Shown piece after piece: positions 1 through 64,000 of a stretch of DNA of 64,000 nt. A program made the translations under genes and the position numbers. The DNA is taken from positions 901 through 64,900 of the forward strand of contig JABAZT010000023.1 of NCBI GenBank assembly GCA_018608565.1, written 5' to 3'. The notes beneath the pieces were generated by a model. It was not told where the DNA came from and made no database searches. It worked only from the letters and a program-made list of their open reading frames with translations. Position 1 is the first letter of the stretch. Each line of letters opens with the position of its first letter. The stretch is from Candidatus Altimarinota bacterium. GTDB lineage: Bacteria > Patescibacteriota > Gracilibacteria > UBA4473.

Positions 1-1206
1 AATATTCTTGAAGCGAAAACAGATGCAGAACAAGATCGAGCGAGTTTGGACGCCATGGAAATATTTATCAAACTTTTTGGGAACGAAATATTCGGACCAC
101 GGATTCAGCATTATTTCCGAAATGGATGTTTGACGCTGATGGCGGATGAAGAAGAAGGGGCGACCTTGATAGACATTCCTCGACTCTTTATTGATGATGA
201 TTTTCAGCGATACAAAGTTTCTAAGATAAAGAATCCAGTCGTAAAAGCCTTTTGGGATAATGAAATGGCAAATACTGGGGATCGCGAAAAACAAGAAATG
301 ATTCCTTATTTTACCTCAAAATTTGGTCCATTTGTGACCAATACCACCATGCGGAATATTATTGGGCAGACAAAGTCTGCCTTCAATGTCCGAGAATGTA
401 TGGATAACCAAAAAATACTCCTCATAAATCTCTCTAAGGGGAAAATCGGAGGAATAAATGCACAGCTACTAGGGTTGATAATGGTAGCCAAGATCAATCA
501 AGCCGCGATGAGTCGGGTAGATCAAGCCAAAGAAGATCGAAAGGATTTATATTTTTATGTGGATGAATTCCAAAATTTCGCCACTGATACATTTGCTTCG
601 ATCCTTTCTGAGGCACGGAAATATCGATTGAATCTAATCATGGCCCATCAGTATATTGCCCAACTTTCAGAGTCTGCAGGAGGGGTTGCGGTAGGGCAAA
701 AAGATTCCAAGATTAAAGACGCCGTATTTGGGAATGTGGGAACAATGATGAGCTTCAAGGTTGGAGCGGATGATGCCGAATATCTTGAAAAAGAATATTC
801 ACCACTTTTATCCTCTCAGGATATTCTCAGTATCGCTAATTATAAAGCCTATATAAAGCTCAATATCAATAATTCGACGTCACGAGTGTTCTCTATGGAA
901 TCAATCTGGGATCCAGATGGAAGAAACTACAAAGTTGCCGAAGTAATCAAAAAATACGCTCGTATGAAATACGGTCGGAAAAAAGAATTTGTTGATGCTG
1001 AAATTGAAGCACGACTTGGAATTTCTAGTAATCCAGAAACACAGGCTGCAATTGCGGATCTTCCTGACACATTTGAGGAAGCAATAGCACAGCCCATTCC
1101 AGAATCAGCGAAAAAAATGTCCGAAGACGCAGTTATAGCGCCATCACTACATCAAGACCATCCAATGGTGAAAAATCCAGATATTGCGGCTCATGATATG
1201 GACTAA
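1..1206 (+). CDS. Type IV secretion/conjugation coupling-protein-like ATPase (VirD4/TraG/TraD family), C-terminal part; 5' end lies outside the window
   Basis: Frame 1 is open from base 1 with no stop before the ATG at 46, so the gene starts upstream. The Walker-B-like 'LYFYVDEFQNFAT' followed by 'ARKYRLNLIMAHQYIAQL' matches the C-terminal TraG/TraD module pattern (DEF...R.yG..l....Q...QL). Confidence 0.7.
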   Translation, partial: NILEAKTDAEQDRASLDAMEIFIKLFGNEIFGPRIQHYFRNGCLTLMADEEEGATLIDIPRLFIDDDFQRYKVSKIKNPVVKAFWDNEMANTGDREKQEMIPYFTSKFGPFVTNTTMRNIIGQTKSAFNVRECMDNQKILLINLSKGKIGGINAQLLGLIMVAKINQAAMSRVDQAKEDRKDLYFYVDEFQNFATDTFASILSEARKYRLNLIMAHQYIAQLSESAGGVAVGQKDSKIKDAVFGNVGTMMSFKVGADDAEYLEKEYSPLLSSQDILSIANYKAYIKLNINNSTSRVFSMESIWDPDGRNYKVAEVIKKYARMKYGRKKEFVDAEIEARLGISSNPETQAAIADLPDTFEEAIAQPIPESAKKMSEDAVIAPSLHQDHPMVKNPDIAAHDMD

Positions 1207-1299
1207 AATTAATACAATATCCAGACCGGAGAAATGCTTTTTTGTATGAAATAAGTATTATATATTCTGTAGCATAAATAATTTTATAACTTCAGAAGG

Positions 1300-1863
1300 A
1301 TGATTGGTTATTTACATGGAAGCGTGATAGAGATACTTGAAAAACAAATTATCCTCCTCACCACCGGAGGGGTCGGATACGCTATATTCCCGGCTGGATC
1401 CTTGCTAGCACAAGCCAAAAAAAATGAACCGCTTGTCTGTTATACCTATATGAGAGTTATGGAGACTGATATCTCTTTATATGGATTTTCAACATTAGAT
1501 GAAAAACAAGTATTCGAAAAACTCCTGTCTATCTCTGGAGTAGGTCCAAAGATAGCACTTCAGATAATATCAGGACCAGTAGATCAGTTTTTTTCGGCGG
1601 TAGAAGAGGGGGATGATGTGTACATTGCACGAACCCCTGGGATTGGGAAGAAAATGGCCCAGAAAATAATTGTTGAACTGCGAGGAAAGCTAGATCTAAA
1701 TAAAATGAGTGGTGGTGGTTCAGTTTCGAGTGCTCAGTCAGAAGCCATAGAAGCACTGGAAGGGCTTGGGTATGATCGTTCTATTGTAATCAAAGTACTA
1801 GAAAAGGCACCTAAGGATACAAGCGCAGAGGATTTGGTGAAATATTTCCTACAGAATTCCTAA
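1300..1863 (+). CDS. ruvA: Holliday junction DNA helicase subunit RuvA
   Basis: N-terminus 'MIGYLHGSVIEILEKQIILLTTGGVGYAIF' and HhH region 'LLSISGVGPKIALQIISG' are typical of RuvA. Length 187 aa. Confidence 0.9.
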   Translation: MIGYLHGSVIEILEKQIILLTTGGVGYAIFPAGSLLAQAKKNEPLVCYTYMRVMETDISLYGFSTLDEKQVFEKLLSISGVGPKIALQIISGPVDQFFSAVEEGDDVYIARTPGIGKKMAQKIIVELRGKLDLNKMSGGGSVSSAQSEAIEALEGLGYDRSIVIKVLEKAPKDTSAEDLVKYFLQNS

Positions 1864-1902
1864 AACTTGCACTCCAGTTGTCTCGCCCTAATATCTCATC
1901 AA

Positions 1903-2778
1903 ATGGTCTTACTTTCAATTCTTGCCTTCATCATAATATTTTCGACACTTATTATTGTACATGAGTGGGGACACTATATAGCAGCCATCAAATCAGGTGT
2001 CAGAGTAGAAGAGTTTGGGCTTGGATTTGGTAAAAAAATATGGGGATATAAAAAAGGAGAAACAGAATTTACCATCAATGCGATTCCTTTCGGGGGGTTT
2101 GTCCGAATGCTCGGGGAAGAAGAAAGCAGTGATGATCCTCGAAGCTTTGAACAGGTAAGTCTATTGAAACGTATGTGGATAACACTCAATGGAGTAGTTA
2201 TGAACTGGTTATTTGCAATTGTGGCACTTACTATCTTGTTCGTACACGGAGTACATCCAATCCTTGTGTCACAAACAGATATTCAGCGAGCTATTGATGC
2301 AGGGTATCTACAGACAGAGGGAGAGGTAGAGGGGCAGATCAAATATAAATTTACCAAAAAAATTAAACTTCCCATACAGGAGGCAATCCCTTTTGCGATA
2401 AAAGAAACAGGAAGAATTTCATTAGCCGTACTAGAAAAAGTATCTGAGATACCAGGAGAAATTATCCGAGAGAAAAAAATTCCTGATGGTCTAACGGGTC
2501 CGGTCGGAATTGCAGAAGTAACCCATAAAATTGTTCCACACGGGTTCTGGGAGTTACTTAAATTAACAGCATTACTCTCAATCTCCCTGGCAGTAATGAA
2601 TATGCTTCCTATCCCAGCACTAGATGGAGGAAGGTTCTTATTACAAATATTTGAACTAATAACTCAAAGAAAACCAAATGCTCGGTGGGAGCAGGTCCTT
2701 CATATGGCAGGATTTTTTATACTGATAGGATTCCTTCTTGCCGTTACATTCAATGACATCATGCGGATCTTTTTTTAG
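1903..2778 (+). CDS. rseP: Site-2 (M50 family) zinc metalloprotease, RseP-like
   Basis: HExxH motif 'HEWGHY' sits in the first TM segment, and the second M50 motif is 'NMLPIPALDGG'. The ORF track starts at TTG 1867. I prefer ATG 1903 ('MVLLSILAFIII'). The start is uncertain. Confidence 0.85.
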   Translation: MVLLSILAFIIIFSTLIIVHEWGHYIAAIKSGVRVEEFGLGFGKKIWGYKKGETEFTINAIPFGGFVRMLGEEESSDDPRSFEQVSLLKRMWITLNGVVMNWLFAIVALTILFVHGVHPILVSQTDIQRAIDAGYLQTEGEVEGQIKYKFTKKIKLPIQEAIPFAIKETGRISLAVLEKVSEIPGEIIREKKIPDGLTGPVGIAEVTHKIVPHGFWELLKLTALLSISLAVMNMLPIPALDGGRFLLQIFELITQRKPNARWEQVLHMAGFFILIGFLLAVTFNDIMRIFF

Positions 2779-2780
2779 CC

Positions 2781-2808
2781 TTGACAAAGGCATATCTGAT
2801 ACTATGAT
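2781..2808 (+). promoter_or_regulatory. Candidate sigma70-type promoter for rplY (TTGACA-16 nt-TATGAT)
   Basis: TTGACA at 2781-2786 and TATGAT at 2803-2808, about 33 nt upstream of the rplY ATG. Pattern match only. Confidence 0.4.
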
Positions 2809-2840
2809 CTGCCGGCTTTAGTTAAGAATAGTATATTACG

Positions 2841-3470
2841 ATGGCAGAAACATACGCAATCACGGCTCACAAACGAACAGTAACAAAACACTCTGCAAGA
2901 GAGACTCGACAATCAGGTCAAGTTCCTGGAGTTGTCTACGGACATGGATTTGATTCTGTAGCAATTTCTCTTGGATATTCAGATATACTCCGAATCTATC
3001 GGAGAGCAGGAACTTCTAGCATTATTGATATCGATATTGATGGAAAGTCTGCAAAAGTATTGATACATCAACTAGATCTTCATCCAGTAAGTGATGAGAT
3101 CGTACATGTAGATTTACATGCCCTAAATCTCAAAGAAAAAACAGTGGTACATGTTCCATTTGAATTTACAGGGATAGCTCCTGCGGTAAAATCACTAGGA
3201 GCTACATTCATGAAAAGTCATGAAAGTATCGACATTAGATGTCTTCCTACTGATATTCCACATGAGGTTAAGATTGATATTTCAGGATTAGCTGAGATTT
3301 CAGATCATATTTCTATCAAGGATTTAGATCTAGATCCAGAAAAGTTTGAAATAATGGGAATGGACGAAGGAACAGTGATATGTTCAGTTATTGGTCGATC
3401 TGCAGTAAGTGATGAGGATGAAGAAGTAGTAGCAACAGAGGAAGAAGCATCAGCAGAAGCGACTGAGTAA
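2841..3470 (+). CDS. rplY: 50S ribosomal protein L25 / general stress protein Ctc (long form)
   Basis: 'AHKRTVTKHSARETRQSGQVPGVVYGHG' is the L25 N-terminal signature. The 209-aa length with an acidic C-terminal tail fits the Ctc form. Confidence 0.9.
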   Translation: MAETYAITAHKRTVTKHSARETRQSGQVPGVVYGHGFDSVAISLGYSDILRIYRRAGTSSIIDIDIDGKSAKVLIHQLDLHPVSDEIVHVDLHALNLKEKTVVHVPFEFTGIAPAVKSLGATFMKSHESIDIRCLPTDIPHEVKIDISGLAEISDHISIKDLDLDPEKFEIMGMDEGTVICSVIGRSAVSDEDEEVVATEEEASAEATE

Positions 3471-4231
3471 TGAAACAGGTATTGATAACAAACAACAAGG
3501 AGGAATGGCTCAATACCATTCCTTTTTGTTTTAGTTCGATTCGTCCAGCCGTATTTGAGACATTTAGCGTATATGCAGGAATGATCCAGCATCTAGATTT
3601 GCATATAGAGAGATTGGATCAGTCACTTTTAGTTCGTCAGATAGAGGTGGATATAGATTCCAAAACATTGAAGTCACAGATACAAACCCTCATACAGCAG
3701 TATGATACTATGCAAAATCTCAAAATACGGATTCAGGCATCGGCGCGTGGCTATAGTATTACCGGAGAAGTATTAGTTGATTGGCCACAAGAATACTATG
3801 AAGAAGGAATAGAGATAATAGATGCCGTATTTGAGCGTCCAACTCCAAAGGCAAAATATAGTACCCCCATCTATCAGTATTTTTTGAATCAGGTAAAAAA
3901 TAAAGAAGTTCAAGAAATTATTTTCTTCAATAAAGATGGTTTGCTTCGAGAGGGAAATATTACCAATGTTTTTGCTGTTTTTGGTGAAGTGATCCGGACT
4001 CCGGGGCAAAATATACTGGAGGGGATTATGCGACAACAGGTTCTAAAACATCCTGATCTAAAGATTATAGAGAGTCCCATCACTCGTATACAGCTGCAGC
4101 AAGCCGATGAAATATTCCTTACCAATACCGTCAAGGGCATCATCTCCATACAAAAATGGAACACATGGGAATCTCAATCAATGGAGCAAAGTAAAAGGAT
4201 TAGAAAAATATTTGACAAAAAAATGAATTAG
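3470..4231 (+). CDS. Class IV (fold type IV) aminotransferase-like protein (aminodeoxychorismate lyase / D-amino acid or branched-chain aminotransferase family)
   Basis: 'LREGNITNVFAVFGEVIRTPGQNILEGIMRQ' and 'ADEIFLTNTVKGII' match the conserved C-terminal motifs of the class IV fold. The start overlaps the rplY stop by 1 nt (TAATG). Confidence 0.65.
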   Translation: MKQVLITNNKEEWLNTIPFCFSSIRPAVFETFSVYAGMIQHLDLHIERLDQSLLVRQIEVDIDSKTLKSQIQTLIQQYDTMQNLKIRIQASARGYSITGEVLVDWPQEYYEEGIEIIDAVFERPTPKAKYSTPIYQYFLNQVKNKEVQEIIFFNKDGLLREGNITNVFAVFGEVIRTPGQNILEGIMRQQVLKHPDLKIIESPITRIQLQQADEIFLTNTVKGIISIQKWNTWESQSMEQSKRIRKIFDKKMN

Positions 4232-4340
4232 TATTAAAATAATAAATAACACTAATCCTTTTGGTATGAATATCAGCACGAGCAAGGCAGGCGGATGGGG
4301 AGCATTCTAGAAATCACCTCCATATCGACTCCATTACGAA

Positions 4341-4373
4341 AATCAGTTCCCAATACAGGAGCTGATTTTTTTT
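4341..4373 (+). terminator. Rho-independent terminator
   Basis: 10-bp stem AATCAGTTCC / GGAGCTGATT (one G-U pair), 7-nt loop, followed by a run of 8 T. Confidence 0.7.
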
Positions 4374-4374
4374 G

Positions 4375-4403
4375 TTGTAAAGATACAAAATATATGGTAC
4401 AAT
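4375..4403 (+). promoter_or_regulatory. Near-consensus extended -10 promoter (TTGTAA-17 nt-TGgTACAAT) for the 1395-aa gene
   Basis: TTGTAA at 4375-4380, TG at 4395-4396, TACAAT at 4398-4403. The ATG is at 4427. Confidence 0.55.
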
Positions 4404-4426
4404 GATCAGATTTCTCAGATTATCAC

Positions 4427-7400
4427 ATGAAATATTTGTTACAACGGAACCGGATTAGTGCACGTTTTATCTATCAGCAAGCGGAGCCAAAACAAACTTC
4501 AGCTGACCAGCTCAAGATAACAGAGTCAGTTAAGATGGCCGTCGGTAAATTCCCTACAGAATGGCTCGAAGAATATTACATGTATAAAATGAATGAAGGA
4601 AAGTCTGAGGTTAAAGTTCCAAAGGATACTGATCAGATTAAGCGTGAAATAACGGCATTTTTGAAGAAGCCAGAAAATGAGCAACAAAGAGAGGAATTTA
4701 TTGCTCAAGTGGAGATTTATGAAATGCGAAAAAAGTTAGCAAAAGATAAGCCTAGTGATGAACAATTGGATGAAATTGCAGACTGGGCAGAAGATTTTGG
4801 ACTAGAACGGACTACGCTCAAAAAAGAAGCTAAAATTAAACCTAAAGAAATAGAAGATGATGTAGTTAGTATTGGGGAACAACCACGTGACGCAGTATCA
4901 ACACCTGAAATATCAAAAATTCCCGTGATAACAGGGAGGATTGGGAAGCCAACAATTGAAGAGCTAAAACTACGAACCCCAGAAAATTCGAGATATATTA
5001 CCGGAAGTGGTGTGGCGATACGAACCGTATCTCCAAGTGATCCAAATGTATTGGTATACACAAGAGCACTCAAAGACGAACGAGCCGATCAAGTCGGAGT
5101 GGGGGGCCAAGATTATGAACGTGTGACACGAAGTGGAGGATCTATATTACTGGTACTCAAGAATGGGAAGCCAATTGAAAAAGATTTTCAGATTATAAAA
5201 AAAGAAACAGGAGAAGATGGAAAAATAAAAGAAAAACGATACACCGTAAACTTTACGAAGGTACAAGAAGGAGGTGGGGAATACTGGATCGCCTCAGAGT
5301 ATCTGGGGAACGAAGAAGTAGTAGATACGAGTGATCCTGAGGTTCAACGAGTATTAGATACTATGTTCCCCGGGAATACTTATGATGCTTTTCTTGATAT
5401 GGATGATGGTTCATTCGAGGAAATACAAGCTGGGGAGAGAGAGGCAGCGCACTATGTTGAGACCAATACTAAATTTATTAATTTGGTAACAACTTTTAAG
5501 GAGCTTCAGAGTCGATCTATGAATGGAGAGCTGATTGAAGGACTTATTCCTTCGGCGTTAAGAGCTATTGGGCAAACTATATTTGGGAAAGGTTCAAAAT
5601 ATGGACAAGGAATTGATGATGCGGCATACGGACAAATCGCCAAAGATTTCAATTTATCACCAAACGAATTTAAGACAATATACAATGAGATGATCGCCGA
5701 CTATCACCAACAAGTGATGGGGTTGATTCCAACCAAAAATATAAATTCAGTTGGTTCAAGAGAGCGTTCAGCTCAAATGAGCAAGGGATTACGAAATATC
5801 TCAGCAAAAATGGGCGCAGATACCAAATTTCAAAAAGCAGCAGGAGAGGAGTTTGTAGCCAGTTCACAGGCACGGCTTGAGTATATGGCACGTATGATGG
5901 AGGAAGAGGCGGTTATGGTAGAGGAAGAAACTGGTAGAAAAGTAAAAAGAGTAACTCCGGAAGAAATACAATACTTTACAGATGCTATATTCGAAAAAGG
6001 AGGAGATATTGAGCAAAAAATAGAACACATAGCCTATAGTACCAATGTTCCCCAATCACTTGGAGTGACGCCAAAAGAGTTTTATGAAACCAGTGTGAAT
6101 AATATTGAAGACATAAGAGCCAATATAGGATTATTTGAATCAGTTGATGGTGAGTTAGCTGCAGCAAAAAATAATCCAGATAAAAATGCCGCGATTAATG
6201 ATATAGCGACTAATTCAGTAATTCAGCTCTATGCAAGTCAGCAGGAGGGAGGAGATGATCCAGCTCGAAAAGCAGAGATCGCCAACTATATTGCCACATA
6301 TCTCTATAACGATGGAGATCGTTGGGATCAGGCCAAACGATTTTTCCTTCAGGATATAATGGGGATGGCGCTTTCTGCACTGCAGGGAGGAATAACCGTC
6401 TTTTTCCATATTCGGCTCAAGTCAGTATCAGATCTTGTATCAGTTCCAGACGAACATACAGTCGGAGTACACTATCTAGGAGAATCAGGAATAGGATATC
6501 ATGAAAAAACAACGGCTTCATTGGAGCGTCTCAATGATGTTTATTCTAGAAAACTAAGGACTCAGTCGAGCTTGGTAGACGAAGAATTTGAATTTGATGG
6601 AGTCACACCAAAAGAAAAAGCAGAGAAAAAAGAGGAATTTGATAATGATTTAGATAAGCTTTTTGCTTCCAATTGTAAATTTTTGAAGCTGAGTCAGCAA
6701 CAAACCAATGCTTGTCTCAAGGGGGCAGCTGTGTCAACAGATGAGATAAGAAGACTAATTCTTCGAGGGGTAGAGGGAATGTTTTTTGGTTCTGTACGAG
6801 ATCGGAAAGAAGAAGTCATACAGCTATATACCCGTGTATTTAATGCGAGAGGTATAATAGCAAGAGGAGGGGAAGCCGGTCAAATGGCAGCAAACCAATC
6901 GCATAGGGATCTCAAACGAATATTCAGTATCTATGAGGATGAAAATGCAGATGATGTGGCACTTGATTGGAAAACAGGAAAGCGTCTCTATAAAGCACTA
7001 AATCCAAAAAAAGGAGAACCAAAATGGTCAAGAACACCAACATATTACAAAAACGGAAGCCCTGCATACTACATAATCAGGACACAGCGAGAATTGGGAA
7101 CAGATGCATTTCTAGGTCGTAGGTTAAAACGATTTAATGGAGCAAAAGGAGGAATGAGAGAGCTCAGTAAGCTCATCATGAAAACTGAAGATTCGGTGAC
7201 GGCACTCAATGTCTTCCAAGGAATGGTAGAGATCACTCGTGAAGAAGATCGAAAACCACTAGCCGCAATTATTCATGGAGCTATCTCCCCACATGTAGGA
7301 AGGCGAGATGAATTCTTCAATCTCTATCCAGTAGAGGAAGCACTCAGACCAAAGCTTGAACGATACTTCAACGTAATGGAGGGACGGATGGAAGGGAATC

Positions 7401-8614
7401 TTAACGCAGAAATGCAAACACTAGCAGATGATCCCCAGTTTATGGAGTGGGCAAAACTGATCCTTGCCTACATAAAATCTACGAAGCCAGGAGTGGATTC
7501 TGCAGAACGAGATTCAGCAAAAGAAGGAATGGAACGATATATAAACCGAGTAACAAAAGTAACAGTAGAACCAGGCGCTCGTACAATTTTTGAATCAGGA
7601 GAAAAAACCTCAGATCGAGCATTTACAAATCCAATCCATGCCAAGAATGGACGAGACCTACACAACTACTTCGCTACTGCCTACGAAGTCGTAGGATACA
7701 CGAAACACAAAGATAAAAGTCAACGAAAACCAATCTATCAAGTGAAACCACGATGGGTCGGAAATGATGAGAACGGGCAAAAGGTATTTACTCAAGATCC
7801 AAGAGTTAAATATTATGTAGAAGATAAGGAGGGGAAAGTCATTGGACCAATAACTGATACTGAGGCTATCAATAACGGAAATGAAAACAGTCCAGACGTC
7901 GAATCAGAAATAGCTGAATTTACCAGATGGGTAAATACCGCCATTCTCAACGCTGGATATAGGGACTTAGACAAGGGACTATTTGTTCCATTCAAACAAG
8001 ACGAAATTCTGAATGCCATGACTGGTGCGCAGCTCAAAATGTTGACGTCACGAGCCAATGGAGCCTCGCAGGGGGGAATCCCAGGTCTAGAAAAAGGGCT
8101 AGAAATTCCAGAAGAGCTGTTGTGTTTCCAGGTTGAGAAGCCGTTGATGGGACTCACGGGGAAGGTGGAAACAACTAGTGATGGTAAGAAAAGAATGCCT
8201 CGGAAGAAAGTAGGAACGATAATCTACAACCTCGCCGTAAAACCAGGATGTGGAAACGGACAATTACTACATTCTCCAATCTGTATAAAAGAAAAATATA
8301 GACACATGTATGCAGACACGGTTGCAAAAATTAACGATAGACTAACACTTGGGATAACGGTACATACCTTCGGAGGTGGAACAACAACAGCTCCAAGTGA
8401 GCCAACTCAACCAACCACTCCGACGCCAACCACTCCAGGTCCAAAACCTCAACCAGTAGTCAATCCGGGACCTGCGGTAACACCTCCAACTAATATTAAT
8501 ATTCCTGGTCCAACAGCACTTCCTAAGGTTCCGCCTAGAGTACCCACAAATATAATACAGGGCTCAACTGGAGGAGGGACTGCGTTACCGGGGAACTTAT
8601 TTCTCGGACAGTAG
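4427..8614 (+). CDS. Giant hypothetical protein (1395 aa) with a Pro/Thr-rich C-terminal tail; no recognisable domain
   Basis: Uninterrupted 4.2-kb ORF with its own promoter and terminator. It has no N-terminal signal peptide. The C-terminus reads 'TTAPSEPTQPTTPTPTTPGPKPQPVVNPGPAVTPPTNINIPGPTALPKVPPRVP'. Confidence 0.8.
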   Translation: MKYLLQRNRISARFIYQQAEPKQTSADQLKITESVKMAVGKFPTEWLEEYYMYKMNEGKSEVKVPKDTDQIKREITAFLKKPENEQQREEFIAQVEIYEMRKKLAKDKPSDEQLDEIADWAEDFGLERTTLKKEAKIKPKEIEDDVVSIGEQPRDAVSTPEISKIPVITGRIGKPTIEELKLRTPENSRYITGSGVAIRTVSPSDPNVLVYTRALKDERADQVGVGGQDYERVTRSGGSILLVLKNGKPIEKDFQIIKKETGEDGKIKEKRYTVNFTKVQEGGGEYWIASEYLGNEEVVDTSDPEVQRVLDTMFPGNTYDAFLDMDDGSFEEIQAGEREAAHYVETNTKFINLVTTFKELQSRSMNGELIEGLIPSALRAIGQTIFGKGSKYGQGIDDAAYGQIAKDFNLSPNEFKTIYNEMIADYHQQVMGLIPTKNINSVGSRERSAQMSKGLRNISAKMGADTKFQKAAGEEFVASSQARLEYMARMMEEEAVMVEEETGRKVKRVTPEEIQYFTDAIFEKGGDIEQKIEHIAYSTNVPQSLGVTPKEFYETSVNNIEDIRANIGLFESVDGELAAAKNNPDKNAAINDIATNSVIQLYASQQEGGDDPARKAEIANYIATYLYNDGDRWDQAKRFFLQDIMGMALSALQGGITVFFHIRLKSVSDLVSVPDEHTVGVHYLGESGIGYHEKTTASLERLNDVYSRKLRTQSSLVDEEFEFDGVTPKEKAEKKEEFDNDLDKLFASNCKFLKLSQQQTNACLKGAAVSTDEIRRLILRGVEGMFFGSVRDRKEEVIQLYTRVFNARGIIARGGEAGQMAANQSHRDLKRIFSIYEDENADDVALDWKTGKRLYKALNPKKGEPKWSRTPTYYKNGSPAYYIIRTQRELGTDAFLGRRLKRFNGAKGGMRELSKLIMKTEDSVTALNVFQGMVEITREEDRKPLAAIIHGAISPHVGRRDEFFNLYPVEEALRPKLERYFNVMEGRMEGNLNAEMQTLADDPQFMEWAKLILAYIKSTKPGVDSAERDSAKEGMERYINRVTKVTVEPGARTIFESGEKTSDRAFTNPIHAKNGRDLHNYFATAYEVVGYTKHKDKSQRKPIYQVKPRWVGNDENGQKVFTQDPRVKYYVEDKEGKVIGPITDTEAINNGNENSPDVESEIAEFTRWVNTAILNAGYRDLDKGLFVPFKQDEILNAMTGAQLKMLTSRANGASQGGIPGLEKGLEIPEELLCFQVEKPLMGLTGKVETTSDGKKRMPRKKVGTIIYNLAVKPGCGNGQLLHSPICIKEKYRHMYADTVAKINDRLTLGITVHTFGGGTTTAPSEPTQPTTPTPTTPGPKPQPVVNPGPAVTPPTNINIPGPTALPKVPPRVPTNIIQGSTGGGTALPGNLFLGQ

Positions 8615-8642
8615 AGTTATGATTTACAGTTACACAAAAAAA

Positions 8643-8668
8643 GAGCGAACCACGGTTCGCTCTTTTTT
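8643..8668. terminator. Rho-independent terminator (A-run / hairpin / T-run, potentially bidirectional)
   Basis: GAGCGAAC-CACG-GTTCGCTC hairpin flanked by AAAAAAA upstream and TTTTTT downstream, about 30 nt after the stop of the 1395-aa gene. Confidence 0.85.
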
Positions 8669-8784
8669 ATATATTTGTCGACTTGTCTTTTTGATTGCCT
8701 TTTCTAGACTTATGAAGATCTAGGTCCGTTCAATGGGCTTTGGAGATTTTTGTCCCCTTTCATATGGTTCACTATCAGCGAAAT

Positions 8785-10161
8785 ATGCGTTTTATTGGGT
8801 ATCTCGTACTCCCAATGCTTGGGTTCCTTCTTGGATGGAGTCTCAGTGTCAAAAATCAACAAGAGATCAGCAAACAAGCTGCACAGCTCCTCACCGAAGA
8901 AACCAAAACTCAAGAAATTACGGCACAACCAGTCACTATAAAACCAAAACGATTTAGAAAAACAGATCCATCGAGTATTGATATGGATATTTTTTGGGAG
9001 GCGTGGGGTGCGGCAGAAGCAAGCTTTCTCTACAAGGATAAGATAAAAACCCAAGATCAAGTCTACGGAGCCACCAAAGGGATGGTGAAAGCGCTTGGAG
9101 ATCCATATACAACGTTCATGGATCCAACAGACAATGCAAAATTTGAAGAAAATATGAATGGAGAGTTTCAGGGAATTGGAGCAGAAATCGGAATACGAGA
9201 CGATCGACTCACGGTCGTTACACCACTCAAAGGAACGCCTGCAGAGCTCTCAGGGCTAAAAGCCGGAGATCAGATCTGGCAAATTGACGAAGAATCAACA
9301 CTTGGGATTTCGATCGAAGAAGCCGTACAACAAATACGAGGACCAAAAGGAGAAAAAGTAACACTCACAGTAGTACGAAAAGATGAAAAAAAACCAATCG
9401 ATATAATCATCGTTCGTGATAACATCGTAATTCAGTCAGTCGAGTGGGAAATGAAAGGCGATATCGCACTCATCACTATCTCAAGTTTTGGAAACAATGT
9501 CCTAAGAGATTTTTCGAAAGCGGTTTCAGAGATTATTCTAGAAGAACCTGCAGGAATTATCATAGATTTGAGAAACAATCCAGGAGGGCTGCTGACCGAT
9601 ACGGTCAAAATTGCAACGGAGTTTGTGCCAGGGAAAAGCATCGTAAAAACACGAGGACTTCAGTTTGGTCAGAGTGGAGATTATGTGAGTGGGAGAGAGG
9701 GAGCTTTTTCAGATACCCCACTCATAGTCCTCGTCAACGGAGGATCGGCAAGTGCCTCAGAGATATTCGCTGGAGCGATGCAAGACTATCGACGGGCCGT
9801 GGTGTTGGGAGAAAAGACATTTGGGAAAGGATCTGTTCAACAGGTTGTTCCTCTTTCTGATGGATCTAGTATCAAGATCACTATCATGGAATGGCTTACT
9901 CCAGATGAACGATCAATTCATGATATAGGAATTCAGCCGCACGAAGTGATTGAAGTCACGTCAGAACAAGAGAAAGAAGATTTTGATCCAGTGATGGAGC
10001 GAGCGATTATTTTACTCAATACTCCAGAGGAAATACAAACCATACTCCAGGGGCCAATCCCAACAGTGGAAGAAGCTACGGAGAAAGCCAAAGAAGAAGA
10101 CGCTATCGAGATAGAATCACTCAAAGAAGAAGAACAAAATGAACTAGATTCGGGGGAGTAG
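8785..10161 (+). CDS. S41 family C-terminal processing peptidase (Ctp/Prc-like) with a PDZ domain
   Basis: 'GEFQGIGAEIG', PDZ 'PLKGTPAELSGLKAGDQI', 'DLRNNPGGLL' and 'NGGSASASEIFAGAMQD'. The ORF track begins at TTG 8740. ATG 8785 ('MRFIGYLVLPMLGFLLG', membrane anchor) is preferred. Confidence 0.9.
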   Translation: MRFIGYLVLPMLGFLLGWSLSVKNQQEISKQAAQLLTEETKTQEITAQPVTIKPKRFRKTDPSSIDMDIFWEAWGAAEASFLYKDKIKTQDQVYGATKGMVKALGDPYTTFMDPTDNAKFEENMNGEFQGIGAEIGIRDDRLTVVTPLKGTPAELSGLKAGDQIWQIDEESTLGISIEEAVQQIRGPKGEKVTLTVVRKDEKKPIDIIIVRDNIVIQSVEWEMKGDIALITISSFGNNVLRDFSKAVSEIILEEPAGIIIDLRNNPGGLLTDTVKIATEFVPGKSIVKTRGLQFGQSGDYVSGREGAFSDTPLIVLVNGGSASASEIFAGAMQDYRRAVVLGEKTFGKGSVQQVVPLSDGSSIKITIMEWLTPDERSIHDIGIQPHEVIEVTSEQEKEDFDPVMERAIILLNTPEEIQTILQGPIPTVEEATEKAKEEDAIEIESLKEEEQNELDSGE

Positions 10162-10237
10162 AGGGAGAACACAATTGTTGATCATTGTCTGGTGAAAAGT
10201 TTGCATTATAACCCTTACTGGCATACATTGTCAGAGG

Positions 10238-11566
10238 ATGAATAAAAAAATATTTTGTATTGTATGGGCTGGGCTACTTCTCTTTGGAGGAGGAGTTTCA
10301 GCTATAGAGGTAGATCCAATACATCTAGTGTTTGAAAATAGTAAAATAACACTTGATTTTGATCGTCAGCCACAACTACTCCAGACAGAGCATCAACACT
10401 ATCTGGTTATAGGGAATACACGAATGCCAGTTGATCTAGAAGGAACATTAGTAGCTAAGGAAAATCCATTCTTTGGATCTATTGAAACAGAGTTTCAGAG
10501 TAAGTTGTCAGTCGAAGGATTTATGAGTTTTTTAGAAGCATCAGGGATCCTCGCTGCAGGAAATGTAGAATCAGTAAAAATACACAAAGATGAATCTGGG
10601 AAATTTTATTTTGACGGAGTTCCACAATCCGGATTTAAAACAGATTATCCAAAACTAATAAATCTTCTCAATAATGCTTTGATCAAAGGAGAAAAATATG
10701 TGAGAGTGCCGGGAGAAAAACAATTTTCTCGTATTGCCGTTTCTCCTGAACTTGAGGAAAAAGGAGTAAGAGAAGTGGTAGCCCAGGGAGAATCAAATTT
10801 TCGAGGGTCATCAAATGCACGACGTCAAAATATTCGAGTAGCAGCAGATAGATTTAGCGGAGTTTTGATTCCAAAAGGAGAAACTTTTTCTTTTAATGAA
10901 ATTCTCAAAGACGTAGAAGAAGAAGATGGATTTGTGAAAGAGCTAGTCATAAAAGGAAACAAAACAGAAAAAGAATTGGGAGGTGGCGTCTGTCAGGTTT
11001 CAACTACCGTCTATAGAGCTGCACTCAATGGAGGATTTCCAATCACCTCAAGAAGAAATCATTCATATGCTGTGCCGTATTATAAGCCTTACGGGCTTGA
11101 TGCGACGATTTACATCGGAGTACAGGATTTTGAATTTACCAATGACACTCCTGGCGATGTATTGCTTCAGGCATACATGGAAGGGGATAATTTGCATTTC
11201 ATACTCTACGGAACAAAAGATGATCGAACCGTAATGCTCGAAGGTCCCGTCATCTCTAACTACAAAAAAGCACCACCACCAATAGTCCTCGAAACTGAAG
11301 ATTTACTACCTGGAAAAACAGAGGTTGTCTCCACCGCACATGATGGGTTCACTACTCAGTGGGTACGAAAAGTAGAAAAAAATGGAGAGATAAAAACAGA
11401 TACCATATCATCTTATTATAGGCCATGGCCAGCCCAAATCCTCAAAGGAAAAGTAGAGACTGAGGAGTCACTCGTACAAGCAGATCGAAACGTGATCAAT
11501 CCAATTCGAAGGATTCGAAAAATAGGAAATCCAAGCCAGAATGATCTATCAAATTTGGTAAACTAA
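10238..11566 (+). CDS. VanW family protein (secreted or membrane-anchored)
   Basis: N-terminal signal-like 'IFCIVWAGLLLFGGGVSA'. VanW core 'GGGVCQVSTTVYRAALNGGFPITSRRNHSYAVPYY'. Confidence 0.8.
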   Translation: MNKKIFCIVWAGLLLFGGGVSAIEVDPIHLVFENSKITLDFDRQPQLLQTEHQHYLVIGNTRMPVDLEGTLVAKENPFFGSIETEFQSKLSVEGFMSFLEASGILAAGNVESVKIHKDESGKFYFDGVPQSGFKTDYPKLINLLNNALIKGEKYVRVPGEKQFSRIAVSPELEEKGVREVVAQGESNFRGSSNARRQNIRVAADRFSGVLIPKGETFSFNEILKDVEEEDGFVKELVIKGNKTEKELGGGVCQVSTTVYRAALNGGFPITSRRNHSYAVPYYKPYGLDATIYIGVQDFEFTNDTPGDVLLQAYMEGDNLHFILYGTKDDRTVMLEGPVISNYKKAPPPIVLETEDLLPGKTEVVSTAHDGFTTQWVRKVEKNGEIKTDTISSYYRPWPAQILKGKVETEESLVQADRNVINPIRRIRKIGNPSQNDLSNLVN

Positions 11567-11576
11567 TCTCCCTCTC

Positions 11577-13436
11577 GTGAAAAAGATATTACAATGGAAT
11601 TGGAATCGTATAGGACTTATAGCAAGCCTGTTTCTATACGTAATAATATTATCATTGTATGTACCGAGTTATAGCGTGCATAAATGGATGTTGAGTCCCG
11701 TTGAGTTTTTTCAGCGAATATACGTAGTAGCATTACTTCTGATAATTATATGGCTTTTAATCCTTGGGATTATTTGGCTCATTGAGCGTAAGACAAAAAC
11801 TCCATTTGGTATTCTTCCGAAGTTAAGTTGGAGTTTTATAGCTTCAATCGTAGTCCTAAATCTACTCAGCTCGAGTCTTCCATTTGTAATTGGATGGGAT
11901 TCCTCCACTCATTATTTTCTGACCATAAAAGAGATAATAGAGAATAACTACTTTCGTTCGGGTATATATCCGTATCTAACAGAGTTAGTACTGGGAGGAA
12001 TTGGAAAACTAGTTGGATTTGAGGCAACACCAACAATACTGCTTATGAGTGGAGTATTAGTATTCTTATATGGTCTTCAGCGATGGTGCCAATCACTAAA
12101 AATAACAAAACAACTCAGCTCAATACTGATAGTAACTTTGTTCATGATTCCGGCGGTGCAATTTCAGTTTCTTAGAGATATAAAGCTCGATATTCTCCTT
12201 ACTGGAATAATTCTTTTGGGGGTAACCGCCTGGTATGAAAAAAAATACATAAAAGCAGCAATTTTTATCGGAATATCACCACTTATAAAGATAACAACGC
12301 TCTGGTTTTTGGGGTGTTTTGGGTTGTTCTTATTAGTTTTATGGATCACTAAAAAAGACAGAAAAAAAATAGGACTCACCTTGATGATTTTAGTCATCCC
12401 TCTCTTGTGTTGGGGGAGTTGGAATATTGTTCGAAGTGACACAAAAATAACAACGAAGAATATCGTATCATTATTCATCAAAGGGCAAAAGAGAGATCCA
12501 AAACTAAACCTCAAACTACCACCTTCGGAGGGGAAAGAAATCCAAAAAATAAAATCGTCCACGCCCAAAACAAAAAGACCAAAGCGAACCGGTTTTTCCG
12601 AAGAAGTTGAACGATATGGCGGGTGGAGTCACAATCCATTTAAGCGGTTTTACACGATACTAACCAGTAAATATATCGTCAACGGTGGGACGTACTACAC
12701 AAATCTTTCGGTGCTTTGGTTATGGTTCTTTCTTGTTGGGCTCGCGTTGCCGTTCTATAGAGATTTCAAGAAACAGTCACAAGAGCATCTCTGGATTTAT
12801 GGAACCTTAGTCATAGGAGTATTTGTCTGGGGATATGTCGGGGAAGGAGTTGCTTGGTATGGATTTCCGATATTAATTCCATTGATGATAATGGTGTGCG
12901 CGAATCTAAGATCAAAAATTCCTTCAAAAATACTCTATACCATATTGGGAATTCCATTGTTTCTAGGAATTACAACATGGATGAATTATTATGATTTACG
13001 ACATATAGCGGTCACCATGCAGTGGTGGAAAAATCCAACAATAGAAACTAAAAAATCCATTGAATCTAGATTTTTTAGATTAGAGATGGAAGTTGGTGAA
13101 TTTCTCAATACAAACTATAGAGAAGGAGATATTACCTGGTGGGTGGGGACTATGGTCGGGATCTACGTAGATCAATATGACGAACGAATGGTCAAAGACG
13201 ATCAACTTGATCGTTGGACTCAGATGGTCCATGGTCGAACAAACGAAGAAATCCTAAGACTTCTAAAACAAAATAATATTAGATGGTTTTTGGTAGATAA
13301 CTCCACCCCTGGGCTAGAGATAAATCGAAACGGAACCCTGCACCAAAAATATAACGCCTTCAAAACATTCCTCGAAGAAAATACCACAATAGCCCTAGAA
13401 AATAAGAAAATGAGAGTGTATAAATTAAAAGACTAA
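11577..13436 (+). CDS. Polytopic membrane protein, possibly a GT-C fold glycosyltransferase (ArnT/PMT-like); function uncertain
   Basis: 619 aa with more than 10 hydrophobic segments, a Lys-rich loop (aa ~300-340) and a soluble C-terminal domain. The family assignment rests on overall architecture only. Confidence 0.5.
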   Translation: MKKILQWNWNRIGLIASLFLYVIILSLYVPSYSVHKWMLSPVEFFQRIYVVALLLIIIWLLILGIIWLIERKTKTPFGILPKLSWSFIASIVVLNLLSSSLPFVIGWDSSTHYFLTIKEIIENNYFRSGIYPYLTELVLGGIGKLVGFEATPTILLMSGVLVFLYGLQRWCQSLKITKQLSSILIVTLFMIPAVQFQFLRDIKLDILLTGIILLGVTAWYEKKYIKAAIFIGISPLIKITTLWFLGCFGLFLLVLWITKKDRKKIGLTLMILVIPLLCWGSWNIVRSDTKITTKNIVSLFIKGQKRDPKLNLKLPPSEGKEIQKIKSSTPKTKRPKRTGFSEEVERYGGWSHNPFKRFYTILTSKYIVNGGTYYTNLSVLWLWFFLVGLALPFYRDFKKQSQEHLWIYGTLVIGVFVWGYVGEGVAWYGFPILIPLMIMVCANLRSKIPSKILYTILGIPLFLGITTWMNYYDLRHIAVTMQWWKNPTIETKKSIESRFFRLEMEVGEFLNTNYREGDITWWVGTMVGIYVDQYDERMVKDDQLDRWTQMVHGRTNEEILRLLKQNNIRWFLVDNSTPGLEINRNGTLHQKYNAFKTFLEENTTIALENKKMRVYKLKD

Positions 13437-13442
13437 AAAGTA

Positions 13443-13910
13443 ATGGCAGTATCAGATTATATCGGTTTTGGAGAAACAATTCGATATCAGTTTCGGACCG
13501 GACTGAGATATTTTTTAGTTAAAACGGGATTTTATCTCTTAGGGATCTTTATACTCTGGTGGTTTTTATTTCAGGGAACATTTATTGAGATAGGCTTATT
13601 GGTGGCAGCTGTCTGGGTCGTGTTATATCAGGGGGCCATTTATATTACTACAATACACCTCGTAACAGAACGCTCACTCTATAAAATCCAGGGACTTTTT
13701 CGTAAAAAAACAAGCGCCGTCTATCAGATGGAAATAGACAATATCACCACTCGCCAAGGAATATTGGAGCGAGTTGTTTTTAACACAGGAGAAATCTCTA
13801 TCGATATAAAAGGAGCCAATCAACTCTACGAACTTACCTTCAAAAACATCAGTAATCCAGCACAAAAACAACAACGCATTACTCAGGTTTGGGTAGAATA
13901 TCCAATATAG
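13443..13910 (+). CDS. Membrane-flanked bacterial PH domain protein (bPH_2 / YdbS-YdbT-like)
   Basis: Two N-terminal TM helices, then 'LVTERSLYKIQGLFRKKTSAVYQMEIDNITTRQGILERVVFNTGEISI', typical of bPH_2. Confidence 0.65.
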   Translation: MAVSDYIGFGETIRYQFRTGLRYFLVKTGFYLLGIFILWWFLFQGTFIEIGLLVAAVWVVLYQGAIYITTIHLVTERSLYKIQGLFRKKTSAVYQMEIDNITTRQGILERVVFNTGEISIDIKGANQLYELTFKNISNPAQKQQRITQVWVEYPI

Positions 13911-13965
13911 ACAAAAAGGTTCTTGGAAGGTAGCATACAGAGCGTAGAATATAGACACTTTTACT

Positions 13966-14601
13966 ATGAAAATTATCACTCCCCTCAAACCCAAAGACTA
14001 TGATGAATTTATTTCATTACTAGATCGAGTAGATGAACGAGCCGATATAATAGAGATTTGGCTTGATGGAATTCCTGAATTAGATGAGTTTTTAGATCAA
14101 TTTGAGACAAACAAAGATAATTATGATTATCAATATATAGGGGTCTGTAAAAGTATTTCGGAAAAAGGAATATTTGAAGGCGATATCGCTGAAAAAAATC
14201 ATATGCTGCATCAATTTTTACGTGCTGGCGGCGATTGGGTAGATGTAGATGTAACACAGAGTCCATACGAGATGATCGCCGCACTTCCACCAGATCGACT
14301 GTGGTTGAGTTTTCACGATTTCAAGGGCGTATCAGATGAACTAGAAATCACACTCGATGGAATGAAGATGATGGAGCCCTACGGATACAAGTTTGCAGTG
14401 ACGACTGATACGCTCGTAGATATGACAAAATTCCTCTACTTCGTAGAACAGACATCAGATATTCGTGTTATTTATACCACGATGGGAGAGCATGGGGTTG
14501 AAGGGCGACAAAAAATAGGAGGACACTCCTGGGGACAGTTCTTCGCACTAGATTCAGATACAGCTACGGCTAGTGGGCAGATGACATTGTCAGATCTCTA
14601 G
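13966..14601 (+). CDS. aroD: Type I 3-dehydroquinate dehydratase
   Basis: 'ADIIEIWLDG', 'LSFHDFKG' (catalytic His region), 'GYKFAVT' (Schiff-base Lys region) and 'IYTTMGEHGVEGR' appear in the order expected for type I DHQase. Confidence 0.65.
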   Translation: MKIITPLKPKDYDEFISLLDRVDERADIIEIWLDGIPELDEFLDQFETNKDNYDYQYIGVCKSISEKGIFEGDIAEKNHMLHQFLRAGGDWVDVDVTQSPYEMIAALPPDRLWLSFHDFKGVSDELEITLDGMKMMEPYGYKFAVTTDTLVDMTKFLYFVEQTSDIRVIYTTMGEHGVEGRQKIGGHSWGQFFALDSDTATASGQMTLSDL

Positions 14602-15036
14602 CTATTTCACTAGTTTACTTGCGATAAATCCAGCCTTTAGCGCGGCTTCTTTGGTATCAAAAAATCTTCGATATATATGTTCTACCCCACGAGCAGGATA
14701 ACTACTTGAGGGATAGAATTTTCCAGTTTTGGCATTTCCTGTATAGAAAAATTCGGTGTAGAGTCTATCATCAGGAGTTTCTATGGTGCCAAGTGGGATC
14801 TGATATTCACCATCGCCTTCGATCATTTCTTTATTCCAGAGAATTCGGGCTGGGCCAGAGATCGTAGCTTGAAGTGAGTCGCCTTCTATAGATTTGAGTT
14901 GGACGAGCGAAATTTCTCGAAATTCTTTAAGTGGGATAACACTCGCAGTAACATCATCAGCGGAATCTAGATGTCCAAATCCAAATCCGAGAAGGAGTGT
15001 GATGATGGGAAGGATGAGTTGAAAGTATTTATTCAT
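14602..15036 (-). CDS. Small secreted hypothetical protein
   Basis: Signal-like N-terminus 'MNKYFQLILPIITLLLGFGFG'. No family recognised. Its end abuts aroD (convergent, zero gap). Confidence 0.6.
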   Translation of the reverse strand: MNKYFQLILPIITLLLGFGFGHLDSADDVTASVIPLKEFREISLVQLKSIEGDSLQATISGPARILWNKEMIEGDGEYQIPLGTIETPDDRLYTEFFYTGNAKTGKFYPSSSYPARGVEHIYRRFFDTKEAALKAGFIASKLVK

Positions 15037-15051
15037 TATGAGATCAAAAAA

Positions 15052-16173
15052 TTAGCAATTTTTTACATAGAGTTGATTACTCAGTTGTTGCACGAGACCT
15101 TTCATCTCCATAATCATAAGGGTGGAAGTTAGTTGGTGATGAGGAATGACTGAGTTTCGACTCAGGTCGTCGATATGATACTTTTCATTTCCTTGGAAGA
15201 GACGAAGAATATCCGCTTCAATTCCTATTTTTGGGATTTGGGTCTGAGCCTGTCTCTGCTCACTGAGATTGTTGAGTCCAAGGTGTGATAGGATTTGATC
15301 GCCGGAGAGTGCAGGGATAGCTTTTTGGTCGGCTATGAGTTGATTACATCCAGTAGAAGTAGGAGAAAATATCTCTCCCGGAACCGCGAATACTTCTCGA
15401 TTTTGTTCGAGGGCAAGCTCGGCACTGATCAGGCTTCCTGATTTTGCAGCGGCTTCCACGACAATAGTAGCCCTGGAAAGTCCCGTCACGATCCGGTTTC
15501 GTCTTGGAAAATATTCGGGAATACCGGGAGTTCCTGGTAAGTGCTCACTTAAAATTACCAGCTTATCTTCCTCCAACCAGTGTTCAGCCTGTTTGCTGTG
15601 AGCCTGGGGGTATATAGAGTCGATCCCATTTCCGAGGACCGCAATAGTCCTCGATTGATGTGCCACAGCGGTTTGATGTGCGAGCATATCTACTCCATAG
15701 GCTAGACCAGAGATTATGGTTATTCCACGGAGTGCGAGTTCTTTTACAATTTGTTCTCCGGCTCGTTTTCCATAACTCGAAATCTTTCGAGATCCAACCA
15801 CGGAGATAGACGGAAAATCATTCTCTTTTAAATTTCCACGACAAAATAGTAATGGAGGCGCATCATAGGTATGCAGGAGTGAGTGTGGATATTGAGATGT
15901 TCCTTTGATCAGAACGGTAGCATTACATTGATGGAGTAGCGCTAGCTCTTTATCAGGATTTAGTTCTGGTCGTTTGGAAAAAAACTTAGTTATTCCTTTC
16001 TCATCCACTTCAGCACGCTGCCATTCACTTATTTTCGCGGTATAACATCGCTTCCAATCACTCTGAAAATATATTTTTAGTTTTTCAAATCTATGACTCG
16101 TGAGATTAAGCCCACGATGAAGAGCGAGAAGATATTTGAGTTGAGGATCAGGAGTTTGCATCTCTTCCAACAT
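15052..16173 (-). CDS. dprA: DNA processing protein DprA (Smf)
   Basis: 'ISVVGSRKISSYGKRAGEQIVKELALRGITIISGLAYGVDMLAHQTA' and 'TIAVLGNGID' are the Rossmann-like DprA core. A winged-helix-like tail is present at the C-terminus. Confidence 0.9.
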   Translation of the reverse strand: MLEEMQTPDPQLKYLLALHRGLNLTSHRFEKLKIYFQSDWKRCYTAKISEWQRAEVDEKGITKFFSKRPELNPDKELALLHQCNATVLIKGTSQYPHSLLHTYDAPPLLFCRGNLKENDFPSISVVGSRKISSYGKRAGEQIVKELALRGITIISGLAYGVDMLAHQTAVAHQSRTIAVLGNGIDSIYPQAHSKQAEHWLEEDKLVILSEHLPGTPGIPEYFPRRNRIVTGLSRATIVVEAAAKSGSLISAELALEQNREVFAVPGEIFSPTSTGCNQLIADQKAIPALSGDQILSHLGLNNLSEQRQAQTQIPKIGIEADILRLFQGNEKYHIDDLSRNSVIPHHQLTSTLMIMEMKGLVQQLSNQLYVKNC

Positions 16174-16218
16174 AAAAAAATGGACAGAGATTACTCTCTG
16201 CGGATTTCATGAAGATTT

Positions 16219-16584
16219 TTAATTATACATCTTAAGAAATTGAATGTCATTCACCGCCATTCGGATTTTATCAGCTAAAGTTTTTCCTCGATCATAACAA
16301 TATACAGTAATAAGTTTTTTGCGTTTCATGAGATCTTGTCGAGCTTCCTCTCCAAATCTCTCATCAAATAGAAAGGGCGCGTCACTATCAGTTTCTAATA
16401 TTATCAAATCGATCCTTTCTTTATCCAATTGGGCACTTGATAGTATGTTATGAGCCCCATTGCATTCACTAACCGCACCGTAATCTACGGTCCAAGTTTC
16501 ATCGTTTAAAATTGCTTCAATATTTTTTTTAACAGCAAGGCTTCTAGAGCTACCGTGTTCACAGAGGCAAAGTATTTTTTTCAT
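16219..16584 (-). CDS. Small CX5R-loop protein (LMW phosphotyrosine phosphatase / PTS EIIB-cellobiose-like fold)
   Basis: N-terminal 'KKILCLCEHGSSRSLAVKK' contains C-x5-R-S at residues 8-15. This is the position and context of the P-loop in LMW-PTP, ArsC and EIIB(Cel) folds. Confidence 0.45.
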   Translation of the reverse strand: MKKILCLCEHGSSRSLAVKKNIEAILNDETWTVDYGAVSECNGAHNILSSAQLDKERIDLIILETDSDAPFLFDERFGEEARQDLMKRKKLITVYCYDRGKTLADKIRMAVNDIQFLKMYN

Positions 16585-16595
16585 AATATAAATTA

Positions 16596-16626
16596 AAAAG
16601 CTGAGACCCTATGACCTCAGCTTTTT
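16596..16626 (-). terminator. Rho-independent terminator after the 1338-aa surface protein gene
   Basis: AAAAGCTGAG / CTCAGCTTTT stem with a 10-nt loop. It is flanked by T-runs on both strands. Confidence 0.65.
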
Positions 16627-16637
16627 AGAGGGGTGTT

Positions 16638-19600
16638 TTATCGAAGTAGCATTTTCCCAACTGCAACTTTTTTACCACCAATTACCACACTCACACTATC
16701 AGCCGAATTTCGAACGATTCGAGACGGAGCTCGCTTTGAAGTTTGACTTGGTCGATACATATAGGATTTGTTTCCTGCGATTCGTTGGTATCGAGCATTC
16801 ATGACAGTGGCATGTTGTTTTTCGGCCGTGTCTTTCGTAGCAATTTCTATGATTTTAGCCTGCTTTGTTTCTGTCTCAGGGATATTTTGGTATCGATTTT
16901 TGATCATCCAGTATCGAGATTCAAAAGCCGTCTGAGCACTTGGCTCAGTGATATCTTCTATCGGCGTATTGATCTTCACGATATTACGAATCGTTCCTCC
17001 ACGGTATTTGATCGTGTTCACATATCGTTTTCCTACTTTTTGAAGAGGAAGTCTTCCAGGCATATAGCCTCGAAAAACTTCAAATCCATTTTCGTTTTCG
17101 TAGAAGAGTACTTTTCCTGCAACTCCTTTATTCATTGTTTGAGCATGTCTCATGGATTCGGTATAGGTCATTCCATTTCGATTGAGGATTCGAAATTGTT
17201 CACGGGTCATGCCTGGAAATCGAAGATTTGTTTTTCCATTAGCTGGACCTTGTTCCACTCCGACTCGAGAAGATCCAGAAGCAAAATTTTGTGTTCGACC
17301 AAATGTAACAGCGCGAGGAGTACCTCCTTGAGTTTCTGAATTTTCAGCAGAGTGGCTAAATCCCAAATTACCAGAGCCTTTAACCAGATATGTATTATTT
17401 CCCTCAAAGTTAAAAATAACATCTGGGTTATTGGACCTAATCGATCGAATACGACCAAAACTGGTAACCGTAAATCCATCAGCATGAGGGGTAACTGTTA
17501 CTTCTCCCGTATCAGCCTCTACAAAAATTAAACTTGCCTCATCATCTCCGTCTGTAGTCTGAAACATAACATCCGTCGAAATTACAATCGGCTCATTACC
17601 AGTTTGGAGCTGGTGTGGATTCGTAATGAGAGCAAGGGACTTATTTCTCAGTACGTCGTCCAGTTCTACATGGACATTTTCTTTTTCTAGATAGTGGTTG
17701 AAGTTATACCAAGAGACAATGTAATCTCGTTGCTTTCGGAGAATAAGTTCATAGTTTCCGTTTTCATCAGTCGTAGTAGAACATACGAAAGAACCAACTA
17801 AACAAGTATCGTTATAGGTTGGAATTCCCTGTACGGTAGCTCCTTTGAGTGGTTTTCCTATTTCATCAAAAATAGTTCCATAAATACCAACCGTATAGAG
17901 CTGTGTATAGATAAATTCTGGGCCAGAAAGGTTCCCCGCTTTATCTCTCACATCCAACACCCTAAATGTATATGGATCATCACTTGGGATAGGGAGTGAG
18001 GGCGTATAGATAGGACCATTTACAGTATTGTTTTCAAGGGTTCCGAATGTTGGATGATCCCACTGAACGTCGTAGTTTCGAATCCCTGAAACACGATCAG
18101 CCGCACTTGTATTTGGGTCAGATTCTCCTGACCAGTCATAAAAGGCATTTCGTCGATGTTTAAACTGAAAATGTTCAGCGCCTTTCCCATCCAAAATTTC
18201 AGTTGGGAGTGTTGGATTAGTTTTATCAAAAATAACTTTAGATCCATCAGTCGTTCCTGTCACACTCATGAATACATTTCCGGCTTCGTCTTTAATATCG
18301 ATAGAAAAGGTGACTGTTCCTTCTACTCCATCGGCATTTAACATTTCATAGGACCATTCTCTTAGGTTGGCAGTATTTCCTTCTGGTGTCGTACAAGTGC
18401 TTCCTGTAAGCCCTTCATCAACCATAGTAATAGCCTGACCAAAGAAAGTCCCAGTCGGAGGATTTGCCAGAGAATCTACATAATCACAAAGCTCAAACTC
18501 AAAATTTATCGTGTCTCCCATTCGAGCATAATACGTAGGTAAATCTCCAAGGAAAGCCGTAAAATCTTGACTCGTTGCCTCAATCTCTACATCCGAGACG
18601 ATCGGGTCAGTTCGATCAAATTGAACCTGAGAAGCGTCATCTACCGCCGTTTTATTGGTGGCATTGTTTCCGGCTTCATCCTGGATTCCAATTCGAAACG
18701 GAACCACCACTTCCGAGGTCTCAGTTCCATCCGTAAACCGTTCAATTGAGCTAGCTCCTACCGCCCCGATGGTAGATCCAGTAACTGACATATTGAGAAT
18801 ATGACTATTGCCTCGGAGCGTTACCGTAGGACTAAGATTATCAGCTGTTATGAAATCTACAGTGATAGTATCATTGGTTTTGGCCAGCGTCGTATCGAGT
18901 ACATTATTAGAAATAATACTCGATCCAGTGATAGTAGGCGCCGTGGTATCAGATTGGATAACTCCGGCGATCAGTGCATTGATATCTCCTTGTACTACGG
19001 TCGTAGTGTTCCCCGCTCGATCAACAATCGTGAAGTTGGCACTCCCAACACTAATCGCTCCGTTATCTCCATTTGCTACCGTAAAGATCAGACTATCACT
19101 CGTAGTGAAGCTTGGAAGATCAACTTCCTGGGTAAGTGTTGTAATATTGGTTCCAGTAGTGGCACTCCCAAGAGTATCAAGGCGAACATCTTCATCAAAA
19201 CCAAGCGTATAGGTAACCGTGTCACCAGATTTGGCCCAGGCAGGATTGGCATTGGCCGAAGCGCGTGAAGCACTATCAATAGTCGGAGCTGTCGTATCAA
19301 TCGTTACGGTTGGAGTTGGAGCTCCAGCCACAAATCCAGTCATTGCCTGTGCCTGAAAATCTTCGAAATCAATGGCGGTAATATTGATCGCACCATCTTC
19401 TCCAGCCAGAGCATAGGTCGTGGTATAGGTTGTCTTTTTCGTCGTCGACTGAGCTTGAGTTAAATCCGCGGTAATTCCTGTAGTAGTCCCAATATCAAAG
19501 GTGATCTGTCCCGTTCCAGCACCTGGACCGTTGAATGAATCAGCGGCACTAAGTGTAAGAGTAAAAGTGAGTGTGCTCGTTGCATTTCCATAACTTGAGT

Positions 19601-20654
19601 CAAACGCGTTATCCGAAACCACTCCAATACTACTAAAGACTGGAGCGGTTACGTCTATATTTAGGTCATTCCCACTCACGGAAACAGTCTCGTTCCCGGC
19701 TTTGTCCACTACTTTTACACAAACAAAATTTCCATTATTGCCTTCAGTATTAAACGTAATCGGAACTCCAGACATAAACGAATTCCCAAACGTGGCGCCT
19801 GTTACACAGGCCGCCGCACTTGCTACGAATCCATATTCAGCACTATCTACATTTGTTTCTGTCACGGTAATCGTCACATCATCTGACGTAGTAGGGCCAG
19901 CATCTACATCATCGGTAAATACAACTCCTGGAGCCGTAGTATCGACTATAATCGAGTCAGATAGAGTAGTAGAAAATCCAGTCATCATATTTCCGACTTG
20001 ATCGGTAACTGTATCAGAAGTGAGAGCAACGGTTCCATTTTCTGCGCCAACGGTAAAGGTTCGATTTCGTGTCGTTACAGGAGTAGTTGAACTCGTAAAA
20101 TTTCCACTAGAAGTTCCAGTGCCTCCAATAGAGAAATTAATATGACTTCCAGATCCTATCGTATCAGTAGGATTTATATTCAATGTGAAATAAATTTTTT
20201 CGCCACTCGCAAGATAAAAATTTCCATCTCCATGTACCGATTTAGCTCCACCACCACTTGTTTGTGCTTGGACCGTCAAACTATCAAATGCAGGGGGCGT
20301 TACATCTATATTGAGATCATTTCCACTCAATAGATAGGTAAACCCATCAGAAGGTTCACTTACACGAACACAGAGATAATCTCCGTTATTCGCTTCACTT
20401 GAGATACTAAAAGAAACGCCTGAAACAAAGAGAGTTCCAAAAGAATCCGAAACATCACAAATTGCATCCGCACTAAAACCATACTCAGTAGCAGTAATAT
20501 CCCCATCAATATCCGTTGCAGATATTTCAATCGTATCACTAGAGACTGGTCCGGCATCTACATCTTGTGTAAATGAAACGACGGGACTTGCCGCATGTGT
20601 CTGAGTAAAGAATAGAAAACTAAGAGATAATAGTGCCAGAAATACTTTTTGCAT
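16638..20654 (-). CDS. Giant secreted surface protein (1338 aa) with repeated Ig-like modules and a carboxypeptidase-regulatory-like domain
   Basis: Signal peptide 'MQKVFLALLSLSFLFFTQTHA'. Recurrent module boundaries 'D(V/T)T(A/P)P' appear at least 6 times. 'GTIFDEIGKPLKGATVQGIP...TTTDENGNYEL' resembles the CarboxypepD_reg fold. The protein is Thr/Ser/Asp-rich. Confidence 0.8.
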   Translation of the reverse strand: MQKVFLALLSLSFLFFTQTHAASPVVSFTQDVDAGPVSSDTIEISATDIDGDITATEYGFSADAICDVSDSFGTLFVSGVSFSISSEANNGDYLCVRVSEPSDGFTYLLSGNDLNIDVTPPAFDSLTVQAQTSGGGAKSVHGDGNFYLASGEKIYFTLNINPTDTIGSGSHINFSIGGTGTSSGNFTSSTTPVTTRNRTFTVGAENGTVALTSDTVTDQVGNMMTGFSTTLSDSIIVDTTAPGVVFTDDVDAGPTTSDDVTITVTETNVDSAEYGFVASAAACVTGATFGNSFMSGVPITFNTEGNNGNFVCVKVVDKAGNETVSVSGNDLNIDVTAPVFSSIGVVSDNAFDSSYGNATSTLTFTLTLSAADSFNGPGAGTGQITFDIGTTTGITADLTQAQSTTKKTTYTTTYALAGEDGAINITAIDFEDFQAQAMTGFVAGAPTPTVTIDTTAPTIDSASRASANANPAWAKSGDTVTYTLGFDEDVRLDTLGSATTGTNITTLTQEVDLPSFTTSDSLIFTVANGDNGAISVGSANFTIVDRAGNTTTVVQGDINALIAGVIQSDTTAPTITGSSIISNNVLDTTLAKTNDTITVDFITADNLSPTVTLRGNSHILNMSVTGSTIGAVGASSIERFTDGTETSEVVVPFRIGIQDEAGNNATNKTAVDDASQVQFDRTDPIVSDVEIEATSQDFTAFLGDLPTYYARMGDTINFEFELCDYVDSLANPPTGTFFGQAITMVDEGLTGSTCTTPEGNTANLREWSYEMLNADGVEGTVTFSIDIKDEAGNVFMSVTGTTDGSKVIFDKTNPTLPTEILDGKGAEHFQFKHRRNAFYDWSGESDPNTSAADRVSGIRNYDVQWDHPTFGTLENNTVNGPIYTPSLPIPSDDPYTFRVLDVRDKAGNLSGPEFIYTQLYTVGIYGTIFDEIGKPLKGATVQGIPTYNDTCLVGSFVCSTTTDENGNYELILRKQRDYIVSWYNFNHYLEKENVHVELDDVLRNKSLALITNPHQLQTGNEPIVISTDVMFQTTDGDDEASLIFVEADTGEVTVTPHADGFTVTSFGRIRSIRSNNPDVIFNFEGNNTYLVKGSGNLGFSHSAENSETQGGTPRAVTFGRTQNFASGSSRVGVEQGPANGKTNLRFPGMTREQFRILNRNGMTYTESMRHAQTMNKGVAGKVLFYENENGFEVFRGYMPGRLPLQKVGKRYVNTIKYRGGTIRNIVKINTPIEDITEPSAQTAFESRYWMIKNRYQNIPETETKQAKIIEIATKDTAEKQHATVMNARYQRIAGNKSYMYRPSQTSKRAPSRIVRNSADSVSVVIGGKKVAVGKMLLR
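19635..19925 (-). repeat. Internal duplicated ~97-aa module, copy 2 (aa 244-340 of the surface protein)
   Basis: 'VVFTDDVDAGPTTSDDVTITVTE...EYGFVASAAACV...GNDLNIDVTAPVF'. The module ends are also similar at the nucleotide level (gttacatctatattgagatcatttccactca vs gttacgtctatatttaggtcattcccactca). Confidence 0.8.
20286..20582 (-). repeat. Internal duplicated ~99-aa module, copy 1 (aa 25-123 of the surface protein)
   Basis: 'VVSFTQDVDAGPVSSDTIEISATD...EYGFSADAICD...GNDLNIDVTPPAF' aligns with copy 2 along its whole length. Confidence 0.8.
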
Positions 20655-20769
20655 ATGTGTTATTTAGTAAAAATTACAATTGTCAATAATGTAATTATCA
20701 TAATTTACCATAAAGTCAAAGATAAATCAATATTATTTAATAAGAAATTAAGATGTAAAATTTCTGTGT

Positions 20770-21678
20770 TTGCGAGAAATCAAAAAATATTCTATAAATG
20801 AGGGTATGGAACTTCTCTATGACGCACTCGATCTATTAATTGAAAAATTGAAAACTTGGCTCAATGAGCTGATTTTGATTCTGCCCAATCTGTTGATTGC
20901 CATAATTGTGTTTCTGATCATTGTTCAGATTTCCAAGGCGGTAAAACATTTTGTAGAAAAAGGAATTCATAAAGTAAGCCGAAATAAAGTCATATCAGGA
21001 CTTCTATCAGGAATGATTCAGTTTATAGTAATTATGATTGGAGGATTTTTTGCACTTGAGATATTACAACTCTCAAAAGTAGTAACATCGCTCCTTGCCG
21101 GAGCTGGGATTTTGGGATTAGCCCTTGGGATTGCTTTTCAGGATTTTATTGGAAATATTATTTCAGGAATTTATCTGGCCATTAAAAAGCCATTACATGT
21201 TGGAGATTTTGTAGAAACCAATGATCATTATGGAAAAGTAACCCATATGGATCTACGAAATACAGTAATAGAAACAACGAGCGGGCAAGTTGTATTTATA
21301 CCAAATAAGGTGGTGTTCGATACACCTTTAGTTAATTTTTCAAAGAAAAAAGTAAGACGAGTTAATCTATCGATAGGGGTTTCCTATAGTGATGATCTAG
21401 AAAAAGCACAATCAGTAGCTCTTGAGGCGGTCAAATCTCTAGATGTATGTCTGAAGGACAAAGAAACAACTCTCGTCTATGATGAATTTGGAGATTCTTC
21501 TATCAATTTTACGATTCGGTTTTGGGTGAAGTTTAATCGTCAGTTCGATTATCGATCCGCTAGAAGTGAGGCCGTCATGGCAATCAAAAAAGCATTCGAC
21601 ACAGAAGGAATAACAATTCCATTTCCTATACGAACATTGGATATGGATCCCAAATTAATAAAGAGTCTAAAGAAGTAA
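20770..21678 (+). CDS. Small-conductance mechanosensitive channel (MscS family)
   Basis: 'GLALGIAFQDFIGNIISGIYLAIKKPLHVGDFVE' followed by the beta-domain 'GKVTHMDLRNTVIETTSGQVVFIPN'. The track start is TTG 20770. ATG 20806 is an alternative start. Confidence 0.85.
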   Translation: MREIKKYSINEGMELLYDALDLLIEKLKTWLNELILILPNLLIAIIVFLIIVQISKAVKHFVEKGIHKVSRNKVISGLLSGMIQFIVIMIGGFFALEILQLSKVVTSLLAGAGILGLALGIAFQDFIGNIISGIYLAIKKPLHVGDFVETNDHYGKVTHMDLRNTVIETTSGQVVFIPNKVVFDTPLVNFSKKKVRRVNLSIGVSYSDDLEKAQSVALEAVKSLDVCLKDKETTLVYDEFGDSSINFTIRFWVKFNRQFDYRSARSEAVMAIKKAFDTEGITIPFPIRTLDMDPKLIKSLKK

Positions 21679-21681
21679 TTT

Positions 21682-22686
21682 TTAGTCACGGTATTTTGGA
21701 ACGGGTACGACTGGTGCATTCAAAAGATTAGTTCGATCCAAATATAAAAATCTATTTCGGAGTGTTTGCCTCCAAGCTGATTTATGTTCAAATTCCATTG
21801 ATTCAAATTCAGTACCACTCACATATTCTATCGCGCCCATATCATCTAGAAGATCTTTCTGAGTTTCTATTTCCTCTATCAATACATCAGAAATTCGTGA
21901 GAAACTGACCGGTCTAAGTAATGGTGTTTTTCTGTTGTTTCTATGTTTTTGCAAGAATACTTCAAGAAGACTAAGCGACTGGAGTGTTCGAAACTGTTCT
22001 TCGATAAGATAGTCTTGATAAAAGAATTTTTCATCAGGTTGGAGTATTCGATCAAGAGGTACAATATTATGTACAAACTCAGTTTCAAAGGGATGAATTA
22101 CGCCATGTTTTTCTTCAAAAATAGAACGTGTTGTTCTGGGTTTGTTAGTTGTGTTTTCTATAAAAAATTCAGTTCTTCCTGCGACAAAGGCAACATGTGT
22201 CTGCGGTACAAACTGAGGAAATTCTAGAAGTGTTTCTTTAAAATTAGAATATTTATACAGACCTCCCAGTAGTCCTATAGGATAGGCTTCTTGGTCAAGT
22301 GCAGCATAGAGAGATTCAAAATGATCGATACGATCTTCATAGTGATTAAGTCGGAAACTATTATCTCGTTGAAACTCAGATTCGTTTAGTTCCCAGATGG
22401 TCTCAAGATATGCCTTATTTTCTTTTTTAATCTGTATAGTCCAAGCGTTTCCAAACGTAGGGGTTCCAAAACGTCCTGCCATCATCCGATTAAAAAACAT
22501 AGCACAGTGACTTTCGTCTTCACTTATAGCGGAAGCGGCCTTATCCATATAAGACTGGTAGGTTGGATCAGAGAGTGGAACCTGGATTGGGATTTTAGAG
22601 AGAATAGTTTCGGGAGGAGAAACCTCCATTGCAAATGTTTCAGAGAGAGAGAATGGAATCAGGAGCGCCAACAAAAGAAAATGCAT
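21682..22686 (-). CDS. Secreted hypothetical protein
   Basis: Signal-like 'MHFLLLALLIPFSLSETFA'. 334 aa, no family recognised. Confidence 0.6.
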   Translation of the reverse strand: MHFLLLALLIPFSLSETFAMEVSPPETILSKIPIQVPLSDPTYQSYMDKAASAISEDESHCAMFFNRMMAGRFGTPTFGNAWTIQIKKENKAYLETIWELNESEFQRDNSFRLNHYEDRIDHFESLYAALDQEAYPIGLLGGLYKYSNFKETLLEFPQFVPQTHVAFVAGRTEFFIENTTNKPRTTRSIFEEKHGVIHPFETEFVHNIVPLDRILQPDEKFFYQDYLIEEQFRTLQSLSLLEVFLQKHRNNRKTPLLRPVSFSRISDVLIEEIETQKDLLDDMGAIEYVSGTEFESMEFEHKSAWRQTLRNRFLYLDRTNLLNAPVVPVPKYRD

Positions 22687-22744
22687 ACAGATTTATAATT
22701 TATAAATCATTGTATCATAGTATTTGACAAAAATAAATATTAAA

Positions 22745-25123
22745 TTAAATAAACTTCTTGAGATTGCTTAATTGCTTCTGACTCAGAACCCCTAAGAGTT
22801 CCTTATCACTTGCACTTCGGATTCCTGATACGGATTCAAATTTCATCATCAGTTCTTTCTTAGTCTTTGGTCCAATGCCGGGAATTTCATCCAGTATAGA
22901 TCGAGTAGCATCTTTGGATCGTTTGGCACGATTGGCCCCAATAGCAAATCTATGAGACTCATCTCGTATTCGTTGGAGTAGTTTGAGCGCACTAGATTCG
23001 TAGGGAAGCTCTATGGGTTCATCATTTTTTCCAGGACGAAAGATTTGTTCCTCCCGTTTTGCCAGCGCAATGATCTGTGTCTGTGGGTCAAATCCTTCAG
23101 GAATTTGAACAATACCTTCCTCAAAAATCTTCATAACTGTACTCAGTTGGCCTTTCCCACCATCAAGAAGAATTAGGTCAGGGGTTTCCCACTTTGCTTT
23201 TTTCTGGACAAGTTTTTTTCCTAATGGGACATCAGTTTCAGAGCTTCCGTCTCCGTTCCATAGACCTTCTTCATACCCTATTTGTTGATAAAAATCAGAG
23301 GCTTCTTTAGTAGAATTTATAAGTATTTTATTTCGTTCTTCTTGAATGCAGTAATCTTCTACTAGTTCAATTGCCCGAGCCCCAAATCCTTGCTTTTGTT
23401 TATCTTTTCGTATGGCAAATACCCTAATTATCATTGTTTTTTTTCCTTTGCGATCAAGACGGATTGAGCCAATTACTTTATCTTCATGGATGAAGACTAT
23501 TTGTGTATTTTTTTTCTTAGTTTCATCGGGGAAATTTGGATCGTACTTTATATGAGGTAAGTACCGATCAAAGACTTCTGTCTTTCGGATTTCATGATAC
23601 GCTTCGAGTTCTTCCTCCGTCTCAACGGGTTTCATGATTAATCCCTCTAAATCTTCCTTTTCCCCCAGGGGATTCTCTCTTGTGCTAGTCGCACAATTTA
23701 CCTTAAGCAAGGAAGACTTTTCTCCCTCCTTGTTAACGGAGGGGGGAGGGGAGGATTCCATTCGTCCAAATCTTCGTTCCAGTACTTCCTTCATCGAAGC
23801 ATAATCATCAATCTTTCCTGGGGGAAGTGATTTGATATTGTATTTTCGATATTCACTATTCTTCGGTTGCCCATCTATGAAAACTACCTGAGATGCCACG
23901 GGAAACTGTCCGGATAGATGAGAAACATCAAATCCCTCAATTCTTCTGGGAGGAATCTCAAATCCAAGTGCTTGAGCTAGTTCTGGGAGAGCCTTCGCAA
24001 AATTTTCCTCCTGACTCATTTTTTCAATTTTCTGTTTTTCACAAAAATTTTTCGCATTGATATGTGCAATATCAAGCGCTTTTTTCTTATCTCCAATCTG
24101 AGGAGTTATGATCGATACGGTTGTTTGGCGCCCAGTCAGTTGACCCTCAAAAAGATCCAATAAGTAGGATTGAATATCTTCCGTGTTCTCAAGTTCACAG
24201 GGGATATAGATTTCTCGTGGAAGTTCATCAACTTTTTCATAAAATTGTAGTAAAAATCCTTCCATGACTTCTGCGTCAGATTCAAATTCTTCAGCCGAAA
24301 AGACAACCTCATTTTGGTCACGGAGTTTTCCTCCACGGAAGGTGAGCCGAACAAAATAGGCTTTATTATTGTGTCTCACAAAACTAATAAAATCTCGATC
24401 CAGACAGTCGGTAAACTCTACATTTTGTTTAATAGTACTTTTGTCGATAGAGAGTACGAGATCACGTATTTTCGCAGCAGCCTCAAAATTTTTATCTGCA
24501 GCAAATTGCATCATTTTTACTTGCAATTCCTTTACAACTTCACTGGTTTGACCTTTTAAAAAGCGTTTCATTCGGTCAATGTTTGATCGGTATTCTTCTG
24601 GGCTTATGGTTTCAGCTGAAACAATATTGAGATAGTAGTCTTGTCCTGGTTTTACCATTCGAGCGCCAAAATGTTTCTGACAAAACCGAACAGTTTCCCG
24701 AAACTCCTTACTCGAAGTTTTGGGACCAATATAGGTCGCTCCATCTCGTTTGAGTTTCCGTACAATTTCAAGCTTTGGTTCCTCAGCCTTGGTAATTCGG
24801 AGATAAATAAAGTTCTTATCATCCCTCAGGAGTACATTGTATCTCGGCATATGTTCTTTTATGAGATTATTTTCGAGGATAAGTGCCTCAATCTCAGAAG
24901 AAACAATTCGAGTCTCTATTCGTCGTATTTTTTTCACCATCACTTTTATTCGTGTGGATTCATGTTCTTTTTGAAAGTAGTTTGAAACCCGCTTTCGTAA
25001 GTTCTTTGCTTTCCCTACATAAAGAAGATCATTATCTTCTCCATAGTACATATAACATCCGCTATCGGTGGGGATATCTTTTGGTTTAAATTTAAATTCA
25101 GGTGTTTCTTTTTTTTCAGACAT
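22745..25123 (-). CDS. uvrC: Excinuclease ABC subunit C (UvrC) carrying an internal GNAT acetyltransferase-like insertion
   Basis: GIY-YIG 'CYMYYGEDNDLLYVGKAKNLRKRVSNYF', UVR-like 'FEAAAKIRD', 'RIEGFDVSHLSG', 'LILLDGGKGQL' and C-terminal HhH 'IPGIGPKTKKEL'. The protein is 792 aa, whereas the UvrC proteins I know are about 600 aa. The extra ~191 aa (nt 23186-23758) contain GNAT motif A 'VFAIRKDKQKQGFGARAIELVEDYC'. Confidence 0.9.
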   Translation of the reverse strand: MSEKKETPEFKFKPKDIPTDSGCYMYYGEDNDLLYVGKAKNLRKRVSNYFQKEHESTRIKVMVKKIRRIETRIVSSEIEALILENNLIKEHMPRYNVLLRDDKNFIYLRITKAEEPKLEIVRKLKRDGATYIGPKTSSKEFRETVRFCQKHFGARMVKPGQDYYLNIVSAETISPEEYRSNIDRMKRFLKGQTSEVVKELQVKMMQFAADKNFEAAAKIRDLVLSIDKSTIKQNVEFTDCLDRDFISFVRHNNKAYFVRLTFRGGKLRDQNEVVFSAEEFESDAEVMEGFLLQFYEKVDELPREIYIPCELENTEDIQSYLLDLFEGQLTGRQTTVSIITPQIGDKKKALDIAHINAKNFCEKQKIEKMSQEENFAKALPELAQALGFEIPPRRIEGFDVSHLSGQFPVASQVVFIDGQPKNSEYRKYNIKSLPPGKIDDYASMKEVLERRFGRMESSPPPSVNKEGEKSSLLKVNCATSTRENPLGEKEDLEGLIMKPVETEEELEAYHEIRKTEVFDRYLPHIKYDPNFPDETKKKNTQIVFIHEDKVIGSIRLDRKGKKTMIIRVFAIRKDKQKQGFGARAIELVEDYCIQEERNKILINSTKEASDFYQQIGYEEGLWNGDGSSETDVPLGKKLVQKKAKWETPDLILLDGGKGQLSTVMKIFEEGIVQIPEGFDPQTQIIALAKREEQIFRPGKNDEPIELPYESSALKLLQRIRDESHRFAIGANRAKRSKDATRSILDEIPGIGPKTKKELMMKFESVSGIRSASDKELLGVLSQKQLSNLKKFI

Positions 25124-25234
25124 TTATTTTCATGTGATTCCAGATTTTTTCACAATCTTTACGTCTAGAGTATAAAGAATTGTCTTGTATTTCAAAATAT
25201 CAGATGAAGATGTGACTTCTTGGAGCTTTTCTGC

Positions 25235-25247
25235 TATAATTAAGCGA
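25235..25247 (+). promoter_or_regulatory. Candidate -10 box (TATAAT) placed so that the downstream gene would be leaderless or nearly so
   Basis: TATAAT at 25235-25240. The ATG at 25247 is 7 nt after the last base of the -10 box, and there is no Shine-Dalgarno between them. Confidence 0.3.
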
Positions 25248-25558
25248 TGAGTAAAAAATATGAGAGCGAGGAATACAGGCTACGTGAGACAACCAAAAAA
25301 CTAGAAGCCCTCCTTCGGGGGCTCAAGAAATCAGGATTGGAAGATTTTATGACCTACATGTCCTCCCCTTGGAAAATTATTGGAGTCAATTTTTTGGCAG
25401 GGATTGCGAGAGGATTTGGTTTTTTGATTGGGATGACAGCCGTAATGGCAGTCTTGATCTGGGCGACGAGTTTGTTTGTAGATTTTCCGTTGATTGGGAT
25501 TTACTTTGCCAATCTTCAGAACGCACTAGAGACTATAGCAGAAGTGGTACGTCAATGA
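25247..25558 (+). CDS. Small membrane protein (DUF5665-like by appearance)
   Basis: 103 aa. 'WKIIGVNFLAGIARGFGFLIGMTAVMAVLIW' is a glycine-rich TM hairpin reminiscent of DUF5665. The family call is tentative. Confidence 0.5.
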   Translation: MSKKYESEEYRLRETTKKLEALLRGLKKSGLEDFMTYMSSPWKIIGVNFLAGIARGFGFLIGMTAVMAVLIWATSLFVDFPLIGIYFANLQNALETIAEVVRQ

Positions 25559-25639
25559 TTTTGATAGAAAAACAAAAATTTATATTTCAAATTTTCAAAG
25601 TTGGTATATGGTTTGATCGTGCTGTTGATCAATTTTTAA

Positions 25640-25909
25640 ATGAATGAATTCATTCCCTATATCGCGACATTTTCCTATTTTGTATTCAAAATTGCCTACT
25701 GGCTTATTCTTGTATGGGTAGTAGCTTCTTGGCTTATCATGTTTCAGGTGATGTCTCCTGGAAGCCCGATATTTCAGAACATCCAGCAAGCAGTTCAACC
25801 AATCATAAAACCTTTTCGTTGGGCACGAATTGGGATGTTGGATCTTTCTCCTATTGTCGCAATTTTAGTGCTCGATTTTCTAATGAATGTGGTGCATCAG
25901 TATATTTAG
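25640..25909 (+). CDS. yggT: YggT family membrane protein
   Basis: 'LILVWVVASWL...PIIKPFRWARIGMLDLSPIVAILVLDF' matches the YggT/Ycf19 pattern (two TM helices, '..P.R......DLSP.va'). Confidence 0.75.
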   Translation: MNEFIPYIATFSYFVFKIAYWLILVWVVASWLIMFQVMSPGSPIFQNIQQAVQPIIKPFRWARIGMLDLSPIVAILVLDFLMNVVHQYI

Positions 25910-26152
25910 AAGGAAAGCGTAAAAAAGAAGAGGACAAAACATAGATGGTTTAAGTCTTATGACTGATTACCTTTTTTTCTCATTATTTAAAATATTAATT
26001 TATCTTGGGTGTCCCAATTTTTAGTCAAAAATAACTAAAATTTTACTTCTCTGTTAATAGATAATTAAATCCGCTTTATGTTTAAATTATCTTCCTGTGA
26101 GTTATTAAAAAATACAAATTGACAATTTTAACAAATTAGTTAGGTTTATTTT

Positions 26153-28414
26153 ATGTCAAAGAAGCGAAAAATTAGTGAATCATTTACCTATTTCTGCAGT
26201 ACATTGATTTTAATAATCGCACTCGTAGGGGCGTATATGACGGCGGAGTTGTGGGATGATTTTCAGCTTGGGAGAAATTTTGACCAAGGAGATTTATCAT
26301 ATCCAGTCATTCTGACGGATCGTAATGGAAAAGAAATTCATAGGATTTTTGGTCAGGAAAATAGAGAGTGGGTCGACCTAGGAGACATTAGTACCGATCT
26401 TCAAAAAATGACACTTCTAGCAGAAGATCAGCGTTTTTACCAACATCTTGGGATTGATATAAAAGGGATTATGAGAGCGATGCGAACAAATTTTCAGACG
26501 AAGAGTTATAGTCAGGGTGCCTCTACCCTTACTCAACAAATAGCTCGAAAAGTCTATCTCACAGACGATAAATCTCTCTATCGAAAGGTGCGGGAAGTAG
26601 CCATTTCACTAGGAATAGAGAGCCACCTAACAAAGGATGAAATTTTAGAAATTTATCTCAATACGGTTCCATATGGACCAAGGATTAATGGAGTGAAACT
26701 TGCATCACAGACCTATTTTGGGAAACACCCAAAAGCACTTTCTTTTTCAGAGGCACTAGTTCTCTCTACCATGCCAAAAGATCCAATCCGATTGAGCCGA
26801 AAATCAAATATAGATCAGTGGCTTGGAACCTGTGGAGAAGAGGATGTTTGTTCTCCTTTTGAGAGTGTAGAATATCAATCTAGTCGGATCGAAAATCTAC
26901 TAATCCAACACGCAGAAACAGAGGGCTGGAACGATGTTCAAACCCAAAGAATTTGGGCTGAACTTTCAAATATTAAATTGGACGATTTTCGAAGGAGATG
27001 GACGAATGATGACTACCAACACTGGCAGTTTTATGTACGAGATTTCCTACAATCAGAAGGAATTAATTTTTCAAATTATGAAAAGGGATTAGTTATCAAG
27101 ACATCACTTGATTCGGAGCTACAGAATAAAATATATGATTTTATCCGTGGGGGAAAAAGTGCAGAACTCTATGAAAAACATAATGCAGAGAATCTATCTT
27201 TAACAATTATTGATCATCAGACGCGATCACCCTTAGTATGGATCGGGTCAAAATATTTTTGGAATAGTGATATCTCAGGACAGATAGATATGTTGCGATC
27301 TCGAAGGCAACCTGGATCTACCATGAAGCCTATGATTTATGCTGCGGCAATTGATAATGGATATGAGCCTGCAACATTGCTCTCAGATACTCCTATAAGC
27401 TTCAAAGGAAGTAAGTACAGAGTAAATAACTCTGATGGTCGATTTTGGGGAAGGATGACTATGTCAAAAGCTCTAAACTGGTCACGAAATATTCCCGCCG
27501 TGAAAGCATTCTATCTTGCGGGGGGAGAGAAAAGAACTCGAAAGTATCTTGATCATATTTTTGGACTCAAGACAAACCAAGACTATAAAGATCATCGTTT
27601 TGGTTGGTCTCTCGCTCTCGGAACGGCAGGTCTAGAGGTGAAGGACATAGCCAACGCCTATGCAACAATAGCTACAGGAAGGTATACAAAACTGTGTCCA
27701 ATCCTTTCTATGACCGATAGTTTAGGAAATTTACTACCAAATCCATGCGCAAAACATATTGCCCGAGGCATGAATCCTAAGACTAGTTTTTTTGTCCGAG
27801 ATATGATGAGTGATCCAGATAAAAAAGCACAGGCAATCAGCCAATGGCTTATTCCCAAAAAATATCCAGGTCTGGGGGTAAAAACAGGGACTGCCTCTAA
27901 AAGAGTGAACAATGAACTTCGTCCAAGTGATAATCTTGTGGCAGGATTTACCCCGCATGCAACGATGGTCTTATGGGCAGGAAATACCAATGGTCGGGCT
28001 CTCAATGCAGGAAGTTTTTCCCTGTACTCAATTGGGCCACTCTGGCGAGATATTATGTCTCAGTTTTTGGACGCGTATCCAGATAAATATGCTCGATTTA
28101 CAGTGCCAGAAAACCTAAAACAGGAGTTGGTTCGATATCGAGGAGAGTGGGTTTCAAAAGAATATACAGATAAACCGTATACAGAGTTGTATACTTCTCA
28201 GCTCAGGGATTCAGGGGATTGGCTCAATAGTAGTCAGCCACCACAAGTAGCCGAAGTACAATCAGATGTTGCTCCTGAGTATGCAGAGGAAGACTCAGTG
28301 CCAGTCCCGTCTGTGGAAGCTATTGTGGGGATTTCACCTCAACCAAAAGAATCCCTCATCGATATATCTAAGGTAAAGGAGCGGATCATGGGGCGACGGT
28401 CTCAACGATGGTAA
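26153..28414 (+). CDS. Class A penicillin-binding protein (PBP1A family; glycosyltransferase GT51 plus transpeptidase)
   Basis: GT51 motifs 'EDQRFYQHLGID' and 'GASTLTQQIARK'. Transpeptidase motifs 'GSTMKP' (SxxK), 'WSRNIP' (SxN) and 'KTGT'. N-terminal membrane anchor. Confidence 0.9.
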   Translation: MSKKRKISESFTYFCSTLILIIALVGAYMTAELWDDFQLGRNFDQGDLSYPVILTDRNGKEIHRIFGQENREWVDLGDISTDLQKMTLLAEDQRFYQHLGIDIKGIMRAMRTNFQTKSYSQGASTLTQQIARKVYLTDDKSLYRKVREVAISLGIESHLTKDEILEIYLNTVPYGPRINGVKLASQTYFGKHPKALSFSEALVLSTMPKDPIRLSRKSNIDQWLGTCGEEDVCSPFESVEYQSSRIENLLIQHAETEGWNDVQTQRIWAELSNIKLDDFRRRWTNDDYQHWQFYVRDFLQSEGINFSNYEKGLVIKTSLDSELQNKIYDFIRGGKSAELYEKHNAENLSLTIIDHQTRSPLVWIGSKYFWNSDISGQIDMLRSRRQPGSTMKPMIYAAAIDNGYEPATLLSDTPISFKGSKYRVNNSDGRFWGRMTMSKALNWSRNIPAVKAFYLAGGEKRTRKYLDHIFGLKTNQDYKDHRFGWSLALGTAGLEVKDIANAYATIATGRYTKLCPILSMTDSLGNLLPNPCAKHIARGMNPKTSFFVRDMMSDPDKKAQAISQWLIPKKYPGLGVKTGTASKRVNNELRPSDNLVAGFTPHATMVLWAGNTNGRALNAGSFSLYSIGPLWRDIMSQFLDAYPDKYARFTVPENLKQELVRYRGEWVSKEYTDKPYTELYTSQLRDSGDWLNSSQPPQVAEVQSDVAPEYAEEDSVPVPSVEAIVGISPQPKESLIDISKVKERIMGRRSQRW

Positions 28415-28480
28415 GTGGAGAGATAAAAAATATCGTGCCGGCAAATTTCAGATTAATATATAGGAAAAATTTACAGACAA

Positions 28481-28987
28481 ATGATAGACGGGGAAATGCA
28501 TTCTTTCTTGGATTATTTAGAACAATCATTTGATTGGAGTGTTGCCTTGCCTCGGTATACGGAACTTCCCAATATATCCGAAAACTATAGAGCAATTATG
28601 CCTCGGAAGAGTGAAGCGTATTTTAGAGATTTTGTCTTAGATTTAGTGATTATTAATGATGGATTTGACGATGATCATAATGCTCGATCTAAATTTTTAC
28701 ATGATCAGAGCGATTTATTTTATTCCTCGATAACCGGGAGTTCTAAATTGAGAGCAAATTCGTTCTGGTGGATGCAGAGTTTTACTTGTAATTTTTGTAG
28801 TGATGTTCATGATTTTTCTCCTCAGGTACGGCATTCTCTTTACGATTTGAGAAGTCGTTTTGGGGAAGTTTTTATACAATCTTACGATGACCTGGGTTTC
28901 TCTAAAAAAGTTGATTTTGTTTTGACCTTGGATGATATTATTTATGACTTATTTATTTTGTTGTCGGGATCTATCTCACAAAAATAA
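28481..28987 (+). CDS. Hypothetical protein
   Basis: 168-aa ORF, no motif recognised. Its 3' end overlaps the convergent yaaA end by 17 nt. Confidence 0.45.
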   Translation: MIDGEMHSFLDYLEQSFDWSVALPRYTELPNISENYRAIMPRKSEAYFRDFVLDLVIINDGFDDDHNARSKFLHDQSDLFYSSITGSSKLRANSFWWMQSFTCNFCSDVHDFSPQVRHSLYDLRSRFGEVFIQSYDDLGFSKKVDFVLTLDDIIYDLFILLSGSISQK

Positions 28988-29711
28988 ACTCTCCTTCCGT
29001 TGAATTTTGGGTATCAAACTGATAATCAGCTAGGTCAAAATTCTTCAAGTCTTCAGGTTCAGTGATTTTATTTTTCACCACATATCGAGTCATCAGTCCT
29101 CGGGCTTTTTTGGCATGAATGGCGATTATTTTTCTGATGCCATTTTTTTGTTCCTGAAACACAATGTCAATCGTTGGAATGTCAAGTTGATCAAAGTGTA
29201 CTACTTTAGAGTATTCCACAGAAGCCAGATTGATCACAACTTGATCTTCCAGGTTACTAATCAAATCCGTCACGAGACGCCCCCAGAATTCATAGAGATT
29301 CTTGCCTCTTGGGTTTTCCAGTTTGGTTCCCATCTCCAGTCGATAGGCATCGATCTGATCCAGAGGGCGGATCAGTCCATAGAGACCAGAGAGTACAGCT
29401 ATATGATCTTGAGCAAACAACACCTCTTCCTCTGTGAAATCCTGTGCCCCAAGTCCTCGGTACACATCTCCCGCAAAAGCCCAGAGGGCATGATGATTTC
29501 CTTTTGAGTTCCAGTTCTGATATCTTCCAACATTGAGATCAGCAATCTTTTCGCTGACTTTCATGAGTGACTGAATTTTCTCAGGACTATAGCCTTGGAG
29601 GATTTGTATCAGCTGAGTCGAATGATTTACGAGTCTAGGTTTAGTTATCTGATCAATAGTAGATTCAAAATCCAGATCAAAAGTCTTGGCGGGGGAAAGG
29701 AGGAGGAGCAT
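28971..29711 (-). CDS. yaaA: Peroxide stress protein YaaA (UPF0246/DUF328)
   Basis: 'MLLLLSPAKTFD' is the canonical YaaA N-terminus. I therefore start at ATG 29711 rather than the track start at 29774. Confidence 0.85.
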   Translation of the reverse strand: MLLLLSPAKTFDLDFESTIDQITKPRLVNHSTQLIQILQGYSPEKIQSLMKVSEKIADLNVGRYQNWNSKGNHHALWAFAGDVYRGLGAQDFTEEEVLFAQDHIAVLSGLYGLIRPLDQIDAYRLEMGTKLENPRGKNLYEFWGRLVTDLISNLEDQVVINLASVEYSKVVHFDQLDIPTIDIVFQEQKNGIRKIIAIHAKKARGLMTRYVVKNKITEPEDLKNFDLADYQFDTQNSTEGEFIFVR

Positions 29712-29825
29712 GGGGGAGGAGGTAGAAAGATTGAGAGGTAGGAAGTAAAAAAATAGAAATCTATTTTCGAGCAAAATATTATTTAGGATTCTAGTTTCGT
29801 CGAGAAATCTTCCGAATTGTGATTA

Positions 29826-30323
29826 TTACTCTTCCTTTATCTCGCTTACGAGCCAAACAGGGACTGCTTTTTCTGCGTCTCTAAGAAGGTTAATTACTTT
29901 TGAACGGTATGCTTCGGTTGGTACTAGTATAAAGTCACATAGTTCTATTTCTATTGGCCTGTAAATTCTAACTTCATAATTTTCTGTATATTCTTGAGTT
30001 TTTATTTTATAATTCGGTGATAGATTTGGGTATAGGAAATCTCTATTTCTTTCAAAATGCATTCCAACAGCTTTTACTACTCCAGTATCATGAGGAACTG
30101 ATTCGGGAAGTAATCCAAATGCATATTTTTCATCCTCACCATCAAGTGATGGAAGATGATTACAAATCATATCATGAAATCCTTTTACAGGCATCATAGA
30201 AAAGCATATACACGAAAAATCTCCATTATATGGAAGTCTTGGAGTTAGTCTGGATTTAATGTTGTATTCCATAGCTTGGGAATCACATCCATGCAGAAGT
30301 GTTCCCTCTAGTATCTTTCTCAT
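29826..30323 (-). CDS. Hypothetical protein
   Basis: 165-aa ORF, Cys/His-containing, no family recognised. Confidence 0.5.
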   Translation of the reverse strand: MRKILEGTLLHGCDSQAMEYNIKSRLTPRLPYNGDFSCICFSMMPVKGFHDMICNHLPSLDGEDEKYAFGLLPESVPHDTGVVKAVGMHFERNRDFLYPNLSPNYKIKTQEYTENYEVRIYRPIEIELCDFILVPTEAYRSKVINLLRDAEKAVPVWLVSEIKEE

Positions 30324-30374
30324 AAGACTCTTTTACTACTCTTTTCTGAAAAAGTAAATGTTTAGTGCAGGAAA

Positions 30375-32141
30375 CTACTCCTCTTCTTCCGGCAACACCT
30401 GAATATTCTGCTCATTCAATTCTTTCTCTGGCATTGGAGATGGAGATCCAAGCAATAGATCCTGAGCGGATTGATTTTTTGGAAATGCGATCACTTCTCG
30501 GATATTTGGTTCATCCGCAAAGAGCATCACTACTCGGTCGAGTCCCATCGCACATCCCCCATGTGGAGGACATCCGTATTGGAACGCTTTGATCAAGTGA
30601 CCAAATTTATTTTCAATTTCCTCATCACTCATTCCAAAGACTTCAAAAATTTCTTTTTGCAGCACAGGATCATGAATTCGTACAGATCCTCCTCCAAGCT
30701 CAACTCCATTGAGCACAATGTCGTAGGCATAGGCATTTACAGACATTGGATCAGATTTGAGTCGTTCGAGATCTTCCTTTTTTGGCATCGTAAATGGATG
30801 ATGCGCTGCCTGGATGGTCCCATCTTCTTTTTTCTCAAACATTGGGAAATCAACCACCCAAAGGTAAGCGAACTCATCCTGATTCCGAAGTTCAAATTTA
30901 TCCCCAACCGCGAGTCGGACTTGTCCAAGTGGTTCAGTCGCCTGAAGGAACGTTCCCGCTCCAAAGAAAATAAGATCCCCTTCATTAGCCTTCGTTTTTT
31001 CTACGAGTGTTTGGATAAATTCTGGGTTAGAGTTTTTCATCACTGGACCAGAATCCTCTCCAACTCGTACCCAAGCCAAACCTCCAGCTCCATGTTTTTG
31101 TGCCAACTTTGTCATTTTATCTATATCTTTTCGAGAGAGCTTTGTTCCATCTGGAACTGCCATCGCAAACAGTCGTTCACATCCTTCAAACACTCCAAAT
31201 CCACATCCAGATTTTTCTTCTGTCAGATCGGTGAATTCTAGTCCAAAACGAATATCTGGTTTATCAGAACCATAGAGGCTCATAGCTTCATCCCAACTAA
31301 TTCTTTTGAATTTTCCGTTATCGAGGAATTTCTTCCATTCTTTTTGTCCGGCACATTTATCTGTTAGATCATGAAAACAACCTTCGATCGTCTCCATTAT
31401 GTCTTCTTGGTCTACGAAAGCCATTTCGATCTCGAACTGCGTAAATTCTGGTTGTCGATCTCCTCGTAGATCTTCATCACGAAAACATCGAGCCACTTGG
31501 AAGTATTTATCCACTCCTCCATTGATCAGCAGTTGTTTGAGCTGCTGAGGGGACTGAGGAAGAACATAGAACTCTCCACGATGAAGCCGTGATGGTACGA
31601 GGTATTCCCGAGATCCTTCTGGCGTTCCTTTTACCATGATTGGAGTTTCTACCTCTAGAAATTCATGCGTATCAAAATAATCACGAATCGTCTTCGTCAT
31701 CTGGTGACGCAGTTTGAGGTTTTTTTGCATTCGTGGTTTTCGCAGGTCGAGGTATCGGTATTCGAGTCGGAGATCTTCTCGAATATCACTATCATGATCC
31801 ACTTCAAAAGGAGGTGTTTTGGCTTCGTTTAGAATCTCAATTTCACTCACTATCAACTCTATCTGTCCAGTATCAAGTCGTGGGTTTTCGAGTTCATCCC
31901 CTCGATGTCGAACCGTTCCCGTAACTTGGATGACCCATTCAGACCGAACCCGTTCAGCACGAGCGTGTGCGTCAGATCCATGAGTTGGATCAAACACAAT
32001 CTGAGTAATCCCATAGCTGTCTCGTAAATCTACAAAAATAATTCCTCCGTGATCTCGGCGATTATTTACCCATCCAGTAAGGGTTACGGTTTGATCGATA
32101 TGATCTTTACGTAGCTCGTTGTTGGTATGGGTGCGTAACAT
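30375..32141 (-). CDS. aspS: Aspartate--tRNA ligase (bacterial type)
   Basis: 'MLRTHTNNELRKDHIDQTVTLTGWVNNRRDHGGIIFVDLRDSYGITQIVF', class II motifs 'FRDEDLRGDRQPEFTQ' and 'GGCAMGLDRVVML'. 588 aa. Confidence 0.95.
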   Translation of the reverse strand: MLRTHTNNELRKDHIDQTVTLTGWVNNRRDHGGIIFVDLRDSYGITQIVFDPTHGSDAHARAERVRSEWVIQVTGTVRHRGDELENPRLDTGQIELIVSEIEILNEAKTPPFEVDHDSDIREDLRLEYRYLDLRKPRMQKNLKLRHQMTKTIRDYFDTHEFLEVETPIMVKGTPEGSREYLVPSRLHRGEFYVLPQSPQQLKQLLINGGVDKYFQVARCFRDEDLRGDRQPEFTQFEIEMAFVDQEDIMETIEGCFHDLTDKCAGQKEWKKFLDNGKFKRISWDEAMSLYGSDKPDIRFGLEFTDLTEEKSGCGFGVFEGCERLFAMAVPDGTKLSRKDIDKMTKLAQKHGAGGLAWVRVGEDSGPVMKNSNPEFIQTLVEKTKANEGDLIFFGAGTFLQATEPLGQVRLAVGDKFELRNQDEFAYLWVVDFPMFEKKEDGTIQAAHHPFTMPKKEDLERLKSDPMSVNAYAYDIVLNGVELGGGSVRIHDPVLQKEIFEVFGMSDEEIENKFGHLIKAFQYGCPPHGGCAMGLDRVVMLFADEPNIREVIAFPKNQSAQDLLLGSPSPMPEKELNEQNIQVLPEEEE

Positions 32142-32223
32142 GAGAAAAAAGGGTTATATAGCTGACCGATTGTGATTAGATGTCAAAAAAATGCAAACAA
32201 ACACATAAGTTTTGAAAAGAGTG

Positions 32224-32862
32224 CTATCTATTGCCTTGATCATCGACCAAACCCATAGATATAATTTTATCGCCTTCAAGAGTGTGAGTGATTGGTTTTA
32301 TTTCTTGAGGGTTTATACCGCATTCACTGATATCATGGGGAAAATCATAGTCATAAAGAGAAGTAAAAGGATTATCCTCAAAGTCTAAAGGATCCAGTGT
32401 ATCGATAAGAATCAAAAAGAGTTCATAAAAATCATAAGTAAAAACCGTATCAATAAATTCCGTGCTACCACCATAGTGAGCATTTATAGTTCCAATCGTG
32501 AGGTGTACTGGAATAACAACTCCAGGGACGATGATGCTTAGAGGAGAATCTTTAAGAGTCCATTTTGTAGCTTGTTTTATTTTTTCACCGGTAGTGTGAA
32601 GCACTTCTTTGAGAGAATTACGCCATGTTTTTTCTTCCTGAGTATTTGCGGCACTACTCTGCGACCTTCCTAGTCCTTTATCGAGCATTTCCCCCATGGA
32701 TCCCTTTTTTAGATCGGAGCTGGATTGAGGGTCAGAGCTACGAGGCACAAAGATTTTAGGCGTAGATTCAGCCCCTCGCGTCTGAGCATGAGCAATCCAA
32801 TGAGTTTTGGATCGATCATGTCGTATGTAGGATCTTGATCCTAAGCGTGGAGCTTTTGTCAT
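32224..32862 (-). CDS. Hypothetical protein
   Basis: 212-aa ORF, no family recognised. Confidence 0.5.
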   Translation of the reverse strand: MTKAPRLGSRSYIRHDRSKTHWIAHAQTRGAESTPKIFVPRSSDPQSSSDLKKGSMGEMLDKGLGRSQSSAANTQEEKTWRNSLKEVLHTTGEKIKQATKWTLKDSPLSIIVPGVVIPVHLTIGTINAHYGGSTEFIDTVFTYDFYELFLILIDTLDPLDFEDNPFTSLYDYDFPHDISECGINPQEIKPITHTLEGDKIISMGLVDDQGNR

Positions 32863-32951
32863 TTACTAGTATGATTAGTTAATTATAGGAGAATGACAAG
32901 TGATGCTTCATGAAAATTTTTGATTTTGATTTTTCAGGCTAAGATTAAAAT

Positions 32952-33542
32952 ATGTTTACTGGAATTATTGAGCAAATCGGAATCATAAAAAAAATAGAAG
33001 GAAATCTATTTACAATATCACATTCTTTTGAGGAAGGATTTGAAATAGGAGAATCCATAGCACTCAACGGAATGTGTGGAACAATACTTGGGTTTGATAA
33101 AAATACATTCTTCATAGAAATCATAGAAGAGTCACGACGATTGACGACATTTGGAGGTGCGAAGGAGGAAGATCCGGTAAATCTAGAGCGTGCAGCAATC
33201 ATCGGAGGAAGAAACTCAGGACACAATGTTACCGGGCATATTGATCAGACAGGAGAAATAGAAAAACTAGAACGATCAGGGGATTACTGGCTAATCCGTA
33301 TTGTGATCGATTCACAAAATAGAAAGCTCGTAGTACACAAAGGATCAATAGCTTTAGAGGGTATTTCTCTAACGGTTTCTGGGGTTTCTGAGATCAAAGA
33401 GAGTCAAGCTTGGTTTGAGGTCTCGATCATCTCCCATACATGGGAAGTGACAAACCTAAATACAAAAAAAATAGGAAGTCCTATGAATTTAGAGTTTGAT
33501 ATCTATGGGAAATACGTGATAAATAAGATAGAAGATGAATAA
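32952..33542 (+). CDS. ribE: Riboflavin synthase (alpha chain)
   Basis: 'MFTGIIEQIGIIKKIE' and the internal repeat 'SIALNGMCGT' / 'SIALEGISLT' are typical of the two-barrel riboflavin synthase. Confidence 0.9.
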   Translation: MFTGIIEQIGIIKKIEGNLFTISHSFEEGFEIGESIALNGMCGTILGFDKNTFFIEIIEESRRLTTFGGAKEEDPVNLERAAIIGGRNSGHNVTGHIDQTGEIEKLERSGDYWLIRIVIDSQNRKLVVHKGSIALEGISLTVSGVSEIKESQAWFEVSIISHTWEVTNLNTKKIGSPMNLEFDIYGKYVINKIEDE

Positions 33543-34557
33543 ATTTCTCCAGCGAGCATTCGAAATCGCATCACAAGTAGATCCGCACTCTGTTACCCCC
33601 AATCCTCGGGTAGGATGTGTGATTGTGAGAAATGGAGCAATCGTGGAAGAAGGTGTACATGAAAAATTTGGTGGAGGACATGCAGAAGTAAATGCTATTG
33701 AAAATTTACAGAAGTCCCCCTTGTCAAAGGGGGATTTAGGGGGATTTCTCTCCGACTGCCAAGTCTATGTGACATTAGAGCCTTGTGATTGTTTCTCTGG
33801 AAAGAAAACAGGGGCGTGTGTGGATTTACTGATTAAATACAAACCAAAGAAGGTTGTTATTGGATCGCTTGATCCAACGTTTGGAGGGCGAAGTGTGAAC
33901 AAAATGGAAAAAGCAGGAATTCTCATAGAGATGCCAACCGCTAACAGCCAAAAGCTACAAGCAGACTTGAATCCCTTCTTTGATCACTATCAAAAAAATA
34001 AAAAACCCGGGATCACACTTAAGATTGGACAATCACTCGATGGAAAAATAACAGGAGGCAATCCATATATAACGAATCAGTCATCACTCAAAAAAGTGCA
34101 TCAGATGCGAGCGGCCTATTCCGTGATCTTGACCACAACAGAAACCGTACTAGAGGATGATCCTCGGCTTGATACTCGGTTTGATATGGGAACCAATGCC
34201 GACATTATCATCCTTGGAAAACGAGAAATTCCCGAAACGGCTAAAATTTGGCAGATCGAAAATAGAAACATTCATCAGTTTGCGACATTGGATGAATTTT
34301 TAGAAAGTGAAATTTACACACAAATAGACTCGATCATGACTGAAAGCGGGGCTGAGATGAATACGCTCTTGGTTGATCGAGGAATGGTAGATCAGATTGA
34401 TTTTTTTGTTGCTCCACAGATTATCGGAAATACAGAAAAACAGAACTTTGAAAAAGAAATAAATTTAGAAGACTTTCAGCTGAGAGTAAGCGAATCACGA
34501 GAAGGCGATTTGTGGTTACAATATATAAAAAATACTACAAAGACTCCTTCAGTTTAA
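33535..34557 (+). CDS. ribD: Bifunctional riboflavin biosynthesis protein RibD (pyrimidine deaminase / uracil reductase)
   Basis: Deaminase 'GGGHAEVNAI' ... 'YVTLEPC'. A reductase half follows ('ITLKIGQSLDGKI', 'VILTTTETVLEDDPRL'). It overlaps ribE by 8 nt and contains a 10-codon GC-rich insert (see findings). Confidence 0.85.
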   Translation: MNKFLQRAFEIASQVDPHSVTPNPRVGCVIVRNGAIVEEGVHEKFGGGHAEVNAIENLQKSPLSKGDLGGFLSDCQVYVTLEPCDCFSGKKTGACVDLLIKYKPKKVVIGSLDPTFGGRSVNKMEKAGILIEMPTANSQKLQADLNPFFDHYQKNKKPGITLKIGQSLDGKITGGNPYITNQSSLKKVHQMRAAYSVILTTTETVLEDDPRLDTRFDMGTNADIIILGKREIPETAKIWQIENRNIHQFATLDEFLESEIYTQIDSIMTESGAEMNTLLVDRGMVDQIDFFVAPQIIGNTEKQNFEKEINLEDFQLRVSESREGDLWLQYIKNTTKTPSV

Positions 34558-34849
34558 ATAAATAATCATTCCATCCAGGTTCTATATCAACATCAGGAAT
34601 CCTATCACCTCGTTCTTGGGCGAGGACAATAAGTGCAACACGCATCCCCCAAGATTGAAGGTAGCAGGAAAGGTTTGTGCTTCCTTTTAGATATGCCTGG
34701 ACATTATTCCATGTTTTTTGGGTATGTGTTTGTAGTATTAAAGCCGCTTGATCATAGTTGATAGTATCAATTATTGGCGAATTTGTTGCGATCAAAACAT
34801 TATAAAATCCTCTTTCAAATATGAGCCAATCTTCTTCAGGTAATTGCAT
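34535..34849 (-). CDS. Hypothetical protein
   Basis: 104-aa ORF immediately downstream of the MBL gene on the same strand (2-nt gap). No family recognised. Confidence 0.45.
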   Translation of the reverse strand: MQLPEEDWLIFERGFYNVLIATNSPIIDTINYDQAALILQTHTQKTWNNVQAYLKGSTNLSCYLQSWGMRVALIVLAQERGDRIPDVDIEPGWNDYLFKLKESL

Positions 34850-34851
34850 AA

Positions 34852-35493
34852 CTATAAAAAGATAATCGGTCCATGACCGGGAATAATAAAGTCTGGTTTT
34901 TGATCGAGAATTTTTTGTGCACTGGCTCGATAGAGTTCAGCATCGTATGCATACGGGATTTTTTCTAGATTGCTCTCGATCACGACTTGGTTGATGGCAT
35001 CACCAGAAACGATTACGTTTTTCCCTTCCAGATGTATTAATTCATTATTGATTAGATGTATTCCCTCTGCCCCTTCTATGATAAAAGAATTCATACATTC
35101 ATCATGACCAGGGGTTCTGATAGCAGAGATTCCTTTTATAGGGATTTCAAGTGGCCCCGCATTTAGGTCATTGGTTAGGCATTTTGTCTCTCCTGATTTC
35201 CAGTCATGAGACCAGGCAAGGAGTTGTGCCTGCGGGAAGAGGGCAACATGATACGAATGATCCAGATGCAGATGGGTTAGGAGCACAATATCAATATCTA
35301 AAACATCGATTCCAATTTGTTTGAGTCTTTTTGTCGTTTCTTCCCAAGTCCCTCTTGCACCGGTATCAATCAGGATGTTTTTATCTTCCGACTGGACGAG
35401 TGTTACCGATCCTGTATGTCCAGGCAGTACCGTCAGATTATTTTCATCTTTATGGTGATCGTGGCGACCTTCGATGATTTGGTAGATTTTCAT
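34852..35493 (-). CDS. MBL-fold metallo-hydrolase
   Basis: 'LLTHLHLDHSYH' (HxHxDH) and 'TPGHD'. I start at ATG 35493 ('MKIYQIIEG') rather than the track start at 35571. Confidence 0.8.
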   Translation of the reverse strand: MKIYQIIEGRHDHHKDENNLTVLPGHTGSVTLVQSEDKNILIDTGARGTWEETTKRLKQIGIDVLDIDIVLLTHLHLDHSYHVALFPQAQLLAWSHDWKSGETKCLTNDLNAGPLEIPIKGISAIRTPGHDECMNSFIIEGAEGIHLINNELIHLEGKNVIVSGDAINQVVIESNLEKIPYAYDAELYRASAQKILDQKPDFIIPGHGPIIFL

Positions 35494-35560
35494 AATTATT
35501 CTTTTACAGAACTTGATAGATTTACTTATACTGGGTACGAAGAAATTAAAAAGTGCTTTT

Positions 35561-36019
35561 ATGTCCCACATTCATATCGTCTACGGAACCACAGGAGGAA
35601 ACACAGACCTCGTCACTGATATGGTGCGGATCGTCTTAGAAGAAAACGGACATACGGTTACCCGAGAAAAAGCAGAAGTCGCAGACCTAGATAGGCTCAA
35701 GACAAATGATTGTCTTATTTTGGCTTCGCCAACGTACGGACATGGACAGTTAGAGGATCATTTTATACGCACTTTCTGGAAAGAGGTACACAAGATTGAT
35801 TTGGATTTAACTAATCACAAATGTGCCGTCATCGGACTCGGAGATCCGAAGTATGATGCAGACTATAACATTGAGTCTGCTATTATTCTTCAAGGGTTTA
35901 TGGAAGAGAGAGGAGGGAAAATGATAGTAGGGAATTTGGCAATTAATCGGTCACCAATTCCTCAACTGGAAACAAAAGTCAGAGATTGGGCAGAATTACT
36001 AGGAAGTAGTTTGACATAA
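35561..36019 (+). CDS. Flavodoxin (short-chain)
   Basis: 'MSHIHIVYGTTGGNTDLV' (FMN phosphate loop T-x-T-G-x-T) and 'ILASPTYGHG'. Start taken at ATG 35561. Confidence 0.8.
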   Translation: MSHIHIVYGTTGGNTDLVTDMVRIVLEENGHTVTREKAEVADLDRLKTNDCLILASPTYGHGQLEDHFIRTFWKEVHKIDLDLTNHKCAVIGLGDPKYDADYNIESAIILQGFMEERGGKMIVGNLAINRSPIPQLETKVRDWAELLGSSLT

Positions 36020-36068
36020 TGATGAAAAAATGTTATTATGATTTATAATTTATTGAAAACACTGAAAT

Positions 36069-36551
36069 ATGAAACATTTATTTAACACAAGACCAACTCT
36101 TAATAAGTTTATCTTTATGATGCCACATAAGGATCTAGCTGATCCAGAGTCAAGAAAATATAAGGGAGAGACAGTTAAGATAAAGATTGACTCATCAGAA
36201 GGAGAAACTCGAGTGGGTCAAAAAACCGAGAGTGTGAGAGGCAAAATTTTTATGAAAGGAGATCCAAGTCAGGAACGTGGAGATATAAAGGAAGAGGATC
36301 TCAAGGTTGCGCCTGATCGAGCGAGAAGTGTTACTGGCTCTATACCACCCCCTCCAAGATATAAGCCTGAAGAAGCCATTCCCCTGATGAGCGCGCCGCT
36401 CAGACCAGGGGTCATACCGCCTCCGCCAAGTCGTACTGGATCTCCAAGCAGAAATGGAGAACCTCCTTCAATCGGACCAATACCACCCGTGCCGACTAGA
36501 TCAGATACTACTCTCAGGGAACTAGATGATGATGAGGCATTGTGGGGCTAA
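36069..36551 (+). CDS. Proline-rich hypothetical protein
   Basis: 160-aa ORF. The C-terminal half reads 'SIPPPPRYKPEE...RPGVIPPPPSRTGSPSRNGEPPSIGPIPPVPTRSD'. A terminator follows. Confidence 0.5.
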   Translation: MKHLFNTRPTLNKFIFMMPHKDLADPESRKYKGETVKIKIDSSEGETRVGQKTESVRGKIFMKGDPSQERGDIKEEDLKVAPDRARSVTGSIPPPPRYKPEEAIPLMSAPLRPGVIPPPPSRTGSPSRNGEPPSIGPIPPVPTRSDTTLRELDDDEALWG

Positions 36552-36603
36552 TAGTCCTAAATAAAAAAAATAACAGTTTAAATATTGTTTTGAAACATTG
36601 AAA

Positions 36604-36635
36604 AACTCTGACGCTCAGCTCAGAGTTTTTTTTGT
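36604..36635 (+). terminator. Rho-independent terminator
   Basis: AACTCTGA / TCAGAGTT stem, 8-nt loop, then TTTTTTTT. Confidence 0.7.
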
Positions 36636-36681
36636 TTTTTCAGGTTTAATTATAAACAAATTTGTCTACACTAATGAGCAG

Positions 36682-38415
36682 ATGCAAACAAAAAATAACA
36701 GAACCCGAATACAAATTGCCGGACAAAGTGGGGCGGGACTACTCTCTGTCGGACTTATCATTATTCGAGCGCTGCGAGATCTCGGATTTTATGCGGTAGC
36801 CGATAGAGAATATCCATCCTTGATAAAAGGAGGACACAGTCTTTTTACGATCAATGTCTCAACCGAAAAAATTCATTCACTCTCAAATGTAGCCGATATT
36901 TTTGTCTCAATAGACAAGGTCAGTCTTACGGCTTATTTTGATAGACTTAAAGAAGGCGGAATCTGGATTCACGGATACGAACGACTCGCCGGGATCAAAG
37001 ATCTCCAAGCCAAAGCCAAAGAACGAAACATTACAGAAGTGCATCTTCCGACTCGATCCACCGCAAAATCAGTAGGAGGAAACGATCTCATGCAAAATGT
37101 AGTTTTGATCGGAATGATCTGGAAAGTGTTAGGACTTGAGTTTGCAGATGTAGAAGAAGAAATTACTCATAAATTTGGGAAAAGACCAAAACTTCTTCCC
37201 TTCAACATCGCCGCAGCAAAAGCCGGATACGACGGAGTAGAAACACAGCAAAAACTAGAACTACCAAAAACAAAAGAACGACGAATGATCATCGACGGAA
37301 ATCATGCGATTGCTCTTGGGGCGGTCCACGGAGGTGTACGAGCCTACTATGCCTATCCGATGAGTCCGAGTAGCACAATACTTACTCATATGGCAGATAT
37401 GGCAAAAGAAACAGGAGTTATCGTCAAACAAGGAGAAGACGAAATAACCGTCGCAAACTTGAGTATGGGATCTTGGTATGGAGGAACTCGATCGATGTGT
37501 GGAACCTCTGGGGGAGGATTTGATCTCATGACAGAAACAGTTTCACTTGCCGGAATCATAGAGACTCCTTGGGTTTGTGCGCTAGTACAGAGACCAGGAC
37601 CAGCGACGGGACTTCCGACTTGGACCGGGCAAGGAGATTTGAAACTAGCGATTCATGGCGGACATGGAGAATTTGCTCGGATTGTAGTATCCGTATCAGA
37701 TCCCACAGATGCATTTGATATTACCCAACACGCGCTCAACGCTGCAGAAAAATACCAATGCCCTGTTATTATTCTGAGTGACAAAAATATCGCAGAAAGC
37801 TTGGTGACGGTTCCAGAATTTGAAAAAGGAAAAATAAAGATCGAACGAAGTCTTGTTGAAGGAAAAGAACTAGAAACAATAAAAAGCACTGATCGATATA
37901 AAATCACCGAATCAGGAATTTCCAAGCGATGGATCCCGGGAAGTAATGTCGACGAGTATTACTTCGCTAACGGAGATGAGCATGACGAGATGGGACGACT
38001 CGATGAAAGCGAAGCGGCTGGCGATATGTATGCCAAGCGAGTTCGAAAGCTAGAAACCATCCAATCAGAGCTTCCAGAACCAGATATCTATGGAACAGAA
38101 AAAGACGCGGATATTTCTTTTGTCGGATGGGGAAGTACTAAGGCAACGATTCTAGATATGATTTCTGATTATGCGGAAAAAGGAGTCAAAATAAACTATT
38201 TGCACTACACGTGGGTGCATCCAATACGAACCGAAAAACTCGAACAATTCTTCACAGATAACTGCAACGTCCACCTGATCGAAGGAAACTACAACGGACA
38301 ACTCGGAAAACTCATCGAAAAAGAAACCGATCTCAAGTTCACTGGAAAACTTCTCAAGTGGGATGGGCGACCGTTCTTTTTGGAGGATTTGGAAAATTAC
38401 ATTAATAATAATTAA
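36682..38415 (+). CDS. korA: 2-oxoacid:ferredoxin/flavodoxin oxidoreductase, fused gamma-alpha subunit (KorA-type)
   Basis: Gamma-like 'IQIAGQSGAGLLSVGLIIIRALRDLGFYAVADREYPSLIKGG', then alpha 'DGNHAIALGAVHGGVRAYYAYPMSPSS'. Start taken at ATG 36682. Confidence 0.85.
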   Translation: MQTKNNRTRIQIAGQSGAGLLSVGLIIIRALRDLGFYAVADREYPSLIKGGHSLFTINVSTEKIHSLSNVADIFVSIDKVSLTAYFDRLKEGGIWIHGYERLAGIKDLQAKAKERNITEVHLPTRSTAKSVGGNDLMQNVVLIGMIWKVLGLEFADVEEEITHKFGKRPKLLPFNIAAAKAGYDGVETQQKLELPKTKERRMIIDGNHAIALGAVHGGVRAYYAYPMSPSSTILTHMADMAKETGVIVKQGEDEITVANLSMGSWYGGTRSMCGTSGGGFDLMTETVSLAGIIETPWVCALVQRPGPATGLPTWTGQGDLKLAIHGGHGEFARIVVSVSDPTDAFDITQHALNAAEKYQCPVIILSDKNIAESLVTVPEFEKGKIKIERSLVEGKELETIKSTDRYKITESGISKRWIPGSNVDEYYFANGDEHDEMGRLDESEAAGDMYAKRVRKLETIQSELPEPDIYGTEKDADISFVGWGSTKATILDMISDYAEKGVKINYLHYTWVHPIRTEKLEQFFTDNCNVHLIEGNYNGQLGKLIEKETDLKFTGKLLKWDGRPFFLEDLENYINNN

Positions 38416-38421
38416 TACGTC

Positions 38422-38841
38422 ATGGAGTCTTTATTGCTGGTACTAATTCCGTTTTGCATAGTGATATTTACTGGGAAGTTTGTATCTGCATATTTCTCAT
38501 CTCCTTCTGTAACAAATTATTGTAATTTTTTTACCTTCATTCTTTCATCTGTACTTTTCTTTATTTATATTTTACTGATTTCTGGAGAATTTGTAAAAAG
38601 CACAAGTATATATAATCCATTGTTTCAATTTTTATTTAGAGACGGAAGTCTTCTCATGGATTCTTTATTACTAATTTCGATAATGGCTTCAGTATTAATT
38701 TTCTTTCGTTTTATTTTTTTAAAACCCAGGAGCAATTTACCAAATTGGATGCGTATTCTATCGATTTTATCTACGGTCGTTATTATATTGTTAACACTGT
38801 TTCTATTTATCATGGCGCTTGCAATGAGTAGTAGTAACTAG
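38422..38841 (+). CDS. Small polytopic membrane protein (hypothetical)
   Basis: 139 aa, about 4 hydrophobic segments, very AT-rich. It lies between korA and korB. Its C-terminal part resembles the ORF at 38990-39193. Confidence 0.5.
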   Translation: MESLLLVLIPFCIVIFTGKFVSAYFSSPSVTNYCNFFTFILSSVLFFIYILLISGEFVKSTSIYNPLFQFLFRDGSLLMDSLLLISIMASVLIFFRFIFLKPRSNLPNWMRILSILSTVVIILLTLFLFIMALAMSSSN

Positions 38842-38893
38842 AGCTCCGGATGAAAACTCTGCTGCTACCAGCTAGATGCTAACTACTGACCAA

Positions 38894-38989
38894 ATGAACA
38901 ACCCCCAACAAGTCGCTTCCGCCGGGATTAGCCAGCAATACTCAATCCTTCTGGGGGATTTAGAAACCTATATTGATAAACATAAATAA
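38894..38989 (+). pseudogene. Remnant of a korB 5' end (31 codons, then stop)
   Basis: 'MNNPQQVASAGISQQY' vs genuine KorB 'MTNTQQIASAGIAHQY'. By hand alignment 37 of the first 48 nt are identical. The 'GAAACC' block also recurs. The remnant stops at TAA 38987-38989. Confidence 0.7.
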
Positions 38990-39193
38990 ATGATTCTTTG
39001 GTTATTTTTTACACTTTGTTATTTGCTCCTAAGTTTTGGAGTATATGCTCTTTGGCATATACTAGATGGAGTGTTTACGTTTCCTCGGTGGGCGTATATT
39101 CTAGCTAAAGGTATTTTTATTATATTTCACATCCTCGTGTTTGTTGCAATAATGTATATGATTTTTTTGAGCTATGCGCTCAGTGGACACTAA
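38990..39193 (+). CDS. Small membrane protein (67 aa), apparent paralog of the C-terminal half of the 38422-38841 ORF
   Basis: 'FPRWAYIL...SYALSGH*' vs 'LPNWMRIL...ALAMSSSN*'. Nucleotide blocks 'tgg...attcta', 'attatatt' and 'gcgct.' are shared in the same order. The ATG immediately follows the remnant's stop (TAAATG). Confidence 0.45.
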   Translation: MILWLFFTLCYLLLSFGVYALWHILDGVFTFPRWAYILAKGIFIIFHILVFVAIMYMIFLSYALSGH

Positions 39194-39359
39194 TTTAAGA
39201 TGAAATATACGAGCAGTAGTATATTTCTGCAGTTTAAAAAATTAGTTTTACTGACTTACAATTACTTTCTAAAAAGAGTCCACTAAAATTATCAGAAAAA
39301 TTTTATCTCAAAAACACTAGCATATCTAGAACGGCTGATTAAATCAAAATTTCCATATC

Positions 39360-40256
39360 ATGACCAATACACAACAAATCGCTTCCGCTGGAATTGCTCA
39401 CCAATACACAGACTATGAAACCGATGAGGTCATGACCTGGTGTGGAGGCTGTGGAAATTATTCTATCCAAAATGCACTAAAACGAGCCCTTTCACTCGAA
39501 GGGATAGATCGAGCCAATGTCATCTTCTGTTTCGACGTAGGATGTAGCGGGAATGGGTCAGACAAGATGGAAGGCTATACGATTCATGGGCTTCACGGTC
39601 GAGTGCTTCCATTGGCCGCCGGAGTCAAGATGGCACAGCATAACACACATGTGATCTGTGAAGCAGGAGATGGAGCGACATTTAGCGAAGGAGCGGGACA
39701 CGTCGTTCACGCCATCAGAAACGACTATCCAGTCCTCTTCATCCATCATGATAACCAAAACTACGGACTTACGACCGGACAGTGCTCTTCTCTAACGCCC
39801 AAAGGCTGCAAGATGAATGCCGCTCCAGAAGGAAACCCAATCGAACCACTCAATCCGCTAGAAGTCGTCTTAAGCCTCAAGCCTTCTTTTGTCGCACGGA
39901 CCTGTTGTGTAGATACAGAGCACATGACTGAAACATTCCAAAAAGCCCTCAATCACAAAGGATTCGCCTTCGTCGAGACATTGCAGTCTTGCCCAACCTA
40001 CAACAAGCACACAACCCACGAATGGTATGTAGAAAACATAAAATTCATCGAAAAAGAATTTCCAGACTACGATCCTACCGATATCTGGCAGGCACGAAAA
40101 CTTGTAGATAATACCGTTCCCTATCTAGGAATGATCTATCATAATCCAAAGCGAGAAAGCTTCCTCGAGTCACTCGCTCACAAAGACAAAAACGATCCTA
40201 TGCTGATCGATGAAGTACAGCAGGTAGATGTAGGAAATTTCATGGCTACATTATAG
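39360..40256 (+). CDS. korB: 2-oxoacid:ferredoxin/flavodoxin oxidoreductase beta subunit (TPP-binding)
   Basis: 'WCGGCGNYSI' and the TPP motif region 'CEAGDGATFSEGAGHVVHAIRND...HHDNQNYGLTTGQ'. Confidence 0.85.
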   Translation: MTNTQQIASAGIAHQYTDYETDEVMTWCGGCGNYSIQNALKRALSLEGIDRANVIFCFDVGCSGNGSDKMEGYTIHGLHGRVLPLAAGVKMAQHNTHVICEAGDGATFSEGAGHVVHAIRNDYPVLFIHHDNQNYGLTTGQCSSLTPKGCKMNAAPEGNPIEPLNPLEVVLSLKPSFVARTCCVDTEHMTETFQKALNHKGFAFVETLQSCPTYNKHTTHEWYVENIKFIEKEFPDYDPTDIWQARKLVDNTVPYLGMIYHNPKRESFLESLAHKDKNDPMLIDEVQQVDVGNFMATL

Positions 40257-40296
40257 CCTTTTGACGTGATCTAATATTTGCCTTATAAATAGTTAA

Positions 40297-40947
40297 ATGG
40301 TGAACTCAATAAAGACAATATTTATAGGAAGAGGGGATGAAGGTTCTGGAAAAAGTTCCGCCGCAGATATGCTTATTAATCAAGGGATTATTGAAAATTC
40401 TCAGGTGGTAAGAAAAGACAGCTGTGTTCAGCGAGTAAAAAAAGATGAGCCTTGGTTGTCTGTTTTGAATGAAGGGAAAGATCCATACGATCATCCAGAG
40501 ATTAAAAACCAAAGAGGTGAAAATTTTCGTTTAGATTACATGAATCAGTTTCGTGGAGATCTATTGAGAGTTCTTGAAGAAAAAGATGAAGTTTATGTTG
40601 ATTGTAATTTTAGCAAGGCTTCGGATATCCAAGAATTTATAGAAGCTATTGCGGAGCAGATTGGACTAAAGATACAAGTTCAGGTTATGACATTAACGGC
40701 TAGTTTTGAAGATCGACGAGACGCAACTGCAGGGAGGGAGCACTATGTTGATGGGGCGGCTCGTCGGGTAACGGATGAAAGAAGTGGTTTTGTAAATGAA
40801 ATAAAAATTCCTGTTCATAAAAATATTATGAGATTTGAGCATCATATTATTCCTAATGGAAAAATGGAAGAAGGGGAGCGTCCGCCACTGTCCAACGCGG
40901 TTGAAAGTATGAAAAGTCACATTAAAGAGTTTCAGGGCAATATGTAG
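40297..40947 (+). CDS. P-loop NTPase/kinase-like hypothetical protein
   Basis: Walker A 'GDEGSGKS' at residues ~13-20. The rest is unrecognised. Confidence 0.45.
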   Translation: MVNSIKTIFIGRGDEGSGKSSAADMLINQGIIENSQVVRKDSCVQRVKKDEPWLSVLNEGKDPYDHPEIKNQRGENFRLDYMNQFRGDLLRVLEEKDEVYVDCNFSKASDIQEFIEAIAEQIGLKIQVQVMTLTASFEDRRDATAGREHYVDGAARRVTDERSGFVNEIKIPVHKNIMRFEHHIIPNGKMEEGERPPLSNAVESMKSHIKEFQGNM

Positions 40948-41031
40948 CGGAGGAAATAATGTAGAAAATTCTATAGCAATTCCTGGACTGAAAAACTTTT
41001 ATTCAGGGAGAAAAATTATTTTTCAACACAC

Positions 41032-42318
41032 CTAGTATCGATAATGCTCAGGCTTAAACGGTCCCTCCTTTTTAAGTCCGAGGTATTCAGCTTGTTTGGT
41101 GGTAAGGGTATCAAGCGTCGCTCCGAGTTTTTCTAGATGAAGTTCCGCGACTTTTTCATCAAGGTGTTTTGGAAGACAGTAAACCCCGATGTCATAGTTT
41201 TCTCCTTTGGTCCAGAGTTCGATTTGAGCTAGGACCTGATTTGAAAAAGAGTTCGACATCACAAAGCTTGGATGACCTGTAGCACAACCTAGATTTACCA
41301 GTCGTCCTTGAGCGAGGACTATAATTTTCTTTCCATCAGGAAACGTAACATGATCAACCTGGGGTTTGATTTCATCCCAGTCGAGATCCTTGATTCCTGC
41401 GATATCAATTTCACTATCAAAATGTCCAATATTACAAACAATCGCATTATCTTTCATCGTATCCATATGGGCACGAGTAATCACACCACAACATCCCGTC
41501 GCCGTTACAAATATATCACCACGAGGAGCCGCTTGGTCCATCGTGGTAACTTCATATCCTTCCATCAGGGCCTGAAGGGCACAGATAGGATCTACTTCTG
41601 TGACGATGACTCGACACCCGATAGAACGAAGGCTCTGAGCTGAGCCTTTTCCGACATCGCCATATCCAGCCACGACCGCAACCTTACCCGCGAACATGAC
41701 ATCGGTGGCTCGCTTGATAGCATCTCCCAGTGATTCTCTACAACCATAGAGGTTATCAAATTTAGACTTCGTCACCGAATCATTCACATTGATGGCTGGG
41801 ATTTTGAGTTCTCCTTTTTCATGCATTTGGGCAAGACGGTGAACGCCTGTGGTAGTTTCTTCACTTACGCCTTTGATATCCTTCAATAGTTCTGGGTATT
41901 GCTCATGAATAATCAATGTTAGATCTCCTCCATCATCGAGAATCATATTAGGAGTCCATCCATTAGGGCCCTTTATCGTCTGGTGAATACACCAGTCATA
42001 TTCTTCTTCTGTTTCACCTTTCCAGGCAAATACCGGAATATTACGTTCGGCCATCGAGGCAGCGGCATGATCCTGAGTCGAAAAAATATTACACGAACTC
42101 CATCGCACCTCAGCTCCTAGGTCTATAAGTGTTTCAATCAACACTGCGGTTTGGATCGTCATGTGGATACACCCAGCAATACGTGCGCCTTTGAGTGGTT
42201 GTGCCTCTTTGTATTCAGCTCGGATGGCCATGAGTCCAGGCATTTCTGTTTCGGCAATATTGATTTCTTTGCGTCCGTAGTCTGAGAGTGAGAGGTCAGC
42301 GACTTTATAATCTGTCAT
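41032..42318 (-). CDS. ahcY: Adenosylhomocysteinase
   Basis: '[30 protein letters not shown]', 'ILDDGGDLT', NAD site '[15 protein letters not shown]', and the C-terminal 'PEHYRY'. Confidence 0.95.
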
Positions 42319-42345
42319 GGAGAGAAAAAATTAAGAGTGTAAAAA

Positions 42346-43317
42346 TTAGTTGGTTTGAGGTCCGATCGATTCTACCGATTTTGCACCATATGCAAGTCCA
42401 AGCGGAATACTCTCGTGAAGGGTTTTTCCAAGCGCCATTTCAGATATTATTCCAGCCCGAAATGCATCACCAGCGCCAGTAGTCTCTGCCACCGTAGACG
42501 CCTGAGCGGCTTCATACGAACGTTGCTGTCCCAGGTAGTAGACTTCACAGCCTTTGTCTCCGAGTGTTTCGATGTAGACCCGATTTTGAATTTCTGATTT
42601 TTTTGGGATTTCTAAGTGCGGATTGATGTCCCATTCATTTGAGAATGAAGGACAAAATTGTTTGAAATGCGTAAACTCAACCTCATTCCCAATAACAACG
42701 TCCGCGTGTTGGGCACAGTGTTGAAACGATCCAGCATCATAGAGGGGCGTCACTTGCCCTGGGTCAAAGAAAACCGTTGCTTTCTTATTATGCGAACGAA
42801 ATGTTTCGAGATGTTTTTTCATCGTATCAGGTACAAGTACCGAGAAAATAGCTATATCAAAGTCAGCCAGTTGCTGCGAATCATAAAAATCAGTCATATT
42901 TGTATCATCAATCATTTCCCAGGTATTTGGCTGCCAGATGATGAGTTGTTGATTGTCATTGTCGGAGATCATGTAGGCATTGGCGGTATAGTCTCCAGTA
43001 GGACCCGAAATATTTGCGCCTGCTGTTTCTAGTTTTTGTTTATAGCCTTTAGTTTCAAAATCTTTCCCTGCCGCCGTAAAAACATCACAACGCTTACCAT
43101 TTTTCAGAAACCAATGGGCAATATTTCCAGCCGTCCCTCCAGGAGCTTCTTGTTTGCTTTGTGCCATATATGAGGCATTGAAGTTTTTGATTTTTCCATC
43201 CGTAACGGGGATTGAATCCTGAAATTTCTGTGGAATAGAAAATATAATATCAAACGCGACAGAGCCAACGATCAGTACTTTTTGAGTCATTGGGAAGACT
43301 GTAGCACCTTTAGTCAT
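42346..43317 (-). CDS. PfkB family carbohydrate/nucleoside kinase (adenosine kinase is plausible given the ahcY linkage)
   Basis: 'PGGTAGNIA' and the C-terminal signature 'TGAGDAFRAGI'. The gap to ahcY is 27 nt on the same strand. Confidence 0.75.
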   Translation of the reverse strand: MTKGATVFPMTQKVLIVGSVAFDIIFSIPQKFQDSIPVTDGKIKNFNASYMAQSKQEAPGGTAGNIAHWFLKNGKRCDVFTAAGKDFETKGYKQKLETAGANISGPTGDYTANAYMISDNDNQQLIIWQPNTWEMIDDTNMTDFYDSQQLADFDIAIFSVLVPDTMKKHLETFRSHNKKATVFFDPGQVTPLYDAGSFQHCAQHADVVIGNEVEFTHFKQFCPSFSNEWDINPHLEIPKKSEIQNRVYIETLGDKGCEVYYLGQQRSYEAAQASTVAETTGAGDAFRAGIISEMALGKTLHESIPLGLAYGAKSVESIGPQTN

Positions 43318-43338
43318 CAGAAAAAAGAAATAAAAAGT

Positions 43339-43366
43339 TTGCCAAAATCACAAGAAATTCTATATT
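43339..43366 (+). promoter_or_regulatory. Candidate promoter for tRNA-Asn (TTGCCA-16 nt-TATATT)
   Basis: TTGCCA at 43339-43344 and TATATT at 43361-43366, about 42 nt upstream of the tRNA 5' end. Confidence 0.4.
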
Positions 43367-43408
43367 TTCTCGGCTGAGATTAAATTCAGTCAAGCGTTCT
43401 CTTTACAA

Positions 43409-43483
43409 TCCCGAGTAGCTCAGTGGTAGAGCAGTTGGCTGTTAACCAACTTGTCGTCGGTTCAAATCCGACCTCGGGAGCCA
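43409..43483 (+). tRNA. tRNA-Asn (anticodon GTT), with encoded CCA
   Basis: A full cloverleaf was folded by hand. Acceptor TCCCGAG/CTCGGGA, D-arm GCTC-AGTGGTA-GAGC, anticodon arm GTTGG-CTGTTAA-CCAAC, variable loop TTGTC, T-arm GTCGG-TTCAAAT-CCGAC, discriminator G, CCA. Confidence 0.95.
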
Positions 43484-43492
43484 CACACTTAT

Positions 43493-43514
43493 AGAGCGAG
43501 AATTCGCTCTTTTT
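43493..43514 (+). terminator. Rho-independent terminator after tRNA-Asn
   Basis: AGAGCGA-GAAT-TCGCTCT hairpin followed by TTTT. The T-run overlaps the stop codon of the convergent Fic gene. Confidence 0.65.
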
Positions 43515-44475
43515 AGTTACGCAATAACAACAACACCAACCCAACCATTCGATCCTTATCCTTCGGATCAGACTCCGCGATTAGCAGCGTCAACGCCGTT
43601 AATGCCTCAGGCGTGATTTTATCGGTATTTAGTATTTTTGCTTTAGATAAGAACCACACAAAAGCAAACGCACCAGAACGTTTATTCCCATCATTAAACG
43701 GATGATTTTTGATAATGAAGTAAAGAAGATGAGCAGCTTTTTCTTCGATTGTAGGATAGGCATCTTGACCAAAAGCCGACTGAAACACGCTTCCTACAAT
43801 TCCTCCAAGACTTCCTTGGTTCTTCGCTTGAGCAAAAAGTTCGGTCGCCTCATTCTTTTCTATTAGATTTTCTTTCAGCCCTGCAATTGCAGATTCGAGC
43901 TCTTCTGCTGTGAAGAGTATATCGCTCTTACTTGATCCACTTGCTGGTAACTCAGATTTATCATAGGCATCCAGAGAGAGCCATGTATGAGCAAAGAGAT
44001 TCACTAGATCCAGAACGTCATCGGCTTTGATATTAGCGTTATTCGGCAACAGCTGTTTGGTATCTTCTATAGCTTTGAGAAACGCTTCATGATTTTGAGT
44101 AATTCGAGTAGGATTGATCGTATATCCTTCTACGATATGCGATCGAAGCGTTTGAGTGGCCCATTGTCGAAATTTGGTAGCAGTCTTTGAGTTGACTCGG
44201 TAACCAACAGATATGATAGCATCTAAATTATAGAAATTAGTTTTATATTTCTTCCCATCCTGAGCAGTTGTTTCCAAATTGGAAATAACTGAATTGGCCT
44301 GAAGCTCTTCATCTTGAAAAATATTCTTTAGATGCTTTGCAATAGCGGGAACTTGCACTTCAAAAATTTCAGCCATTTGTTTTTGAGTGGCCCAAATAGT
44401 GTCCGTGCTAGAGTCCTGACGAAGCTCAATTGCTCCAGTTTCTGATCTGTAGATGATAGGTGATTGATCTGTCAT
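43513..44475 (-). CDS. RhuM-family N-terminal domain fused to a Fic/DOC domain
   Basis: RhuM-like 'WATQKQMAEIFEVQVPAIAKHLKNIF...FYNLDAIISVGYRVNSKTATKFRQWATQTL'. C-terminal Fic/Doc motif 'HPFNDGNKRSGAFAF'. Confidence 0.85.
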   Translation of the reverse strand: MTDQSPIIYRSETGAIELRQDSSTDTIWATQKQMAEIFEVQVPAIAKHLKNIFQDEELQANSVISNLETTAQDGKKYKTNFYNLDAIISVGYRVNSKTATKFRQWATQTLRSHIVEGYTINPTRITQNHEAFLKAIEDTKQLLPNNANIKADDVLDLVNLFAHTWLSLDAYDKSELPASGSSKSDILFTAEELESAIAGLKENLIEKNEATELFAQAKNQGSLGGIVGSVFQSAFGQDAYPTIEEKAAHLLYFIIKNHPFNDGNKRSGAFAFVWFLSKAKILNTDKITPEALTALTLLIAESDPKDKDRMVGLVLLLLRN

Positions 44476-44681
44476 GGTTTAAATCTTATTATTTTTACCA
44501 AACAATTCCATGAATGATTTATTGAAAGTATCATTAAAGTTTAATTTTCCAAATCGAACAATTTCTTTGTGAAATCTTGTCCTAAATACGTCCGGTATCT
44601 TGAGCCACCACAAAATTACTAACCCTTGGGTTGGTTATTTTTTTATTTCTAATTATAGTACAATAAATAACCCTTCCCCGA

Positions 44682-45389
44682 ATGTGTTGGAGTGCCGGAG
44701 CATCAGCTACTGTAGCCACAGTAGGAATAGTCGCGACTGCTTATGCAATCAAGCAAAAAAAACAAAAACAACTGTGGATTCCGCTCTTATATTTTTCCAT
44801 GATGGAGGCGCTTCAGGCGGTGACATATTTTTATATTGATCAATGTGATAGTCCTCCTAATCAGATATTGACCCTGATGGCATATTTACATATCGCATTT
44901 CAGGGAGTGTTTGTAAACATGCTGACGATGAATTTTATCCCTCAAGAGGTGAAAAGTAAAATTCAAGACTGGGTCTATACGATCTGTTTTATTTGTACGA
45001 TATTATTTTTGATATTGTTATATCCATTTGATTGGGCGGGACAGTGTAAGCCAGGAGTTGATGCTATGTGTGGGCAGATCCTATGTTCTATGCAGGAGAC
45101 GTGGCATATGGGGTGGCACGTACCTATGAATAATATTCCATGGATAGGACCAATTGGATATATGTTCCCATGCATGGTACTTCCATTTATCTATGGAGCG
45201 TGGAGAGTGGGATTGTATCTGCTACTGGCAGGGCCGATTGTTTCCTATGCACTCACTCAAAACATGAATGAATGGCCAGCCGTCTGGTGTATTTTGTCAG
45301 TAGCATTGATTCTCATTGCGATAGGAACTCCACTCCAAAAATACCTAAACAATGAAAACTGGTATGGAATCAAATATCCTTGGAAATAA
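44682..45389 (+). CDS. Cys/Trp-rich polytopic membrane protein (hypothetical)
   Basis: 235 aa, about 6 hydrophobic segments and several Cys ('MCWSAG', 'DQCDSPP', 'GQCKPGVDAMCGQILC'). Family not recognised with confidence. Confidence 0.6.
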   Translation: MCWSAGASATVATVGIVATAYAIKQKKQKQLWIPLLYFSMMEALQAVTYFYIDQCDSPPNQILTLMAYLHIAFQGVFVNMLTMNFIPQEVKSKIQDWVYTICFICTILFLILLYPFDWAGQCKPGVDAMCGQILCSMQETWHMGWHVPMNNIPWIGPIGYMFPCMVLPFIYGAWRVGLYLLLAGPIVSYALTQNMNEWPAVWCILSVALILIAIGTPLQKYLNNENWYGIKYPWK

Positions 45390-45532
45390 ACGAAGAGAGG
45401 TTAAAAATTTGGAATAAAAAGAAACTACTACTTATTCTGCCATCAGCACGAGTTGGTAGTTTCTCTGTCTACAATAAGATTGACAATTGGTATGGAAACA
45501 TTTAAAAGGTTGTAAAAAATTAATTTAAAAAG

Positions 45533-46876
45533 ATGAAATTAAAAATACATCCAGAACTATCAGAAGCCGTCGGGGAAAGAAAAAAGGCATTAGAAAAAGA
45601 TATCAAAGGATGGTGGAAAATTGAATTAAATGGAAAAAATAAATTTGGGAATCAAGCACAATCATTTGCAGATACATGGATGGAGACTCATATTGATGGA
45701 TTATTTGAGATCGAAGAGGAAGAAACAGATGAAGGCGTAAACCTATTTGTATCTATAGAAGAAGAACTAATCGGTCAATTCCTTGGGAAGTTATACGAAC
45801 TCGATCAAGCAGAGACAGATATACAAAAAGCAGAAAGAAACGAATCAGTCCAAATTAATAGAAGTGCTAAGCGATTTCATACAATAGCAGAAATTGATGC
45901 CTATGTGACAGAGAAACAACAGGAATTAGAGGAAGAAAAAAAGAGAGCCGTAACAGGACGAAGAAAAGCCGGAGAAGAACGGAACTCTGCGGAAATAGAA
46001 AAAGAGTTAGAAGCTTTTGCTGATGAAGCCATTCATGTCGTTAAGGAGGAACTCGTAGTAAAACAAACTAAAACACAGGAGGCACGACAATGGCTACAAG
46101 TTATTAAACGAAAAGATATATCGCAGTTCGATCTTTCAGATCCTTCTGCTGCGAAGATTCAGGCAGTATTGGACGGTTTTGCTCAGAAATTTGAAGTATC
46201 CGTGATAAAGATGAAGCCAGTCAGAGAGATACAGGAAGGGAAAAAGAAAACATCAAATGTAAAAATAAGGGTAGCGATGGTAGCAGCAGCAACAGTGGCG
46301 ATGGGAGGAGGAATTGTATATATGAACCAAGGGGATGAAATTTCAGCGGAAGATGATCATCGTTCAACTAAATTAGTAGCCGAGTATCCACCCTATCTAG
46401 AGAGTGATCCAGTGATTATTGTGCCAGGAGGATTTATCCGCGTAGGGGGAACATTGAGTTATGAGGAGAAGGTACGTTTCATGAAAGAATTAGCTGAAAT
46501 TTTAACAGCCGACGATATTGATCCAGAAAGAATTATGAAAGATATAGAGATACAAAAAATAAGAGATACAAAATTTGAGACAACTTATTTGAAGCAAAGA
46601 CAAGAACAAATCATCACCGCCATAGATGCAGATCTGGGTATGGATGAGCTTCATAAACTTGGATATTATCTCTTGGATGATATTGCGTTTATCGATAGAA
46701 AGTCAGAAAAAATAATAAAAACATTGTCAGCTGATGAGGCATTTATGAATTCATCTGACATTGGAAAAAGAATGGTTCGTATCAGTGAGGAATCTGATCG
46801 TGAACAATGTGAAGGAGAGCTCTATAGAGAAATAGGATTTCGAGTGATGAATTACTTCAATCCTAAAAACCAATAA
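45533..46876 (+). CDS. Coiled-coil single-pass membrane protein, paralog 1 of 3 (hypothetical)
   Basis: 447 aa. Shares the N-terminal motif series with the next two ORFs ('DTWMETHIDGLF', 'AKRFHTIAEIDAY', basic patch 'KKRAVTGRRKAGEE'). One TM at aa 245-264 'IRVAMVAAATVAMGGGIVYM'. Confidence 0.75.
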   Translation: MKLKIHPELSEAVGERKKALEKDIKGWWKIELNGKNKFGNQAQSFADTWMETHIDGLFEIEEEETDEGVNLFVSIEEELIGQFLGKLYELDQAETDIQKAERNESVQINRSAKRFHTIAEIDAYVTEKQQELEEEKKRAVTGRRKAGEERNSAEIEKELEAFADEAIHVVKEELVVKQTKTQEARQWLQVIKRKDISQFDLSDPSAAKIQAVLDGFAQKFEVSVIKMKPVREIQEGKKKTSNVKIRVAMVAAATVAMGGGIVYMNQGDEISAEDDHRSTKLVAEYPPYLESDPVIIVPGGFIRVGGTLSYEEKVRFMKELAEILTADDIDPERIMKDIEIQKIRDTKFETTYLKQRQEQIITAIDADLGMDELHKLGYYLLDDIAFIDRKSEKIIKTLSADEAFMNSSDIGKRMVRISEESDREQCEGELYREIGFRVMNYFNPKNQ

Positions 46877-46893
46877 TTACCTAAATCTACCAA

Positions 46894-48540
46894 ATGTCAG
46901 CCGAAAAAGTAAAACAACTCATATCCTCCGTAGAAGAACAGATTGAATCTATGGAGTTGAGCCAAAAAGCGGATGTGAAGAAATATCTACAAAGAGAAAT
47001 CATAAAGCAGACAAATGCGGGAACTAAAACAAAACAATTTGTAGAAGACTGGTTTGTAGACGAGGGGGAAAGACTCTTTGTTGATAGTCTAATCACAGAA
47101 GATTTCGATAATGAATCTGCGACACTAGAACTACAGTATGACCAAGAAGTATTGGCGGAATTTCTAAACCAAGTAGAACAACTCTCTCAAGCCGAGTCAG
47201 AACATGTATCAGCACAATCTAAGAGAAAAGAAGGAGTAACAGTAAAGCTGGCGAGTAGATTTAAATCTATTGAAGAAGCTACAACTCACAAAGATAAAAA
47301 ACTTCCTGAGGTTGAAGGGGAGATTATAGAAGCTAAAAGACTCAAAGGAGATAAAAGAAAGAACGCGCTTGCAAGATTAGAGGCAGAAAAAACCGTGTTG
47401 AAGGGATTAGTGAAAACAGTTGGAGGAAAACTACAAAAGCTAGATCAGTCGTTAGAAGCCGCAGCAGTAAAATTAGAACAAGCTTTAGCAGGAGAGCTAG
47501 AAGAGGATACAGAATTATTAGCTGCAGATTTTATCACCAAGCTTGAACGAAAATTTCCTAAAACAGAGGTGCAGGCTCGTTATCGAGAGATAACCGCAGC
47601 AGAAAAATCTGAAATAGAAGGAACGCTTCAAAAATATATAAAAAATAGATCGGTTCGAGTTTCAGTGGTATTAGTAGCTACTGGGTTAACGATTTTAGGG
47701 TTAGTGCAGTTGTTTAAAAAAGAAGATCCATCTCCAATTCCAGTTCCAGAAAGATCAGGGAATCCGGGAGGATATGCTCTAAGAAGAAATTATGGATTGG
47801 AATCCGGGCGTCAGAAACTAATGGTTCATTATGATCGGGGGGCAAATGTATTATCACTATCGAGACAACTACCTCCTGTGGAGTTAGAAGGAATCAAGCA
47901 GCATATGGCAAAAAAAGAGAAATATTTTAAGCATGATGCTAGAGTCGAAGTAATATCCGAGGTAGAAATAGCTTTAAAATTAAGAAAACCAGATCCTATT
48001 ATTATAAGACAGCTAGGGATGATACAAGGTCAGTTCAAGAGTGCCTCTTTAAATCAAAAAAATAAGAGACTTCTCGAGTTATATAGAGAATCTGGTGGGC
48101 AGAACATAAGCCTAAATAAAGAACTAAAGGATTGGCTCGAGAAAGTTGCCGAACTCGCGGCACTAATAGAGAAAATCTCTAATAAGTTGAAGACCCGAGA
48201 TTATGCGAACGATAGTGAGGTAGTACTAGCTGTCAGTCAGGAAATGATGCAATGGTATGATAAATTAAATACAGAAGAACTTAGTGAGGCTCGTACACAG
48301 GTTCTTATGGAAATTCTAGAGTATCGGAGAATTCCAAAGCCAGCAATGCCACTTCCAGCTGAAATTCGAATAAATGCAGACAAACTAAAGCCTGGAGAAT
48401 TTGCGATAATTAATGCGTATACAAACGCAATGACACTGATTCCACCTTATTTCAATGAAAGAGAAAGACAGGTATTTATCAATAACTATAAACTAACGGT
48501 TTCAGATGCATATGTAGTGATAGAGGGACACGCTAAATAA
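46894..48540 (+). CDS. Coiled-coil single-pass membrane protein, paralog 2 of 3 (hypothetical)
   Basis: 548 aa. 'EDWFVDEGERLF', 'ASRFKSIEEATTH', basic patch 'KRLKGDKRKNA'. TM at aa 254-274 'VRVSVVLVATGLTILGLVQLF'. 17-nt gap to paralog 1. Confidence 0.75.
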   Translation: MSAEKVKQLISSVEEQIESMELSQKADVKKYLQREIIKQTNAGTKTKQFVEDWFVDEGERLFVDSLITEDFDNESATLELQYDQEVLAEFLNQVEQLSQAESEHVSAQSKRKEGVTVKLASRFKSIEEATTHKDKKLPEVEGEIIEAKRLKGDKRKNALARLEAEKTVLKGLVKTVGGKLQKLDQSLEAAAVKLEQALAGELEEDTELLAADFITKLERKFPKTEVQARYREITAAEKSEIEGTLQKYIKNRSVRVSVVLVATGLTILGLVQLFKKEDPSPIPVPERSGNPGGYALRRNYGLESGRQKLMVHYDRGANVLSLSRQLPPVELEGIKQHMAKKEKYFKHDARVEVISEVEIALKLRKPDPIIIRQLGMIQGQFKSASLNQKNKRLLELYRESGGQNISLNKELKDWLEKVAELAALIEKISNKLKTRDYANDSEVVLAVSQEMMQWYDKLNTEELSEARTQVLMEILEYRRIPKPAMPLPAEIRINADKLKPGEFAIINAYTNAMTLIPPYFNERERQVFINNYKLTVSDAYVVIEGHAK

Positions 48541-48551
48541 AGAATTAAAAG

Positions 48552-49790
48552 ATGAAAAGAAGAATCGTAGACCCCGAACATGTGGCTGAACCAGAAGCGC
48601 CAGTATTGGAGCTTCCAAAACATCTCCAAGTCATTTGGGATGTGGTGCGGATTCATGAATTCCGAATAGATCCAATAAGGATCTGGCATACAATACCTAT
48701 AAAGCAAAGAATTAGGGCCGCCCTTAGTACTCAGGGAGAGGAGAGGGAGATAGAGGTGAATGCACAGATAGAATCACTATGTGAAGCCGGAAAGACAAAA
48801 CTTATAGGGAAAATAAAAAAACATTTTAGTGATCAGGTTTCAACGTCAGTCATAAATTGGATAGAGCAACAATCCATACAAAATTTATTTGTAACTACTT
48901 TGGATGTTCAGGAGGGAGTAGATGATAGAATCCCGGGATTGGCGGCACTAGGAATCGATCTAGAGATGAATATGCCAGTGAATCTAGTTATAATGCAGGC
49001 AGTATACCTCGAACAAATGGAGCTTTATATCAAAGAAGAAAAAGGAAAATTTGGAGCCGTAAAAATAAGAAATAAACAATTTAGTTCGATGGAGGCATTT
49101 TATACAGAAAAAAAGCGACTTGAAGTCGAATTAGCGCAGCTAAATGATAGAAAAAAAAGAAGACAAACAGTGCGAAAAAAAGGATCAAAAGGGGATTTAG
49201 ATCGAGAGATAGCAAAAGCAGAGGGGCAGATTTCAGCACTTGGAGCCGATGCTGACTGGGAAGAAGAATTTAAAAAATCAGAATCACTGCAGGAAAAGAT
49301 TCGAGTTTTTGAGGTTGATCTCAAAAGAAATTTACAGGTATTAGAGTCAGGGGTTCTAACTCAAATATTACTAGATAACCCTCCAAAATCAGAAAAAGAT
49401 ATGTTGAGATTTCAGCAGATTTTTGATAATGGAGTTGCAACTGCATACGCATTGCCCGTCGAGTGTTTTGAGGGATTTACCGAGGAACAAGCGTTGTCAC
49501 AAAAAATGAGCGCAATAAGTGTGTCTATTGAGAAAAAAATAGAACAGCATAGAGATCTAAAGCAAATTTTTGAAATGATTGAAGATCTTAATGTGGAGAG
49601 GGGGAAGCGATACGATGCTATGAAGTTTTGGCTCTATATTCATATAATAAAACTAGCATCATTATTAATACTAACATATTCGTTGCCTACCGATACAGAG
49701 GAGGACGATAATACTGGGGATGATTCCAGTCCAGCTAGTATCGAAAGTGTAGAGGGGGTATCACAAGAGTCATCGGTGCTCGAAGAGTAA
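48552..49790 (+). CDS. Coiled-coil membrane protein, paralog 3 of 3 (hypothetical; TM near the C-terminus, acidic tail)
   Basis: 412 aa. 'INWIEQQSIQNLF', 'NKQFSSMEAFYTE', basic patch 'RKKRRQTVRKKGSKGD'. TM at aa 358-378 'FWLYIHIIKLASLLILTYSL'. 11-nt gap to paralog 2. Confidence 0.7.
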   Translation: MKRRIVDPEHVAEPEAPVLELPKHLQVIWDVVRIHEFRIDPIRIWHTIPIKQRIRAALSTQGEEREIEVNAQIESLCEAGKTKLIGKIKKHFSDQVSTSVINWIEQQSIQNLFVTTLDVQEGVDDRIPGLAALGIDLEMNMPVNLVIMQAVYLEQMELYIKEEKGKFGAVKIRNKQFSSMEAFYTEKKRLEVELAQLNDRKKRRQTVRKKGSKGDLDREIAKAEGQISALGADADWEEEFKKSESLQEKIRVFEVDLKRNLQVLESGVLTQILLDNPPKSEKDMLRFQQIFDNGVATAYALPVECFEGFTEEQALSQKMSAISVSIEKKIEQHRDLKQIFEMIEDLNVERGKRYDAMKFWLYIHIIKLASLLILTYSLPTDTEEDDNTGDDSSPASIESVEGVSQESSVLEE

Positions 49791-49802
49791 TAAATCAACT
49801 CT

Positions 49803-50975
49803 CTATACTCGCTCTACAACACAAACTTCTCGGGCTACATAGGCGCCTTCTCGTTCATAAAAAGTCGTAAAATTACCACCAAACGTATGAATCGGTTTAT
49901 AGGAGCTTCCTTTGATCGAGTTAAACAACTGTTGAGAGATAGAGATTTTTCGGAGACCAAAATTCCAGGCAGGAAGACAAAATGCTAATCGTCGAACATT
50001 TGAGCTTTCTAATTTTCCAAAAATATCCTTCCACATATCCATTACCAACTGAGAGTTTTTGTCTATCAGTCCTTGGTCTGGAGCATGGGTAAAATTTTGT
50101 CCGAGCCATCCTTCGGTCGCGATGACACCACTCATATTTTTCCATCCAAGTTCCAGGATGTCAGAAGCCTTGAAGGTTCCTCCTGCTGGATCATACCGGA
50201 ATTTTTCTGCCATTTGTTCAAAATTTCCTTGAGCTTGAGAAGCAAATTCTCCATTGATATCGGATCCGTATGTTTTATAACCAGTTATGGCAGCCTCAAT
50301 GTTGACGGTTCCCGATCCACAAAATGGATCAATCACCGTTTCGTCCCATGTTGGTTGTGCGAGATTGAGGAGTATTTGAGCCAGTTTAGGAGGAAGCATT
50401 CCCATACGTGCATCTCTAAATTCTTTCTTTCGATCTCTTAGTTCGTAGTTTCTTAGGTTTTGGTTCGCTTTTGTTTGTGCTAGAAGATACGAATCACCAT
50501 TTTTCCAGACGATGAGTTCAGTTCCTTTTTTGAGCAGTTTGTCATGGAATATTTTTCCCGAGGTAAGAAGTTCCCCTTTTTGATTCGCGATTCTTACTTT
50601 TCGTTCAGCCGTTCCTGCTTTGGCTTTAAGATCATAGAGCCATTGATTGACCATGTCTTTTTTGACTCCAAATCCAGAGATACCAAGATTCATAGCCCCT
50701 CTTGTCTCTGTTTTATCAATAACTTGTTTCATGGCAGAGAGTAATTCGGCACTAGAAAAGAACTCTCCTACGACTTCCGCCATACGGATGGTTCCACCAA
50801 GTCGATCAAGAAAGATCTGTTCGGGGGATTTTGGAAGATTTCGTGGGTTTTCAAATTTTAGGTTTTCTGCCAAAAGTAAATTCAATTTTGTGTCGTAGTA
50901 AATTTCAGTACACATGGAAGAAAGTTCTGCACGAGAGAGGAGTGGGAGACGACCGAGGACAAGAATGTGGGACAT
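49803..50975 (-). CDS. Class I SAM-dependent methyltransferase (UPF0020/Trm11-RlmL-like RNA methyltransferase by appearance)
   Basis: 'MLPPKLAQILLNLAQPTWDETVIDPFCGSGTVNIEAAITG' matches the substrate-arm plus motif I of UPF0020-type enzymes. The expected (D/N)PP(Y/F) motif IV is not seen, and 'IATEGWLG' occupies that position. Confidence 0.55.
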   Translation of the reverse strand: MSHILVLGRLPLLSRAELSSMCTEIYYDTKLNLLLAENLKFENPRNLPKSPEQIFLDRLGGTIRMAEVVGEFFSSAELLSAMKQVIDKTETRGAMNLGISGFGVKKDMVNQWLYDLKAKAGTAERKVRIANQKGELLTSGKIFHDKLLKKGTELIVWKNGDSYLLAQTKANQNLRNYELRDRKKEFRDARMGMLPPKLAQILLNLAQPTWDETVIDPFCGSGTVNIEAAITGYKTYGSDINGEFASQAQGNFEQMAEKFRYDPAGGTFKASDILELGWKNMSGVIATEGWLGQNFTHAPDQGLIDKNSQLVMDMWKDIFGKLESSNVRRLAFCLPAWNFGLRKISISQQLFNSIKGSSYKPIHTFGGNFTTFYEREGAYVAREVCVVERV

Positions 50976-51067
50976 TGAAAAGTGTTCAAAATTATACGAA
51001 AGAAATAATACCGAGAATCCGTAAAATGTAAAAACGCAATAAAAGATTTAAAAAACAAATAAAAACA

Positions 51068-51076
51068 TGTTATAAT
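51068..51076 (+). promoter_or_regulatory. Consensus extended -10 element (TGtTATAAT) upstream of the efflux operon
   Basis: TG at 51068-51069 and TATAAT at 51071-51076, 31 nt before the ATG at 51108. Confidence 0.45.
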
Positions 51077-51107
51077 AAAACATTAATAGCTAAAAACTAA
51101 GAAAATC

Positions 51108-52808
51108 ATGACAAAGCAGAATAAGAAAATCATTATCAGTCTCGCACTCATACTCTTCTTGGGACTTCTTGTCCGAAGTGTTCTACAAAATAAAAAACCA
51201 AAAGAGGAGGAATTCCTTGAAACAACGGTACAAACAATAGAGGCCGAAACACTGGTATATGGTAACTGGACGCCAGAAGGGAATAGATCAGTTTTAGTTA
51301 CCGTGGAGTCTGACGCTGAGGTTGAAATCAGTGCAGAACTTTCTGGAACTATCGCAAAAGTATATGCAAAAACAGGAGATATTGTTCGGTCTGGTCAAGT
51401 ACTAGCAGAATTTTCTCAATCCTTTGATCAAACGCAGATAAACTATCAAAACACACTGTCGGCTCTAGAAGTAGCAAAAGCCTCAGCTCAAAACTCTGTT
51501 CAGTCCTCACAGATTGGACTGGATACAGCAAGAGTCTCACTTCAACAAGCAAAAGCAACCGAAAGCCAAGGACTTGTTCAAACGTTTGATGGACTTCGTG
51601 CACAAGCAAAAAATACAGAAGCCTCATTTCAGTCAGCGCTAGATTTGCTCGATCAATGGGTCGGATATTCACCACAGTATCGATTTGTATCCGTAAATAG
51701 AGATCCACTAAAGAAAAGAGATTCTGTCCTATTTAATGCACTTTATAAGTCCACTGGAGATCTTTTAAAGCAGCTTCCCAACCTTCCAACTGATCCATAT
51801 GGAGGAGAGAAGGAGCAAGTACTGCGATATGCTGCGTATAGGATTGATTTTGCGACAAAATTACAAGATACATTACTCCAATTTGAAAATCTCGCACAAA
51901 GAGCAATTCTTAGTAGTGCTTTTCCCAAATCTCAAGCAGACAGTCTAGTTACTCTTATTAGATCCCAAAAAAATGGAGTTAACGGAGAAGTAATTGCTCT
52001 CAATAGTTCTTTTGAAAATGCGAGAACCGCATCAGAGCGAAAAAATAGTTCACTCTTAACCGCAGAAAACCAAGTCAAAAGTGCAGAAGCTAATCTTCAG
52101 TTAGCACGAGCAAACGCAGATTCTCAGATTCGTTCAGCTCAAAATCAAGTAAATTCGGCCTATGCTTCAAAATTAGATCTAGTAGTACGAGCTCCATTTG
52201 AGGGGGAAGTTTCACAAAAATTTATAAATGTAGGGCAACAAGTAAGTCCAGGAACTCAGCTCTTTAATGTTATAAACCCAAATAAAAGAAAAAAACTCAT
52301 CGCTTTTCTCACCTTTCCAGAATATCAACGCCTCCAAGCGCAAGAGTCAGTAGAAGTAATTCTTGATGGACAGAATTTTGCCGTCGAGGTTTCTGGTGCT
52401 ACAGCTCGTCTCGATGCTGAAAGTCAAAAAATGAGAGTCGAATTTATCTTGGATCAATCGCAAGAATCAGAAGTACTCGTAGGACAGGTTGGGAAATTAC
52501 AACTACTCAAAGCAAGTATCAAAACGAATGTATTACCATTGTCAGCTATTTCTTTTGAGCCAGATGGTGCAGAAGTATTGATAGTAAATAAAGAAGGGGT
52601 TACGGAGCGAAAAAAAATAATCGTTGGAACACTAGTATCTAATGCACTAGAAATACAAGCAGGGATCGATCCAGGAACACCAGTGATCAAATATAGATCA
52701 AGAACCTATGCAGGGCAGAAGATAAAAATAGATCCAATTATCAAAAACGACGAATCAGAAACTGAAAAAACTATAACTGATAATGCCCAATTAGATGTTA
52801 TCAAGTAA
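51108..52808 (+). CDS. Efflux transporter periplasmic adaptor subunit (HlyD/MFP family), long form
   Basis: N-terminal TM 'IIISLALILFLGLLV', lipoyl-like 'EISAELSGTIAKVYAKTGDIVRSGQVLAEF' paired with 'LVVRAPFEGEVSQKFINVGQQVSPGTQLFNVINP', and a long Q/A/S-rich hairpin between them. Confidence 0.8.
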   Translation: MTKQNKKIIISLALILFLGLLVRSVLQNKKPKEEEFLETTVQTIEAETLVYGNWTPEGNRSVLVTVESDAEVEISAELSGTIAKVYAKTGDIVRSGQVLAEFSQSFDQTQINYQNTLSALEVAKASAQNSVQSSQIGLDTARVSLQQAKATESQGLVQTFDGLRAQAKNTEASFQSALDLLDQWVGYSPQYRFVSVNRDPLKKRDSVLFNALYKSTGDLLKQLPNLPTDPYGGEKEQVLRYAAYRIDFATKLQDTLLQFENLAQRAILSSAFPKSQADSLVTLIRSQKNGVNGEVIALNSSFENARTASERKNSSLLTAENQVKSAEANLQLARANADSQIRSAQNQVNSAYASKLDLVVRAPFEGEVSQKFINVGQQVSPGTQLFNVINPNKRKKLIAFLTFPEYQRLQAQESVEVILDGQNFAVEVSGATARLDAESQKMRVEFILDQSQESEVLVGQVGKLQLLKASIKTNVLPLSAISFEPDGAEVLIVNKEGVTERKKIIVGTLVSNALEIQAGIDPGTPVIKYRSRTYAGQKIKIDPIIKNDESETEKTITDNAQLDVIK

Positions 52809-53394
52809 TTTCAAAGGGTTTACATCAGAACAGGAAGAAGTGATAAGCGCACAATTTTTTGGAAACCAATTGTACTTAAAAATTAAGGATGAAGATGATA
52901 GTTCTGATAAGAACCAAACAGTTCTAGGGGCTCGTTATCAGGATAGAATAGGAGCTGACGGGGGACGTGTTCGTGAGTTTGAGTTTCCATTTTGCGAATG
53001 GGCAGAATATCATCTCATTGCATCAATTGTAAGAGGATCATCCATTATAAGAGAAGAGGCGGAAGATATTTTAGAAGTTTTTGATAAGAATAGGGGAAGA
53101 AGCGAAGTTTTAATACGAAGTAGTATAGAGCAGCAGTATAAAGGGCAGACGTTTTTAGTAACCGATAAAAACAGTTTGTACTATGGTTTTATATTAAAAG
53201 TTATAGATATCGATGAACGGAGTGGGGAAACGAGATTGAGTTTGGGAAGAGCTATAGATACACAAAGACTCAACGAAGTTTTTTCTGAGTTAGAGATTTA
53301 TTTTAAGAATGATTCAGAAAAAATTTTGGCACTCATGGGATTGCGAGAGCATCCACTAATTAAAAATTTATTAAATAAAAATGAAACAAGATAA
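52795..53394 (+). CDS. Hypothetical soluble protein embedded in the efflux operon
   Basis: 199-aa ORF that overlaps the adaptor stop by 14 nt and the pump start by 14 nt. It has no TM segment or signal peptide and no family recognised. Confidence 0.55.
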   Translation: MLSSNFKGFTSEQEEVISAQFFGNQLYLKIKDEDDSSDKNQTVLGARYQDRIGADGGRVREFEFPFCEWAEYHLIASIVRGSSIIREEAEDILEVFDKNRGRSEVLIRSSIEQQYKGQTFLVTDKNSLYYGFILKVIDIDERSGETRLSLGRAIDTQRLNEVFSELEIYFKNDSEKILALMGLREHPLIKNLLNKNETR

Positions 53395-56300
53395 TAAACT
53401 CGGTCTTCTTTGGACGTTTCTTCTTGAGCGAGGAAGAGTTGCCTTACTTTTAGCTATACTTGCTATGGCTTGGGGATTCTCAGCGTATAAGTCTATGCCA
53501 CGAGAGAGTAGTCCAGAGGTAGAAATTCCAGTAGGAATTATCAGTACCGTTTGGCCAGGGGCTTCGAGTGTCGACGTAGAAAAGCTTGTGACTGAAAAAA
53601 TAGAAAGAGAAGTCAAAACACTTGAAAATGTAGAAAGATATACTTCGACATCACGAGCAGGGCTCTCAATTGTTTCTGTGGAGTTTGAGGTTGGAACCAA
53701 TATGGATCAGAATATGCAAAAGCTCAGGGAGGCCCTGGATGATGCAGAACGAAGTCTGCCTGACACACTTCCTGATGATCCAGATCTAACAGAAGCAAGT
53801 GCCAGTGCGATTCCAATACTGACCCTTAACATATCAGGAGATTTTTCACTATCAGAGCTCAAGCGATTTGCGGAAACATTTCAAGATGAGTTCGAAGGGA
53901 TTCAAGGAGTAAAAGAAGTCTTAATTTCAGGGCTCCCAGAAGAAGAAATTCATCTATATATAGATCCTATAAGTCTTCAGAAGTACGGACTCTCAGTCGA
54001 ACAAGTAGCTCAAAAAATAAATCAGTCTCATCAAGATTTACCACTGGGGCAAATATTCCTAGATGGAGAAAAGCTTGATCTCAGAGTAGAAGGAGAGTTG
54101 GAATCAATATCCGATTTCTTTGAACTCCCAATAATGAAAAAGGGGGCCCAAATAGTGACTCTTGGGGAGATCGTCGAGATTCGTCGAGAATTTGATACCT
54201 TGAACGTCGAGACATATTCTTCTACAGGCGGGAAACTGCAGACATCATTGAGTCTGGATTTAATAAAAAGTGAAGCGAAGACCAATGTCGCAAAAGCAGT
54301 AACTGCTGCACTAAAAACAATTGAAGATTATCGAGAAAAACAGCTTATTCCTGATTCTCTTGATGTGAATATTGTTTACAACAGTGCCGACGATATACAG
54401 AAAGATCTAAATAATCTGATTGTCACTGGAACACAGACACTTGTTTTGATTACGATCATTCTCTTTTTTGCACTTGGATGGAGGGAGTCTTTACTGGCTT
54501 TTATTTCAATCCCGCTCTCTATGTTTATTGCTATAGGGATGCTTCAGCTGTTAGGAGAAACCTTTAATTTCTTGTCATTATTTTCATTGATTCTCGCGGT
54601 AGGGTTGCTCGTCGACAACGCCATTATTGTGGTGGAGGGGATTTCAGAAAATATTTTCTATGGAAAGAAAAAACCAATTGACGCTGCAAAAAGTGCACTA
54701 GAGACATTTAGATGGCCAATTATAACAGGGACTTGTACAACAATCTTTGCATTTCTTCCTATGATGTTCCTTATTTCAGGAGTATCGGGACAGTATGTCA
54801 GTGTGATTCCGAAAACCGTTATGGTGGTACTGATTTCATCATTAGTAGTATCTCTTTTCTTAGTTCCCGTATTTGGAGTCGCATTTTTCACATTTTTTCC
54901 ACCAAAACCACATACAGAAGGAACGCTCCTGACCAAGGTAAAAGAATGGTACGAACCTTTTATGAGGGGAATTCTATATTCGTCTAAAAAATTATTTATC
55001 ACATTGGGGTTGTCATTTCTAACCCTTGTTTTTGCCATTGGTCTAATGGTAACAGGACAAATACCGGTTGAAATATTTCCAGGAGGAGATGAAAACTTTT
55101 TTACCGCCAAAATAGAGCTTCCAAAAGGAACAAAATTAAGAGAAACAAGGGAATTACTTCCAGAAATAGAACAAGGCCTACTTCCCTTATTTGAGGAAGA
55201 CTCAAAAGGAAAAGGAAATTTTAAAAATATGGTGGTAACGGTTGGACAAGTTTCAAGTTATGATCCAGAAGCACTTCAGGGGAGTGGGATAAGCCCAGAA
55301 GAAGAGGTTATAGGAATTACATTTAATCTTAAACCCAAAAAAGATAGAATCATTTCGTCAGAAGCAGCAGCGGACTTGGTAGAAAAAACCCTAAGACCAT
55401 TGATTCCTTCATATGCAGACCTGAGTATGGGGAAACTAGAGGGCGGGCCTCCATCTGGTTCATCTGCAATTGAGATTCGACTTGTGAGTGATGATTTGGA
55501 GCACTTAGAATTGGTGACGGATGATTTACGTGCCAAACTTGAATCTATGAGTCTCAAGAGTGGTGGAAAACTCATCGACATAACAGATAATAGGGGGGAG
55601 GTTTTGCCACAGATTACTTGGAAGATTGATCGATTGAAGCTTGAGAATGTAGGACTCACTATAAGTCAGATGAGTCAGACCTTACGTTCTGCAATTGAAG
55701 GAGTGAGGGTACTTCAAATTTCAGACGGAGAAGATGAAATTGATGTGGTATTAAGACTTAATTTTTCAGAAGAACTTAAGTGGAAAGGTCCAGAATCACT
55801 TGAAATTCTTTCTCAGATCCCAATCAAGACTCAATCGGGGAAATTTATTCAGCTAAGCGATGTAGCCGAGTTTCAGATTGGGCCACAGCGTTCTATCGTA
55901 CGACATAGAGATGGAAAAAGAACCGTGACTGTTGGTGCTAATATAGAAGGGAAAAAGGTCACAGCCTCTCAATTTCAGGCTAAATTAGAAGAAGCGATAG
56001 CCTCTCTCGATAAATGGCCGGGGGATAGTTTTCAGATCGGGGGAGATAATGAGGAAGGAAGCCGTCTTATTACCGAGATGATTAGTGCAATGATATTTGC
56101 CGCATTTTTGATTGGGATGGTTCTGGTATTACAGTTCAATTCATTCTCTCAGCCAATTATTATCCTTTCTGCAATTCCATTATCATTGACGGCGGTTTTG
56201 ATTGGTTTTTGGATTTCACAGACGCCGATATCATTCCCAACATTGATTGGGATTGTGGCACTTGCCGGAATTATTGTAAATGATGATATTGTTCTTATTG

Positions 56301-56596
56301 ACCGGATAAATCATCATCGTCGTCGAACAGAAAACTATGAAGATGCACTTATCGAAGGATGTAAGGCGCGAATGCAGCCAATATTTCTTACATCCATAAC
56401 AACCGTAGTTGGGCTGCTTCCGTTGGCACTTTCAGATCCCGTTTGGCGAGGTCTTGGGTTTGCAGTGATTTATGGGATGAGTCTTTCCACGGTACTCACA
56501 TTATTAGTAACACCGTGTATTCTATTAGTGATGAGATATTTTCAGCGATGGATAGGGAAAAAGATCAGAATTCTTTTTAGAAAAACAGAGAATTGA
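53381..56596 (+). CDS. RND superfamily efflux permease (AcrB/AcrD/AcrF family)
   Basis: 1071 aa with the 12-TM, two-large-loop architecture. 'LSLFSLILAVGLLVDNAIIVVEGI' (TM4 region with the conserved D) and its duplicate 'GIVALAGIIVNDDIVLID'. Confidence 0.9.
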   Translation: MKQDNKLGLLWTFLLERGRVALLLAILAMAWGFSAYKSMPRESSPEVEIPVGIISTVWPGASSVDVEKLVTEKIEREVKTLENVERYTSTSRAGLSIVSVEFEVGTNMDQNMQKLREALDDAERSLPDTLPDDPDLTEASASAIPILTLNISGDFSLSELKRFAETFQDEFEGIQGVKEVLISGLPEEEIHLYIDPISLQKYGLSVEQVAQKINQSHQDLPLGQIFLDGEKLDLRVEGELESISDFFELPIMKKGAQIVTLGEIVEIRREFDTLNVETYSSTGGKLQTSLSLDLIKSEAKTNVAKAVTAALKTIEDYREKQLIPDSLDVNIVYNSADDIQKDLNNLIVTGTQTLVLITIILFFALGWRESLLAFISIPLSMFIAIGMLQLLGETFNFLSLFSLILAVGLLVDNAIIVVEGISENIFYGKKKPIDAAKSALETFRWPIITGTCTTIFAFLPMMFLISGVSGQYVSVIPKTVMVVLISSLVVSLFLVPVFGVAFFTFFPPKPHTEGTLLTKVKEWYEPFMRGILYSSKKLFITLGLSFLTLVFAIGLMVTGQIPVEIFPGGDENFFTAKIELPKGTKLRETRELLPEIEQGLLPLFEEDSKGKGNFKNMVVTVGQVSSYDPEALQGSGISPEEEVIGITFNLKPKKDRIISSEAAADLVEKTLRPLIPSYADLSMGKLEGGPPSGSSAIEIRLVSDDLEHLELVTDDLRAKLESMSLKSGGKLIDITDNRGEVLPQITWKIDRLKLENVGLTISQMSQTLRSAIEGVRVLQISDGEDEIDVVLRLNFSEELKWKGPESLEILSQIPIKTQSGKFIQLSDVAEFQIGPQRSIVRHRDGKRTVTVGANIEGKKVTASQFQAKLEEAIASLDKWPGDSFQIGGDNEEGSRLITEMISAMIFAAFLIGMVLVLQFNSFSQPIIILSAIPLSLTAVLIGFWISQTPISFPTLIGIVALAGIIVNDDIVLIDRINHHRRRTENYEDALIEGCKARMQPIFLTSITTVVGLLPLALSDPVWRGLGFAVIYGMSLSTVLTLLVTPCILLVMRYFQRWIGKKIRILFRKTEN

Positions 56597-56658
56597 TCAA
56601 AAAAAGAAAAAAAGTATGATCTATAAGCGTATCAACCTAAGTACATAACACGATCTTT

Positions 56659-57108
56659 ATGAAAAAAAATATTTTAGTCTTCACTATCCTAACCCTTGCA
56701 TTAGGTTCTAGTACAGCATCTGCTCGGTGGGGGAGCTCAGGAGATAAACACCCAAATCGTGAACAACAAAAAGAGCAGCGACAGGAGCGGACACGATCTC
56801 AGGTCGGAGAATTACCAGAAAACTGGTCTGTGATGACAAGAGAAGAACGAAAGAATCATCTAAAAGAAAAAGGATTAGATATAAAAAAGAGGTACGTCCC
56901 TTCAGCTTCAAGATCAATAGATAATACTAAAAAGAAAAATATAGAAAGTACTTCTATAAAAATAGAAATGAGAATAGTTGAAAAGGAAGAAACGACTCCA
57001 TTAAAAGACAGTCCAGAAATTGAACAAATTAAAACAAAAAAAATAGAAAAACGTAGTAATGCTTTTCAAAGATTTATGGAACGTCTTATGAAGAAAAATC
57101 ACTCATAG
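56659..57108 (+). CDS. Small secreted Lys/Glu-rich protein (hypothetical)
   Basis: Signal peptide 'MKKNILVFTILTLALGSSTASA'. The remainder is highly charged low-complexity sequence. Confidence 0.55.
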   Translation: MKKNILVFTILTLALGSSTASARWGSSGDKHPNREQQKEQRQERTRSQVGELPENWSVMTREERKNHLKEKGLDIKKRYVPSASRSIDNTKKKNIESTSIKIEMRIVEKEETTPLKDSPEIEQIKTKKIEKRSNAFQRFMERLMKKNHS

Positions 57109-57132
57109 TAAATTTTTGTCATTAAATAAAAA

Positions 57133-57159
57133 AGGAACTTCGAATGAAGTTCCTTTTTT
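57133..57159. terminator. Bidirectional rho-independent terminator between convergent genes
   Basis: AGGAACTTC-GAAT-GAAGTTCCT hairpin flanked by an A-run upstream and a T-run downstream. Confidence 0.85.
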
Positions 57160-57179
57160 ACTAATATAAATTGTTTATT

Positions 57180-58178
57180 CTAAACTTTTATAGCAAGTTC
57201 AACCAGCCGACAAGAGTAACCCCATTCATTGTCATACCAACTCATGATCTTAACCATGTCATCCATAACGTAGGTTAGATCTGCATCAAAGATAGAACTT
57301 CTTGGATCTTGTTCAAAATCTTTAGAGACAAGAGGTAGATCAGAGTATCCCAATATATGAGGCATTTTTTCAGAAGCAGATTTAATAGCTGCGTTTACAG
57401 ATTCAACCGTAACAGATTTTTTTACTTTAATAGTAAGATCTACGATAGACACGGTTGGAGTTGGCACTCGTACTGCCATCCCATTTAGTTTTCCTTTTAG
57501 TTGTGGTAATACCAATCCAACAGCTTTAGCTGCTCCAGTGCTCGTAGGAACAAGATTAATAGCGGCAGCACGTCCTCGACGAAGATCTTTGCCTCCTAGA
57601 TCTAGTACGGGTTGGCTTGTCGTATAAGAATGAATGGTTGTCATAAGTCCTGATTCAATCCCAAATTCATCATCAAGAACCTTGGCCAAAGGGGCCAGGC
57701 AGTTTGTAGTACAAGAGGCGTTAGAGATGAGTGTTTCATTTCCAGTAATTTGATCATCATTCGCACCTATTACAAATGTAGCGAAAGCATCATCTTTTCC
57801 TGGAGCAGAAATGATTACTTTTTTAGCTCCCTGAGTAATATGCTGGGTAGCCCCTTCTTTTGTCCGAAAAACCCCGGTACACTCTAGTACGATATCAACT
57901 CCTAGATCTCCCCAAGGGAGTTCTGGAATATTTCGAGTAGTACATTTTGTAACTTTCTGTCCATCTATAACGAGCGTATCTTCTCCTTCGGTACTTACCT
58001 CTCCAGCATATCGTCCAAAATTTGAATCATACTTGAAAAGTAGGGCACTATGTTTGATCGGAGATGGATCATTGACGGCCACAAGTTCGAGAGTGTCTTG
58101 GTGATCCTGAAGAATGATACGAGCTGCAGCTCGACCAATTCGTCCAAATCCGTTGATAGCAATACGTTTCTTTGCCAT
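57180..58178 (-). CDS. gap: Type I glyceraldehyde-3-phosphate dehydrogenase
   Basis: 'IAINGFGRIGR', active site 'SNASCTTNCLAP', and 'WYDNEWGYS'. Confidence 0.95.
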   Translation of the reverse strand: MAKKRIAINGFGRIGRAAARIILQDHQDTLELVAVNDPSPIKHSALLFKYDSNFGRYAGEVSTEGEDTLVIDGQKVTKCTTRNIPELPWGDLGVDIVLECTGVFRTKEGATQHITQGAKKVIISAPGKDDAFATFVIGANDDQITGNETLISNASCTTNCLAPLAKVLDDEFGIESGLMTTIHSYTTSQPVLDLGGKDLRRGRAAAINLVPTSTGAAKAVGLVLPQLKGKLNGMAVRVPTPTVSIVDLTIKVKKSVTVESVNAAIKSASEKMPHILGYSDLPLVSKDFEQDPRSSIFDADLTYVMDDMVKIMSWYDNEWGYSCRLVELAIKV

Positions 58179-58291
58179 GAAATAGAGGTGTTAAGATTTT
58201 CGGAAGGATTGTAGATAAATTTTTCACAAGAAAAAGTAAAACACGAGAAAAAATAAAAAGCGCTAGTATAAAGAGAATAAGGGAGGAGATT

Positions 58292-60382
58292 CTATCGTTG
58301 TGTCTCTCTGAATTTAAGTGTCTCTCCAATGTAATAGAGGAGGAATAGTTGTAGAATTCCTTCAAGGTTATCTCTGAAATCTCCCATTTTTTCAGAGATT
58401 TCATGATAATTTGGCATAAGCGTATGAAGCAATTTAGTAAGACTTTCTCCGTTTACGTTTCCAGATACTACACATTTTTGCTTGGTTAGATCCTCATTCA
58501 TATCATGCTCAAGTTCAAGAGAAGCGATTTCTTCTAGTGCAGAGAGAAATGGTTCTACATTAACAGAATTATCAAATTCTAACCCAAGTTTTAGTTCAAA
58601 TTTTTCTGTATCAGATCCAAGATTTTTGATTTTTGTTCCAGGATGAAAATTAATAACTACATCTGCAAATTTTTTCTGAGGACGTATATATTTATCAGCA
58701 TCTTTTTCTCTCTGATCCATTTGTTCCAAAACTTGGTCACGAGTATATCCTCGTTTCTTCATGTCTCGTGATATTTTCCAATGTTTTCTCAGTTCTTCCT
58801 CTGGTTCGATAAAAATTTTCATATCCATAACCTGACGCATTCGTCCTAAGTAAAAAGGGTGTAGACCATTAAACAGAACAAATTTCTTGGTATCCATTGG
58901 AAGTGGTTTCGTAAACTTCCCAGTCTTGTGATCATATTCTACTCGATTAATTTCTTTACGATTTTTGAGTTGAATAGCGTGCTCTAGGTCAGTGTGAAGA
59001 TGATTTGATTTTGGATTTAAGTGTGTGAAGTCTTTCCAGTTTTTATCTCCACGTTCCCATCTATGAGCGCCATCTCCATTAACACACAGAGCATGACCTT
59101 CATGGAAATGTTCCAATAGACTTTCTACGACGGTTGATTTTCCACATCCAGAATCACCCCCAATTCCTACGAGAAACGGTTTGTCATCAAATCGATACTC
59201 AGAATTAGACGCAATTCCCATTCGGTAGGCCCAAACAATTGTAGCGAGCATAGAGGTGATCAATACCGTGAAACTTATATTCTGAACCAATTGACTATAT
59301 TCGATGCCAATGATTGAGGGATTGAGAACGATGTCTGAAATCTGTGGAGCAATGATCGAAAAGCTCGTAAAAAAATCAGATTCTTGTTTTAGGATGAAAA
59401 AGGCAAAATAAGCCAAATTCATAAGGGTAAAGCAAAAAGTAGGAGCTTCTTTGTATTTGGCATAAAAATATACCATGAAAGGGATAGACCAATAGAACCA
59501 TCCAGCCATAGGAGGCGCAAGGATGACTACAAATGAGAAGATTATTCCTAGATAGAGGAGAAAGAAATCTCGGGAGATCTGTCTTTGTGAGTAGAAGGTA
59601 AGAAATGCAAAAAGGCATATTCCAGGAAGTACCAAATAAGCAATATTTTGTAGGTTATAGGGGAGCGCTAAATTAAAGAATTTCATAGCCTCTCCAGTCT
59701 CTAGCACCATAACCTGAAATCCTTCAGAGAAAAGATAAGGACTCATGGCTATAAATCCAGAGGCGAGAAAACTACCAAGGTAGAGAAAGAGTACTCGGAT
59801 CGGGACTTTTTTGATAAACGCATATCCCAAAAAGAAGGGGAGCGCGAGAATTAAATGTGTCTTAGCCGCAATTCCAAGTCCTAATATAATAAAGGAAAGA
59901 AGATATTTTTGTTTAAAAATACAAAACAACGACGCAAATAAAATGGCGGTAGGAATAGCATCTAACTGTCCATAAATATAAGAAATATAAAAAAGAATAG
60001 GCGAACACCAGTAAAGATATAGAACTCTCTTGTTTTGCCCGTGAACAAAGTTGAGAAGTCCGATAAGAATAAACAAGTCAGCTAAAAGTAATGGAAGCTT
60101 GAGTATAAACGAATGAAGTAATTGATTATCAAATCCAGCAAAAGGTTTTATAAAAGCAGCTAAAATCCAAAGCATTGTAGTCCCGTATGGGAAAGCCGCC
60201 GGAGTGTTTTCAAAAAATTGGGTATATGGATTACCTCCATGTTGTGCGAAATGTTGTAGGAATGGTAAAAATCCATCGGTAAAATAACCTCCAGCAAAAA
60301 CAGCTCCTGCAATTATTTTGAGCACCAGAACAATCCAAAAGATTGGATGACGGAGGATGAATTGGAGCGTTTCTGGTTTCAT
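58292..60382 (-). CDS. Fusion protein: N-terminal polytopic membrane domain (GT-C/DUF2029-like by appearance) plus a C-terminal phosphoribulokinase/uridine kinase family P-loop kinase
   Basis: aa 1-~395 contain about 10-12 hydrophobic segments. From aa ~400 (nt <=59185): 'FLVGIGGDSGCGKSTVVESL', 'NGLHPFY', 'KIFIEPEEELRKHWKISRDMKKRGYT' and 'YIRPQKKFADVVINF' follow the PRK/UDK (PF00485-type) motif order. Confidence 0.7.
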   Translation of the reverse strand: MKPETLQFILRHPIFWIVLVLKIIAGAVFAGGYFTDGFLPFLQHFAQHGGNPYTQFFENTPAAFPYGTTMLWILAAFIKPFAGFDNQLLHSFILKLPLLLADLFILIGLLNFVHGQNKRVLYLYWCSPILFYISYIYGQLDAIPTAILFASLFCIFKQKYLLSFIILGLGIAAKTHLILALPFFLGYAFIKKVPIRVLFLYLGSFLASGFIAMSPYLFSEGFQVMVLETGEAMKFFNLALPYNLQNIAYLVLPGICLFAFLTFYSQRQISRDFFLLYLGIIFSFVVILAPPMAGWFYWSIPFMVYFYAKYKEAPTFCFTLMNLAYFAFFILKQESDFFTSFSIIAPQISDIVLNPSIIGIEYSQLVQNISFTVLITSMLATIVWAYRMGIASNSEYRFDDKPFLVGIGGDSGCGKSTVVESLLEHFHEGHALCVNGDGAHRWERGDKNWKDFTHLNPKSNHLHTDLEHAIQLKNRKEINRVEYDHKTGKFTKPLPMDTKKFVLFNGLHPFYLGRMRQVMDMKIFIEPEEELRKHWKISRDMKKRGYTRDQVLEQMDQREKDADKYIRPQKKFADVVINFHPGTKIKNLGSDTEKFELKLGLEFDNSVNVEPFLSALEEIASLELEHDMNEDLTKQKCVVSGNVNGESLTKLLHTLMPNYHEISEKMGDFRDNLEGILQLFLLYYIGETLKFRETQR

Positions 60383-60484
60383 TGATCATTAGGCAAAAAA
60401 TCTGATCATTATATCACATTCTTCTCCAAAAATAAAGTCATAAACCGATTTTATTTCTAGAAAGAGATAAAAAAGTTACAATAG

Positions 60485-60889
60485 ATGCTGATCATGAATA
60501 TTTTAAAAACATTTTTATCTCAAAAATTCTTGAGATTTTTAGTCACAGGAGGTCTAAGTACCATCATTAATTACGCTTGTTTTTGGGGGTTATATACACT
60601 TGAGGTTTGTAGTTATATCTGGGCTTCTATTTTTGGGTATACAGTGGGACTTATTTTTGGATATTTTCTCAACAAGTTTTGGACTTTTGAGGCAAAGAGC
60701 CGACATGATCTACAAGAAATTATTAAATATATCACCGTGTATATTATCTCCCTTATAATATCTACAGGAGTACTCTATCTCTTGGTTGAGTATCTAGGTG
60801 TAGATCCAAAAATAGGACAAGTAGGGGCAATTATGGTTTCAACGATCCTAAACTTTATAGGACTAAAAATATTTGTATTTAAAGATTAA
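60485..60889 (+). CDS. GtrA family membrane protein
   Basis: 'LRFLVTGGLSTIINYACFWGL', four TM segments, and the C-terminal 'NFIGLKIFVFK', typical of GtrA-like proteins. The start could be ATG 60485 or 60494. Confidence 0.75.
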   Translation: MLIMNILKTFLSQKFLRFLVTGGLSTIINYACFWGLYTLEVCSYIWASIFGYTVGLIFGYFLNKFWTFEAKSRHDLQEIIKYITVYIISLIISTGVLYLLVEYLGVDPKIGQVGAIMVSTILNFIGLKIFVFKD

Positions 60890-61867
60890 ATGGACCAATT
60901 ATTAGATTTTATCGGTTACAGTCATCAGGTAGGAACACCCCGTCATGTGCAGGGGGGAGGAGGAAATACTTCTTTCAAATTAGACGATGAGTGGATGCTC
61001 ATAAAAGCTTCAGGAACATTCTTGTCAGAAATGATACCCGCGTGTCCTGGAGTAAAAGTAAAGTACCAAAGACTTGTCGACACACTTGAGGGAAATCAGT
61101 TTCCAATCGTATCACAGGAGCACGAAGATTCACTCAATGCCTTTACCGATAAGAATACTGATAAAGATTTTATCGATAAAAAAGCCTCTATCGAGACCTC
61201 TGTACACGCGATTATCCCTTATAAATACGTGGTACATACACACTTAGTGGATATTAATATCTTCACTACCGCCAAGGAGGGGCAATCAGTGTTGAGTTCT
61301 ATATGGCCAGAAGATATGGGCTGCGGTTGGATACCATATGTGTCACCAGGACTTGGGCTTACACTTGAAATTCTCAAGCAATACCCAAAAAGATCAGACA
61401 TTCCTCAAATATTACTGTTTGAAAATCACGGGATAGTATTTGCCGCAGATAGCCTCTCAGAGGTAGGCGATCTATATCAAGAAGTTACTCGGATGTGTGA
61501 TCAATTTCGATTAGATAATGATCTAGAGGCATTTAAGTGCAATGATCTAGAGGCTGGGAGTGGTTTTTTATTTCCAGGAAATTACCTGAGCCCTATCATC
61601 CTTGGACAAAAATTAACACAACATTGTTTTCCTGATTCCGTCGTATTTGGTCAAGATCTGGGAATCGATATGAGTGAGAATGAATTACAATTTAAAAAAG
61701 AGAATCACAGAAAAAATAAATCGGTATGGGAGAATCTTTGTTCGGTAAATTATTTGAATTATGCACACCATAAACTTGGTTGGACCCCAAAATATCTGAC
61801 AGAATCTGACCAACGTTATATCCTAGATATGGGACGAGAAAAACATCGTATAAAACTCAACCAATAA
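60890..61867 (+). CDS. Class II aldolase/adducin-domain family protein (long form)
   Basis: 'HVQGGGGNTSFKLDDEWMLIKASGT' and 'HAIIPYKYVVHTH' match the N-terminal module seen in rhamnulose-1-phosphate-aldolase-like proteins. The start abuts the gtrA stop. Confidence 0.65.
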   Translation: MDQLLDFIGYSHQVGTPRHVQGGGGNTSFKLDDEWMLIKASGTFLSEMIPACPGVKVKYQRLVDTLEGNQFPIVSQEHEDSLNAFTDKNTDKDFIDKKASIETSVHAIIPYKYVVHTHLVDINIFTTAKEGQSVLSSIWPEDMGCGWIPYVSPGLGLTLEILKQYPKRSDIPQILLFENHGIVFAADSLSEVGDLYQEVTRMCDQFRLDNDLEAFKCNDLEAGSGFLFPGNYLSPIILGQKLTQHCFPDSVVFGQDLGIDMSENELQFKKENHRKNKSVWENLCSVNYLNYAHHKLGWTPKYLTESDQRYILDMGREKHRIKLNQ

Positions 61868-61869
61868 AT

Positions 61870-62637
61870 ATGAAAATACTAATACCAATGAACGGCATGG
61901 GGAATCGATTTATTGCTGAAGGCTATACCGATCCTAAGTGGAAAATAAAAGTTTCGGGGAAAATGATTATTGAGCACGTGTGTGATTTTTTCCCAGGAGA
62001 AACTGATTTTACATTCCTTATAAATGAAGATCACGAAAAACATCATCAAGCTCGTGAAATTCTATCTCAGGTACGACCAGGATGTAAAATTATTACCGTT
62101 CCCTATCGACAGAAAGGACCAGTCCCCGCCATGCTAGAGGCAGAGGGAATTGAATCATATATTGAGGAGGATGAAGCCTATATGGTGAGTTATTGTGATT
62201 ATGGTGGGATTTGGGATTGGGCCAGGTTTAAGCAAAAAATGGCAGAAGGAAATTATGATGGAGGGATTCCTTGTTATACAGGATTTCATCCGCCGTTATT
62301 ACGTCCAGGTGTATATGGAGGCTGCAAGGTCGATGCAAATAATGACTTAATTGAAATTAGAGAAAAATATTCTTTTACCGAGGATAAGACTCAGTCACAT
62401 CACGCAGCAGGAATGTATTACTTCCGCACAGGAAAGATTATGAAGGAGTATTGCCAGCGATGTGTTGCGGAGGTTGAGCCAATTAGTAACGGAGAGTGGT
62501 ATGTTTCGATGCCGTATTATCTCATGCAAGAGGATGGACTAAAAACACATGTTTTTGAAATGGAAAAGTTCTTTCAGTGGGGAACTCCTGCGGATCTTCA
62601 AGAGTATGAATATTGGGCGGGTACATTTCAGGCCTGA
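61870..62637 (+). CDS. Sugar-phosphate nucleotidyltransferase-like protein (GT-A/NTP_transferase fold)
   Basis: 'MKILIPMNGMGNRFIAEGYTDPKWKIKVSGKMIIEHV' fits the (L)xPxAGxGxRF...PK..i.v.gk.mi signature. Confidence 0.6.
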   Translation: MKILIPMNGMGNRFIAEGYTDPKWKIKVSGKMIIEHVCDFFPGETDFTFLINEDHEKHHQAREILSQVRPGCKIITVPYRQKGPVPAMLEAEGIESYIEEDEAYMVSYCDYGGIWDWARFKQKMAEGNYDGGIPCYTGFHPPLLRPGVYGGCKVDANNDLIEIREKYSFTEDKTQSHHAAGMYYFRTGKIMKEYCQRCVAEVEPISNGEWYVSMPYYLMQEDGLKTHVFEMEKFFQWGTPADLQEYEYWAGTFQA

Positions 62638-62653
62638 GTCGATGAAAACCTAT

Positions 62654-63352
62654 TTATGAAGCTAGTTTAAATTCTACTTCGTCTTTAAATCGAAATCCAT
62701 TCCTATCCATTTGAAATGTTCCAACCAGTATACCTGCTGCCTGAACTTGTGTTTGAATACGCTGTGTGCAAATTATTTGTGGTAGTTTTATTGGAGGAGT
62801 TCTTGATTCAAGAAATCGTGCAGCTGTAACATGTGTGATTTTAGGAAAAGCCAGTTCTTCATCTACAGCATTGGCAATATCTTGGGATAGTTTCCAAAAC
62901 TTTCCATCAGAAGAAACCCCAGGTGCCACTACCGTACTAGCATTCCAGAGAGGATCTGAAAATTTAACAGTTGGGATTAGTTGGGTTTTTGAGTTTGTTC
63001 CAATTACTTCAGCAACAGAATTTTGTAGTGTTTCGAGATAGTGGTCGTCCGGAATAAATCCATCTACGGTATCCTTTCTTATCACAAAGCAGGTAGTGTG
63101 AACATTATCCTCCGTTCGTCCATAAGGAAGAATCGTAACCTGAGTTGATACAGCCTCTGAAATATTTTGCACAGCCTTCACAAAATCATGATCATATCTC
63201 AATGCAATGATATATCCGGATTCTCCTTCTCCTGCTGGAAATTTATCACTCGAAATAAGTGATACAGATGGAGCTATAGTATCAGCTCCAGGAAACCATT
63301 GAGCATAGTTTTCTTCTTGTTCTTGGTTTAGTTTTTCAGTATCGAGAATCAT
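62654..63352 (-). CDS. 2H phosphoesterase superfamily protein (LigT-like)
   Basis: Two H-x-T-x motifs at the appropriate spacing: 'NVHTTCFVI' and 'ITHVTAARF'. Confidence 0.55.
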   Translation of the reverse strand: MILDTEKLNQEQEENYAQWFPGADTIAPSVSLISSDKFPAGEGESGYIIALRYDHDFVKAVQNISEAVSTQVTILPYGRTEDNVHTTCFVIRKDTVDGFIPDDHYLETLQNSVAEVIGTNSKTQLIPTVKFSDPLWNASTVVAPGVSSDGKFWKLSQDIANAVDEELAFPKITHVTAARFLESRTPPIKLPQIICTQRIQTQVQAAGILVGTFQMDRNGFRFKDEVEFKLAS

Positions 63353-63392
63353 TTTCTAGTAGATAATACTTAATATCAATCCTGTCAATGTG

Positions 63393-64000
63393 TTATGCTA
63401 GATCCTTTTCCCACAAAATATTAGTAGATTTCCCAAGGGCTTCTACCTCAAAAATAACCACTTTTATAAATTCAATAGTATCACCAATACTTGAGCGTTT
63501 TATAAATTGATTAAGAGATGATTTTTCCTCTTGAGATTGAGCTTTCTGAAGATGTGCCATCGTAGTATGAGGAAGAAATTCATCTCCATAAAACGGATAC
63601 CCGGTCATATCAAAAGCAGCTTGTTGCCCTGACGTAATTCCATCAAAGTTTTGTGGGTCAGCAGAAGTTCCTTGGTAGTCAGTTCCTTTTTCAAATGTAT
63701 CAATAATGAGTTGATGGAACTGTCTCAGTAATTGGGTGTTCTTATAGTCAAGAAAGATAATTTTTTGGGCCCAAAGACTCAGTCCCTGAATCGATTGGTT
63801 CCGGTCTAGAAAACTAAAATTAAGTGTATTTAGTCTTATTTTGATCATTTCTATATCTGCAAAAATTCCCTGAAATCCAGTTATATGAGGGATCGCACTT
63901 TCTGGTGTTACTCGAAAACCAAGATCTAGGTTTTTATTGAGTATGTCAGATAATTCATAAATTTTTTTTTGATCATCTTCGTGAGGAACTAAGGCAAAAC
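63393..64000 (-). CDS. 2H phosphoesterase superfamily protein (LigT-like); 5' end outside the window
   Basis: The reading frame stays open upstream of the track ATG (63848) to the window edge ('FALVPHEDDQKKIYELSD...AIPHITGFQG'). The two H-x-T-x motifs are 'PHITGF' and 'PHTTMAHL'. Confidence 0.55.
   Translation of the reverse strand, partial: FALVPHEDDQKKIYELSDILNKNLDLGFRVTPESAIPHITGFQGIFADIEMIKIRLNTLNFSFLDRNQSIQGLSLWAQKIIFLDYKNTQLLRQFHQLIIDTFEKGTDYQGTSADPQNFDGITSGQQAAFDMTGYPFYGDEFLPHTTMAHLQKAQSQEEKSSLNQFIKRSSIGDTIEFIKVVIFEVEALGKSTNILWEKDLA

What the first reader, a model, noticed from the sequence alone, without database searches (positions are those of the whole stretch)
23186..23758. GNAT acetyltransferase-like domain inserted inside the UvrC nuclease
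The ORF has every canonical UvrC module in the normal order but is 792 aa long. Between 'DDYASMKEVLERRFGRM' and 'TPDLILLDGGKGQL', the UvrC proteins I know have only about 10-15 residues. This gene has about 191.

The core of the insert (aa ~496-622, nt ~23258-23638) reads as a GNAT fold:
- A beta-strand 'IIRVFAIRKDKQKQGFGARAIELVEDYC' carrying the Q/R-x-x-G-x-G/A acetyl-CoA motif A.
- 'ILINSTKEASDFYQQIGY', which fits motif B.

The insert is joined by low-complexity linkers ('SSPPPSVNKEGEKS', 'NPLGEKEDLEGL') that contain GC-rich palindromes. I am not aware of a UvrC with an acyltransferase domain embedded in its 3'-incision half. It could couple nucleotide-excision repair to acetyl-CoA status, or acetylate a repair partner or substrate.
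Basis: partly seen in the sequence, partly recalled or inferred. Interest (0 to 1): 0.7.

Follow-up and report, generated by a model that had tools for sequence, protein, structure and literature searches.

The report
Acetyltransferase domain nested inside UvrC nuclease
The DNA-repair nuclease UvrC of this candidate-phyla-radiation bacterium really does carry a complete, conserved acetyltransferase domain spliced into a surface loop of its 5'-cutting domain, and in related bacteria the same loop holds other enzyme domains, so it looks like a tolerant landing site rather than a proven new repair mechanism.

Summary
The minus-strand ORF 22745-25123 (792 aa) is a full UvrC. Relative to solved UvrC structures it has 189 extra residues (aa 455-643) in the C-terminal RNase H-like domain, between helix alpha1 (DDYASM...RRFGR) and strand beta4 (PDLILLDGGKGQ).

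- Residues 495-640 are a GNAT domain: Pfam hits above gathering scores, AlphaFold pLDDT 94.8, and TM about 0.8 to solved GNATs.
- The acetyl-CoA motif (Q576-x-x-G579-x-G581) and Y612 are kept.
- Residues 455-494 are a disordered linker encoded by hairpin-rich DNA.

It is not an artefact. About 30 independent assemblies of Gracilibacteria-type genomes carry the same architecture in conserved synteny. The GNAT has co-diverged with its UvrC host and is under purifying selection.

Orthologous uvrC genes carry other things in the same loop: a second GNAT type, a DUF559 nuclease bounded by hairpin terminal repeats, an aminoglycoside-nucleotidyltransferase-like domain, hairpin-only inserts, or nothing. 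The same GNAT family also occurs free-standing beside transporters and nested in isoleucyl-tRNA synthetase.

Best reading: an autonomous, probably active acetyltransferase lodged in a permissive loop. A role in repair is untested. No publication describing it was found.

The parts
22745..25123 (-). uvrC ORF, 792 aa plus TAA stop. A complete UvrC with a nested domain.
   Evidence: ORF. (TIGR00194, 495.7 bits against a cut-off of 285). (orthologs).
24836..25060 (-). GIY-YIG 3'-incision nuclease domain (aa 22-96). Y24, Y35, R45, E84 and N96 are invariant.
   Evidence: PF01541, E 4e-12. (30 of 30 conserved). (1YD6 match).
24440..24541 (-). UVR (UvrB-binding) motif, aa 195-228.
   Evidence: PF02151, 23.4 bits against a cut-off of 21.5.
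24038..24400 (-). Non-catalytic RNase H-like domain (PF22920), aa 242-362.
   Evidence: E 1e-23. (strands 243-276).
23762..23974 (-). N-terminal part of the catalytic RNase H/Endo V-like 5'-incision domain, aa 384-454 (beta1-3 and helix alpha1). Holds D399, H402 and D439-D440.
   Evidence: PF08459, profile positions 2-77. (aligns to 2NRT residues 7-81). (residues invariant, except D439 in 29 of 30).
23642..23761 (-). Linker aa 455-494 (MESSPPPSVNKEGEKS...NPLGEKEDLEG). It is predicted disordered and is encoded by nested GC-rich hairpins. It is absent from the closest relatives P0002 and P0003.
   Evidence: pLDDT below 50 for 457-491. (hairpins, z = -2.3). (relatives lack it). (first hairpin resembles one in the uvrC-junction insert of P0050; local score 37, no shuffle control run).
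23204..23641 (-). GNAT acyl-CoA N-acyltransferase domain ("type A"), aa 495-640, with the full beta1-alpha1-alpha2-beta2-4-alpha3-beta5-alpha4-beta6-7 fold.
   Evidence: three Pfam GNAT models above gathering. (pLDDT 94.8, pTM 0.87). (5JPH TM 0.79-0.81; 8IYM and GCN5 about 0.7). (GCN5, E 1.6e-9).
23381..23398 (-). GNAT motif A / acetyl-CoA pyrophosphate loop, Q576-K-Q-G579-F-G581.
   Evidence: sequence. (Q in 29 of 30, G in 28 of 30, G in 29 of 30).
23288..23293 (-). F611-Y612 of motif B. Y612 is the candidate general acid.
   Evidence: invariant in 30 of 30.
23186..23203 (-). Short connector aa 641-646 (KKAKWE). It is probably the remnant of the original loop; compare KKFAEKF in insert-less relatives.
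   Evidence: comparison of junction peptides. This is an inference.
22919..23185 (-). C-terminal part of the catalytic RNase H/Endo V-like domain, aa 647-735 (beta4 onward). Holds D654-G-G-K-G-Q and H724.
   Evidence: aligns to 2NRT residues 81 onward. (strand 650-654). (invariant).
22748..22918 (-). (HhH)2 DNA-binding domain, aa 736-792.
   Evidence: HHH_5, E 1.6e-4, below gathering. (2NRT alignment runs through aa 785). (helices).

Best explanation
**What it is (shown).** The gene is the organism's ordinary chromosomal uvrC. Its product is a complete, probably functional UvrC. A whole GNAT acyl-CoA N-acyltransferase domain (aa 495-640), preceded by a 40-aa disordered linker, is nested in the loop between helix alpha1 and strand beta4 of the RNase H/Endo V-like 5'-incision domain. 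The GNAT is intact, old, vertically inherited with uvrC and under purifying selection. The same loop in orthologous uvrC genes holds other inserts.

**Why the loop tolerates it (inferred).** In the canonical RNase H topology, helix alpha1 runs away from the active site and strand beta4 runs back towards it. The loop between them therefore sits at the pole opposite the catalytic site, where bulky insertions can be tolerated.

**How it most likely works (inferred).**
- The GNAT binds acetyl-CoA through Q576-x-x-G579-x-G581 and uses Y612 as general acid.
- It acts as an autonomous acetyltransferase on its family's usual acceptor, which is unknown but possibly a small molecule or a protein amine.
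- UvrC mainly serves as a permissive, constitutively expressed scaffold.
- The domain arrived by in-frame insertion of a formerly free-standing gene into a loop that repeatedly accepts inserts, and it was then retained.
- Its activity is not required for the incision chemistry.
For: **Architecture and fold.**
- Pfam and NCBIfam hits.
- AlphaFold models. In the full protein the linker 457-491 has pLDDT below 50, the GNAT has 85-93, and the host strand resumes at 650-654. The GNAT modelled alone gives pLDDT 94.8.
- Foldseek. The full model matches UvrC C-terminal halves 2NRT and 8B0Q across the insert, and also matches GNATs. The GNAT alone matches 5JPH with TM 0.8.
- The junction in solved UvrCs has 0-6 residues.

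**Host UvrC intact.** GIY-YIG residues, D399, D440, D654 and H724 are invariant in 30 of 30 proteins.

**GNAT intact and constrained.**
- Motif A, N603, F611 and Y612 are conserved.
- The GNAT's pairwise identities correlate with those of the UvrC core: Mantel r = 0.69, reached by 0 of 5000 permutations. Correlations between core domains are 0.76-0.77.
- dN/dS is 0.29 for the GNAT against 0.09 for the core in the pair P0027/P0030.

**Real and orthologous.**
- About 30 clusters from the NCBI, JGI, ENA and Logan collections, including contigs of 1.3 Mb.
- Conserved YggT-DUF5665<->uvrC synteny.

**The loop is a hot spot.**
- Other contents: GNAT type B, a tandem A+B, DUF559, an NTase and low-complexity inserts.
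- Sister proteins P0027 (GNAT) and P0099 (DUF559) are 82-85% identical in the core and have sharp swap boundaries.
- The DUF559 cassettes carry hairpin terminal inverted repeats.
- A hairpin-only insert occupies the same junction in P0050.

**The module is promiscuous and not tied to repair.**
- 450 relatives at E <= 1e-10, mostly free-standing proteins of about 150 aa.
- The nearest, P0121, lies beside an EamA exporter, a HAD hydrolase and an MFS transporter.
- The family is also nested in IleRS and fused to GrpB and Pol-beta NTases.
Against: - No enzymatic or binding data exist, and the acceptor substrate is unknown.
- Long retention specifically inside uvrC, with co-divergence, could equally mean a repair-linked role. 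By Rosetta-stone logic a fusion can signal a functional link.
- The closest solved relatives include protein acetyltransferases (GCN5/PCAF, HP0935), which would suit a protein target in the repair complex.
- The relative orientation of the GNAT and UvrC domains is not resolved (pTM 0.42).
- No terminal repeats or other insertion scars flank the window's GNAT, so the insertion route is inferred from other cassettes.
- The small-molecule context rests on a single free-standing locus.
- The window's own copy has N at the otherwise conserved K623.
Confidence: 0.6

Rival explanations
1. **Repair-coupled acetylation.** The GNAT is a functional accessory of excision repair. Tethered to UvrC at the damage site, it acetylates UvrB, UvrC itself, an HU-like nucleoid protein or another partner, or it modifies the lesion or DNA. 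This would tune incision, turnover or access, possibly according to acetyl-CoA level.
For: - The domain has stayed inside uvrC over deep divergence (44-69% identity), co-diverging with it and under purifying selection.
- The best solved relatives include protein lysine acetyltransferases GCN5/PCAF and HP0935.
- Two of the alternative inserts have nucleic-acid or nucleotide chemistry (DUF559 nuclease, nucleotidyltransferase), so the loop could be a slot for repair accessories.
- From own knowledge: eukaryotic GCN5 assists excision repair by acetylating chromatin.
Against: - The same GNAT family is nested in IleRS and occurs free-standing beside transporters, with no repair neighbours.
- Close orthologs lack any insert or carry unrelated domains, so repair does not need it.
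- The GCN5 catalytic Glu is not conserved; the aligned position is hydrophobic.
- No confident interface was predicted between the domains.
Confidence: 0.22
2. **Catalytically dead or exapted module.** The GNAT fold is kept as a structural spacer, interaction surface or CoA-sensing domain, without transferase activity.
For: - It evolves 2-3 times faster than the UvrC catalytic domains (mean pairwise identity 0.475 against about 0.70; dN 0.39 against 0.17).
- Inserts at the same loop in Peribacteria have no detectable GNAT motifs. This shows the loop can hold non-enzymatic or degenerate inserts, as it does low-complexity spacers.
Against: - Motif A (Q, G, G), N603 and an invariant F611-Y612 are preserved in 26-30 of 30 sequences at only 33-51% identity. 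That is the pattern expected of an active GNAT.
- dN/dS is well below 1.
Confidence: 0.1
3. **Selfish in-frame cassette with no host benefit.** The GNAT would be cargo of a mobile element that persists because precise loss from an essential gene is rare.
For: - DUF559 cassettes at the same loop are bounded by terminal inverted repeats.
- GNAT and DUF559 are swapped at identical boundaries in close relatives.
- Hairpin elements occur in frame in this lineage's genes, including the window's ribD.
Against: - No repeats or scars flank the window's GNAT or those of P0002 and P0003.
- Co-divergence with the host and conservation of catalytic motifs indicate long vertical inheritance under selection for the domain's own function.
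- Insert-less relatives interleaved in the tree show that loss is possible.
Confidence: 0.05
4. **Artefact or removable element.** A chimeric assembly, a missed frameshift joining two genes, an intein, or an intron that is spliced out.
For: None beyond the unusual length. The GC-rich hairpins at the left junction could in principle cause assembly problems.
Against: - The same architecture appears at the same residue in about 30 independent assemblies from four data sources, in conserved synteny.
- The reading frame is continuous, and the downstream half carries essential residues D654 and H724.
- No Hint or intein Pfam hit and no Rfam intron or ribozyme in the window.
- The insert is under purifying selection at the protein level.
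Confidence: 0.01

Closest known systems
Canonical UvrC (E. coli; T. maritima structures 2NRT/2NRR and 1YD6; D. radiodurans 8B0Q)
   Same: - All modules are present in the normal order.
- TIGR00194 equivalog score is far above its cut-off.
- GIY-YIG and RNase H-like catalytic residues are invariant.
- The model superposes on the solved C-terminal half.
   Different: The catalytic RNase H-like domain is interrupted between alpha1 and beta4 by 189 residues that contain a whole GNAT domain. Solved UvrCs have 0-6 residues there.
Small free-standing bacterial GNATs (metagenomic P0121; solved SACOL1063 5JPH, L. plantarum 3EFA, H. pylori protein acetyltransferase HP0935 8IYM)
   Same: - Same fold (TM 0.7-0.8).
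- Same motif A and the conserved Tyr.
- P0121 shares the family signature from end to end (E 3e-47).
   Different: Here the domain is nested inside another enzyme instead of being a separate protein. The substrate is unknown for this family as well.
GCN5/PCAF histone acetyltransferase domain
   Same: - Best sequence match among solved structures (E 1.6e-9) and close structural match.
- Eukaryotic GCN5 is recruited to UV damage (own knowledge), so the functional analogy is tempting.
   Different: - The catalytic Glu of GCN5 aligns to a hydrophobic residue.
- No flanking PCAF or bromodomain modules.
- Similarity is at the level of the general GNAT core, so this is not a member of the GCN5 family.
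Rickettsia palindromic elements and other intragenic MITEs (reviewed in PMC10969869)
   Same: Small hairpin-rich elements inserted in frame into housekeeping genes of a reduced genome. This matches three features seen here:
- the window's linker (23642-23761);
- the ribD hairpin (33716-33743);
- the hairpin-only insert in P0050's uvrC.
   Different: - The main insert is a complete enzymatic domain without terminal repeats.
- The linker has no second copy in the 64-kb window.
Lineage-specific insertional domains in RNA polymerase beta/beta' (BEAN/HABAS; PMC11515920)
   Same: Nested, lineage-specific domains in surface loops of an essential housekeeping enzyme.
   Different: Those are non-enzymatic structural domains that are stable within a lineage. 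Here the inserts are enzymes of unrelated families and are exchanged between close relatives.
Inteins
   Same: In-frame insertions in essential genes. The DUF559 variants even carry a nuclease.
   Different: - No Hint or splicing domain.
- No splice-junction residues were evident in the sequence at either junction (by eye, not formally tested).
- The insert is evidently kept in the mature protein.

Membership tests
UvrC (excinuclease ABC subunit C, TIGR00194) | Equivalog HMM score above the curated cut-off. | tested here: met
   495.7 bits against a cut-off of 285.45.
UvrC (excinuclease ABC subunit C, TIGR00194) | N-terminal GIY-YIG nuclease with catalytic Tyr, Tyr, Arg, Glu and Asn. | tested here: met
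   PF01541, E 4e-12. Y24, Y35, R45, E84 and N96 in 30 of 30.
UvrC (excinuclease ABC subunit C, TIGR00194) | C-terminal RNase H/Endo V-like nuclease with the Asp/Asp/His site, plus (HhH)2. | tested here: met
   PF08459, E 2e-45, and alignment to 2NRT through aa 785. D399, D440, D654 and H724 invariant. HHH_5 alone is below gathering.
UvrC (excinuclease ABC subunit C, TIGR00194) | Contiguous RNase H-like domain with a short alpha1-beta4 loop. | tested here: not met
   189 extra residues compared with 2NRT. This is the variant feature; it does not remove the protein from the family.
UvrC (excinuclease ABC subunit C, TIGR00194) | Dual incision with UvrA and UvrB. | not testable with these tools
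   No uvrA or uvrB in the window. Biochemistry is needed.
GNAT acyl-CoA N-acyltransferase superfamily | Pfam GNAT models above gathering score. | tested here: met
   PF13673 46.1 bits (cut-off 23.6), PF00583 32.2 (20.7), PF13508 31.3 (27).
GNAT acyl-CoA N-acyltransferase superfamily | Characteristic mixed alpha/beta fold. | tested here: met
   pLDDT 94.8 with GNAT strand and helix order. TM 0.79-0.81 to 5JPH.
GNAT acyl-CoA N-acyltransferase superfamily | Motif A, Q/R-x-x-G-x-G/A (acetyl-CoA pyrophosphate binding). | tested here: met
   Q576-K-Q-G579-F-G581. Conserved in 28-29 of 30.
GNAT acyl-CoA N-acyltransferase superfamily | Acetyl-CoA binding and acyl transfer to an amine. | not testable with these tools
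   Only the conservation of Y612 (30 of 30) and N603 (26 of 30) is shown.
GCN5/PCAF protein lysine acetyltransferases | Catalytic general-base Glu in beta4 (Tetrahymena GCN5 E122). | tested here: not met
   alignment: the position aligns to a hydrophobic residue in the family profile.
Aminoglycoside N-acetyltransferases AAC(6') | NCBIfam family score above cut-off. | tested here: not met
   14.6-18.4 bits against a cut-off of 265.
Inteins | Hint splicing domain and conserved splice-junction residues. | tested here: not met
   no Hint or intein family hit. The insert starts MESSPP and is followed by TPDL.
MITE / RPE-like in-frame palindromic element (for the linker 23642-23761 only) | Hairpin or terminal-repeat structure and multiple related copies. 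| tested here: inconclusive
   Hairpins are present, z = -2.3. No other copy in the window. A similar hairpin lies at the same junction of P0050's uvrC (local score 37, no shuffle control).
Anti-phage defence effectors (PADLOC) | Match to a defence-system protein model. | tested here: not met
   no hit for the GNAT or NTase inserts. Only weak nuclease-domain hits for DUF559.

The most novel reading that the evidence does not exclude
The alpha1-beta4 loop of UvrC in Gracilibacteria/Peribacteria-type CPR bacteria may be a landing pad for a so far undescribed kind of in-frame mobile cassette.

- Hairpin-ended elements, some carrying a DUF559 PD-(D/E)xK nuclease, would insert into and exchange the coding sequence of an essential gene without splicing.
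- Whole enzyme domains (GNAT types A and B, an ANT(2'')-like nucleotidyltransferase) would be delivered, swapped or domesticated there, and also in other housekeeping genes such as IleRS.
- The window's GNAT would then be a domesticated cargo, and its hairpin linker a later hit by the same element family.
Probability: 0.3. Interest if true: 0.8.

Novelty: new variant of a known kind. Interest (0 to 1): 0.6.

Why it matters
**For DNA repair.** UvrC is one of the most conserved repair enzymes, and no accessory catalytic domain inside its nuclease core was found described in six full-text searches.

**For protein engineering.** The finding shows that the 5'-incision domain tolerates, and over long periods keeps, a complete second enzyme in one surface loop. 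That marks a natural permissive site for engineering UvrC.

**For CPR genome biology.**
- The same loop holds GNAT, DUF559 nuclease, nucleotidyltransferase or hairpin-only inserts in orthologous genes.
- The same GNAT is nested in IleRS.
- Together these suggest that tiny CPR genomes acquire or park enzymatic functions by in-frame insertion into housekeeping genes, partly through hairpin-ended mobile elements.

**If the GNAT acts on a repair partner.** It would be the first bacterial excision-repair nuclease with built-in acetylation.

**For annotation.** Such nested GNAT and ANT-like domains could be miscounted as antibiotic-resistance genes in CPR surveys.

Tried and rejected
**Searches that gave little.**
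- Searching the 5.8-billion-protein index with the GNAT module alone returned nothing, not even the parent protein. The exhaustive profile search replaced it.
- The genome-contig scan used generic UvrC peptide patterns and mostly returned distant phyla. Only L001, L002, L025 and L056 were informative.

**The window's linker as a repeated mobile element.** No second copy exists in the 64-kb window, and its fold z-score is modest.

**Terminal inverted repeats or flanking repeats around the GNAT.**
- None in the window, P0002 or P0003.
- None for the NTase cassette or the Peribacteria inserts.
- A 16-nt flanking inverted repeat exists only in the P0027/P0030/P0099 clade.

**Conserved Met of "MKPVET" as a relic or internal start codon.** I rejected the relic idea, because the free-standing twin P0121 has Leu there after a 9-residue N-terminal extension and the IleRS insert has Ile. 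Use as an internal start was not tested.

**Peribacteria inserts as degenerate GNATs.** No Pfam hit, and hhalign probability below 2%. Left open.

**Other rivals rejected.**
- Intein, intron or ribozyme: no Hint hit, and Rfam found only one tRNA.
- Defence-system membership: no PADLOC hit for the GNAT or NTase inserts.
- Alternative genetic code 25: long ORFs are intact under table 11, although TGA ends only 2 of 40 long ORFs, and no suppressor tRNA is in the window.

**Literature.** Six full-text searches found no description of a UvrC with GNAT, DUF559 or NTase inserts.


Full report
**1. The observation**

The minus-strand ORF 22745-25123 encodes a 792-aa protein.

Profile searches show every UvrC module in the normal order:
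- GIY-YIG, aa 22-96.
- UVR, aa 195-228.
- Non-catalytic RNase H-like domain PF22920, aa 242-362.
- Catalytic UvrC_RNaseH_dom PF08459, reported as two matched stretches. The best is aa 384-459, matching profile positions 2-77.
- C-terminal HhH.

The NCBIfam UvrC equivalog scores 495.7 bits against a cut-off of 285.

Three Pfam GNAT models hit inside the gap, all above their gathering scores: Acetyltransf_10 (E 6e-12), Acetyltransf_1 and Acetyltransf_7.

Against solved structures, window residue 454 and residue 644 both align to residue 81 of T. maritima UvrC (2NRT). That protein therefore has no residues where the window has 189. Structure 3C65 has about six. Close insert-less relatives read RRFARKDDKKFAEKFPDLIVI at this point.

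**2. Structure**

An AlphaFold model was built from an alignment of 30 homologs (mean pLDDT 80.6). It shows:
- the host helix 440-453;
- a disordered stretch 457-491 (pLDDT below 50);
- a confident alpha/beta unit at 496-637;
- the host strand 650-654, after which the rest of the nuclease domain and the HhH helices follow.

The GNAT module modelled alone has pLDDT 94.8 and pTM 0.87, with the canonical GNAT order of strands and helices.

Foldseek results:
- The full model matches the UvrC C-terminal halves 2NRT and 8B0Q over alignments that span the insert.
- The GNAT module matches SACOL1063 (5JPH, TM 0.79-0.81), 3EFA, the H. pylori protein acetyltransferase HP0935, and GCN5/PCAF (TM about 0.7).
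- By sequence, the family profile's best solved hit is Tetrahymena GCN5 (E 1.6e-9). However, the GCN5 catalytic Glu aligns to a hydrophobic position, so this is GNAT-core similarity and not GCN5 membership.

In the RNase H topology, alpha1 starts at the active site (D439-D440) and beta4 ends at it (D654). The loop between them is therefore at the far pole. This is my inference for why the site is permissive.

**3. It is real, old and constrained**

A search of 5.8 billion proteins found about 30 clusters with the same architecture at 44-69% identity. They come from the NCBI, JGI, ENA and Logan assemblies, include contigs of 1.3 Mb, and are named Candidatus Gracilibacteria where a name exists.

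In every locus fetched except L092, uvrC lies close to and divergent from a DUF5665 gene. YggT follows in the window and in L084-L088 and L091, and a class A PBP follows in the window, L083, L084 and L088. L092 instead has a HicA/HicB pair upstream. These are therefore orthologous chromosomal uvrC genes.

In 30 aligned proteins:
- The GIY-YIG residues, D399, D440, D654 and H724 are invariant.
- GNAT motif A is kept: Q576 in 29 of 30, G579 in 28 of 30, G581 in 29 of 30.
- N603 is kept in 26 of 30, and F611 and Y612 in 30 of 30.
- A family-specific W622-K623-G624 is kept. The window itself has N623.

GNAT pairwise identities correlate with UvrC-core identities (Mantel r = 0.69, reached by 0 of 5000 permutations). 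Correlations between core domains are 0.76-0.77.

Mean pairwise identity is 0.475 for the GNAT, 0.51 for the non-catalytic RNase H-like domain and about 0.70 for the catalytic domains.

Where dS is not saturated (P0027 against P0030), dN/dS is 0.29 for the GNAT and 0.09 for the core.

**4. The loop is a hot spot**

Among the 120 best UvrC relatives, the same junction holds:
- nothing;
- the window's GNAT type ("A");
- a second GNAT type ("B": P0029, P0056);
- A and B in tandem (P0026, 361 aa);
- a DUF559 / Vsr-like PD-(D/E)xK nuclease (P0034, P0036, P0099; E 1e-24 to 1e-35);
- an aminoglycoside-2''-nucleotidyltransferase-like domain (P0054, P0086, and by insert length and sequence similarity the P0100-P0120 clade);
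- K/E-rich or hairpin-encoded spacers of 40-120 aa.

A Patescibacteria MAG (L002) has a third GNAT type. Three Peribacteria loci have 142-164-aa inserts of unknown nature.

In a sample of other phyla the junction is short. A few low-complexity expansions reach 74 aa.

On a core-only neighbour-joining tree, insert types are patchy and interleaved with insert-less proteins. This tree is not robust.

Sister proteins P0027 (GNAT-A) and P0099 (DUF559) are 82-85% identical in the core. Their DNA is about 90% identical up to sharp boundaries, and between those boundaries the two cassettes are unrelated.

**5. How inserts get there**

The three DUF559 cassettes are bounded by hairpin-containing terminal inverted repeats. 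Local alignment scores are 38, 30 and 43, against shuffle maxima of 30, 22 and 20.

The termini of P0034 and P0036 are homologous to each other. They nearly match a solo hairpin that sits in frame in the window's ribD (33716-33743), which encodes KSPLSKGDLGGF between the HAE and PCxxC deaminase motifs.

That hairpin motif is ubiquitous in metagenomes. Contig GC ranged from 0.30 to 0.67, and only 8 of 125 matches lay inside long ORFs. In two loci, two inverted copies flank a free-standing DUF559 ORF.

P0050, from a GNAT-less clade, has a 93-nt triple-hairpin insert at the uvrC junction. Its 3' hairpin resembles the first hairpin of the window's linker (local score 37, no shuffle control). The window's closest relatives lack that linker.

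For the window's GNAT itself there are no flanking repeats. A cassette origin is therefore an inference. The in-frame palindromic elements of Rickettsia are the nearest described analogue (PMC10969869).

**6. What the GNAT family is**

An exhaustive profile search of 1.84 billion representative proteins gave 450 hits at E <= 1e-10. Most are free-standing proteins of about 150 aa that match from end to end.

- The closest, P0121 (E 3e-47), shares the family signature. It lies between an EamA exporter, a HAD hydrolase and an MFS transporter.
- The same family is nested inside IleRS together with a histidine-phosphatase domain (P0122, P0145).
- It is also fused to GrpB and Pol-beta nucleotidyltransferases.
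- No NCBIfam functional family fits; the best hits, ArsN2 and RimI, are far below their cut-offs.
- There is no defence-system match.

**7. Interpretation**

*Shown:* an intact UvrC with a nested, intact, conserved GNAT in a loop that tolerates and repeatedly acquires inserts.

*Inferred (confidence about 0.6):* the GNAT is an active, autonomous acetyl-CoA-dependent transferase that uses UvrC as a scaffold and is not needed for incision.

*Rivals:* a repair-coupled acetyltransferase (about 0.22), an inactive or exapted module (about 0.1), a purely selfish cassette (about 0.05), and an artefact, intein or intron (about 0.01).

Six full-text literature searches found no description of this architecture. 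Lineage-specific insertional domains in RNA polymerase (PMC11515920) are a general precedent.

I rate it a new variant of a known kind, with interest 0.6. The more novel reading is in-frame, hairpin-ended cassettes that deliver and swap enzyme domains in essential genes. I give that a probability of about 0.3.

Noticed in passing
window 33716-33743 (+), inside ORF 33532-34557 (RibD: deaminase plus RibD_C): A GC-rich hairpin, CCCCCTTGTCAAAGGGGGATTTAGGGGG, lies in frame between the HAEVNAI and YVTLEPC zinc motifs and adds about 12 residues (KSPLSKGDLGGF). It is nearly identical to the terminal repeats of the DUF559 cassettes in the uvrC genes of P0034 and P0036.
   Followed up: partly
L081 7433-7447 and 7952-7966 (uvrC of P0099); the same sites in L082 and L087: A 15-16-nt inverted repeat (GATTTCGCGGGATTT / AAATCCCGCGAAATC) lies in the conserved host sequence immediately flanking the swapped GNAT or DUF559 cassette. 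It is perfect over 15 nt in L081 and has one mismatch in L082 and L087. It occurs only in this clade, and its role (recombination site, mRNA stem or something else) is unexplained.
   Followed up: partly
L081 (P0099), L092 (P0034), L093 (P0036): uvrC junction. Also L101 164-877 and L144 7675-8166.: DUF559 (Vsr-like nuclease) modules are bounded by hairpin terminal inverted repeats. This holds both when they are inserted in frame in uvrC and when they are free-standing in unrelated metagenome contigs. It suggests a hairpin-DUF559-hairpin mobile unit.
   Followed up: partly
L090 4001-8221 (P0122, 1406 aa); P0145 (895 aa): Isoleucyl-tRNA-synthetase-like proteins carry the same GNAT family, plus a histidine-phosphatase domain, nested inside the class I catalytic domain. 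This is a second housekeeping enzyme with nested enzymatic domains.
   Followed up: partly
P0082 aa 188-294 (UvrC relative): A DUF559 domain is inserted at a different UvrC site, between the GIY-YIG and UVR regions. It is flanked by hairpin-type peptides (PCPSPEGGGKKGEGE and SPSPQPSPGGSEGSE).
   Followed up: no
L081 about 6500 and L082 about 1040 (about codon 165 of uvrC): Another hairpin of the CCCCCTTG..AAAGGGGG type lies inside the N-terminal half of uvrC in P0099 and P0027.
   Followed up: no
L001, L025, L056 (Peribacteria uvrC junction): Inserts of 142-164 aa sit at the same loop. They have no Pfam hit and no significant match to the GNAT-A profile. By eye they show a motif-B-like '...Y.E.LGF', but motif A is missing. 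They may be degenerate GNATs or another fold.
   Followed up: partly
whole window: Stop-codon usage of the 40 longest ORFs is TAA 22, TAG 16 and TGA 2. Long ORFs are intact under the standard code, so this Gracilibacteria-type genome does not appear to read TGA as Gly. TGA stops are nevertheless rare. Only one tRNA (Asn, 43409-43483) is present.
   Followed up: partly
window 4406-8614 (+), 11562-13436 (+), 46885-48540 (+), 21682-22686 (-): Several large ORFs (1402, 624, 551 and 334 aa) have no Pfam match at all. ORF 16638-20654 (-) encodes a 1338-aa repetitive protein that looks surface-exposed by eye; it was not scanned against Pfam.
   Followed up: no

What the first reader, a model, noticed from the sequence alone, without database searches (positions are those of the whole stretch)
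45533..49790. Operon of three diverged paralogs: coiled-coil, basic-patch, single-pass membrane proteins of no recognisable family
Three same-strand ORFs of 447, 548 and 412 aa are separated by only 17 and 11 nt. Hand alignment shows the same ordered motif series in each:
- W-[MFI]-x(4-6)-LF: 'DTWMETHIDGLF' / 'EDWFVDEGERLF' / 'INWIEQQSIQNLF'.
- An amphipathic stretch: 'LIGQFLGKLYELDQAE' / 'VLAEFLNQVEQLSQAE' / 'LVIMQAVYLEQMELY'.
- 'VQINRSAKRFHTIAEIDAY' / 'VTVKLASRFKSIEEATTH' / 'AVKIRNKQFSSMEAFYTE'.
- A Lys/Arg patch: 'KKRAVTGRRKAGEE' / 'KRLKGDKRKNA' / 'RKKRRQTVRKKGSKGD'.
- A long E/K/Q/L-rich, presumably coiled-coil, region.
- Exactly one hydrophobic helix.

Paralogs 1 and 2 even share 'N-x-x-[IV]-R-V-[AS]-[MV]-V' at the entry to the helix. 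No paralog has a signal peptide, so an N-in topology with a large cytoplasmic coiled coil is expected. Paralogs 1 and 2 add 180-270-aa extracytoplasmic domains. Paralog 3 ends in an acidic tail.

I cannot place the proteins in any named family. The cluster follows tRNA-Asn, a RhuM-Fic gene and a Cys-rich membrane protein. This looks like a lineage-specific hetero-oligomeric envelope-spanning assembly, and it is my best candidate for an undescribed system here.
Basis: partly seen in the sequence, partly recalled or inferred. Interest (0 to 1): 0.7.

Follow-up and report, generated by a model that had tools for sequence, protein, structure and literature searches.

The report
Orphan trio of single-pass membrane proteins
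Three adjacent genes in an uncultivated Peribacteria-like (CPR) bacterium encode helical, probably single-pass membrane proteins with no detectable relative in any public collection searched; two are clear paralogs, the third is probably one, and their function is unknown.

Summary
All the listed motifs are present.

P1 and P2 are firm paralogs (BLASTP E=1e-8; shuffle z about 11). Their similarity covers the N-domain and the entry to the membrane helix. P3 matches only P1 (E=0.005; z 4.5-7). It does not match P2 or a P1+P2 profile, so it is a probable paralog, not a proven one.

Each protein has one hydrophobic segment with more K/R before it than after, and none has a signal peptide. An N-in single-pass topology is therefore likely. 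The segments of P1 and P3 are only marginally hydrophobic.

No known family matches. I searched Pfam, NCBIfam, PHROGs, PADLOC and PDB sequences. I also searched 5.8 billion protein clusters, an exhaustive profile scan of 1.84 billion representatives, and phage, plasmid, viral, genome and metagenome collections. Only the three proteins themselves were found.

AlphaFold models are poor (pLDDT 45) and Foldseek gives only generic long-helix noise.

Codon usage is native. The lineage is thinly sampled, and neither flanking gene keeps this neighbourhood in relatives.

This is a genuine orphan family of an ordinary architectural type. Interest is modest.

The parts
45420..45464 (+). Hairpin (11 + 7 bp stem) in the 143-nt gap between the DUF5765 gene and P1. 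It has no U-tract and may mark the end of the upstream transcript.
   Evidence: RNA fold. The whole leader is not more stable than its shuffles (z -0.8). Rfam finds nothing here.
45480..45485 (+). TTGACA hexamer 48 nt upstream of the P1 start. It is a candidate -35 box, but the -10 is poor (TAAAAG).
   Evidence: Read from the sequence. The consensus scan did not list it. Inference only.
45533..46876 (+). P1 gene, 447 aa.
   Evidence: ORF list. Native codon usage. Finds only itself in 5.8 billion clusters.
45533..45928 (+). P1 acidic N-domain (aa 1-132, pI 4.7), carrying W49 and L57-F58, the 'LIGQFLGKLYELDQAE' helix and the 'VQINRSAKRFHTI' motif.
   Evidence: AF2 gives helix-helix-hairpin-helix at pLDDT 55-68.
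45938..45979 (+). P1 Lys/Arg patch KKRAVTGRRKAGEE (aa 136-149), at the start of a basic helical stretch (aa 133-244, pI 9.1).
46265..46321 (+). P1 hydrophobic helix, aa 245-263 (IRVAMVAAATVAMGGGIVY). It is Ala/Gly-rich and only marginally hydrophobic (KD 1.63). K/R count is 5 before and 1 after.
46322..46873 (+). P1 C-terminal domain (aa 264-447, pI 4.6), presumed to lie outside the cytoplasm.
   Evidence: Predicted mostly helical at pLDDT below 50.
46894..48540 (+). P2 gene, 548 aa.
   Evidence: Finds only itself.
46894..47313 (+). P2 acidic N-domain (aa 1-140, pI 4.8), homologous to the P1 N-domain.
   Evidence: BLASTP E=1e-8; z=11.5.
47335..47367 (+). P2 Lys/Arg patch KRLKGDKRKNA (aa 148-158).
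47659..47715 (+). P2 transmembrane helix, aa 256-274 (VSVVLVATGLTILGLVQLF, KD 2.24). The preceding motif N-x-x-V-R-V-S-V-V..A-T is shared with P1.
47716..48537 (+). P2 C-terminal domain (aa 275-548, pI 9.2). It begins with a Pro/Gly-rich linker (DPSPIPVPERSGNPGG).
   Evidence: Not similar to the P1 C-terminal domain. Low-confidence, mostly helical model.
48552..49790 (+). P3 gene, 412 aa. It is a probable, more diverged paralog with a 50-aa N-terminal extension.
   Evidence: BLASTP against P1 gives E=0.005. Shuffle tests. Negative profile tests.
49149..49196 (+). P3 Lys/Arg patch RKKRRQTVRKKGSKGD (aa 200-215).
49623..49685 (+). P3 hydrophobic helix, aa about 358-378 (KFWLYIHIIKLASLLILTYSL). 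It contains K and H, is marginally hydrophobic (KD 1.65), and sits like a tail anchor.
49686..49787 (+). P3 acidic C-terminal tail (34 aa, net charge -12).

Best explanation
What it is: the three genes are resident, lineage-restricted genes of a Peribacteria/Peregrinibacteria-type CPR bacterium, arranged as one probable operon. They arose by tandem duplication. That is firm for P1 and P2 and probable for P3.

Shared layout: each protein has an acidic cytoplasmic N-domain of about 130 aa, then a Lys/Arg patch, then a helical stalk of about 100 aa, then one hydrophobic helix. After the helix the proteins differ: 184 aa (acidic) in P1, 274 aa (basic, starting with a Pro/Gly linker) in P2, and a 34-aa acidic tail in P3.

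Shown: the genes are real, they have no detectable relatives, P1 and P2 are paralogs, and the charge distribution fits an N-in orientation.

Inferred mechanism: the proteins insert N-in without a signal peptide. They associate with each other through the homologous cytoplasmic N-domains and stalks and through the small-residue (Ala/Gly/Thr) membrane helices. This would give a membrane-anchored scaffold. Its conserved cytoplasmic face, including the basic patch lying against anionic lipid or nucleic acid, would be coupled to divergent surface-exposed domains.

In a cell without an outer membrane, such a complex would be a cell-surface or cell-envelope organiser or receptor. It would not be a trans-envelope machine.
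For: - Gene structure and tight spacing; no + strand terminator inside the cluster.
- Native GC3 and synonymous codon use: -0.99 to -1.07 against a reference of -1.04 +/- 0.04.
- P1-P2 homology, including the motif at the entry to the membrane helix.
- P1-P3 similarity at p of about 0.002-0.005.
- A single hydrophobic peak per protein, no N-terminal signal, and K/R counts before versus after the helix of 5/1, 4/3 and 3/0.
- The same charge pattern in P1 and P2: N-domain pI 4.7-4.8, stalk pI 9.1.
- Long helices in the AF2 models.
- No relative in any library or collection searched.
- The host lineage was identified from the neighbouring methyltransferase gene.
Against: - Nothing here tests any interaction between the proteins.
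- The hydrophobic segments of P1 and P3 are at the threshold for membrane insertion, and no dedicated topology predictor was available.
- Both structure models are unreliable (pLDDT 45).
- P3 fails the profile tests.
- With no orthologs there is no evidence of conservation, covariation or selection.
- Operon status is inferred from spacing alone.
- Because the family is a singleton, even a role in core physiology is doubtful.
Confidence: 0.45

Rival explanations
1. The paralogs act independently. Each would be a membrane-anchored surface receptor, sensor or adhesin on its own. They would have been duplicated and diversified in their outer domains (for example under pressure from hosts or phages) while sharing a common cytoplasmic domain, and would not form one complex.
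For: - The parts after the membrane helix differ completely in length, charge and sequence, whereas the cytoplasmic N-domain is the conserved part.
- Tandem arrays of this kind commonly reflect diversification. That is general knowledge and was not tested here.
Against: - P3 has no outer domain at all, only an acidic 34-aa tail, so it cannot be a receptor on its own.
- The very tight spacing of 17 and 11 nt suggests co-expression.
Confidence: 0.25
2. The genes are leftover cargo of a mobile element or prophage inserted beside tRNA-Asn together with the RhuM-Fic gene. They might act in superinfection exclusion, lysis or membrane defence, and would not be host-lineage genes.
For: - The cluster lies 2 kb downstream of tRNA-Asn and next to a RhuM/Bro-N-Fic fusion.
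- It is absent next to the same methyltransferase in L001, L003, L004 and L005.
- A singleton distribution is typical of accessory genes.
Against: - No att-like repeat of the tRNA end was found, and no integrase or phage genes are nearby.
- There are no hits in PHROGs, PADLOC, phage records, plasmids or IMG/VR.
- Codon usage and GC3 are native.
- The relatives are only 49-54% identical and share no gene order on either side, so absence there says little.
Confidence: 0.12
3. It is a three-component membrane-inserting toxin or effector set. The model would be the tripartite alpha-pore-forming toxins of the ClyA superfamily (AhlABC, SmhABC, Nhe, Hbl), made as soluble proteins and inserted into a host-cell membrane by this episymbiont.
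For: - There are three diverged helical paralogs in one operon, each with one hydrophobic stretch and no signal peptide.
- The hydrophobic stretches of P1 and P3 are marginal: Ala/Gly-rich in P1 and Leu/Ile-rich in P3. PMC6602965 describes the C-component heads as Leu/Ile-rich and separates Ala/Gly from the other hydrophobic residues of the AhlB head.
- Foldseek lists AhlC, but at E=0.84-1.0, which is not significant.
Against: - Pfam gives no HBL or ClyA-type hit even at E up to 1.
- In ClyA-family proteins the hydrophobic head sits between two long helices, and the B component has two adjacent membrane-length segments (PMC6602965). Here each protein has a single segment of about 20 aa.
- That segment is followed by a Pro/Gly-rich non-helical linker in P1 and P2 and by only 34 acidic residues in P3.
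- The flanking charges follow the positive-inside rule.
Confidence: 0.05
4. P3 is not a paralog at all. Its resemblance to P1 would come from composition (E/K/Q/L-rich helices), and the family would have only two members plus an unrelated tail-anchored protein.
For: - P2-P3 is not significant.
- The P1+P2 profile fails to detect P3.
- The motifs were selected by eye.
Against: - P1-P3 gives BLASTP E=0.005 with composition adjustment.
- None of 1000 global or window-preserving shuffles reaches the real score.
- The best P2-P3 local alignment, though not significant, lines up the same W...LF and QF/RF motifs in the same order.
- P3 is adjacent and has the same order of parts.
Confidence: 0.2

Closest known systems
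N-in single-pass scaffold or sensor proteins with a cytoplasmic N-domain, one membrane helix and an outer C-domain (for example MapZ, RodZ, EssB/YukC, GspL, ToxR-type regulators). This comparison rests on my own knowledge of these families.
   Same: P1 and P2 have the same order of parts and similar sizes: about 245-255 cytoplasmic residues, one membrane helix, and 180-270 residues outside. They have no signal peptide and follow the positive-inside rule.
   Different: No sequence or profile match to any of them in Pfam, NCBIfam or PDB. No partner genes are nearby: no division genes, secretion ATPase or pilins. The N-domain here is acidic and helical, not an HTH, actin-like or pseudokinase fold, as far as a low-confidence model can show.
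Tandem paralogous single-pass proteins that pair through coiled coils (PilN/PilO, GspL/GspM, FtsB/FtsL). This comparison rests on my own knowledge.
   Same: Adjacent, diverged paralogs, each with one membrane helix and helical segments. The known examples do form hetero-oligomers.
   Different: In those families the membrane helix is near the N-terminus and the coiled coil lies outside the cytoplasm. Here the long helical part comes before the membrane helix, on the side inferred to be cytoplasmic. No Pfam hit and no pilus or secretion genes in the neighbourhood.
Tripartite alpha-pore-forming toxins of the ClyA superfamily (AhlABC, SmhABC, Nhe, Hbl; PMC6602965).
   Same: Three very diverged helical paralogs in one operon, each with a hydrophobic stretch. 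The Gram-negative examples were likewise recognised from gene neighbourhood and hydropathy patterns rather than sequence identity.
   Different: There is no hydrophobic hairpin head flanked by long helices and no two-segment B component. P3's hydrophobic helix is nearly C-terminal. A Pro/Gly linker follows the helix in P1 and P2. There is no Pfam hit and no significant Foldseek hit.
Tail-anchored coiled-coil proteins (SNARE-like layout), compared with P3 only. This comparison rests on my own knowledge.
   Same: A long helical cytoplasmic part is followed by one hydrophobic helix about 35 residues from the C-terminus.
   Different: No SNARE motif or family hit. The hydrophobic helix contains Lys and His. 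The 34-aa acidic tail is longer than a typical tail-anchor lumenal end.

Membership tests
   The best Pfam E-values are 0.01-0.9, all far below the gathering scores, and none belongs to these families. NCBIfam gives nothing. PHROGs gives E of 0.026 or worse, all of unknown function. PDB sequence and profile searches give nothing relevant. Foldseek tape-measure hits have TM below 0.2.
Tripartite alpha-PFT (ClyA superfamily) | Three components encoded together in one operon | tested here: met
   Three co-oriented genes with gaps of 17 and 11 nt. The feature is described in PMC6602965.
Tripartite alpha-PFT (ClyA superfamily) | A hydrophobic head placed between two long helices (alpha3 and alpha4). 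The B component has two adjacent membrane-length hydrophobic segments. | tested here: not met
   Each protein has one segment of about 19-23 aa. It is followed by a Pro/Gly-rich coil in P1 and P2 or by a 34-aa tail in P3. The feature is taken from PMC6602965.
Tripartite alpha-PFT (ClyA superfamily) | A ClyA-like fold, or a sequence match to the HBL, Nhe or ClyA models | tested here: inconclusive
   There is no Pfam match. Foldseek lists AhlC at E=0.84-1.0, but the models have pLDDT 45, so the fold cannot be judged.
Tripartite alpha-PFT (ClyA superfamily) | Lytic or pore-forming activity that needs the combined components | not testable with these tools
   This needs recombinant proteins and a membrane or erythrocyte assay.
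PilN/PilO and GspL/GspM alignment-complex proteins | An N-terminal membrane helix with an extracytoplasmic coiled coil and a ferredoxin-like domain; genes embedded in a pilus or type II secretion cluster | tested here: not met
   The membrane helices start at aa 245, 256 and 356. There are no PilN, PilO, T2SSL or T2SSM Pfam hits. The neighbours are tRNA-Asn, Fic, DUF5765, a methyltransferase and an RND pump.
Known anti-phage defence systems (PADLOC-DB) | A match to a defence-protein model | tested here: not met
   The only hit is a 12.8-bit, E=0.016 match of P3 to a Cas2 model over 37 residues. P1 and P2 have none.
N-in single-pass membrane protein (an architectural class, not a homologous family) | No signal peptide, a single membrane helix, and more K/R on the N-terminal flank | tested here: met
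   One KD peak each, no N-terminal peak, and K/R before versus after of 5/1, 4/3 and 3/0. The peaks of P1 and P3 are marginal (1.63 and 1.65), and no dedicated predictor was available.
Conserved DUF5765-linked operon | The trio, or look-alike genes, next to DUF5765 in other genomes | tested here: not met
   DUF5765 relatives at 74%, 54% and 49% identity are followed by a PurT-like gene, a polytopic 397-aa protein and an MFS transporter. None matches the trio.

The most novel reading that the evidence does not exclude
The trio could be a previously unseen three-component membrane apparatus of an episymbiotic CPR bacterium. One version is a heteromeric cell-surface or division scaffold that replaces missing canonical components. 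Another is a new, non-ClyA three-part membrane-inserting system used on host cells. In either version, homologs in sister lineages would have diverged beyond sequence recognition.
Probability: 0.1. Interest if true: 0.6.

Novelty: new variant of a known kind. Interest (0 to 1): 0.3.

Why it matters
If the three proteins do form a defined complex, they would add a lineage-specific membrane module to the poorly understood cell envelope of CPR/Peregrinibacteria cells. In these organisms most surface and division components are unknown.

As it stands, the locus mainly shows how thinly this lineage is sampled. A native three-gene paralog cluster has no detectable relative among about 15 billion public proteins.

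The family is a singleton from an uncultivated organism, so it opens no long-standing question to direct test. Its practical value is as a flagged target for when closer genomes, metatranscriptomes or better structure prediction become available.

Tried and rejected
- Curated libraries: Pfam, NCBIfam, PHROGs and PADLOC gave nothing.
- PDB: single-sequence and profile searches gave nothing.
- Word-indexed search of 5.8 billion clusters with P1 and P2: each found only itself.
- Exhaustive hmmsearch of 1.84 billion representatives with the three-paralog profile: only the trio itself.
- GTDB genome scan with the paralog alignment, JGI metagenome scan with P2, IMG/VR scan, and tblastn against phages and plasmids: nothing.
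- Exact-sequence contig look-up for P1: not on record.
- Synteny through the adjacent methyltransferase: the relatives are only 49-54% identical and have different neighbours.
- Synteny through DUF5765: the neighbours vary and none resembles the trio. The z=6.9 between P2 and the L011 397-aa protein is hydrophobic-segment matching to a polytopic protein, so I rejected it.
- AF2 on P1 and P2 with the three-sequence alignment: pLDDT 45. The Foldseek hits to PDB and BFVD (F-BAR, LSD1 tower, Vipp1, tape measures, AhlC) all have TM of 0.2 or less or E above 0.1. I rejected them as generic long-helix matches.
- Island test: no att-like repeat of tRNA-Asn and no composition or codon anomaly.
- RNA element in the P1 leader: no Rfam hit, and the fold is no better than its shuffles.
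- A fourth paralog in the window or in the related loci: none.

Full report
**1. The observation**

The window carries three + strand ORFs at 45533-46876 (P1, 447 aa), 46894-48540 (P2, 548 aa) and 48552-49790 (P3, 412 aa). They are separated by 17 and 11 nt. Each ATG is the first start codon after the preceding in-frame stop, so the N-termini are well defined.

Each protein has exactly one Kyte-Doolittle peak above 1.5:
- P1 aa 245-263, score 1.63, Ala/Gly-rich.
- P2 aa 256-274, score 2.24.
- P3 aa 356-378, score 1.65, containing K and H.

None has an N-terminal hydrophobic stretch.

**2. Is the paralogy more than chance?**

P1-P2 is solid:
- BLASTP gives E=1e-8 over aa 23-153 against 27-158.
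- Smith-Waterman z is 11 against global shuffles. For the N-domain alone it is 11.5, and 8.4 with 20-aa window shuffles that preserve local composition.
- The two also share the entry to the membrane helix, N-x-x-[IV]-R-V-[AS]-[MV]-V-x-x-A-T.
- Their C-terminal halves are not detectably similar.

P1-P3 is modest:
- BLASTP gives E=0.005 over 251 columns.
- For the region before the helix, z is 7 (global) or 4.5 (window shuffles), with 0 of 1000 shuffles reaching the real score.
- For the N-domain alone, z is 3.9, with 4 of 1000.

P2-P3 is not significant. A P1+P2 profile does not detect P3: HMMER gives 93 of 1000 shuffles at or above the real score, and hhalign gives probability 0.2%. The other two leave-one-out profiles do beat all 1000 shuffles.

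So there are two firm paralogs. Adjacency, the same order of parts and the P1 link make the third a probable one. I put that at about 0.8.

**3. Are the genes native, and whose are they?**

GC, GC3 and synonymous codon choice of P1-P3 lie inside the range of 15 housekeeping genes in the window. I found no att-like repeat of the tRNA end, no integrase and no composition break.

The rest of the window is ordinary chromosome. It includes RuvA, an M50 protease, L25, DprA, MscS, UvrC, PBP1, AspRS, riboflavin genes, POR/OFOR, AdoHcy hydrolase, a PfkB kinase, GAPDH and an HlyD-AcrB pump.

The convergent neighbour, a UPF0020-type methyltransferase, finds its best relatives in MAGs labelled Candidatus Peribacteria and 'Gracilibacteria'. 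Identity is only 49-54%. The lineage is therefore thinly sampled.

None of 37 gene starts has a Shine-Dalgarno core. The lack of one before P1-P3 is normal for this genome.

**4. Operon status**

This is inferred. The evidence is the tight spacing, the shared strand and the absence of a + strand terminator-like site inside the cluster.

The 143-nt leader before P1 holds a hairpin at 45420-45464 and a TTGACA at 45480-45485. The leader as a whole folds no better than its shuffles, and Rfam finds nothing there. Whether DUF5765 is co-transcribed remains open. There is no conserved linkage between DUF5765 and the trio. DUF5765 relatives at 74%, 54% and 49% identity have quite different downstream genes, and none resembles the trio.

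**5. Search for relatives and known families**

- Curated libraries: no hit near threshold in Pfam, NCBIfam, PHROGs or PADLOC.
- PDB: nothing by sequence or by profile.
- Word-indexed search of 5.8 billion clusters: P1 and P2 each find only themselves.
- Exhaustive HMMER scan of 1.84 billion representatives with a profile of the shared region (N-domain, stalk and membrane helix): exactly three proteins, the trio itself.
- Nothing in the GTDB species genomes, JGI metagenome contigs, IMG/VR, phage records or plasmids.
- No fourth copy in the window or in any fetched locus.

**6. Structure**

I ran AF2 with the three-sequence alignment. Mean pLDDT was 45 for both P1 and P2. Only the P1 N-domain (helix, helix, hairpin, helix) and the long helices reached 55-70.

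Foldseek against PDB gave a best E of 0.55 for P1 and 0.18 for P2. All matches were generic antiparallel helical hairpins such as F-BAR, the LSD1 tower, Vipp1 and PI3K iSH2. Against BFVD the best E was 9.6e-4, but with TM 0.16 and rmsd 41 A. None of this can be used for assignment.

**7. What the sequence itself says**

P1 and P2 share a charge plan:
- An acidic N-domain, pI 4.7-4.8.
- A Lys/Arg patch that opens a basic helical stretch, pI 9.1.
- The hydrophobic helix.

After the helix come an acidic 184-aa domain in P1 and a basic 274-aa domain in P2. The P2 domain opens with a Pro/Gly-rich linker. P3 ends in a 34-aa tail with net charge -12.

K/R counts in the 15 residues before and after the helix are 5/1, 4/3 and 3/0. 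This fits the positive-inside rule for an N-in orientation. The helices of P1 and P2 are rich in small residues (AAATVAMGGG; ATGLTILG). That is compatible with helix-helix packing, but it is inference only.

**8. Most likely explanation**

The trio is a lineage-restricted tandem paralog set of N-in single-pass membrane proteins. The conserved cytoplasmic N-domain, stalk and membrane helix are the common module, and the outer parts have diverged.

The most economical mechanism is a membrane-anchored hetero-oligomeric scaffold, assembled through the homologous cytoplasmic and membrane parts. P3 would be a tail-anchored subunit without an ectodomain.

I give this about 0.45. The descriptive part (real, native, orphan, P1 and P2 paralogs) I put at about 0.9. 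The assembly part is untested. 'Envelope-spanning' is not supported, because the outer parts are short and carry no recognisable wall-binding or outer-layer domain.

**9. Rivals**

- Independent diversified receptors or sensors (0.25). This fits the divergent outer domains but not the domain-less P3.
- Cargo of a decayed mobile element next to tRNA-Asn and Fic (0.12). The position and singleton distribution fit. Native codon usage and the absence of any phage, defence or integrase signal argue against it.
- A tripartite membrane-inserting toxin on the ClyA model (0.05). The layout looks superficially similar. However, the defining hydrophobic head between two long helices and the two-segment B component (PMC6602965) are not met, and there is no family match.
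- P3 is not a paralog (0.2). This is a sub-question and can hold alongside any of the above.

**10. Novelty and interest**

At the sequence level this is an undescribed family with no detectable relatives. At the level of kind, it is a common architecture, and orphan membrane or helical proteins are frequent in CPR genomes. I have no evidence for a new mechanism.

I therefore rate it a new variant of a known architectural kind, with interest 0.3. The most novel reading not excluded is a new three-component membrane apparatus of an episymbiont. I give that about 0.1 probability.

Noticed in passing
whole window (37 gene starts): None of 37 gene starts has a GGAG, GAGG or AGGA core in the 20 nt upstream, and the leaders are A/T-rich. 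This genome seems to start translation without Shine-Dalgarno pairing.
   Followed up: partly
window 22745-25123 (-): The UvrC homolog (792 aa) carries a GNAT acetyltransferase domain at about aa 524-619, and the UvrC RNase H endonuclease domain is matched in two stretches. This is an unusual fusion or insertion.
   Followed up: no
window 4427-8614 (+), 16638-20654 (-), 11577-13436 (+): Three large ORFs (1395, 1338 and 619 aa) have no Pfam match at E up to 1e-5. They are further lineage-specific proteins in the same window.
   Followed up: no
window 38422-38841 and 38990-39193 (+): Two small, very hydrophobic ORFs (139 and 67 aa) sit between the POR/OFOR alpha-type (36598-38415) and beta-type (39360-40256) subunit genes.
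   Followed up: no
window 52795-53394 (+): A 199-aa ORF with no Pfam hit overlaps the end of the HlyD-like adaptor gene (51108-52808) and the start of the AcrB-like pump gene (53381-56596). It may be a third pump component.
   Followed up: no
window 43409-44475: A RhuM/Bro-N plus Fic fusion gene (minus strand) ends 30 nt after tRNA-Asn. No att-like repeat and no integrase were found.
   Followed up: partly
window 58292-60382 (-): A 696-aa protein has a phosphoribulokinase/uridine kinase domain only at aa 405-585. The N-terminal 400 aa have no match.
   Followed up: no
window 46-1206 (+); L001 13790-16267 (-); L003 14268-17123 (-): A TraG/VirD4-like coupling-protein fragment lies at the window edge. 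The related Peribacteria loci carry 825-951-aa P-loop proteins that look similar. I did not compare them.
   Followed up: no
window 44682-45389 (+): The Cys-rich DUF5765 membrane protein has 424 relatives across Proteobacteria, Peregrinibacteria and a Nanoarchaeota MAG. Its gene neighbours vary, and no paper in the library mentions the family.
   Followed up: partly

Follow-up and report, generated by a model that had tools for sequence, protein, structure and literature searches.

What does a kinase of the phosphoribulokinase (PRK) type do when it forms a single polypeptide with a polytopic membrane domain and lies back to back with a group of genes for sugar handling? We address this question for a locus of Candidatus Altimarinota bacterium, within a stretch of 64,000 nt (contig JABAZT010000023.1, positions 901 to 64,900, forward strand) hereafter called the window. 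An earlier note on this DNA had read the kinase, a GtrA-like protein, an aldolase-fold protein and a nucleotidyltransferase (NTase) as a compact module of kinase, isomerase/epimerase, nucleotidyl-activation and membrane-transfer functions serving an unusual envelope glycoconjugate. The comparative data presented here support such a module, which is incomplete in the window itself.

The locus and its reading frames

All ORFs of the earlier note were recovered with identical coordinates, including the 102-nt divergent gap, and every peptide motif that it quoted occurs in the fusion translation (Table 1). The gap had been described as a promoter region; its length holds, and no sigma-70-like promoter was detected in these 102 nt, which says little for a CPR-type organism. 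On the plus strand, the aldolase-II-like ORF starts right at the gtrA stop codon and 1.4 kb separate the end of the NTase gene from the end of the window. TGA is scarce in the window and is not read through within real genes, so that translation table 11 is adequate. A GAPDH gene, overlooked in the earlier note, lies directly downstream of the fusion gene on the same strand.

Table 1. Features of the locus (positions refer to the window)
Feature	Position	Strand	Basis
Fusion gene: GT-C membrane domain + PRK kinase domain, 696 aa	58292..60382	-	ORF; stop codon 58292-58294
Predicted GT-C-fold membrane domain, aa 1-395	59198..60382	-	Foldseek, topology
Predicted phosphoribulokinase-type domain, aa 400-696: P-loop core + PRK C-terminal beta-domain	58295..59185	-	
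Divergent intergenic region, fusion gene / gtrA, 102 nt	60383..60484	.	
gtrA-family small membrane protein, 134 aa	60485..60889	+	PF04138 99.5 bits
Putative class II aldolase-fold Zn enzyme, 325 aa	60890..61867	+	PF00596 49 bits
Putative sugar-phosphate nucleotidyltransferase, 255 aa	61870..62637	+	Invariant signature, profile matches

A widely conserved fusion protein

The fusion is a real and widely conserved protein, and the ORF, the PF00485 match and the AF2 model agree with the earlier note that a membrane domain of ~395 aa and a complete kinase domain share its 696 residues. The risk that a frameshift or an assembly artefact had joined two separate genes, raised in the same note, is practically negligible, since the same uninterrupted two-domain ORF covers both halves in 80 of the 80 related loci fetched, which are independent and come from different species and phyla, 130 of the best 150 cluster representatives of the membrane domain are at least 637 aa long and thus of fused length, and the full-length AF2 model (pLDDT 89.7, pTM 0.86) is confident across the domain junction. 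More than 120 full-length homologues were found, and the membrane domain is matched by 540 cluster representatives at E<=1e-30. The family is encountered in CPR, DPANN, Bacteroidota, Myxococcota and Paenibacillus, as well as in Eudoraea, Zeaxanthinibacter and Acetobacter; two relatives, L081 and L082, are 80% identical. We found no published description of a GT-C-PRK fusion in the literature.

The membrane domain

Twelve transmembrane helices are predicted in the membrane domain, with both termini inside, and its AlphaFold model (pLDDT 85.9) matches GT-C structures. The best Foldseek matches are GPI mannosyltransferase I (GPI-MT-I) with bound Dol-P-Man (9wno, E 5e-5, TM 0.67), ALG6 (6snh, TM 0.66) and PimE (9dm5, TM 0.56), followed by ArnT, ALG9 and ALG12. 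By its model, the domain folds as a GT-C enzyme like ALG6, PIG-M and PimE. The structures that it matches best contain bound Dol-P-Man or Dol-P-Glc, and related loci encode a GT2 and GtrA, which lends indirect support to the use of a polyprenyl-phosphate-sugar donor.

Sequence comparison is less direct. The N-terminal 395 aa of the window protein match no Pfam model, and the membrane-domain profile retrieves no PDB sequence at E<=10. The earlier note had likened the domain to GT-C/DUF2029-type enzymes: the GT-C fold stands (TM 0.66-0.67), the DUF2029 assignment is not supported for the window protein, to which GT87/DUF2029 (PF09594) gives no match at E<0.1. PF09594 is matched by five of 24 relatives at E<=0.01, two of them at 27-28 bits (cut-off 25), and the Pfam thresholds of ALG6/8, GT87 and ALG3 are reached by relatives.

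The first extracytoplasmic loop comprises 36 aa, is free of K and R and contains two helices. Across the family the invariant residues are F64-P65-Y66, D102, Q139, D141, K174, P291, W295, W298 and P301, and conserved positions map to the predicted outer face. Loop 32-67 holds only an N/D-P-Y motif and no invariant Asp or Glu, and the canonical GT-C catalytic Asp of the first outer loop appears not to be conserved; the invariant acidic residues are D102 in the outer half of TM3 and D141 in the second outer loop.

The kinase domain

The C-terminal half matches PF00485 with 126 bits over aa 405-585 (cut-off 22), in the search that the earlier note had proposed for it, and contains the Walker A P-loop GGDSGCGKST. 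That note had left the choice between PRK and uridine kinase undivided; only the former name is retained. NCBIfam PRK07429 scores 203 bits against 79 bits for udk, PDB entries of PRKs are matched at 5e-40 to 4e-32, and Foldseek aligns ~300 residues with PRKs (target-normalised TM 0.75-0.80, the highest with 9qko) against ~185 with uridine kinases. The PRK-specific C-terminal beta-domain, which forms the dimer interface and is absent from uridine kinases, is present. No variation occurs in 41 sequences of the family at D437, H440, R444, Y483, H485, K536, R539, D540 and R544. Among them, R444, Y483, H485, R539, D540 and R544 correspond, at a constant offset of 380, to R64, Y103 and H105 of CrPRK, which bind the phosphate of ribulose-5-phosphate (Ru5P), and to R159, D160 and R164 of its catalytic loop (10.1101/422709; PMC5241800). 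With the udk score so low and both the beta-domain and the Ru5P residues in place, a uridine kinase identity was rejected.

Judged from sequence and model, the domain is a complete PRK with an intact predicted Ru5P site, predicted to face the cytoplasm. It is PRK-like and falls outside the curated PRK07429 subfamily, below the cut-off of 236 bits, a score given which its specificity could be shifted. The fold including the beta-domain, the P-loop and the Ru5P-binding and catalytic residues are common to plant, cyanobacterial and archaeal PRKs and the 'cyanobacteria specific PRK' structures 9qko, 9qkp and 9qkn. Unlike these PRKs, the fusion kinase is attached to a membrane domain and has no counterpart of their conserved pair of regulatory Cys, and its gene is linked to glycan genes rather than to cbb or RuBisCO genes.

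The most likely substrate is soluble Ru5P. The earlier note had suggested phosphorylation of a sugar or lipid-linked substrate at the membrane, of which the lipid-linked part is disfavoured by the invariance of the Ru5P-site residues. A kinase acting on a lipid-linked sugar or a lipid might, for instance, transfer a phosphate to the distal hydroxyl of a polyprenyl-phospho-pentose whose phosphodiester occupies the Ru5P 5-phosphate site. Such a substrate would explain the tethering of the kinase to the GT-C domain, which is covalent in essentially all members and sometimes extends to GtrA, and its phosphate-pentose-hydroxyl geometry would fit the conserved phosphate site. We nevertheless regard it as improbable: the full set of Ru5P-binding and catalytic residues is invariant, the HAD phosphatase encoded by related loci is nearest to a phosphatase strictly specific for ribulose-1,5-bisphosphate (RuBP), and some genomes join the kinase to a soluble enzyme of ketose phosphates, that of the aldolase-II fold.

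The conserved cassette

Full flanks are available for 39 of the 80 related loci. In this subset the NTase gene is present in all 39, a GDPD-like/GDPD gene in 38, a GT2 gene in 37, the aldolase-II-like gene in 36 and a HAD phosphatase gene in 34, almost always in the same direction as the fusion gene. Over all 80 loci, the counts are 76 for the NTase, 69 for the aldolase-II-like protein, 65 for the GT2, a polyprenyl-phosphate glycosyltransferase, and 33 for GtrA. Relatives thus add four components that were not found in the 64-kb window (tblastn at 1e-2 for the GT2): a GT2, a HAD resembling RuBP 5-phosphatase, a GDPD-like protein and a further NTase. The window carries only part of a larger conserved cassette. 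The linkage of its four genes extends across phyla, and some genomes join them in single proteins: GtrA precedes the N-terminus of the GT-C-PRK protein in P0047 and P0132, the aldolase-II-like protein follows its C-terminus in L020-L022 and P0135, and NTase-NTase and NTase-NTase-GT2 fusions occur elsewhere. These fusions tie the parts of the cassette together. The neighbourhood of GtrA, aldolase-II-like and NTase genes, whose conservation the earlier note had marked as worth checking, is therefore kept and reinforced.

Pfam confirms the GtrA and aldolase_II identities of that note (Table 1). The GtrA-family protein probably acts as a flippase or else assists a DPMS-type GT2 as its membrane partner. 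In the aldolase-II-like protein, the invariant residues E102, H116, H118 and H180 coincide in the alignment with the catalytic Glu and the Zn-binding His triad of FucA; its best NCBIfam matches are RhaD-type domains, it has a family-specific C-terminal extension of ~120 aa and it is not an orthologue of the FucA-type ribulose-1-phosphate (Ru1P) aldolase. The NTase stays under the Pfam threshold with 17.7 bits. Its assignment as a sugar-phosphate nucleotidyltransferase is borne out by a 22-sequence profile, which matches the NDP-sugar pyrophosphorylase 4evw at 9e-16, GlmU at 2e-8 and HddC-like proteins at 6e-5, and by an invariant GxGxR...K signature (G9, G11, R13, K23). NF053830 (RuBP 5-phosphatase) is the best NCBIfam model for 40 of 41 sampled cassette HADs, all 40 matching at E<=1e-30 (best 1.8e-56), with ~160-186 bits under an equivalog cut-off of 330. 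The cassette HAD would belong to a subfamily related to RuBP 5-phosphatase, and given these scores its specificity could likewise be shifted.

These families also allow a catabolic or salvage reading, a non-carboxylating pentose bisphosphate shunt in which the PRK, HAD and aldolase would convert Ru5P to RuBP, Ru1P and finally DHAP and glycolaldehyde, the DHAP flowing towards the adjacent GAPDH in the window lineage and the glycosylation genes being mere neighbours. The enzyme families match the haloarchaeal pathway, and GAPDH directly follows the fusion gene in the window, L081 and L082. Yet GAPDH is found in none of the 80 other loci, the glycosylation genes co-occur at the frequencies given above, the kinase is physically joined to a GT-C domain, the aldolase-like protein is of another type than the FucA-type Ru1P aldolase, and the shunt would waste one ATP relative to the ordinary pentose phosphate pathway. 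We consider it rather more doubtful than a lipid substrate.

PRK homologues of Gottesmanbacteria and Peregrinibacteria, both CPR, have been read as regenerating RuBP for RuBisCO (10.1101/386292), and the fusion could by the same reasoning serve a partial Calvin cycle or augment the AMP pathway, the membrane domain being an anchor. The intact predicted Ru5P site and the adjoining GAPDH gene in the window would agree with this. The proposal is very unlikely: no RuBisCO large-chain signature occurs in the window or in the 80 loci (1.2 Mb of fusion-linked DNA), nor is RuBisCO found among the larger ORFs of the window, and the linkage is to glycan genes and not to cbb genes. Moreover, the family occurs in Eudoraea, Zeaxanthinibacter, Paenibacillus and Acetobacter, genera known as heterotrophs.

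A proposed route to an envelope glycan

The reading that we prefer, to which we give an even chance, is that the fusion is the membrane core of a widespread envelope-glycosylation cassette having its own sugar-supply branch through RuBP and following the three-component plan of polyprenyl-phosphate-sugar synthase, GtrA and GT-C transferase. In the cytoplasm, the PRK domain would convert Ru5P to RuBP, from which the HAD would strip the 5-phosphate. The resulting Ru1P, unlike Ru5P, could close a furanose ring. The class-II-aldolase-fold Zn enzyme would remodel this ketose-1-phosphate by epimerisation, isomerisation or a similar reaction, and the NTase or NTases would activate the product. The GT2 would then, with GtrA, load the sugar on polyprenyl phosphate; the sugar would reach the outer leaflet, where the GT-C domain would pass it on to an acceptor in the envelope. 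With its first and last enzymes in one polypeptide, such a metabolon would be kept at the membrane, and it could form dimers through the PRK beta-domain.

The passage from Ru5P through RuBP to Ru1P is suggested by the closeness of the cassette HAD to the haloarchaeal RuBP 5-phosphatase. The full pathway is drawn from relatives, since the window lacks four cassette genes, those for the GT2, the HAD, the second NTase and the GDPD-like protein. The phosphate of Ru1P sits on C1 and not on the anomeric C2, so that the classical passage from NDP-sugar to GT2 needs an extra step. Three further points count against the scheme: a true aldolase reaction, yielding DHAP and glycolaldehyde from Ru1P, would not feed a glycan, the canonical GT-C catalytic Asp appears not to be conserved, and the GDPD-like protein has no step in the scheme.

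Comparison with known systems

In Gtr systems, a lipid-phosphate-monosaccharide donor is made, flipped and used for extracytoplasmic transfer (PMC11127046). A GtrA-family protein and an outward-facing GT-C are common to these systems (GtrA/GtrB/Gtr*, and CsbB-GtcA-YfhO in Gram-positives) and to the cassette; the GT2 is shared with the relatives only, the window having no GT2 gene. The GT-C of the cassette differs in carrying a cytoplasmic PRK kinase and in being of the ALG6/PIG-M/PimE type rather than of the Gtr* or YfhO family, and the cassette has its own sugar supply (HAD, aldolase-II fold, one or two NTases and a GDPD-like protein).

Three-component pentofuranose systems and mycobacterial DPA synthesis comprise a PPPRS/UbiA-type synthase, a HAD phosphatase, a flippase, a GT-C and an optional epimerase (PMC11127046). 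They would share with the cassette a lipid-linked donor derived from pentose phosphate, a 5-phosphate-removing HAD, a final GT-C and an auxiliary epimerase-type enzyme. They start, however, from PRPP and a UbiA-like prenyl-phosphate phosphoribosyltransferase without NTase, whereas the cassette has PRK, NTases and GT2, and its conserved set showed no UbiA-like synthase.

The haloarchaeal RuBP 5-phosphatase is strictly RuBP-specific and yields Ru1P, and its operon includes a Zn class II aldolase acting on Ru1P (PMC9700705). A nearby HAD subfamily and a Zn class-II-aldolase fold are thus encoded together in this non-carboxylating pentose bisphosphate pathway as in the cassette, with RuBP as the implied intermediate of both. 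The haloarchaeal pathway is catabolic and draws RuBP from nucleosides via R15P isomerase; in the cassette, RuBP would come from PRK, the aldolase fold is of another subfamily and the setting is one of biosynthesis at a membrane.

Nucleotide-heptose pathways (GmhA / HddA or HldE / GmhB / HddC) offer the same logic of a kinase (HddA or HldE) producing a bisphosphate, loss of the distal phosphate to a HAD phosphatase (GmhB) and activation by an NTase (HddC), and their HddC-like proteins are the weak match of the NTase profile mentioned above. The cassette kinase is a PRK and not a GHMP or PfkB enzyme, the carbon skeleton differs and the phosphate would go on the ketose C1 instead of the anomeric carbon.

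Implications

To our knowledge, RuBP has been known only as the substrate of RuBisCO and as a salvage intermediate. We propose, more tentatively than the cassette model itself, that the synthesis of an envelope glycan has co-opted a kinase of the PRK family, RuBP being the first intermediate committed to a new route that leads from Ru5P through Ru1P and an activated pentulose or pentofuranose to a polyprenyl-phosphate-sugar and feeds a previously unclassified GT-C family. If this is true, the route would operate in hundreds of bacterial and archaeal lineages and would give RuBP and the PRK fold a novel biosynthetic role beyond carbon fixation; the GT-C family and the type of pathway to lipid-linked sugar donors would be new as well. 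Some of the 'PRK' hits by which the Calvin cycle is recognised in metagenomic genomes, those of CPR/DPANN among them, may then belong to this glycosylation enzyme, which would call for caution in using PRK homologues as such markers in genome-resolved metagenomics. It would also point to an unrecognised glycoconjugate in the envelope of organisms in which episymbiosis is mediated by the cell surface. Besides CPR/DPANN symbionts, cultured Flavobacteriaceae and Paenibacillus carry the cassette, which is therefore open to genetic tests.

The fusion gene and its surroundings

An ORF check of the window recovered the GT-C-PRK fusion, which joins a membrane domain (aa 1-395) to a phosphoribulokinase (PRK) domain (aa 400-696), together with the gtrA, aldolase-II-like and sugar-phosphate nucleotidyltransferase (NTase) genes, at exactly the coordinates first described. 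The closest named relative is a Candidatus Gracilibacteria MAG (61% identity), and the rest of the window carries ordinary CPR-like housekeeping genes.

Features of the window discussed in the text
Feature	Position	Strand	Remarks
Large ORF, 1395 aa	4427-8614	+	no Pfam match at 1e-5
Large ORF, 1338 aa	16638-20654	-	no Pfam match at 1e-5
UvrC homologue, 792 aa	22745-25123	-	GNAT acetyltransferase domain at aa 524-619
tRNA-Asn	43409-43483		sole tRNA gene of the window
RhuM/Fic-domain protein gene	43513-44475	-	adjoins tRNA-Asn
GAPDH gene	57180-58178	-	Gp_dh_N and Gp_dh_C; 113 nt downstream of fusion, same strand
GT-C-PRK fusion, 696 aa	58292-60382	-	ORF
Divergent gap, fusion/gtrA			102 nt
gtrA	60485-60889	+	PF04138 GtrA, 99.5 bits
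Aldolase-II-like gene	60890-61867	+	first base directly follows the gtrA stop; Aldolase_II, 49 bits
NTase-like gene	61870-62637	+	2 nt past aldolase-II-like gene; Pfam sub-threshold
p232, unannotated, 232 aa	62654-63352	-	converges on NTase gene
p151, unannotated, 151 aa	63393-63848	-	converges on NTase gene

No sigma-70 promoter was detected in the divergent gap. The motif TGATCAT occurs three times in or around it (60383, 60403 and 60489; window 60383-60495), and these copies could form an operator or be due to chance; across the whole window the CTGATCAT repeat is not enriched (five found against four expected).

Distribution of the fusion

A protein search returned over 120 relatives that span the full length (about 700 aa), and a scan of species-representative genomes yielded at least 509 candidate loci, of which 80 were fetched. 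Both halves lie in one ORF in 80/80 of these. An exhaustive search with a profile of the membrane domain gave 540 cluster representatives at E<=1e-30, and since 130 of the top 150 measure at least 637 aa, the fused state is the rule. The concern that a frameshift or assembly artefact had joined two genes is excluded by the recurrence of the same single ORF in every fetched locus and by the length of the representatives: the fusion is real. It is carried by many Patescibacteria, DPANN archaea, Bacteroidota (including the cultured Eudoraea adriatica, Zeaxanthinibacter enoshimensis and Geojedonia litorea), Paenibacillus, Acetobacter lovaniensis, Myxococcota, Bdellovibrionota, Melainabacteria and Omnitrophota. 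Sources annotate family members as 'hypothetical', 'uridine kinase' or 'GT87 family'. The literature searched contained nothing on a GT-C-PRK fusion and no report tying PRK to GT-C, GtrA or glycan synthesis. The components are all of known kinds; their combination is new.

The kinase half

Pfam identifies PRK at aa 405-585 of the fusion (126 bits), and in NCBIfam the kinase half scores 203 bits with the cyanobacterial/plant PRK subfamily versus 79 bits with udk. The solved structures nearest in sequence are 9qko (5e-40), Synechococcus PRK (4e-33) and an archaeal PRK (4e-32), uridine kinases of known structure reaching about 1e-11. In an AlphaFold model of the full-length fusion (pLDDT 89.7, pTM 0.86), the C-terminal ~300 residues superpose on whole PRK chains (TM 0.80 to 9qko, 0.75 to 5b3f), and the match extends through the C-terminal beta-domain by which PRK dimerises; uridine kinases cover only ~185 residues of this half. 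The domain, assigned in the earlier note to the PRK/uridine-kinase family at large, is thus of PRK type, and a uridine kinase identity was rejected on NCBIfam scores, fold coverage and alignment to PRKs.

The phosphate of ribulose-5-phosphate (Ru5P) is bound by Arg64, Tyr103 and His105 in CrPRK and by Arg59, Tyr98 and His100 in MhPRK, and the PRK catalytic loop comprises Arg159, Asp160 and Arg164 (10.1101/422709; PMC5241800). Synechococcus PRK aligns with the kinase half without gaps, which puts their equivalents at R444, Y483, H485, R539, D540 and R544, a uniform offset of 380. An alignment of 41 family sequences shows no variation at these six positions or at D437 and H440 of the 'DDxH' motif, and the kinase domain thus retains a complete Ru5P site. 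PRK homologues of Gottesmanbacteria and Peregrinibacteria, which group with putative divergent cyanobacterial PRK-like proteins of the 9qko type, have been read as Calvin-cycle or AMP-pathway enzymes (10.1101/386292; PMC6389311); no literature was found on 9qko-type PRKs themselves.

The membrane half

Placing the membrane domain of the window protein by sequence failed: the Pfam scan gave no match to aa 1-395, and a family profile had no sequence-level PDB match at a threshold as loose as E<=10. Fold search succeeded. Modelled on their own (pLDDT 85.9, pTM 0.88), aa 1-396 matched GPI mannosyltransferase I with Dol-P-Man (E 5e-5, TM 0.67), yeast ALG6 with Dol-P-Glc (TM 0.66) and PimE (TM 0.56), followed by weaker matches to ArnT, ALG9 and ALG12. 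The membrane half thus has a GT-C glycosyltransferase fold, which bears out the resemblance noticed from the sequence. Membrane domains of relatives reach the Pfam thresholds for ALG6/8, GT87 or ALG3.

Hydropathy and charge analysis predicts 12 helices in an N-in/C-in topology with four long K/R-poor loops outside, which would place the kinase on the cytoplasmic side. The invariant residues F64-P65-Y66, D102, Y124...Q139-D141, K174 and P291-W295-W298-P301 fall on the predicted outer face, where a GT-C site using a lipid-linked donor would be expected. The GT-C catalytic Asp usually lies in the first outer loop; this loop contains no invariant acidic residue in the family alignment.

A conserved cassette

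Conserved linkage of the fusion with its neighbours was confirmed: among the 80 loci, NTase is encountered in 76, the aldolase-II-like protein in 69 and GtrA (by HMM) in 33, the commonest layout being an operon of co-directional genes. Clustering all ORFs of the loci revealed further members with no counterpart in the window, namely a GT2 of ~240 aa (PF00535, 1e-23), a HAD phosphatase (PF00702, 2e-26), a second NTase paralogue and a ~198-aa protein bearing GDPD-like motifs; seven loci have a canonical GDPD in its place. In the 39 loci whose flanks are complete to +/-8 kb, NTase is present in 39/39, phosphodiesterase in 38/39, GT2 in 37/39, aldolase-II-like in 36/39 and HAD in 34/39; aldolase, NTase, GT2 and HAD occur together in 30/39.

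Further fusions tie parts of the cassette together physically. Other genomes encode GtrA-GT-C-PRK proteins (812-842 aa), NTase-NTase proteins (~548 aa) and, in Omnitrophota and Melainabacteria (L048, L050, L069), NTase-NTase-GT2 proteins (~766-790 aa, one of 779 aa). Candidatus Saccharibacteria, Paceibacteria and Kaiserbacteria MAG loci carry GT-C-PRK-Aldolase_II as a single ORF of ~1058-1073 aa (L020 4155-7331, L021 5689-8910, L022 7914-11090).

No GT2, HAD, second NTase or GDPD-like gene is detectable across the 64-kb window, which ends 1.4 kb past the NTase gene. Since the cassette of the closest MAG (L001) runs on beyond an inserted PrsW gene, the remaining genes may sit just outside. Looking for the sequence past the window end, an exact match to the protein was found in no record, an exact 46-mer search gave no match in metagenome contigs, and a search through NTase relatives gave a single 1.6-kb contig.

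Three neighbours were rejected as cassette genes: p232 (0/80 loci), p151 (1/80) and GAPDH, absent from all 80 loci and otherwise present only in 80%-identical relatives. The GAPDH-fusion layout is repeated in the marine relatives L081 and L082. PRK beside GAPDH is reminiscent of the PRK-CP12-GAPDH pairing of the Calvin cycle; here the GAPDH gene seems particular to the lineage, or might point to a DHAP/GAP link. p232 carries two H-x-T motifs (VHTT and THVT) ~88 residues apart, as in 2H phosphoesterases, and p151, which in a Micrarchaeia locus (L075) has a homologue close to the cassette, gives weak matches (E about 0.08) to 2',5' RNA ligase and to 2H families. Both might be stand-ins for the GDPD-like phosphodiesterase absent from the window.

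Partner enzymes and proposed pathway

The most informative partner is the HAD. For 40 of the 41 HADs sampled, the top family is NF053830, 'ribulose-1,5-bisphosphate 5-phosphatase', matched at E<=1e-30 (best 1.8e-56), although the scores stay below the equivalog cut-off. The haloarchaeal enzyme is strictly specific for ribulose-1,5-bisphosphate (RuBP), and yields ribulose-1-phosphate (Ru1P); its gene shares an operon with that of a class II Zn aldolase acting on Ru1P (PMC9700705). In many loci (L002, L004, L010, L016, L017, L022, L039 and others; ~7250-7950) the end of the HAD gene and the GT-C-PRK start downstream are separated by only tens of bases, a spacing that suggests translational coupling of phosphatase and kinase.

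The aldolase-like protein forms its own subfamily with an additional C-terminal region of ~120 aa. It is probably an active metal enzyme because the catalytic Glu and the Zn His triad of the FucA type are conserved (E102, H116, H118, H180), as is a GGGGNTS phosphate motif. The NTase has an invariant G-x-G-x-R...K signature, and its profile matches the NDP-sugar pyrophosphorylase 4evw (9e-16), GlmU and HddC-like enzymes. The GDPD-like assignment comes from a weak 41-column profile-profile match to GDPD covering just the HR/ExD/HD motifs, the protein having no match in the PDB.

Domain identities, conservation and fusions are direct observations; from homology we infer a chain of substrates. The joint presence of PRK, a RuBP-5-phosphatase-like HAD and a class-II-aldolase fold points to the route Ru5P -> RuBP -> Ru1P -> X. 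The PRK domain would make RuBP and the HAD would free C5, giving a ketopentose able to cyclise. The aldolase-fold enzyme might then remodel the ketose-1-phosphate, one or both NTases activate it, GT2 and GtrA load the sugar on polyprenyl phosphate and move it across the membrane, and the GT-C domain transfer it to an envelope acceptor. Every step past Ru1P is speculative, because in a ketose the C1 phosphate is not on the anomeric carbon. The cassette shares the plan of polyprenyl-phosphate-sugar synthase, GtrA and GT-C with three-component extracytoplasmic glycosylation, reviewed with its pentofuranose variant in PMC11127046, but would add a cytoplasmic sugar-supply branch of its own, with the enzyme that opens the route fused to the one that ends it. 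The chance that a new RuBP-dependent pathway of sugar activation lies behind it is substantial.

Both the parallel with haloarchaea and the position of GAPDH directly downstream in the window lineage (window, L081, L082) suggest a catabolic shunt from Ru5P to DHAP and glycolaldehyde; such a shunt would leave the GT-C, GT2, GtrA and NTase genes unexplained, and the other 80 loci lack GAPDH. A kinase acting on a lipid-linked sugar would account for the tethering to a membrane domain, yet sits uneasily with an intact Ru5P site, a HAD resembling RuBP phosphatase and fusion elsewhere to a soluble ketose-phosphate enzyme. RuBP supply to RuBisCO, as proposed for CPR PRK homologues, is opposed by the lack of any RuBisCO signature in 1.2 Mb of fusion-linked sequence, window included, and by the occurrence of the family in heterotrophic genera.

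Genetic code and other features of the window

Gracilibacteria related to the source genome recode TGA. In the window (genome ~39% GC), stop codons are strongly skewed to TAA and TAG; TGA ends 6/55 ORFs of at least 150 aa and is never found in-frame in long genes. Since TGA is rare yet never interrupts real genes, the standard bacterial code applies and an alternative code with TGA as Gly was rejected.

The UvrC homologue has an unusual architecture that combines its acetyltransferase domain with GIY-YIG and RNase H-like endonuclease domains. The two very large ORFs could encode CPR-type surface or adhesion proteins, and the RhuM/Fic gene beside tRNA-Asn could represent what is left of an integrated element, or a toxin-like module.
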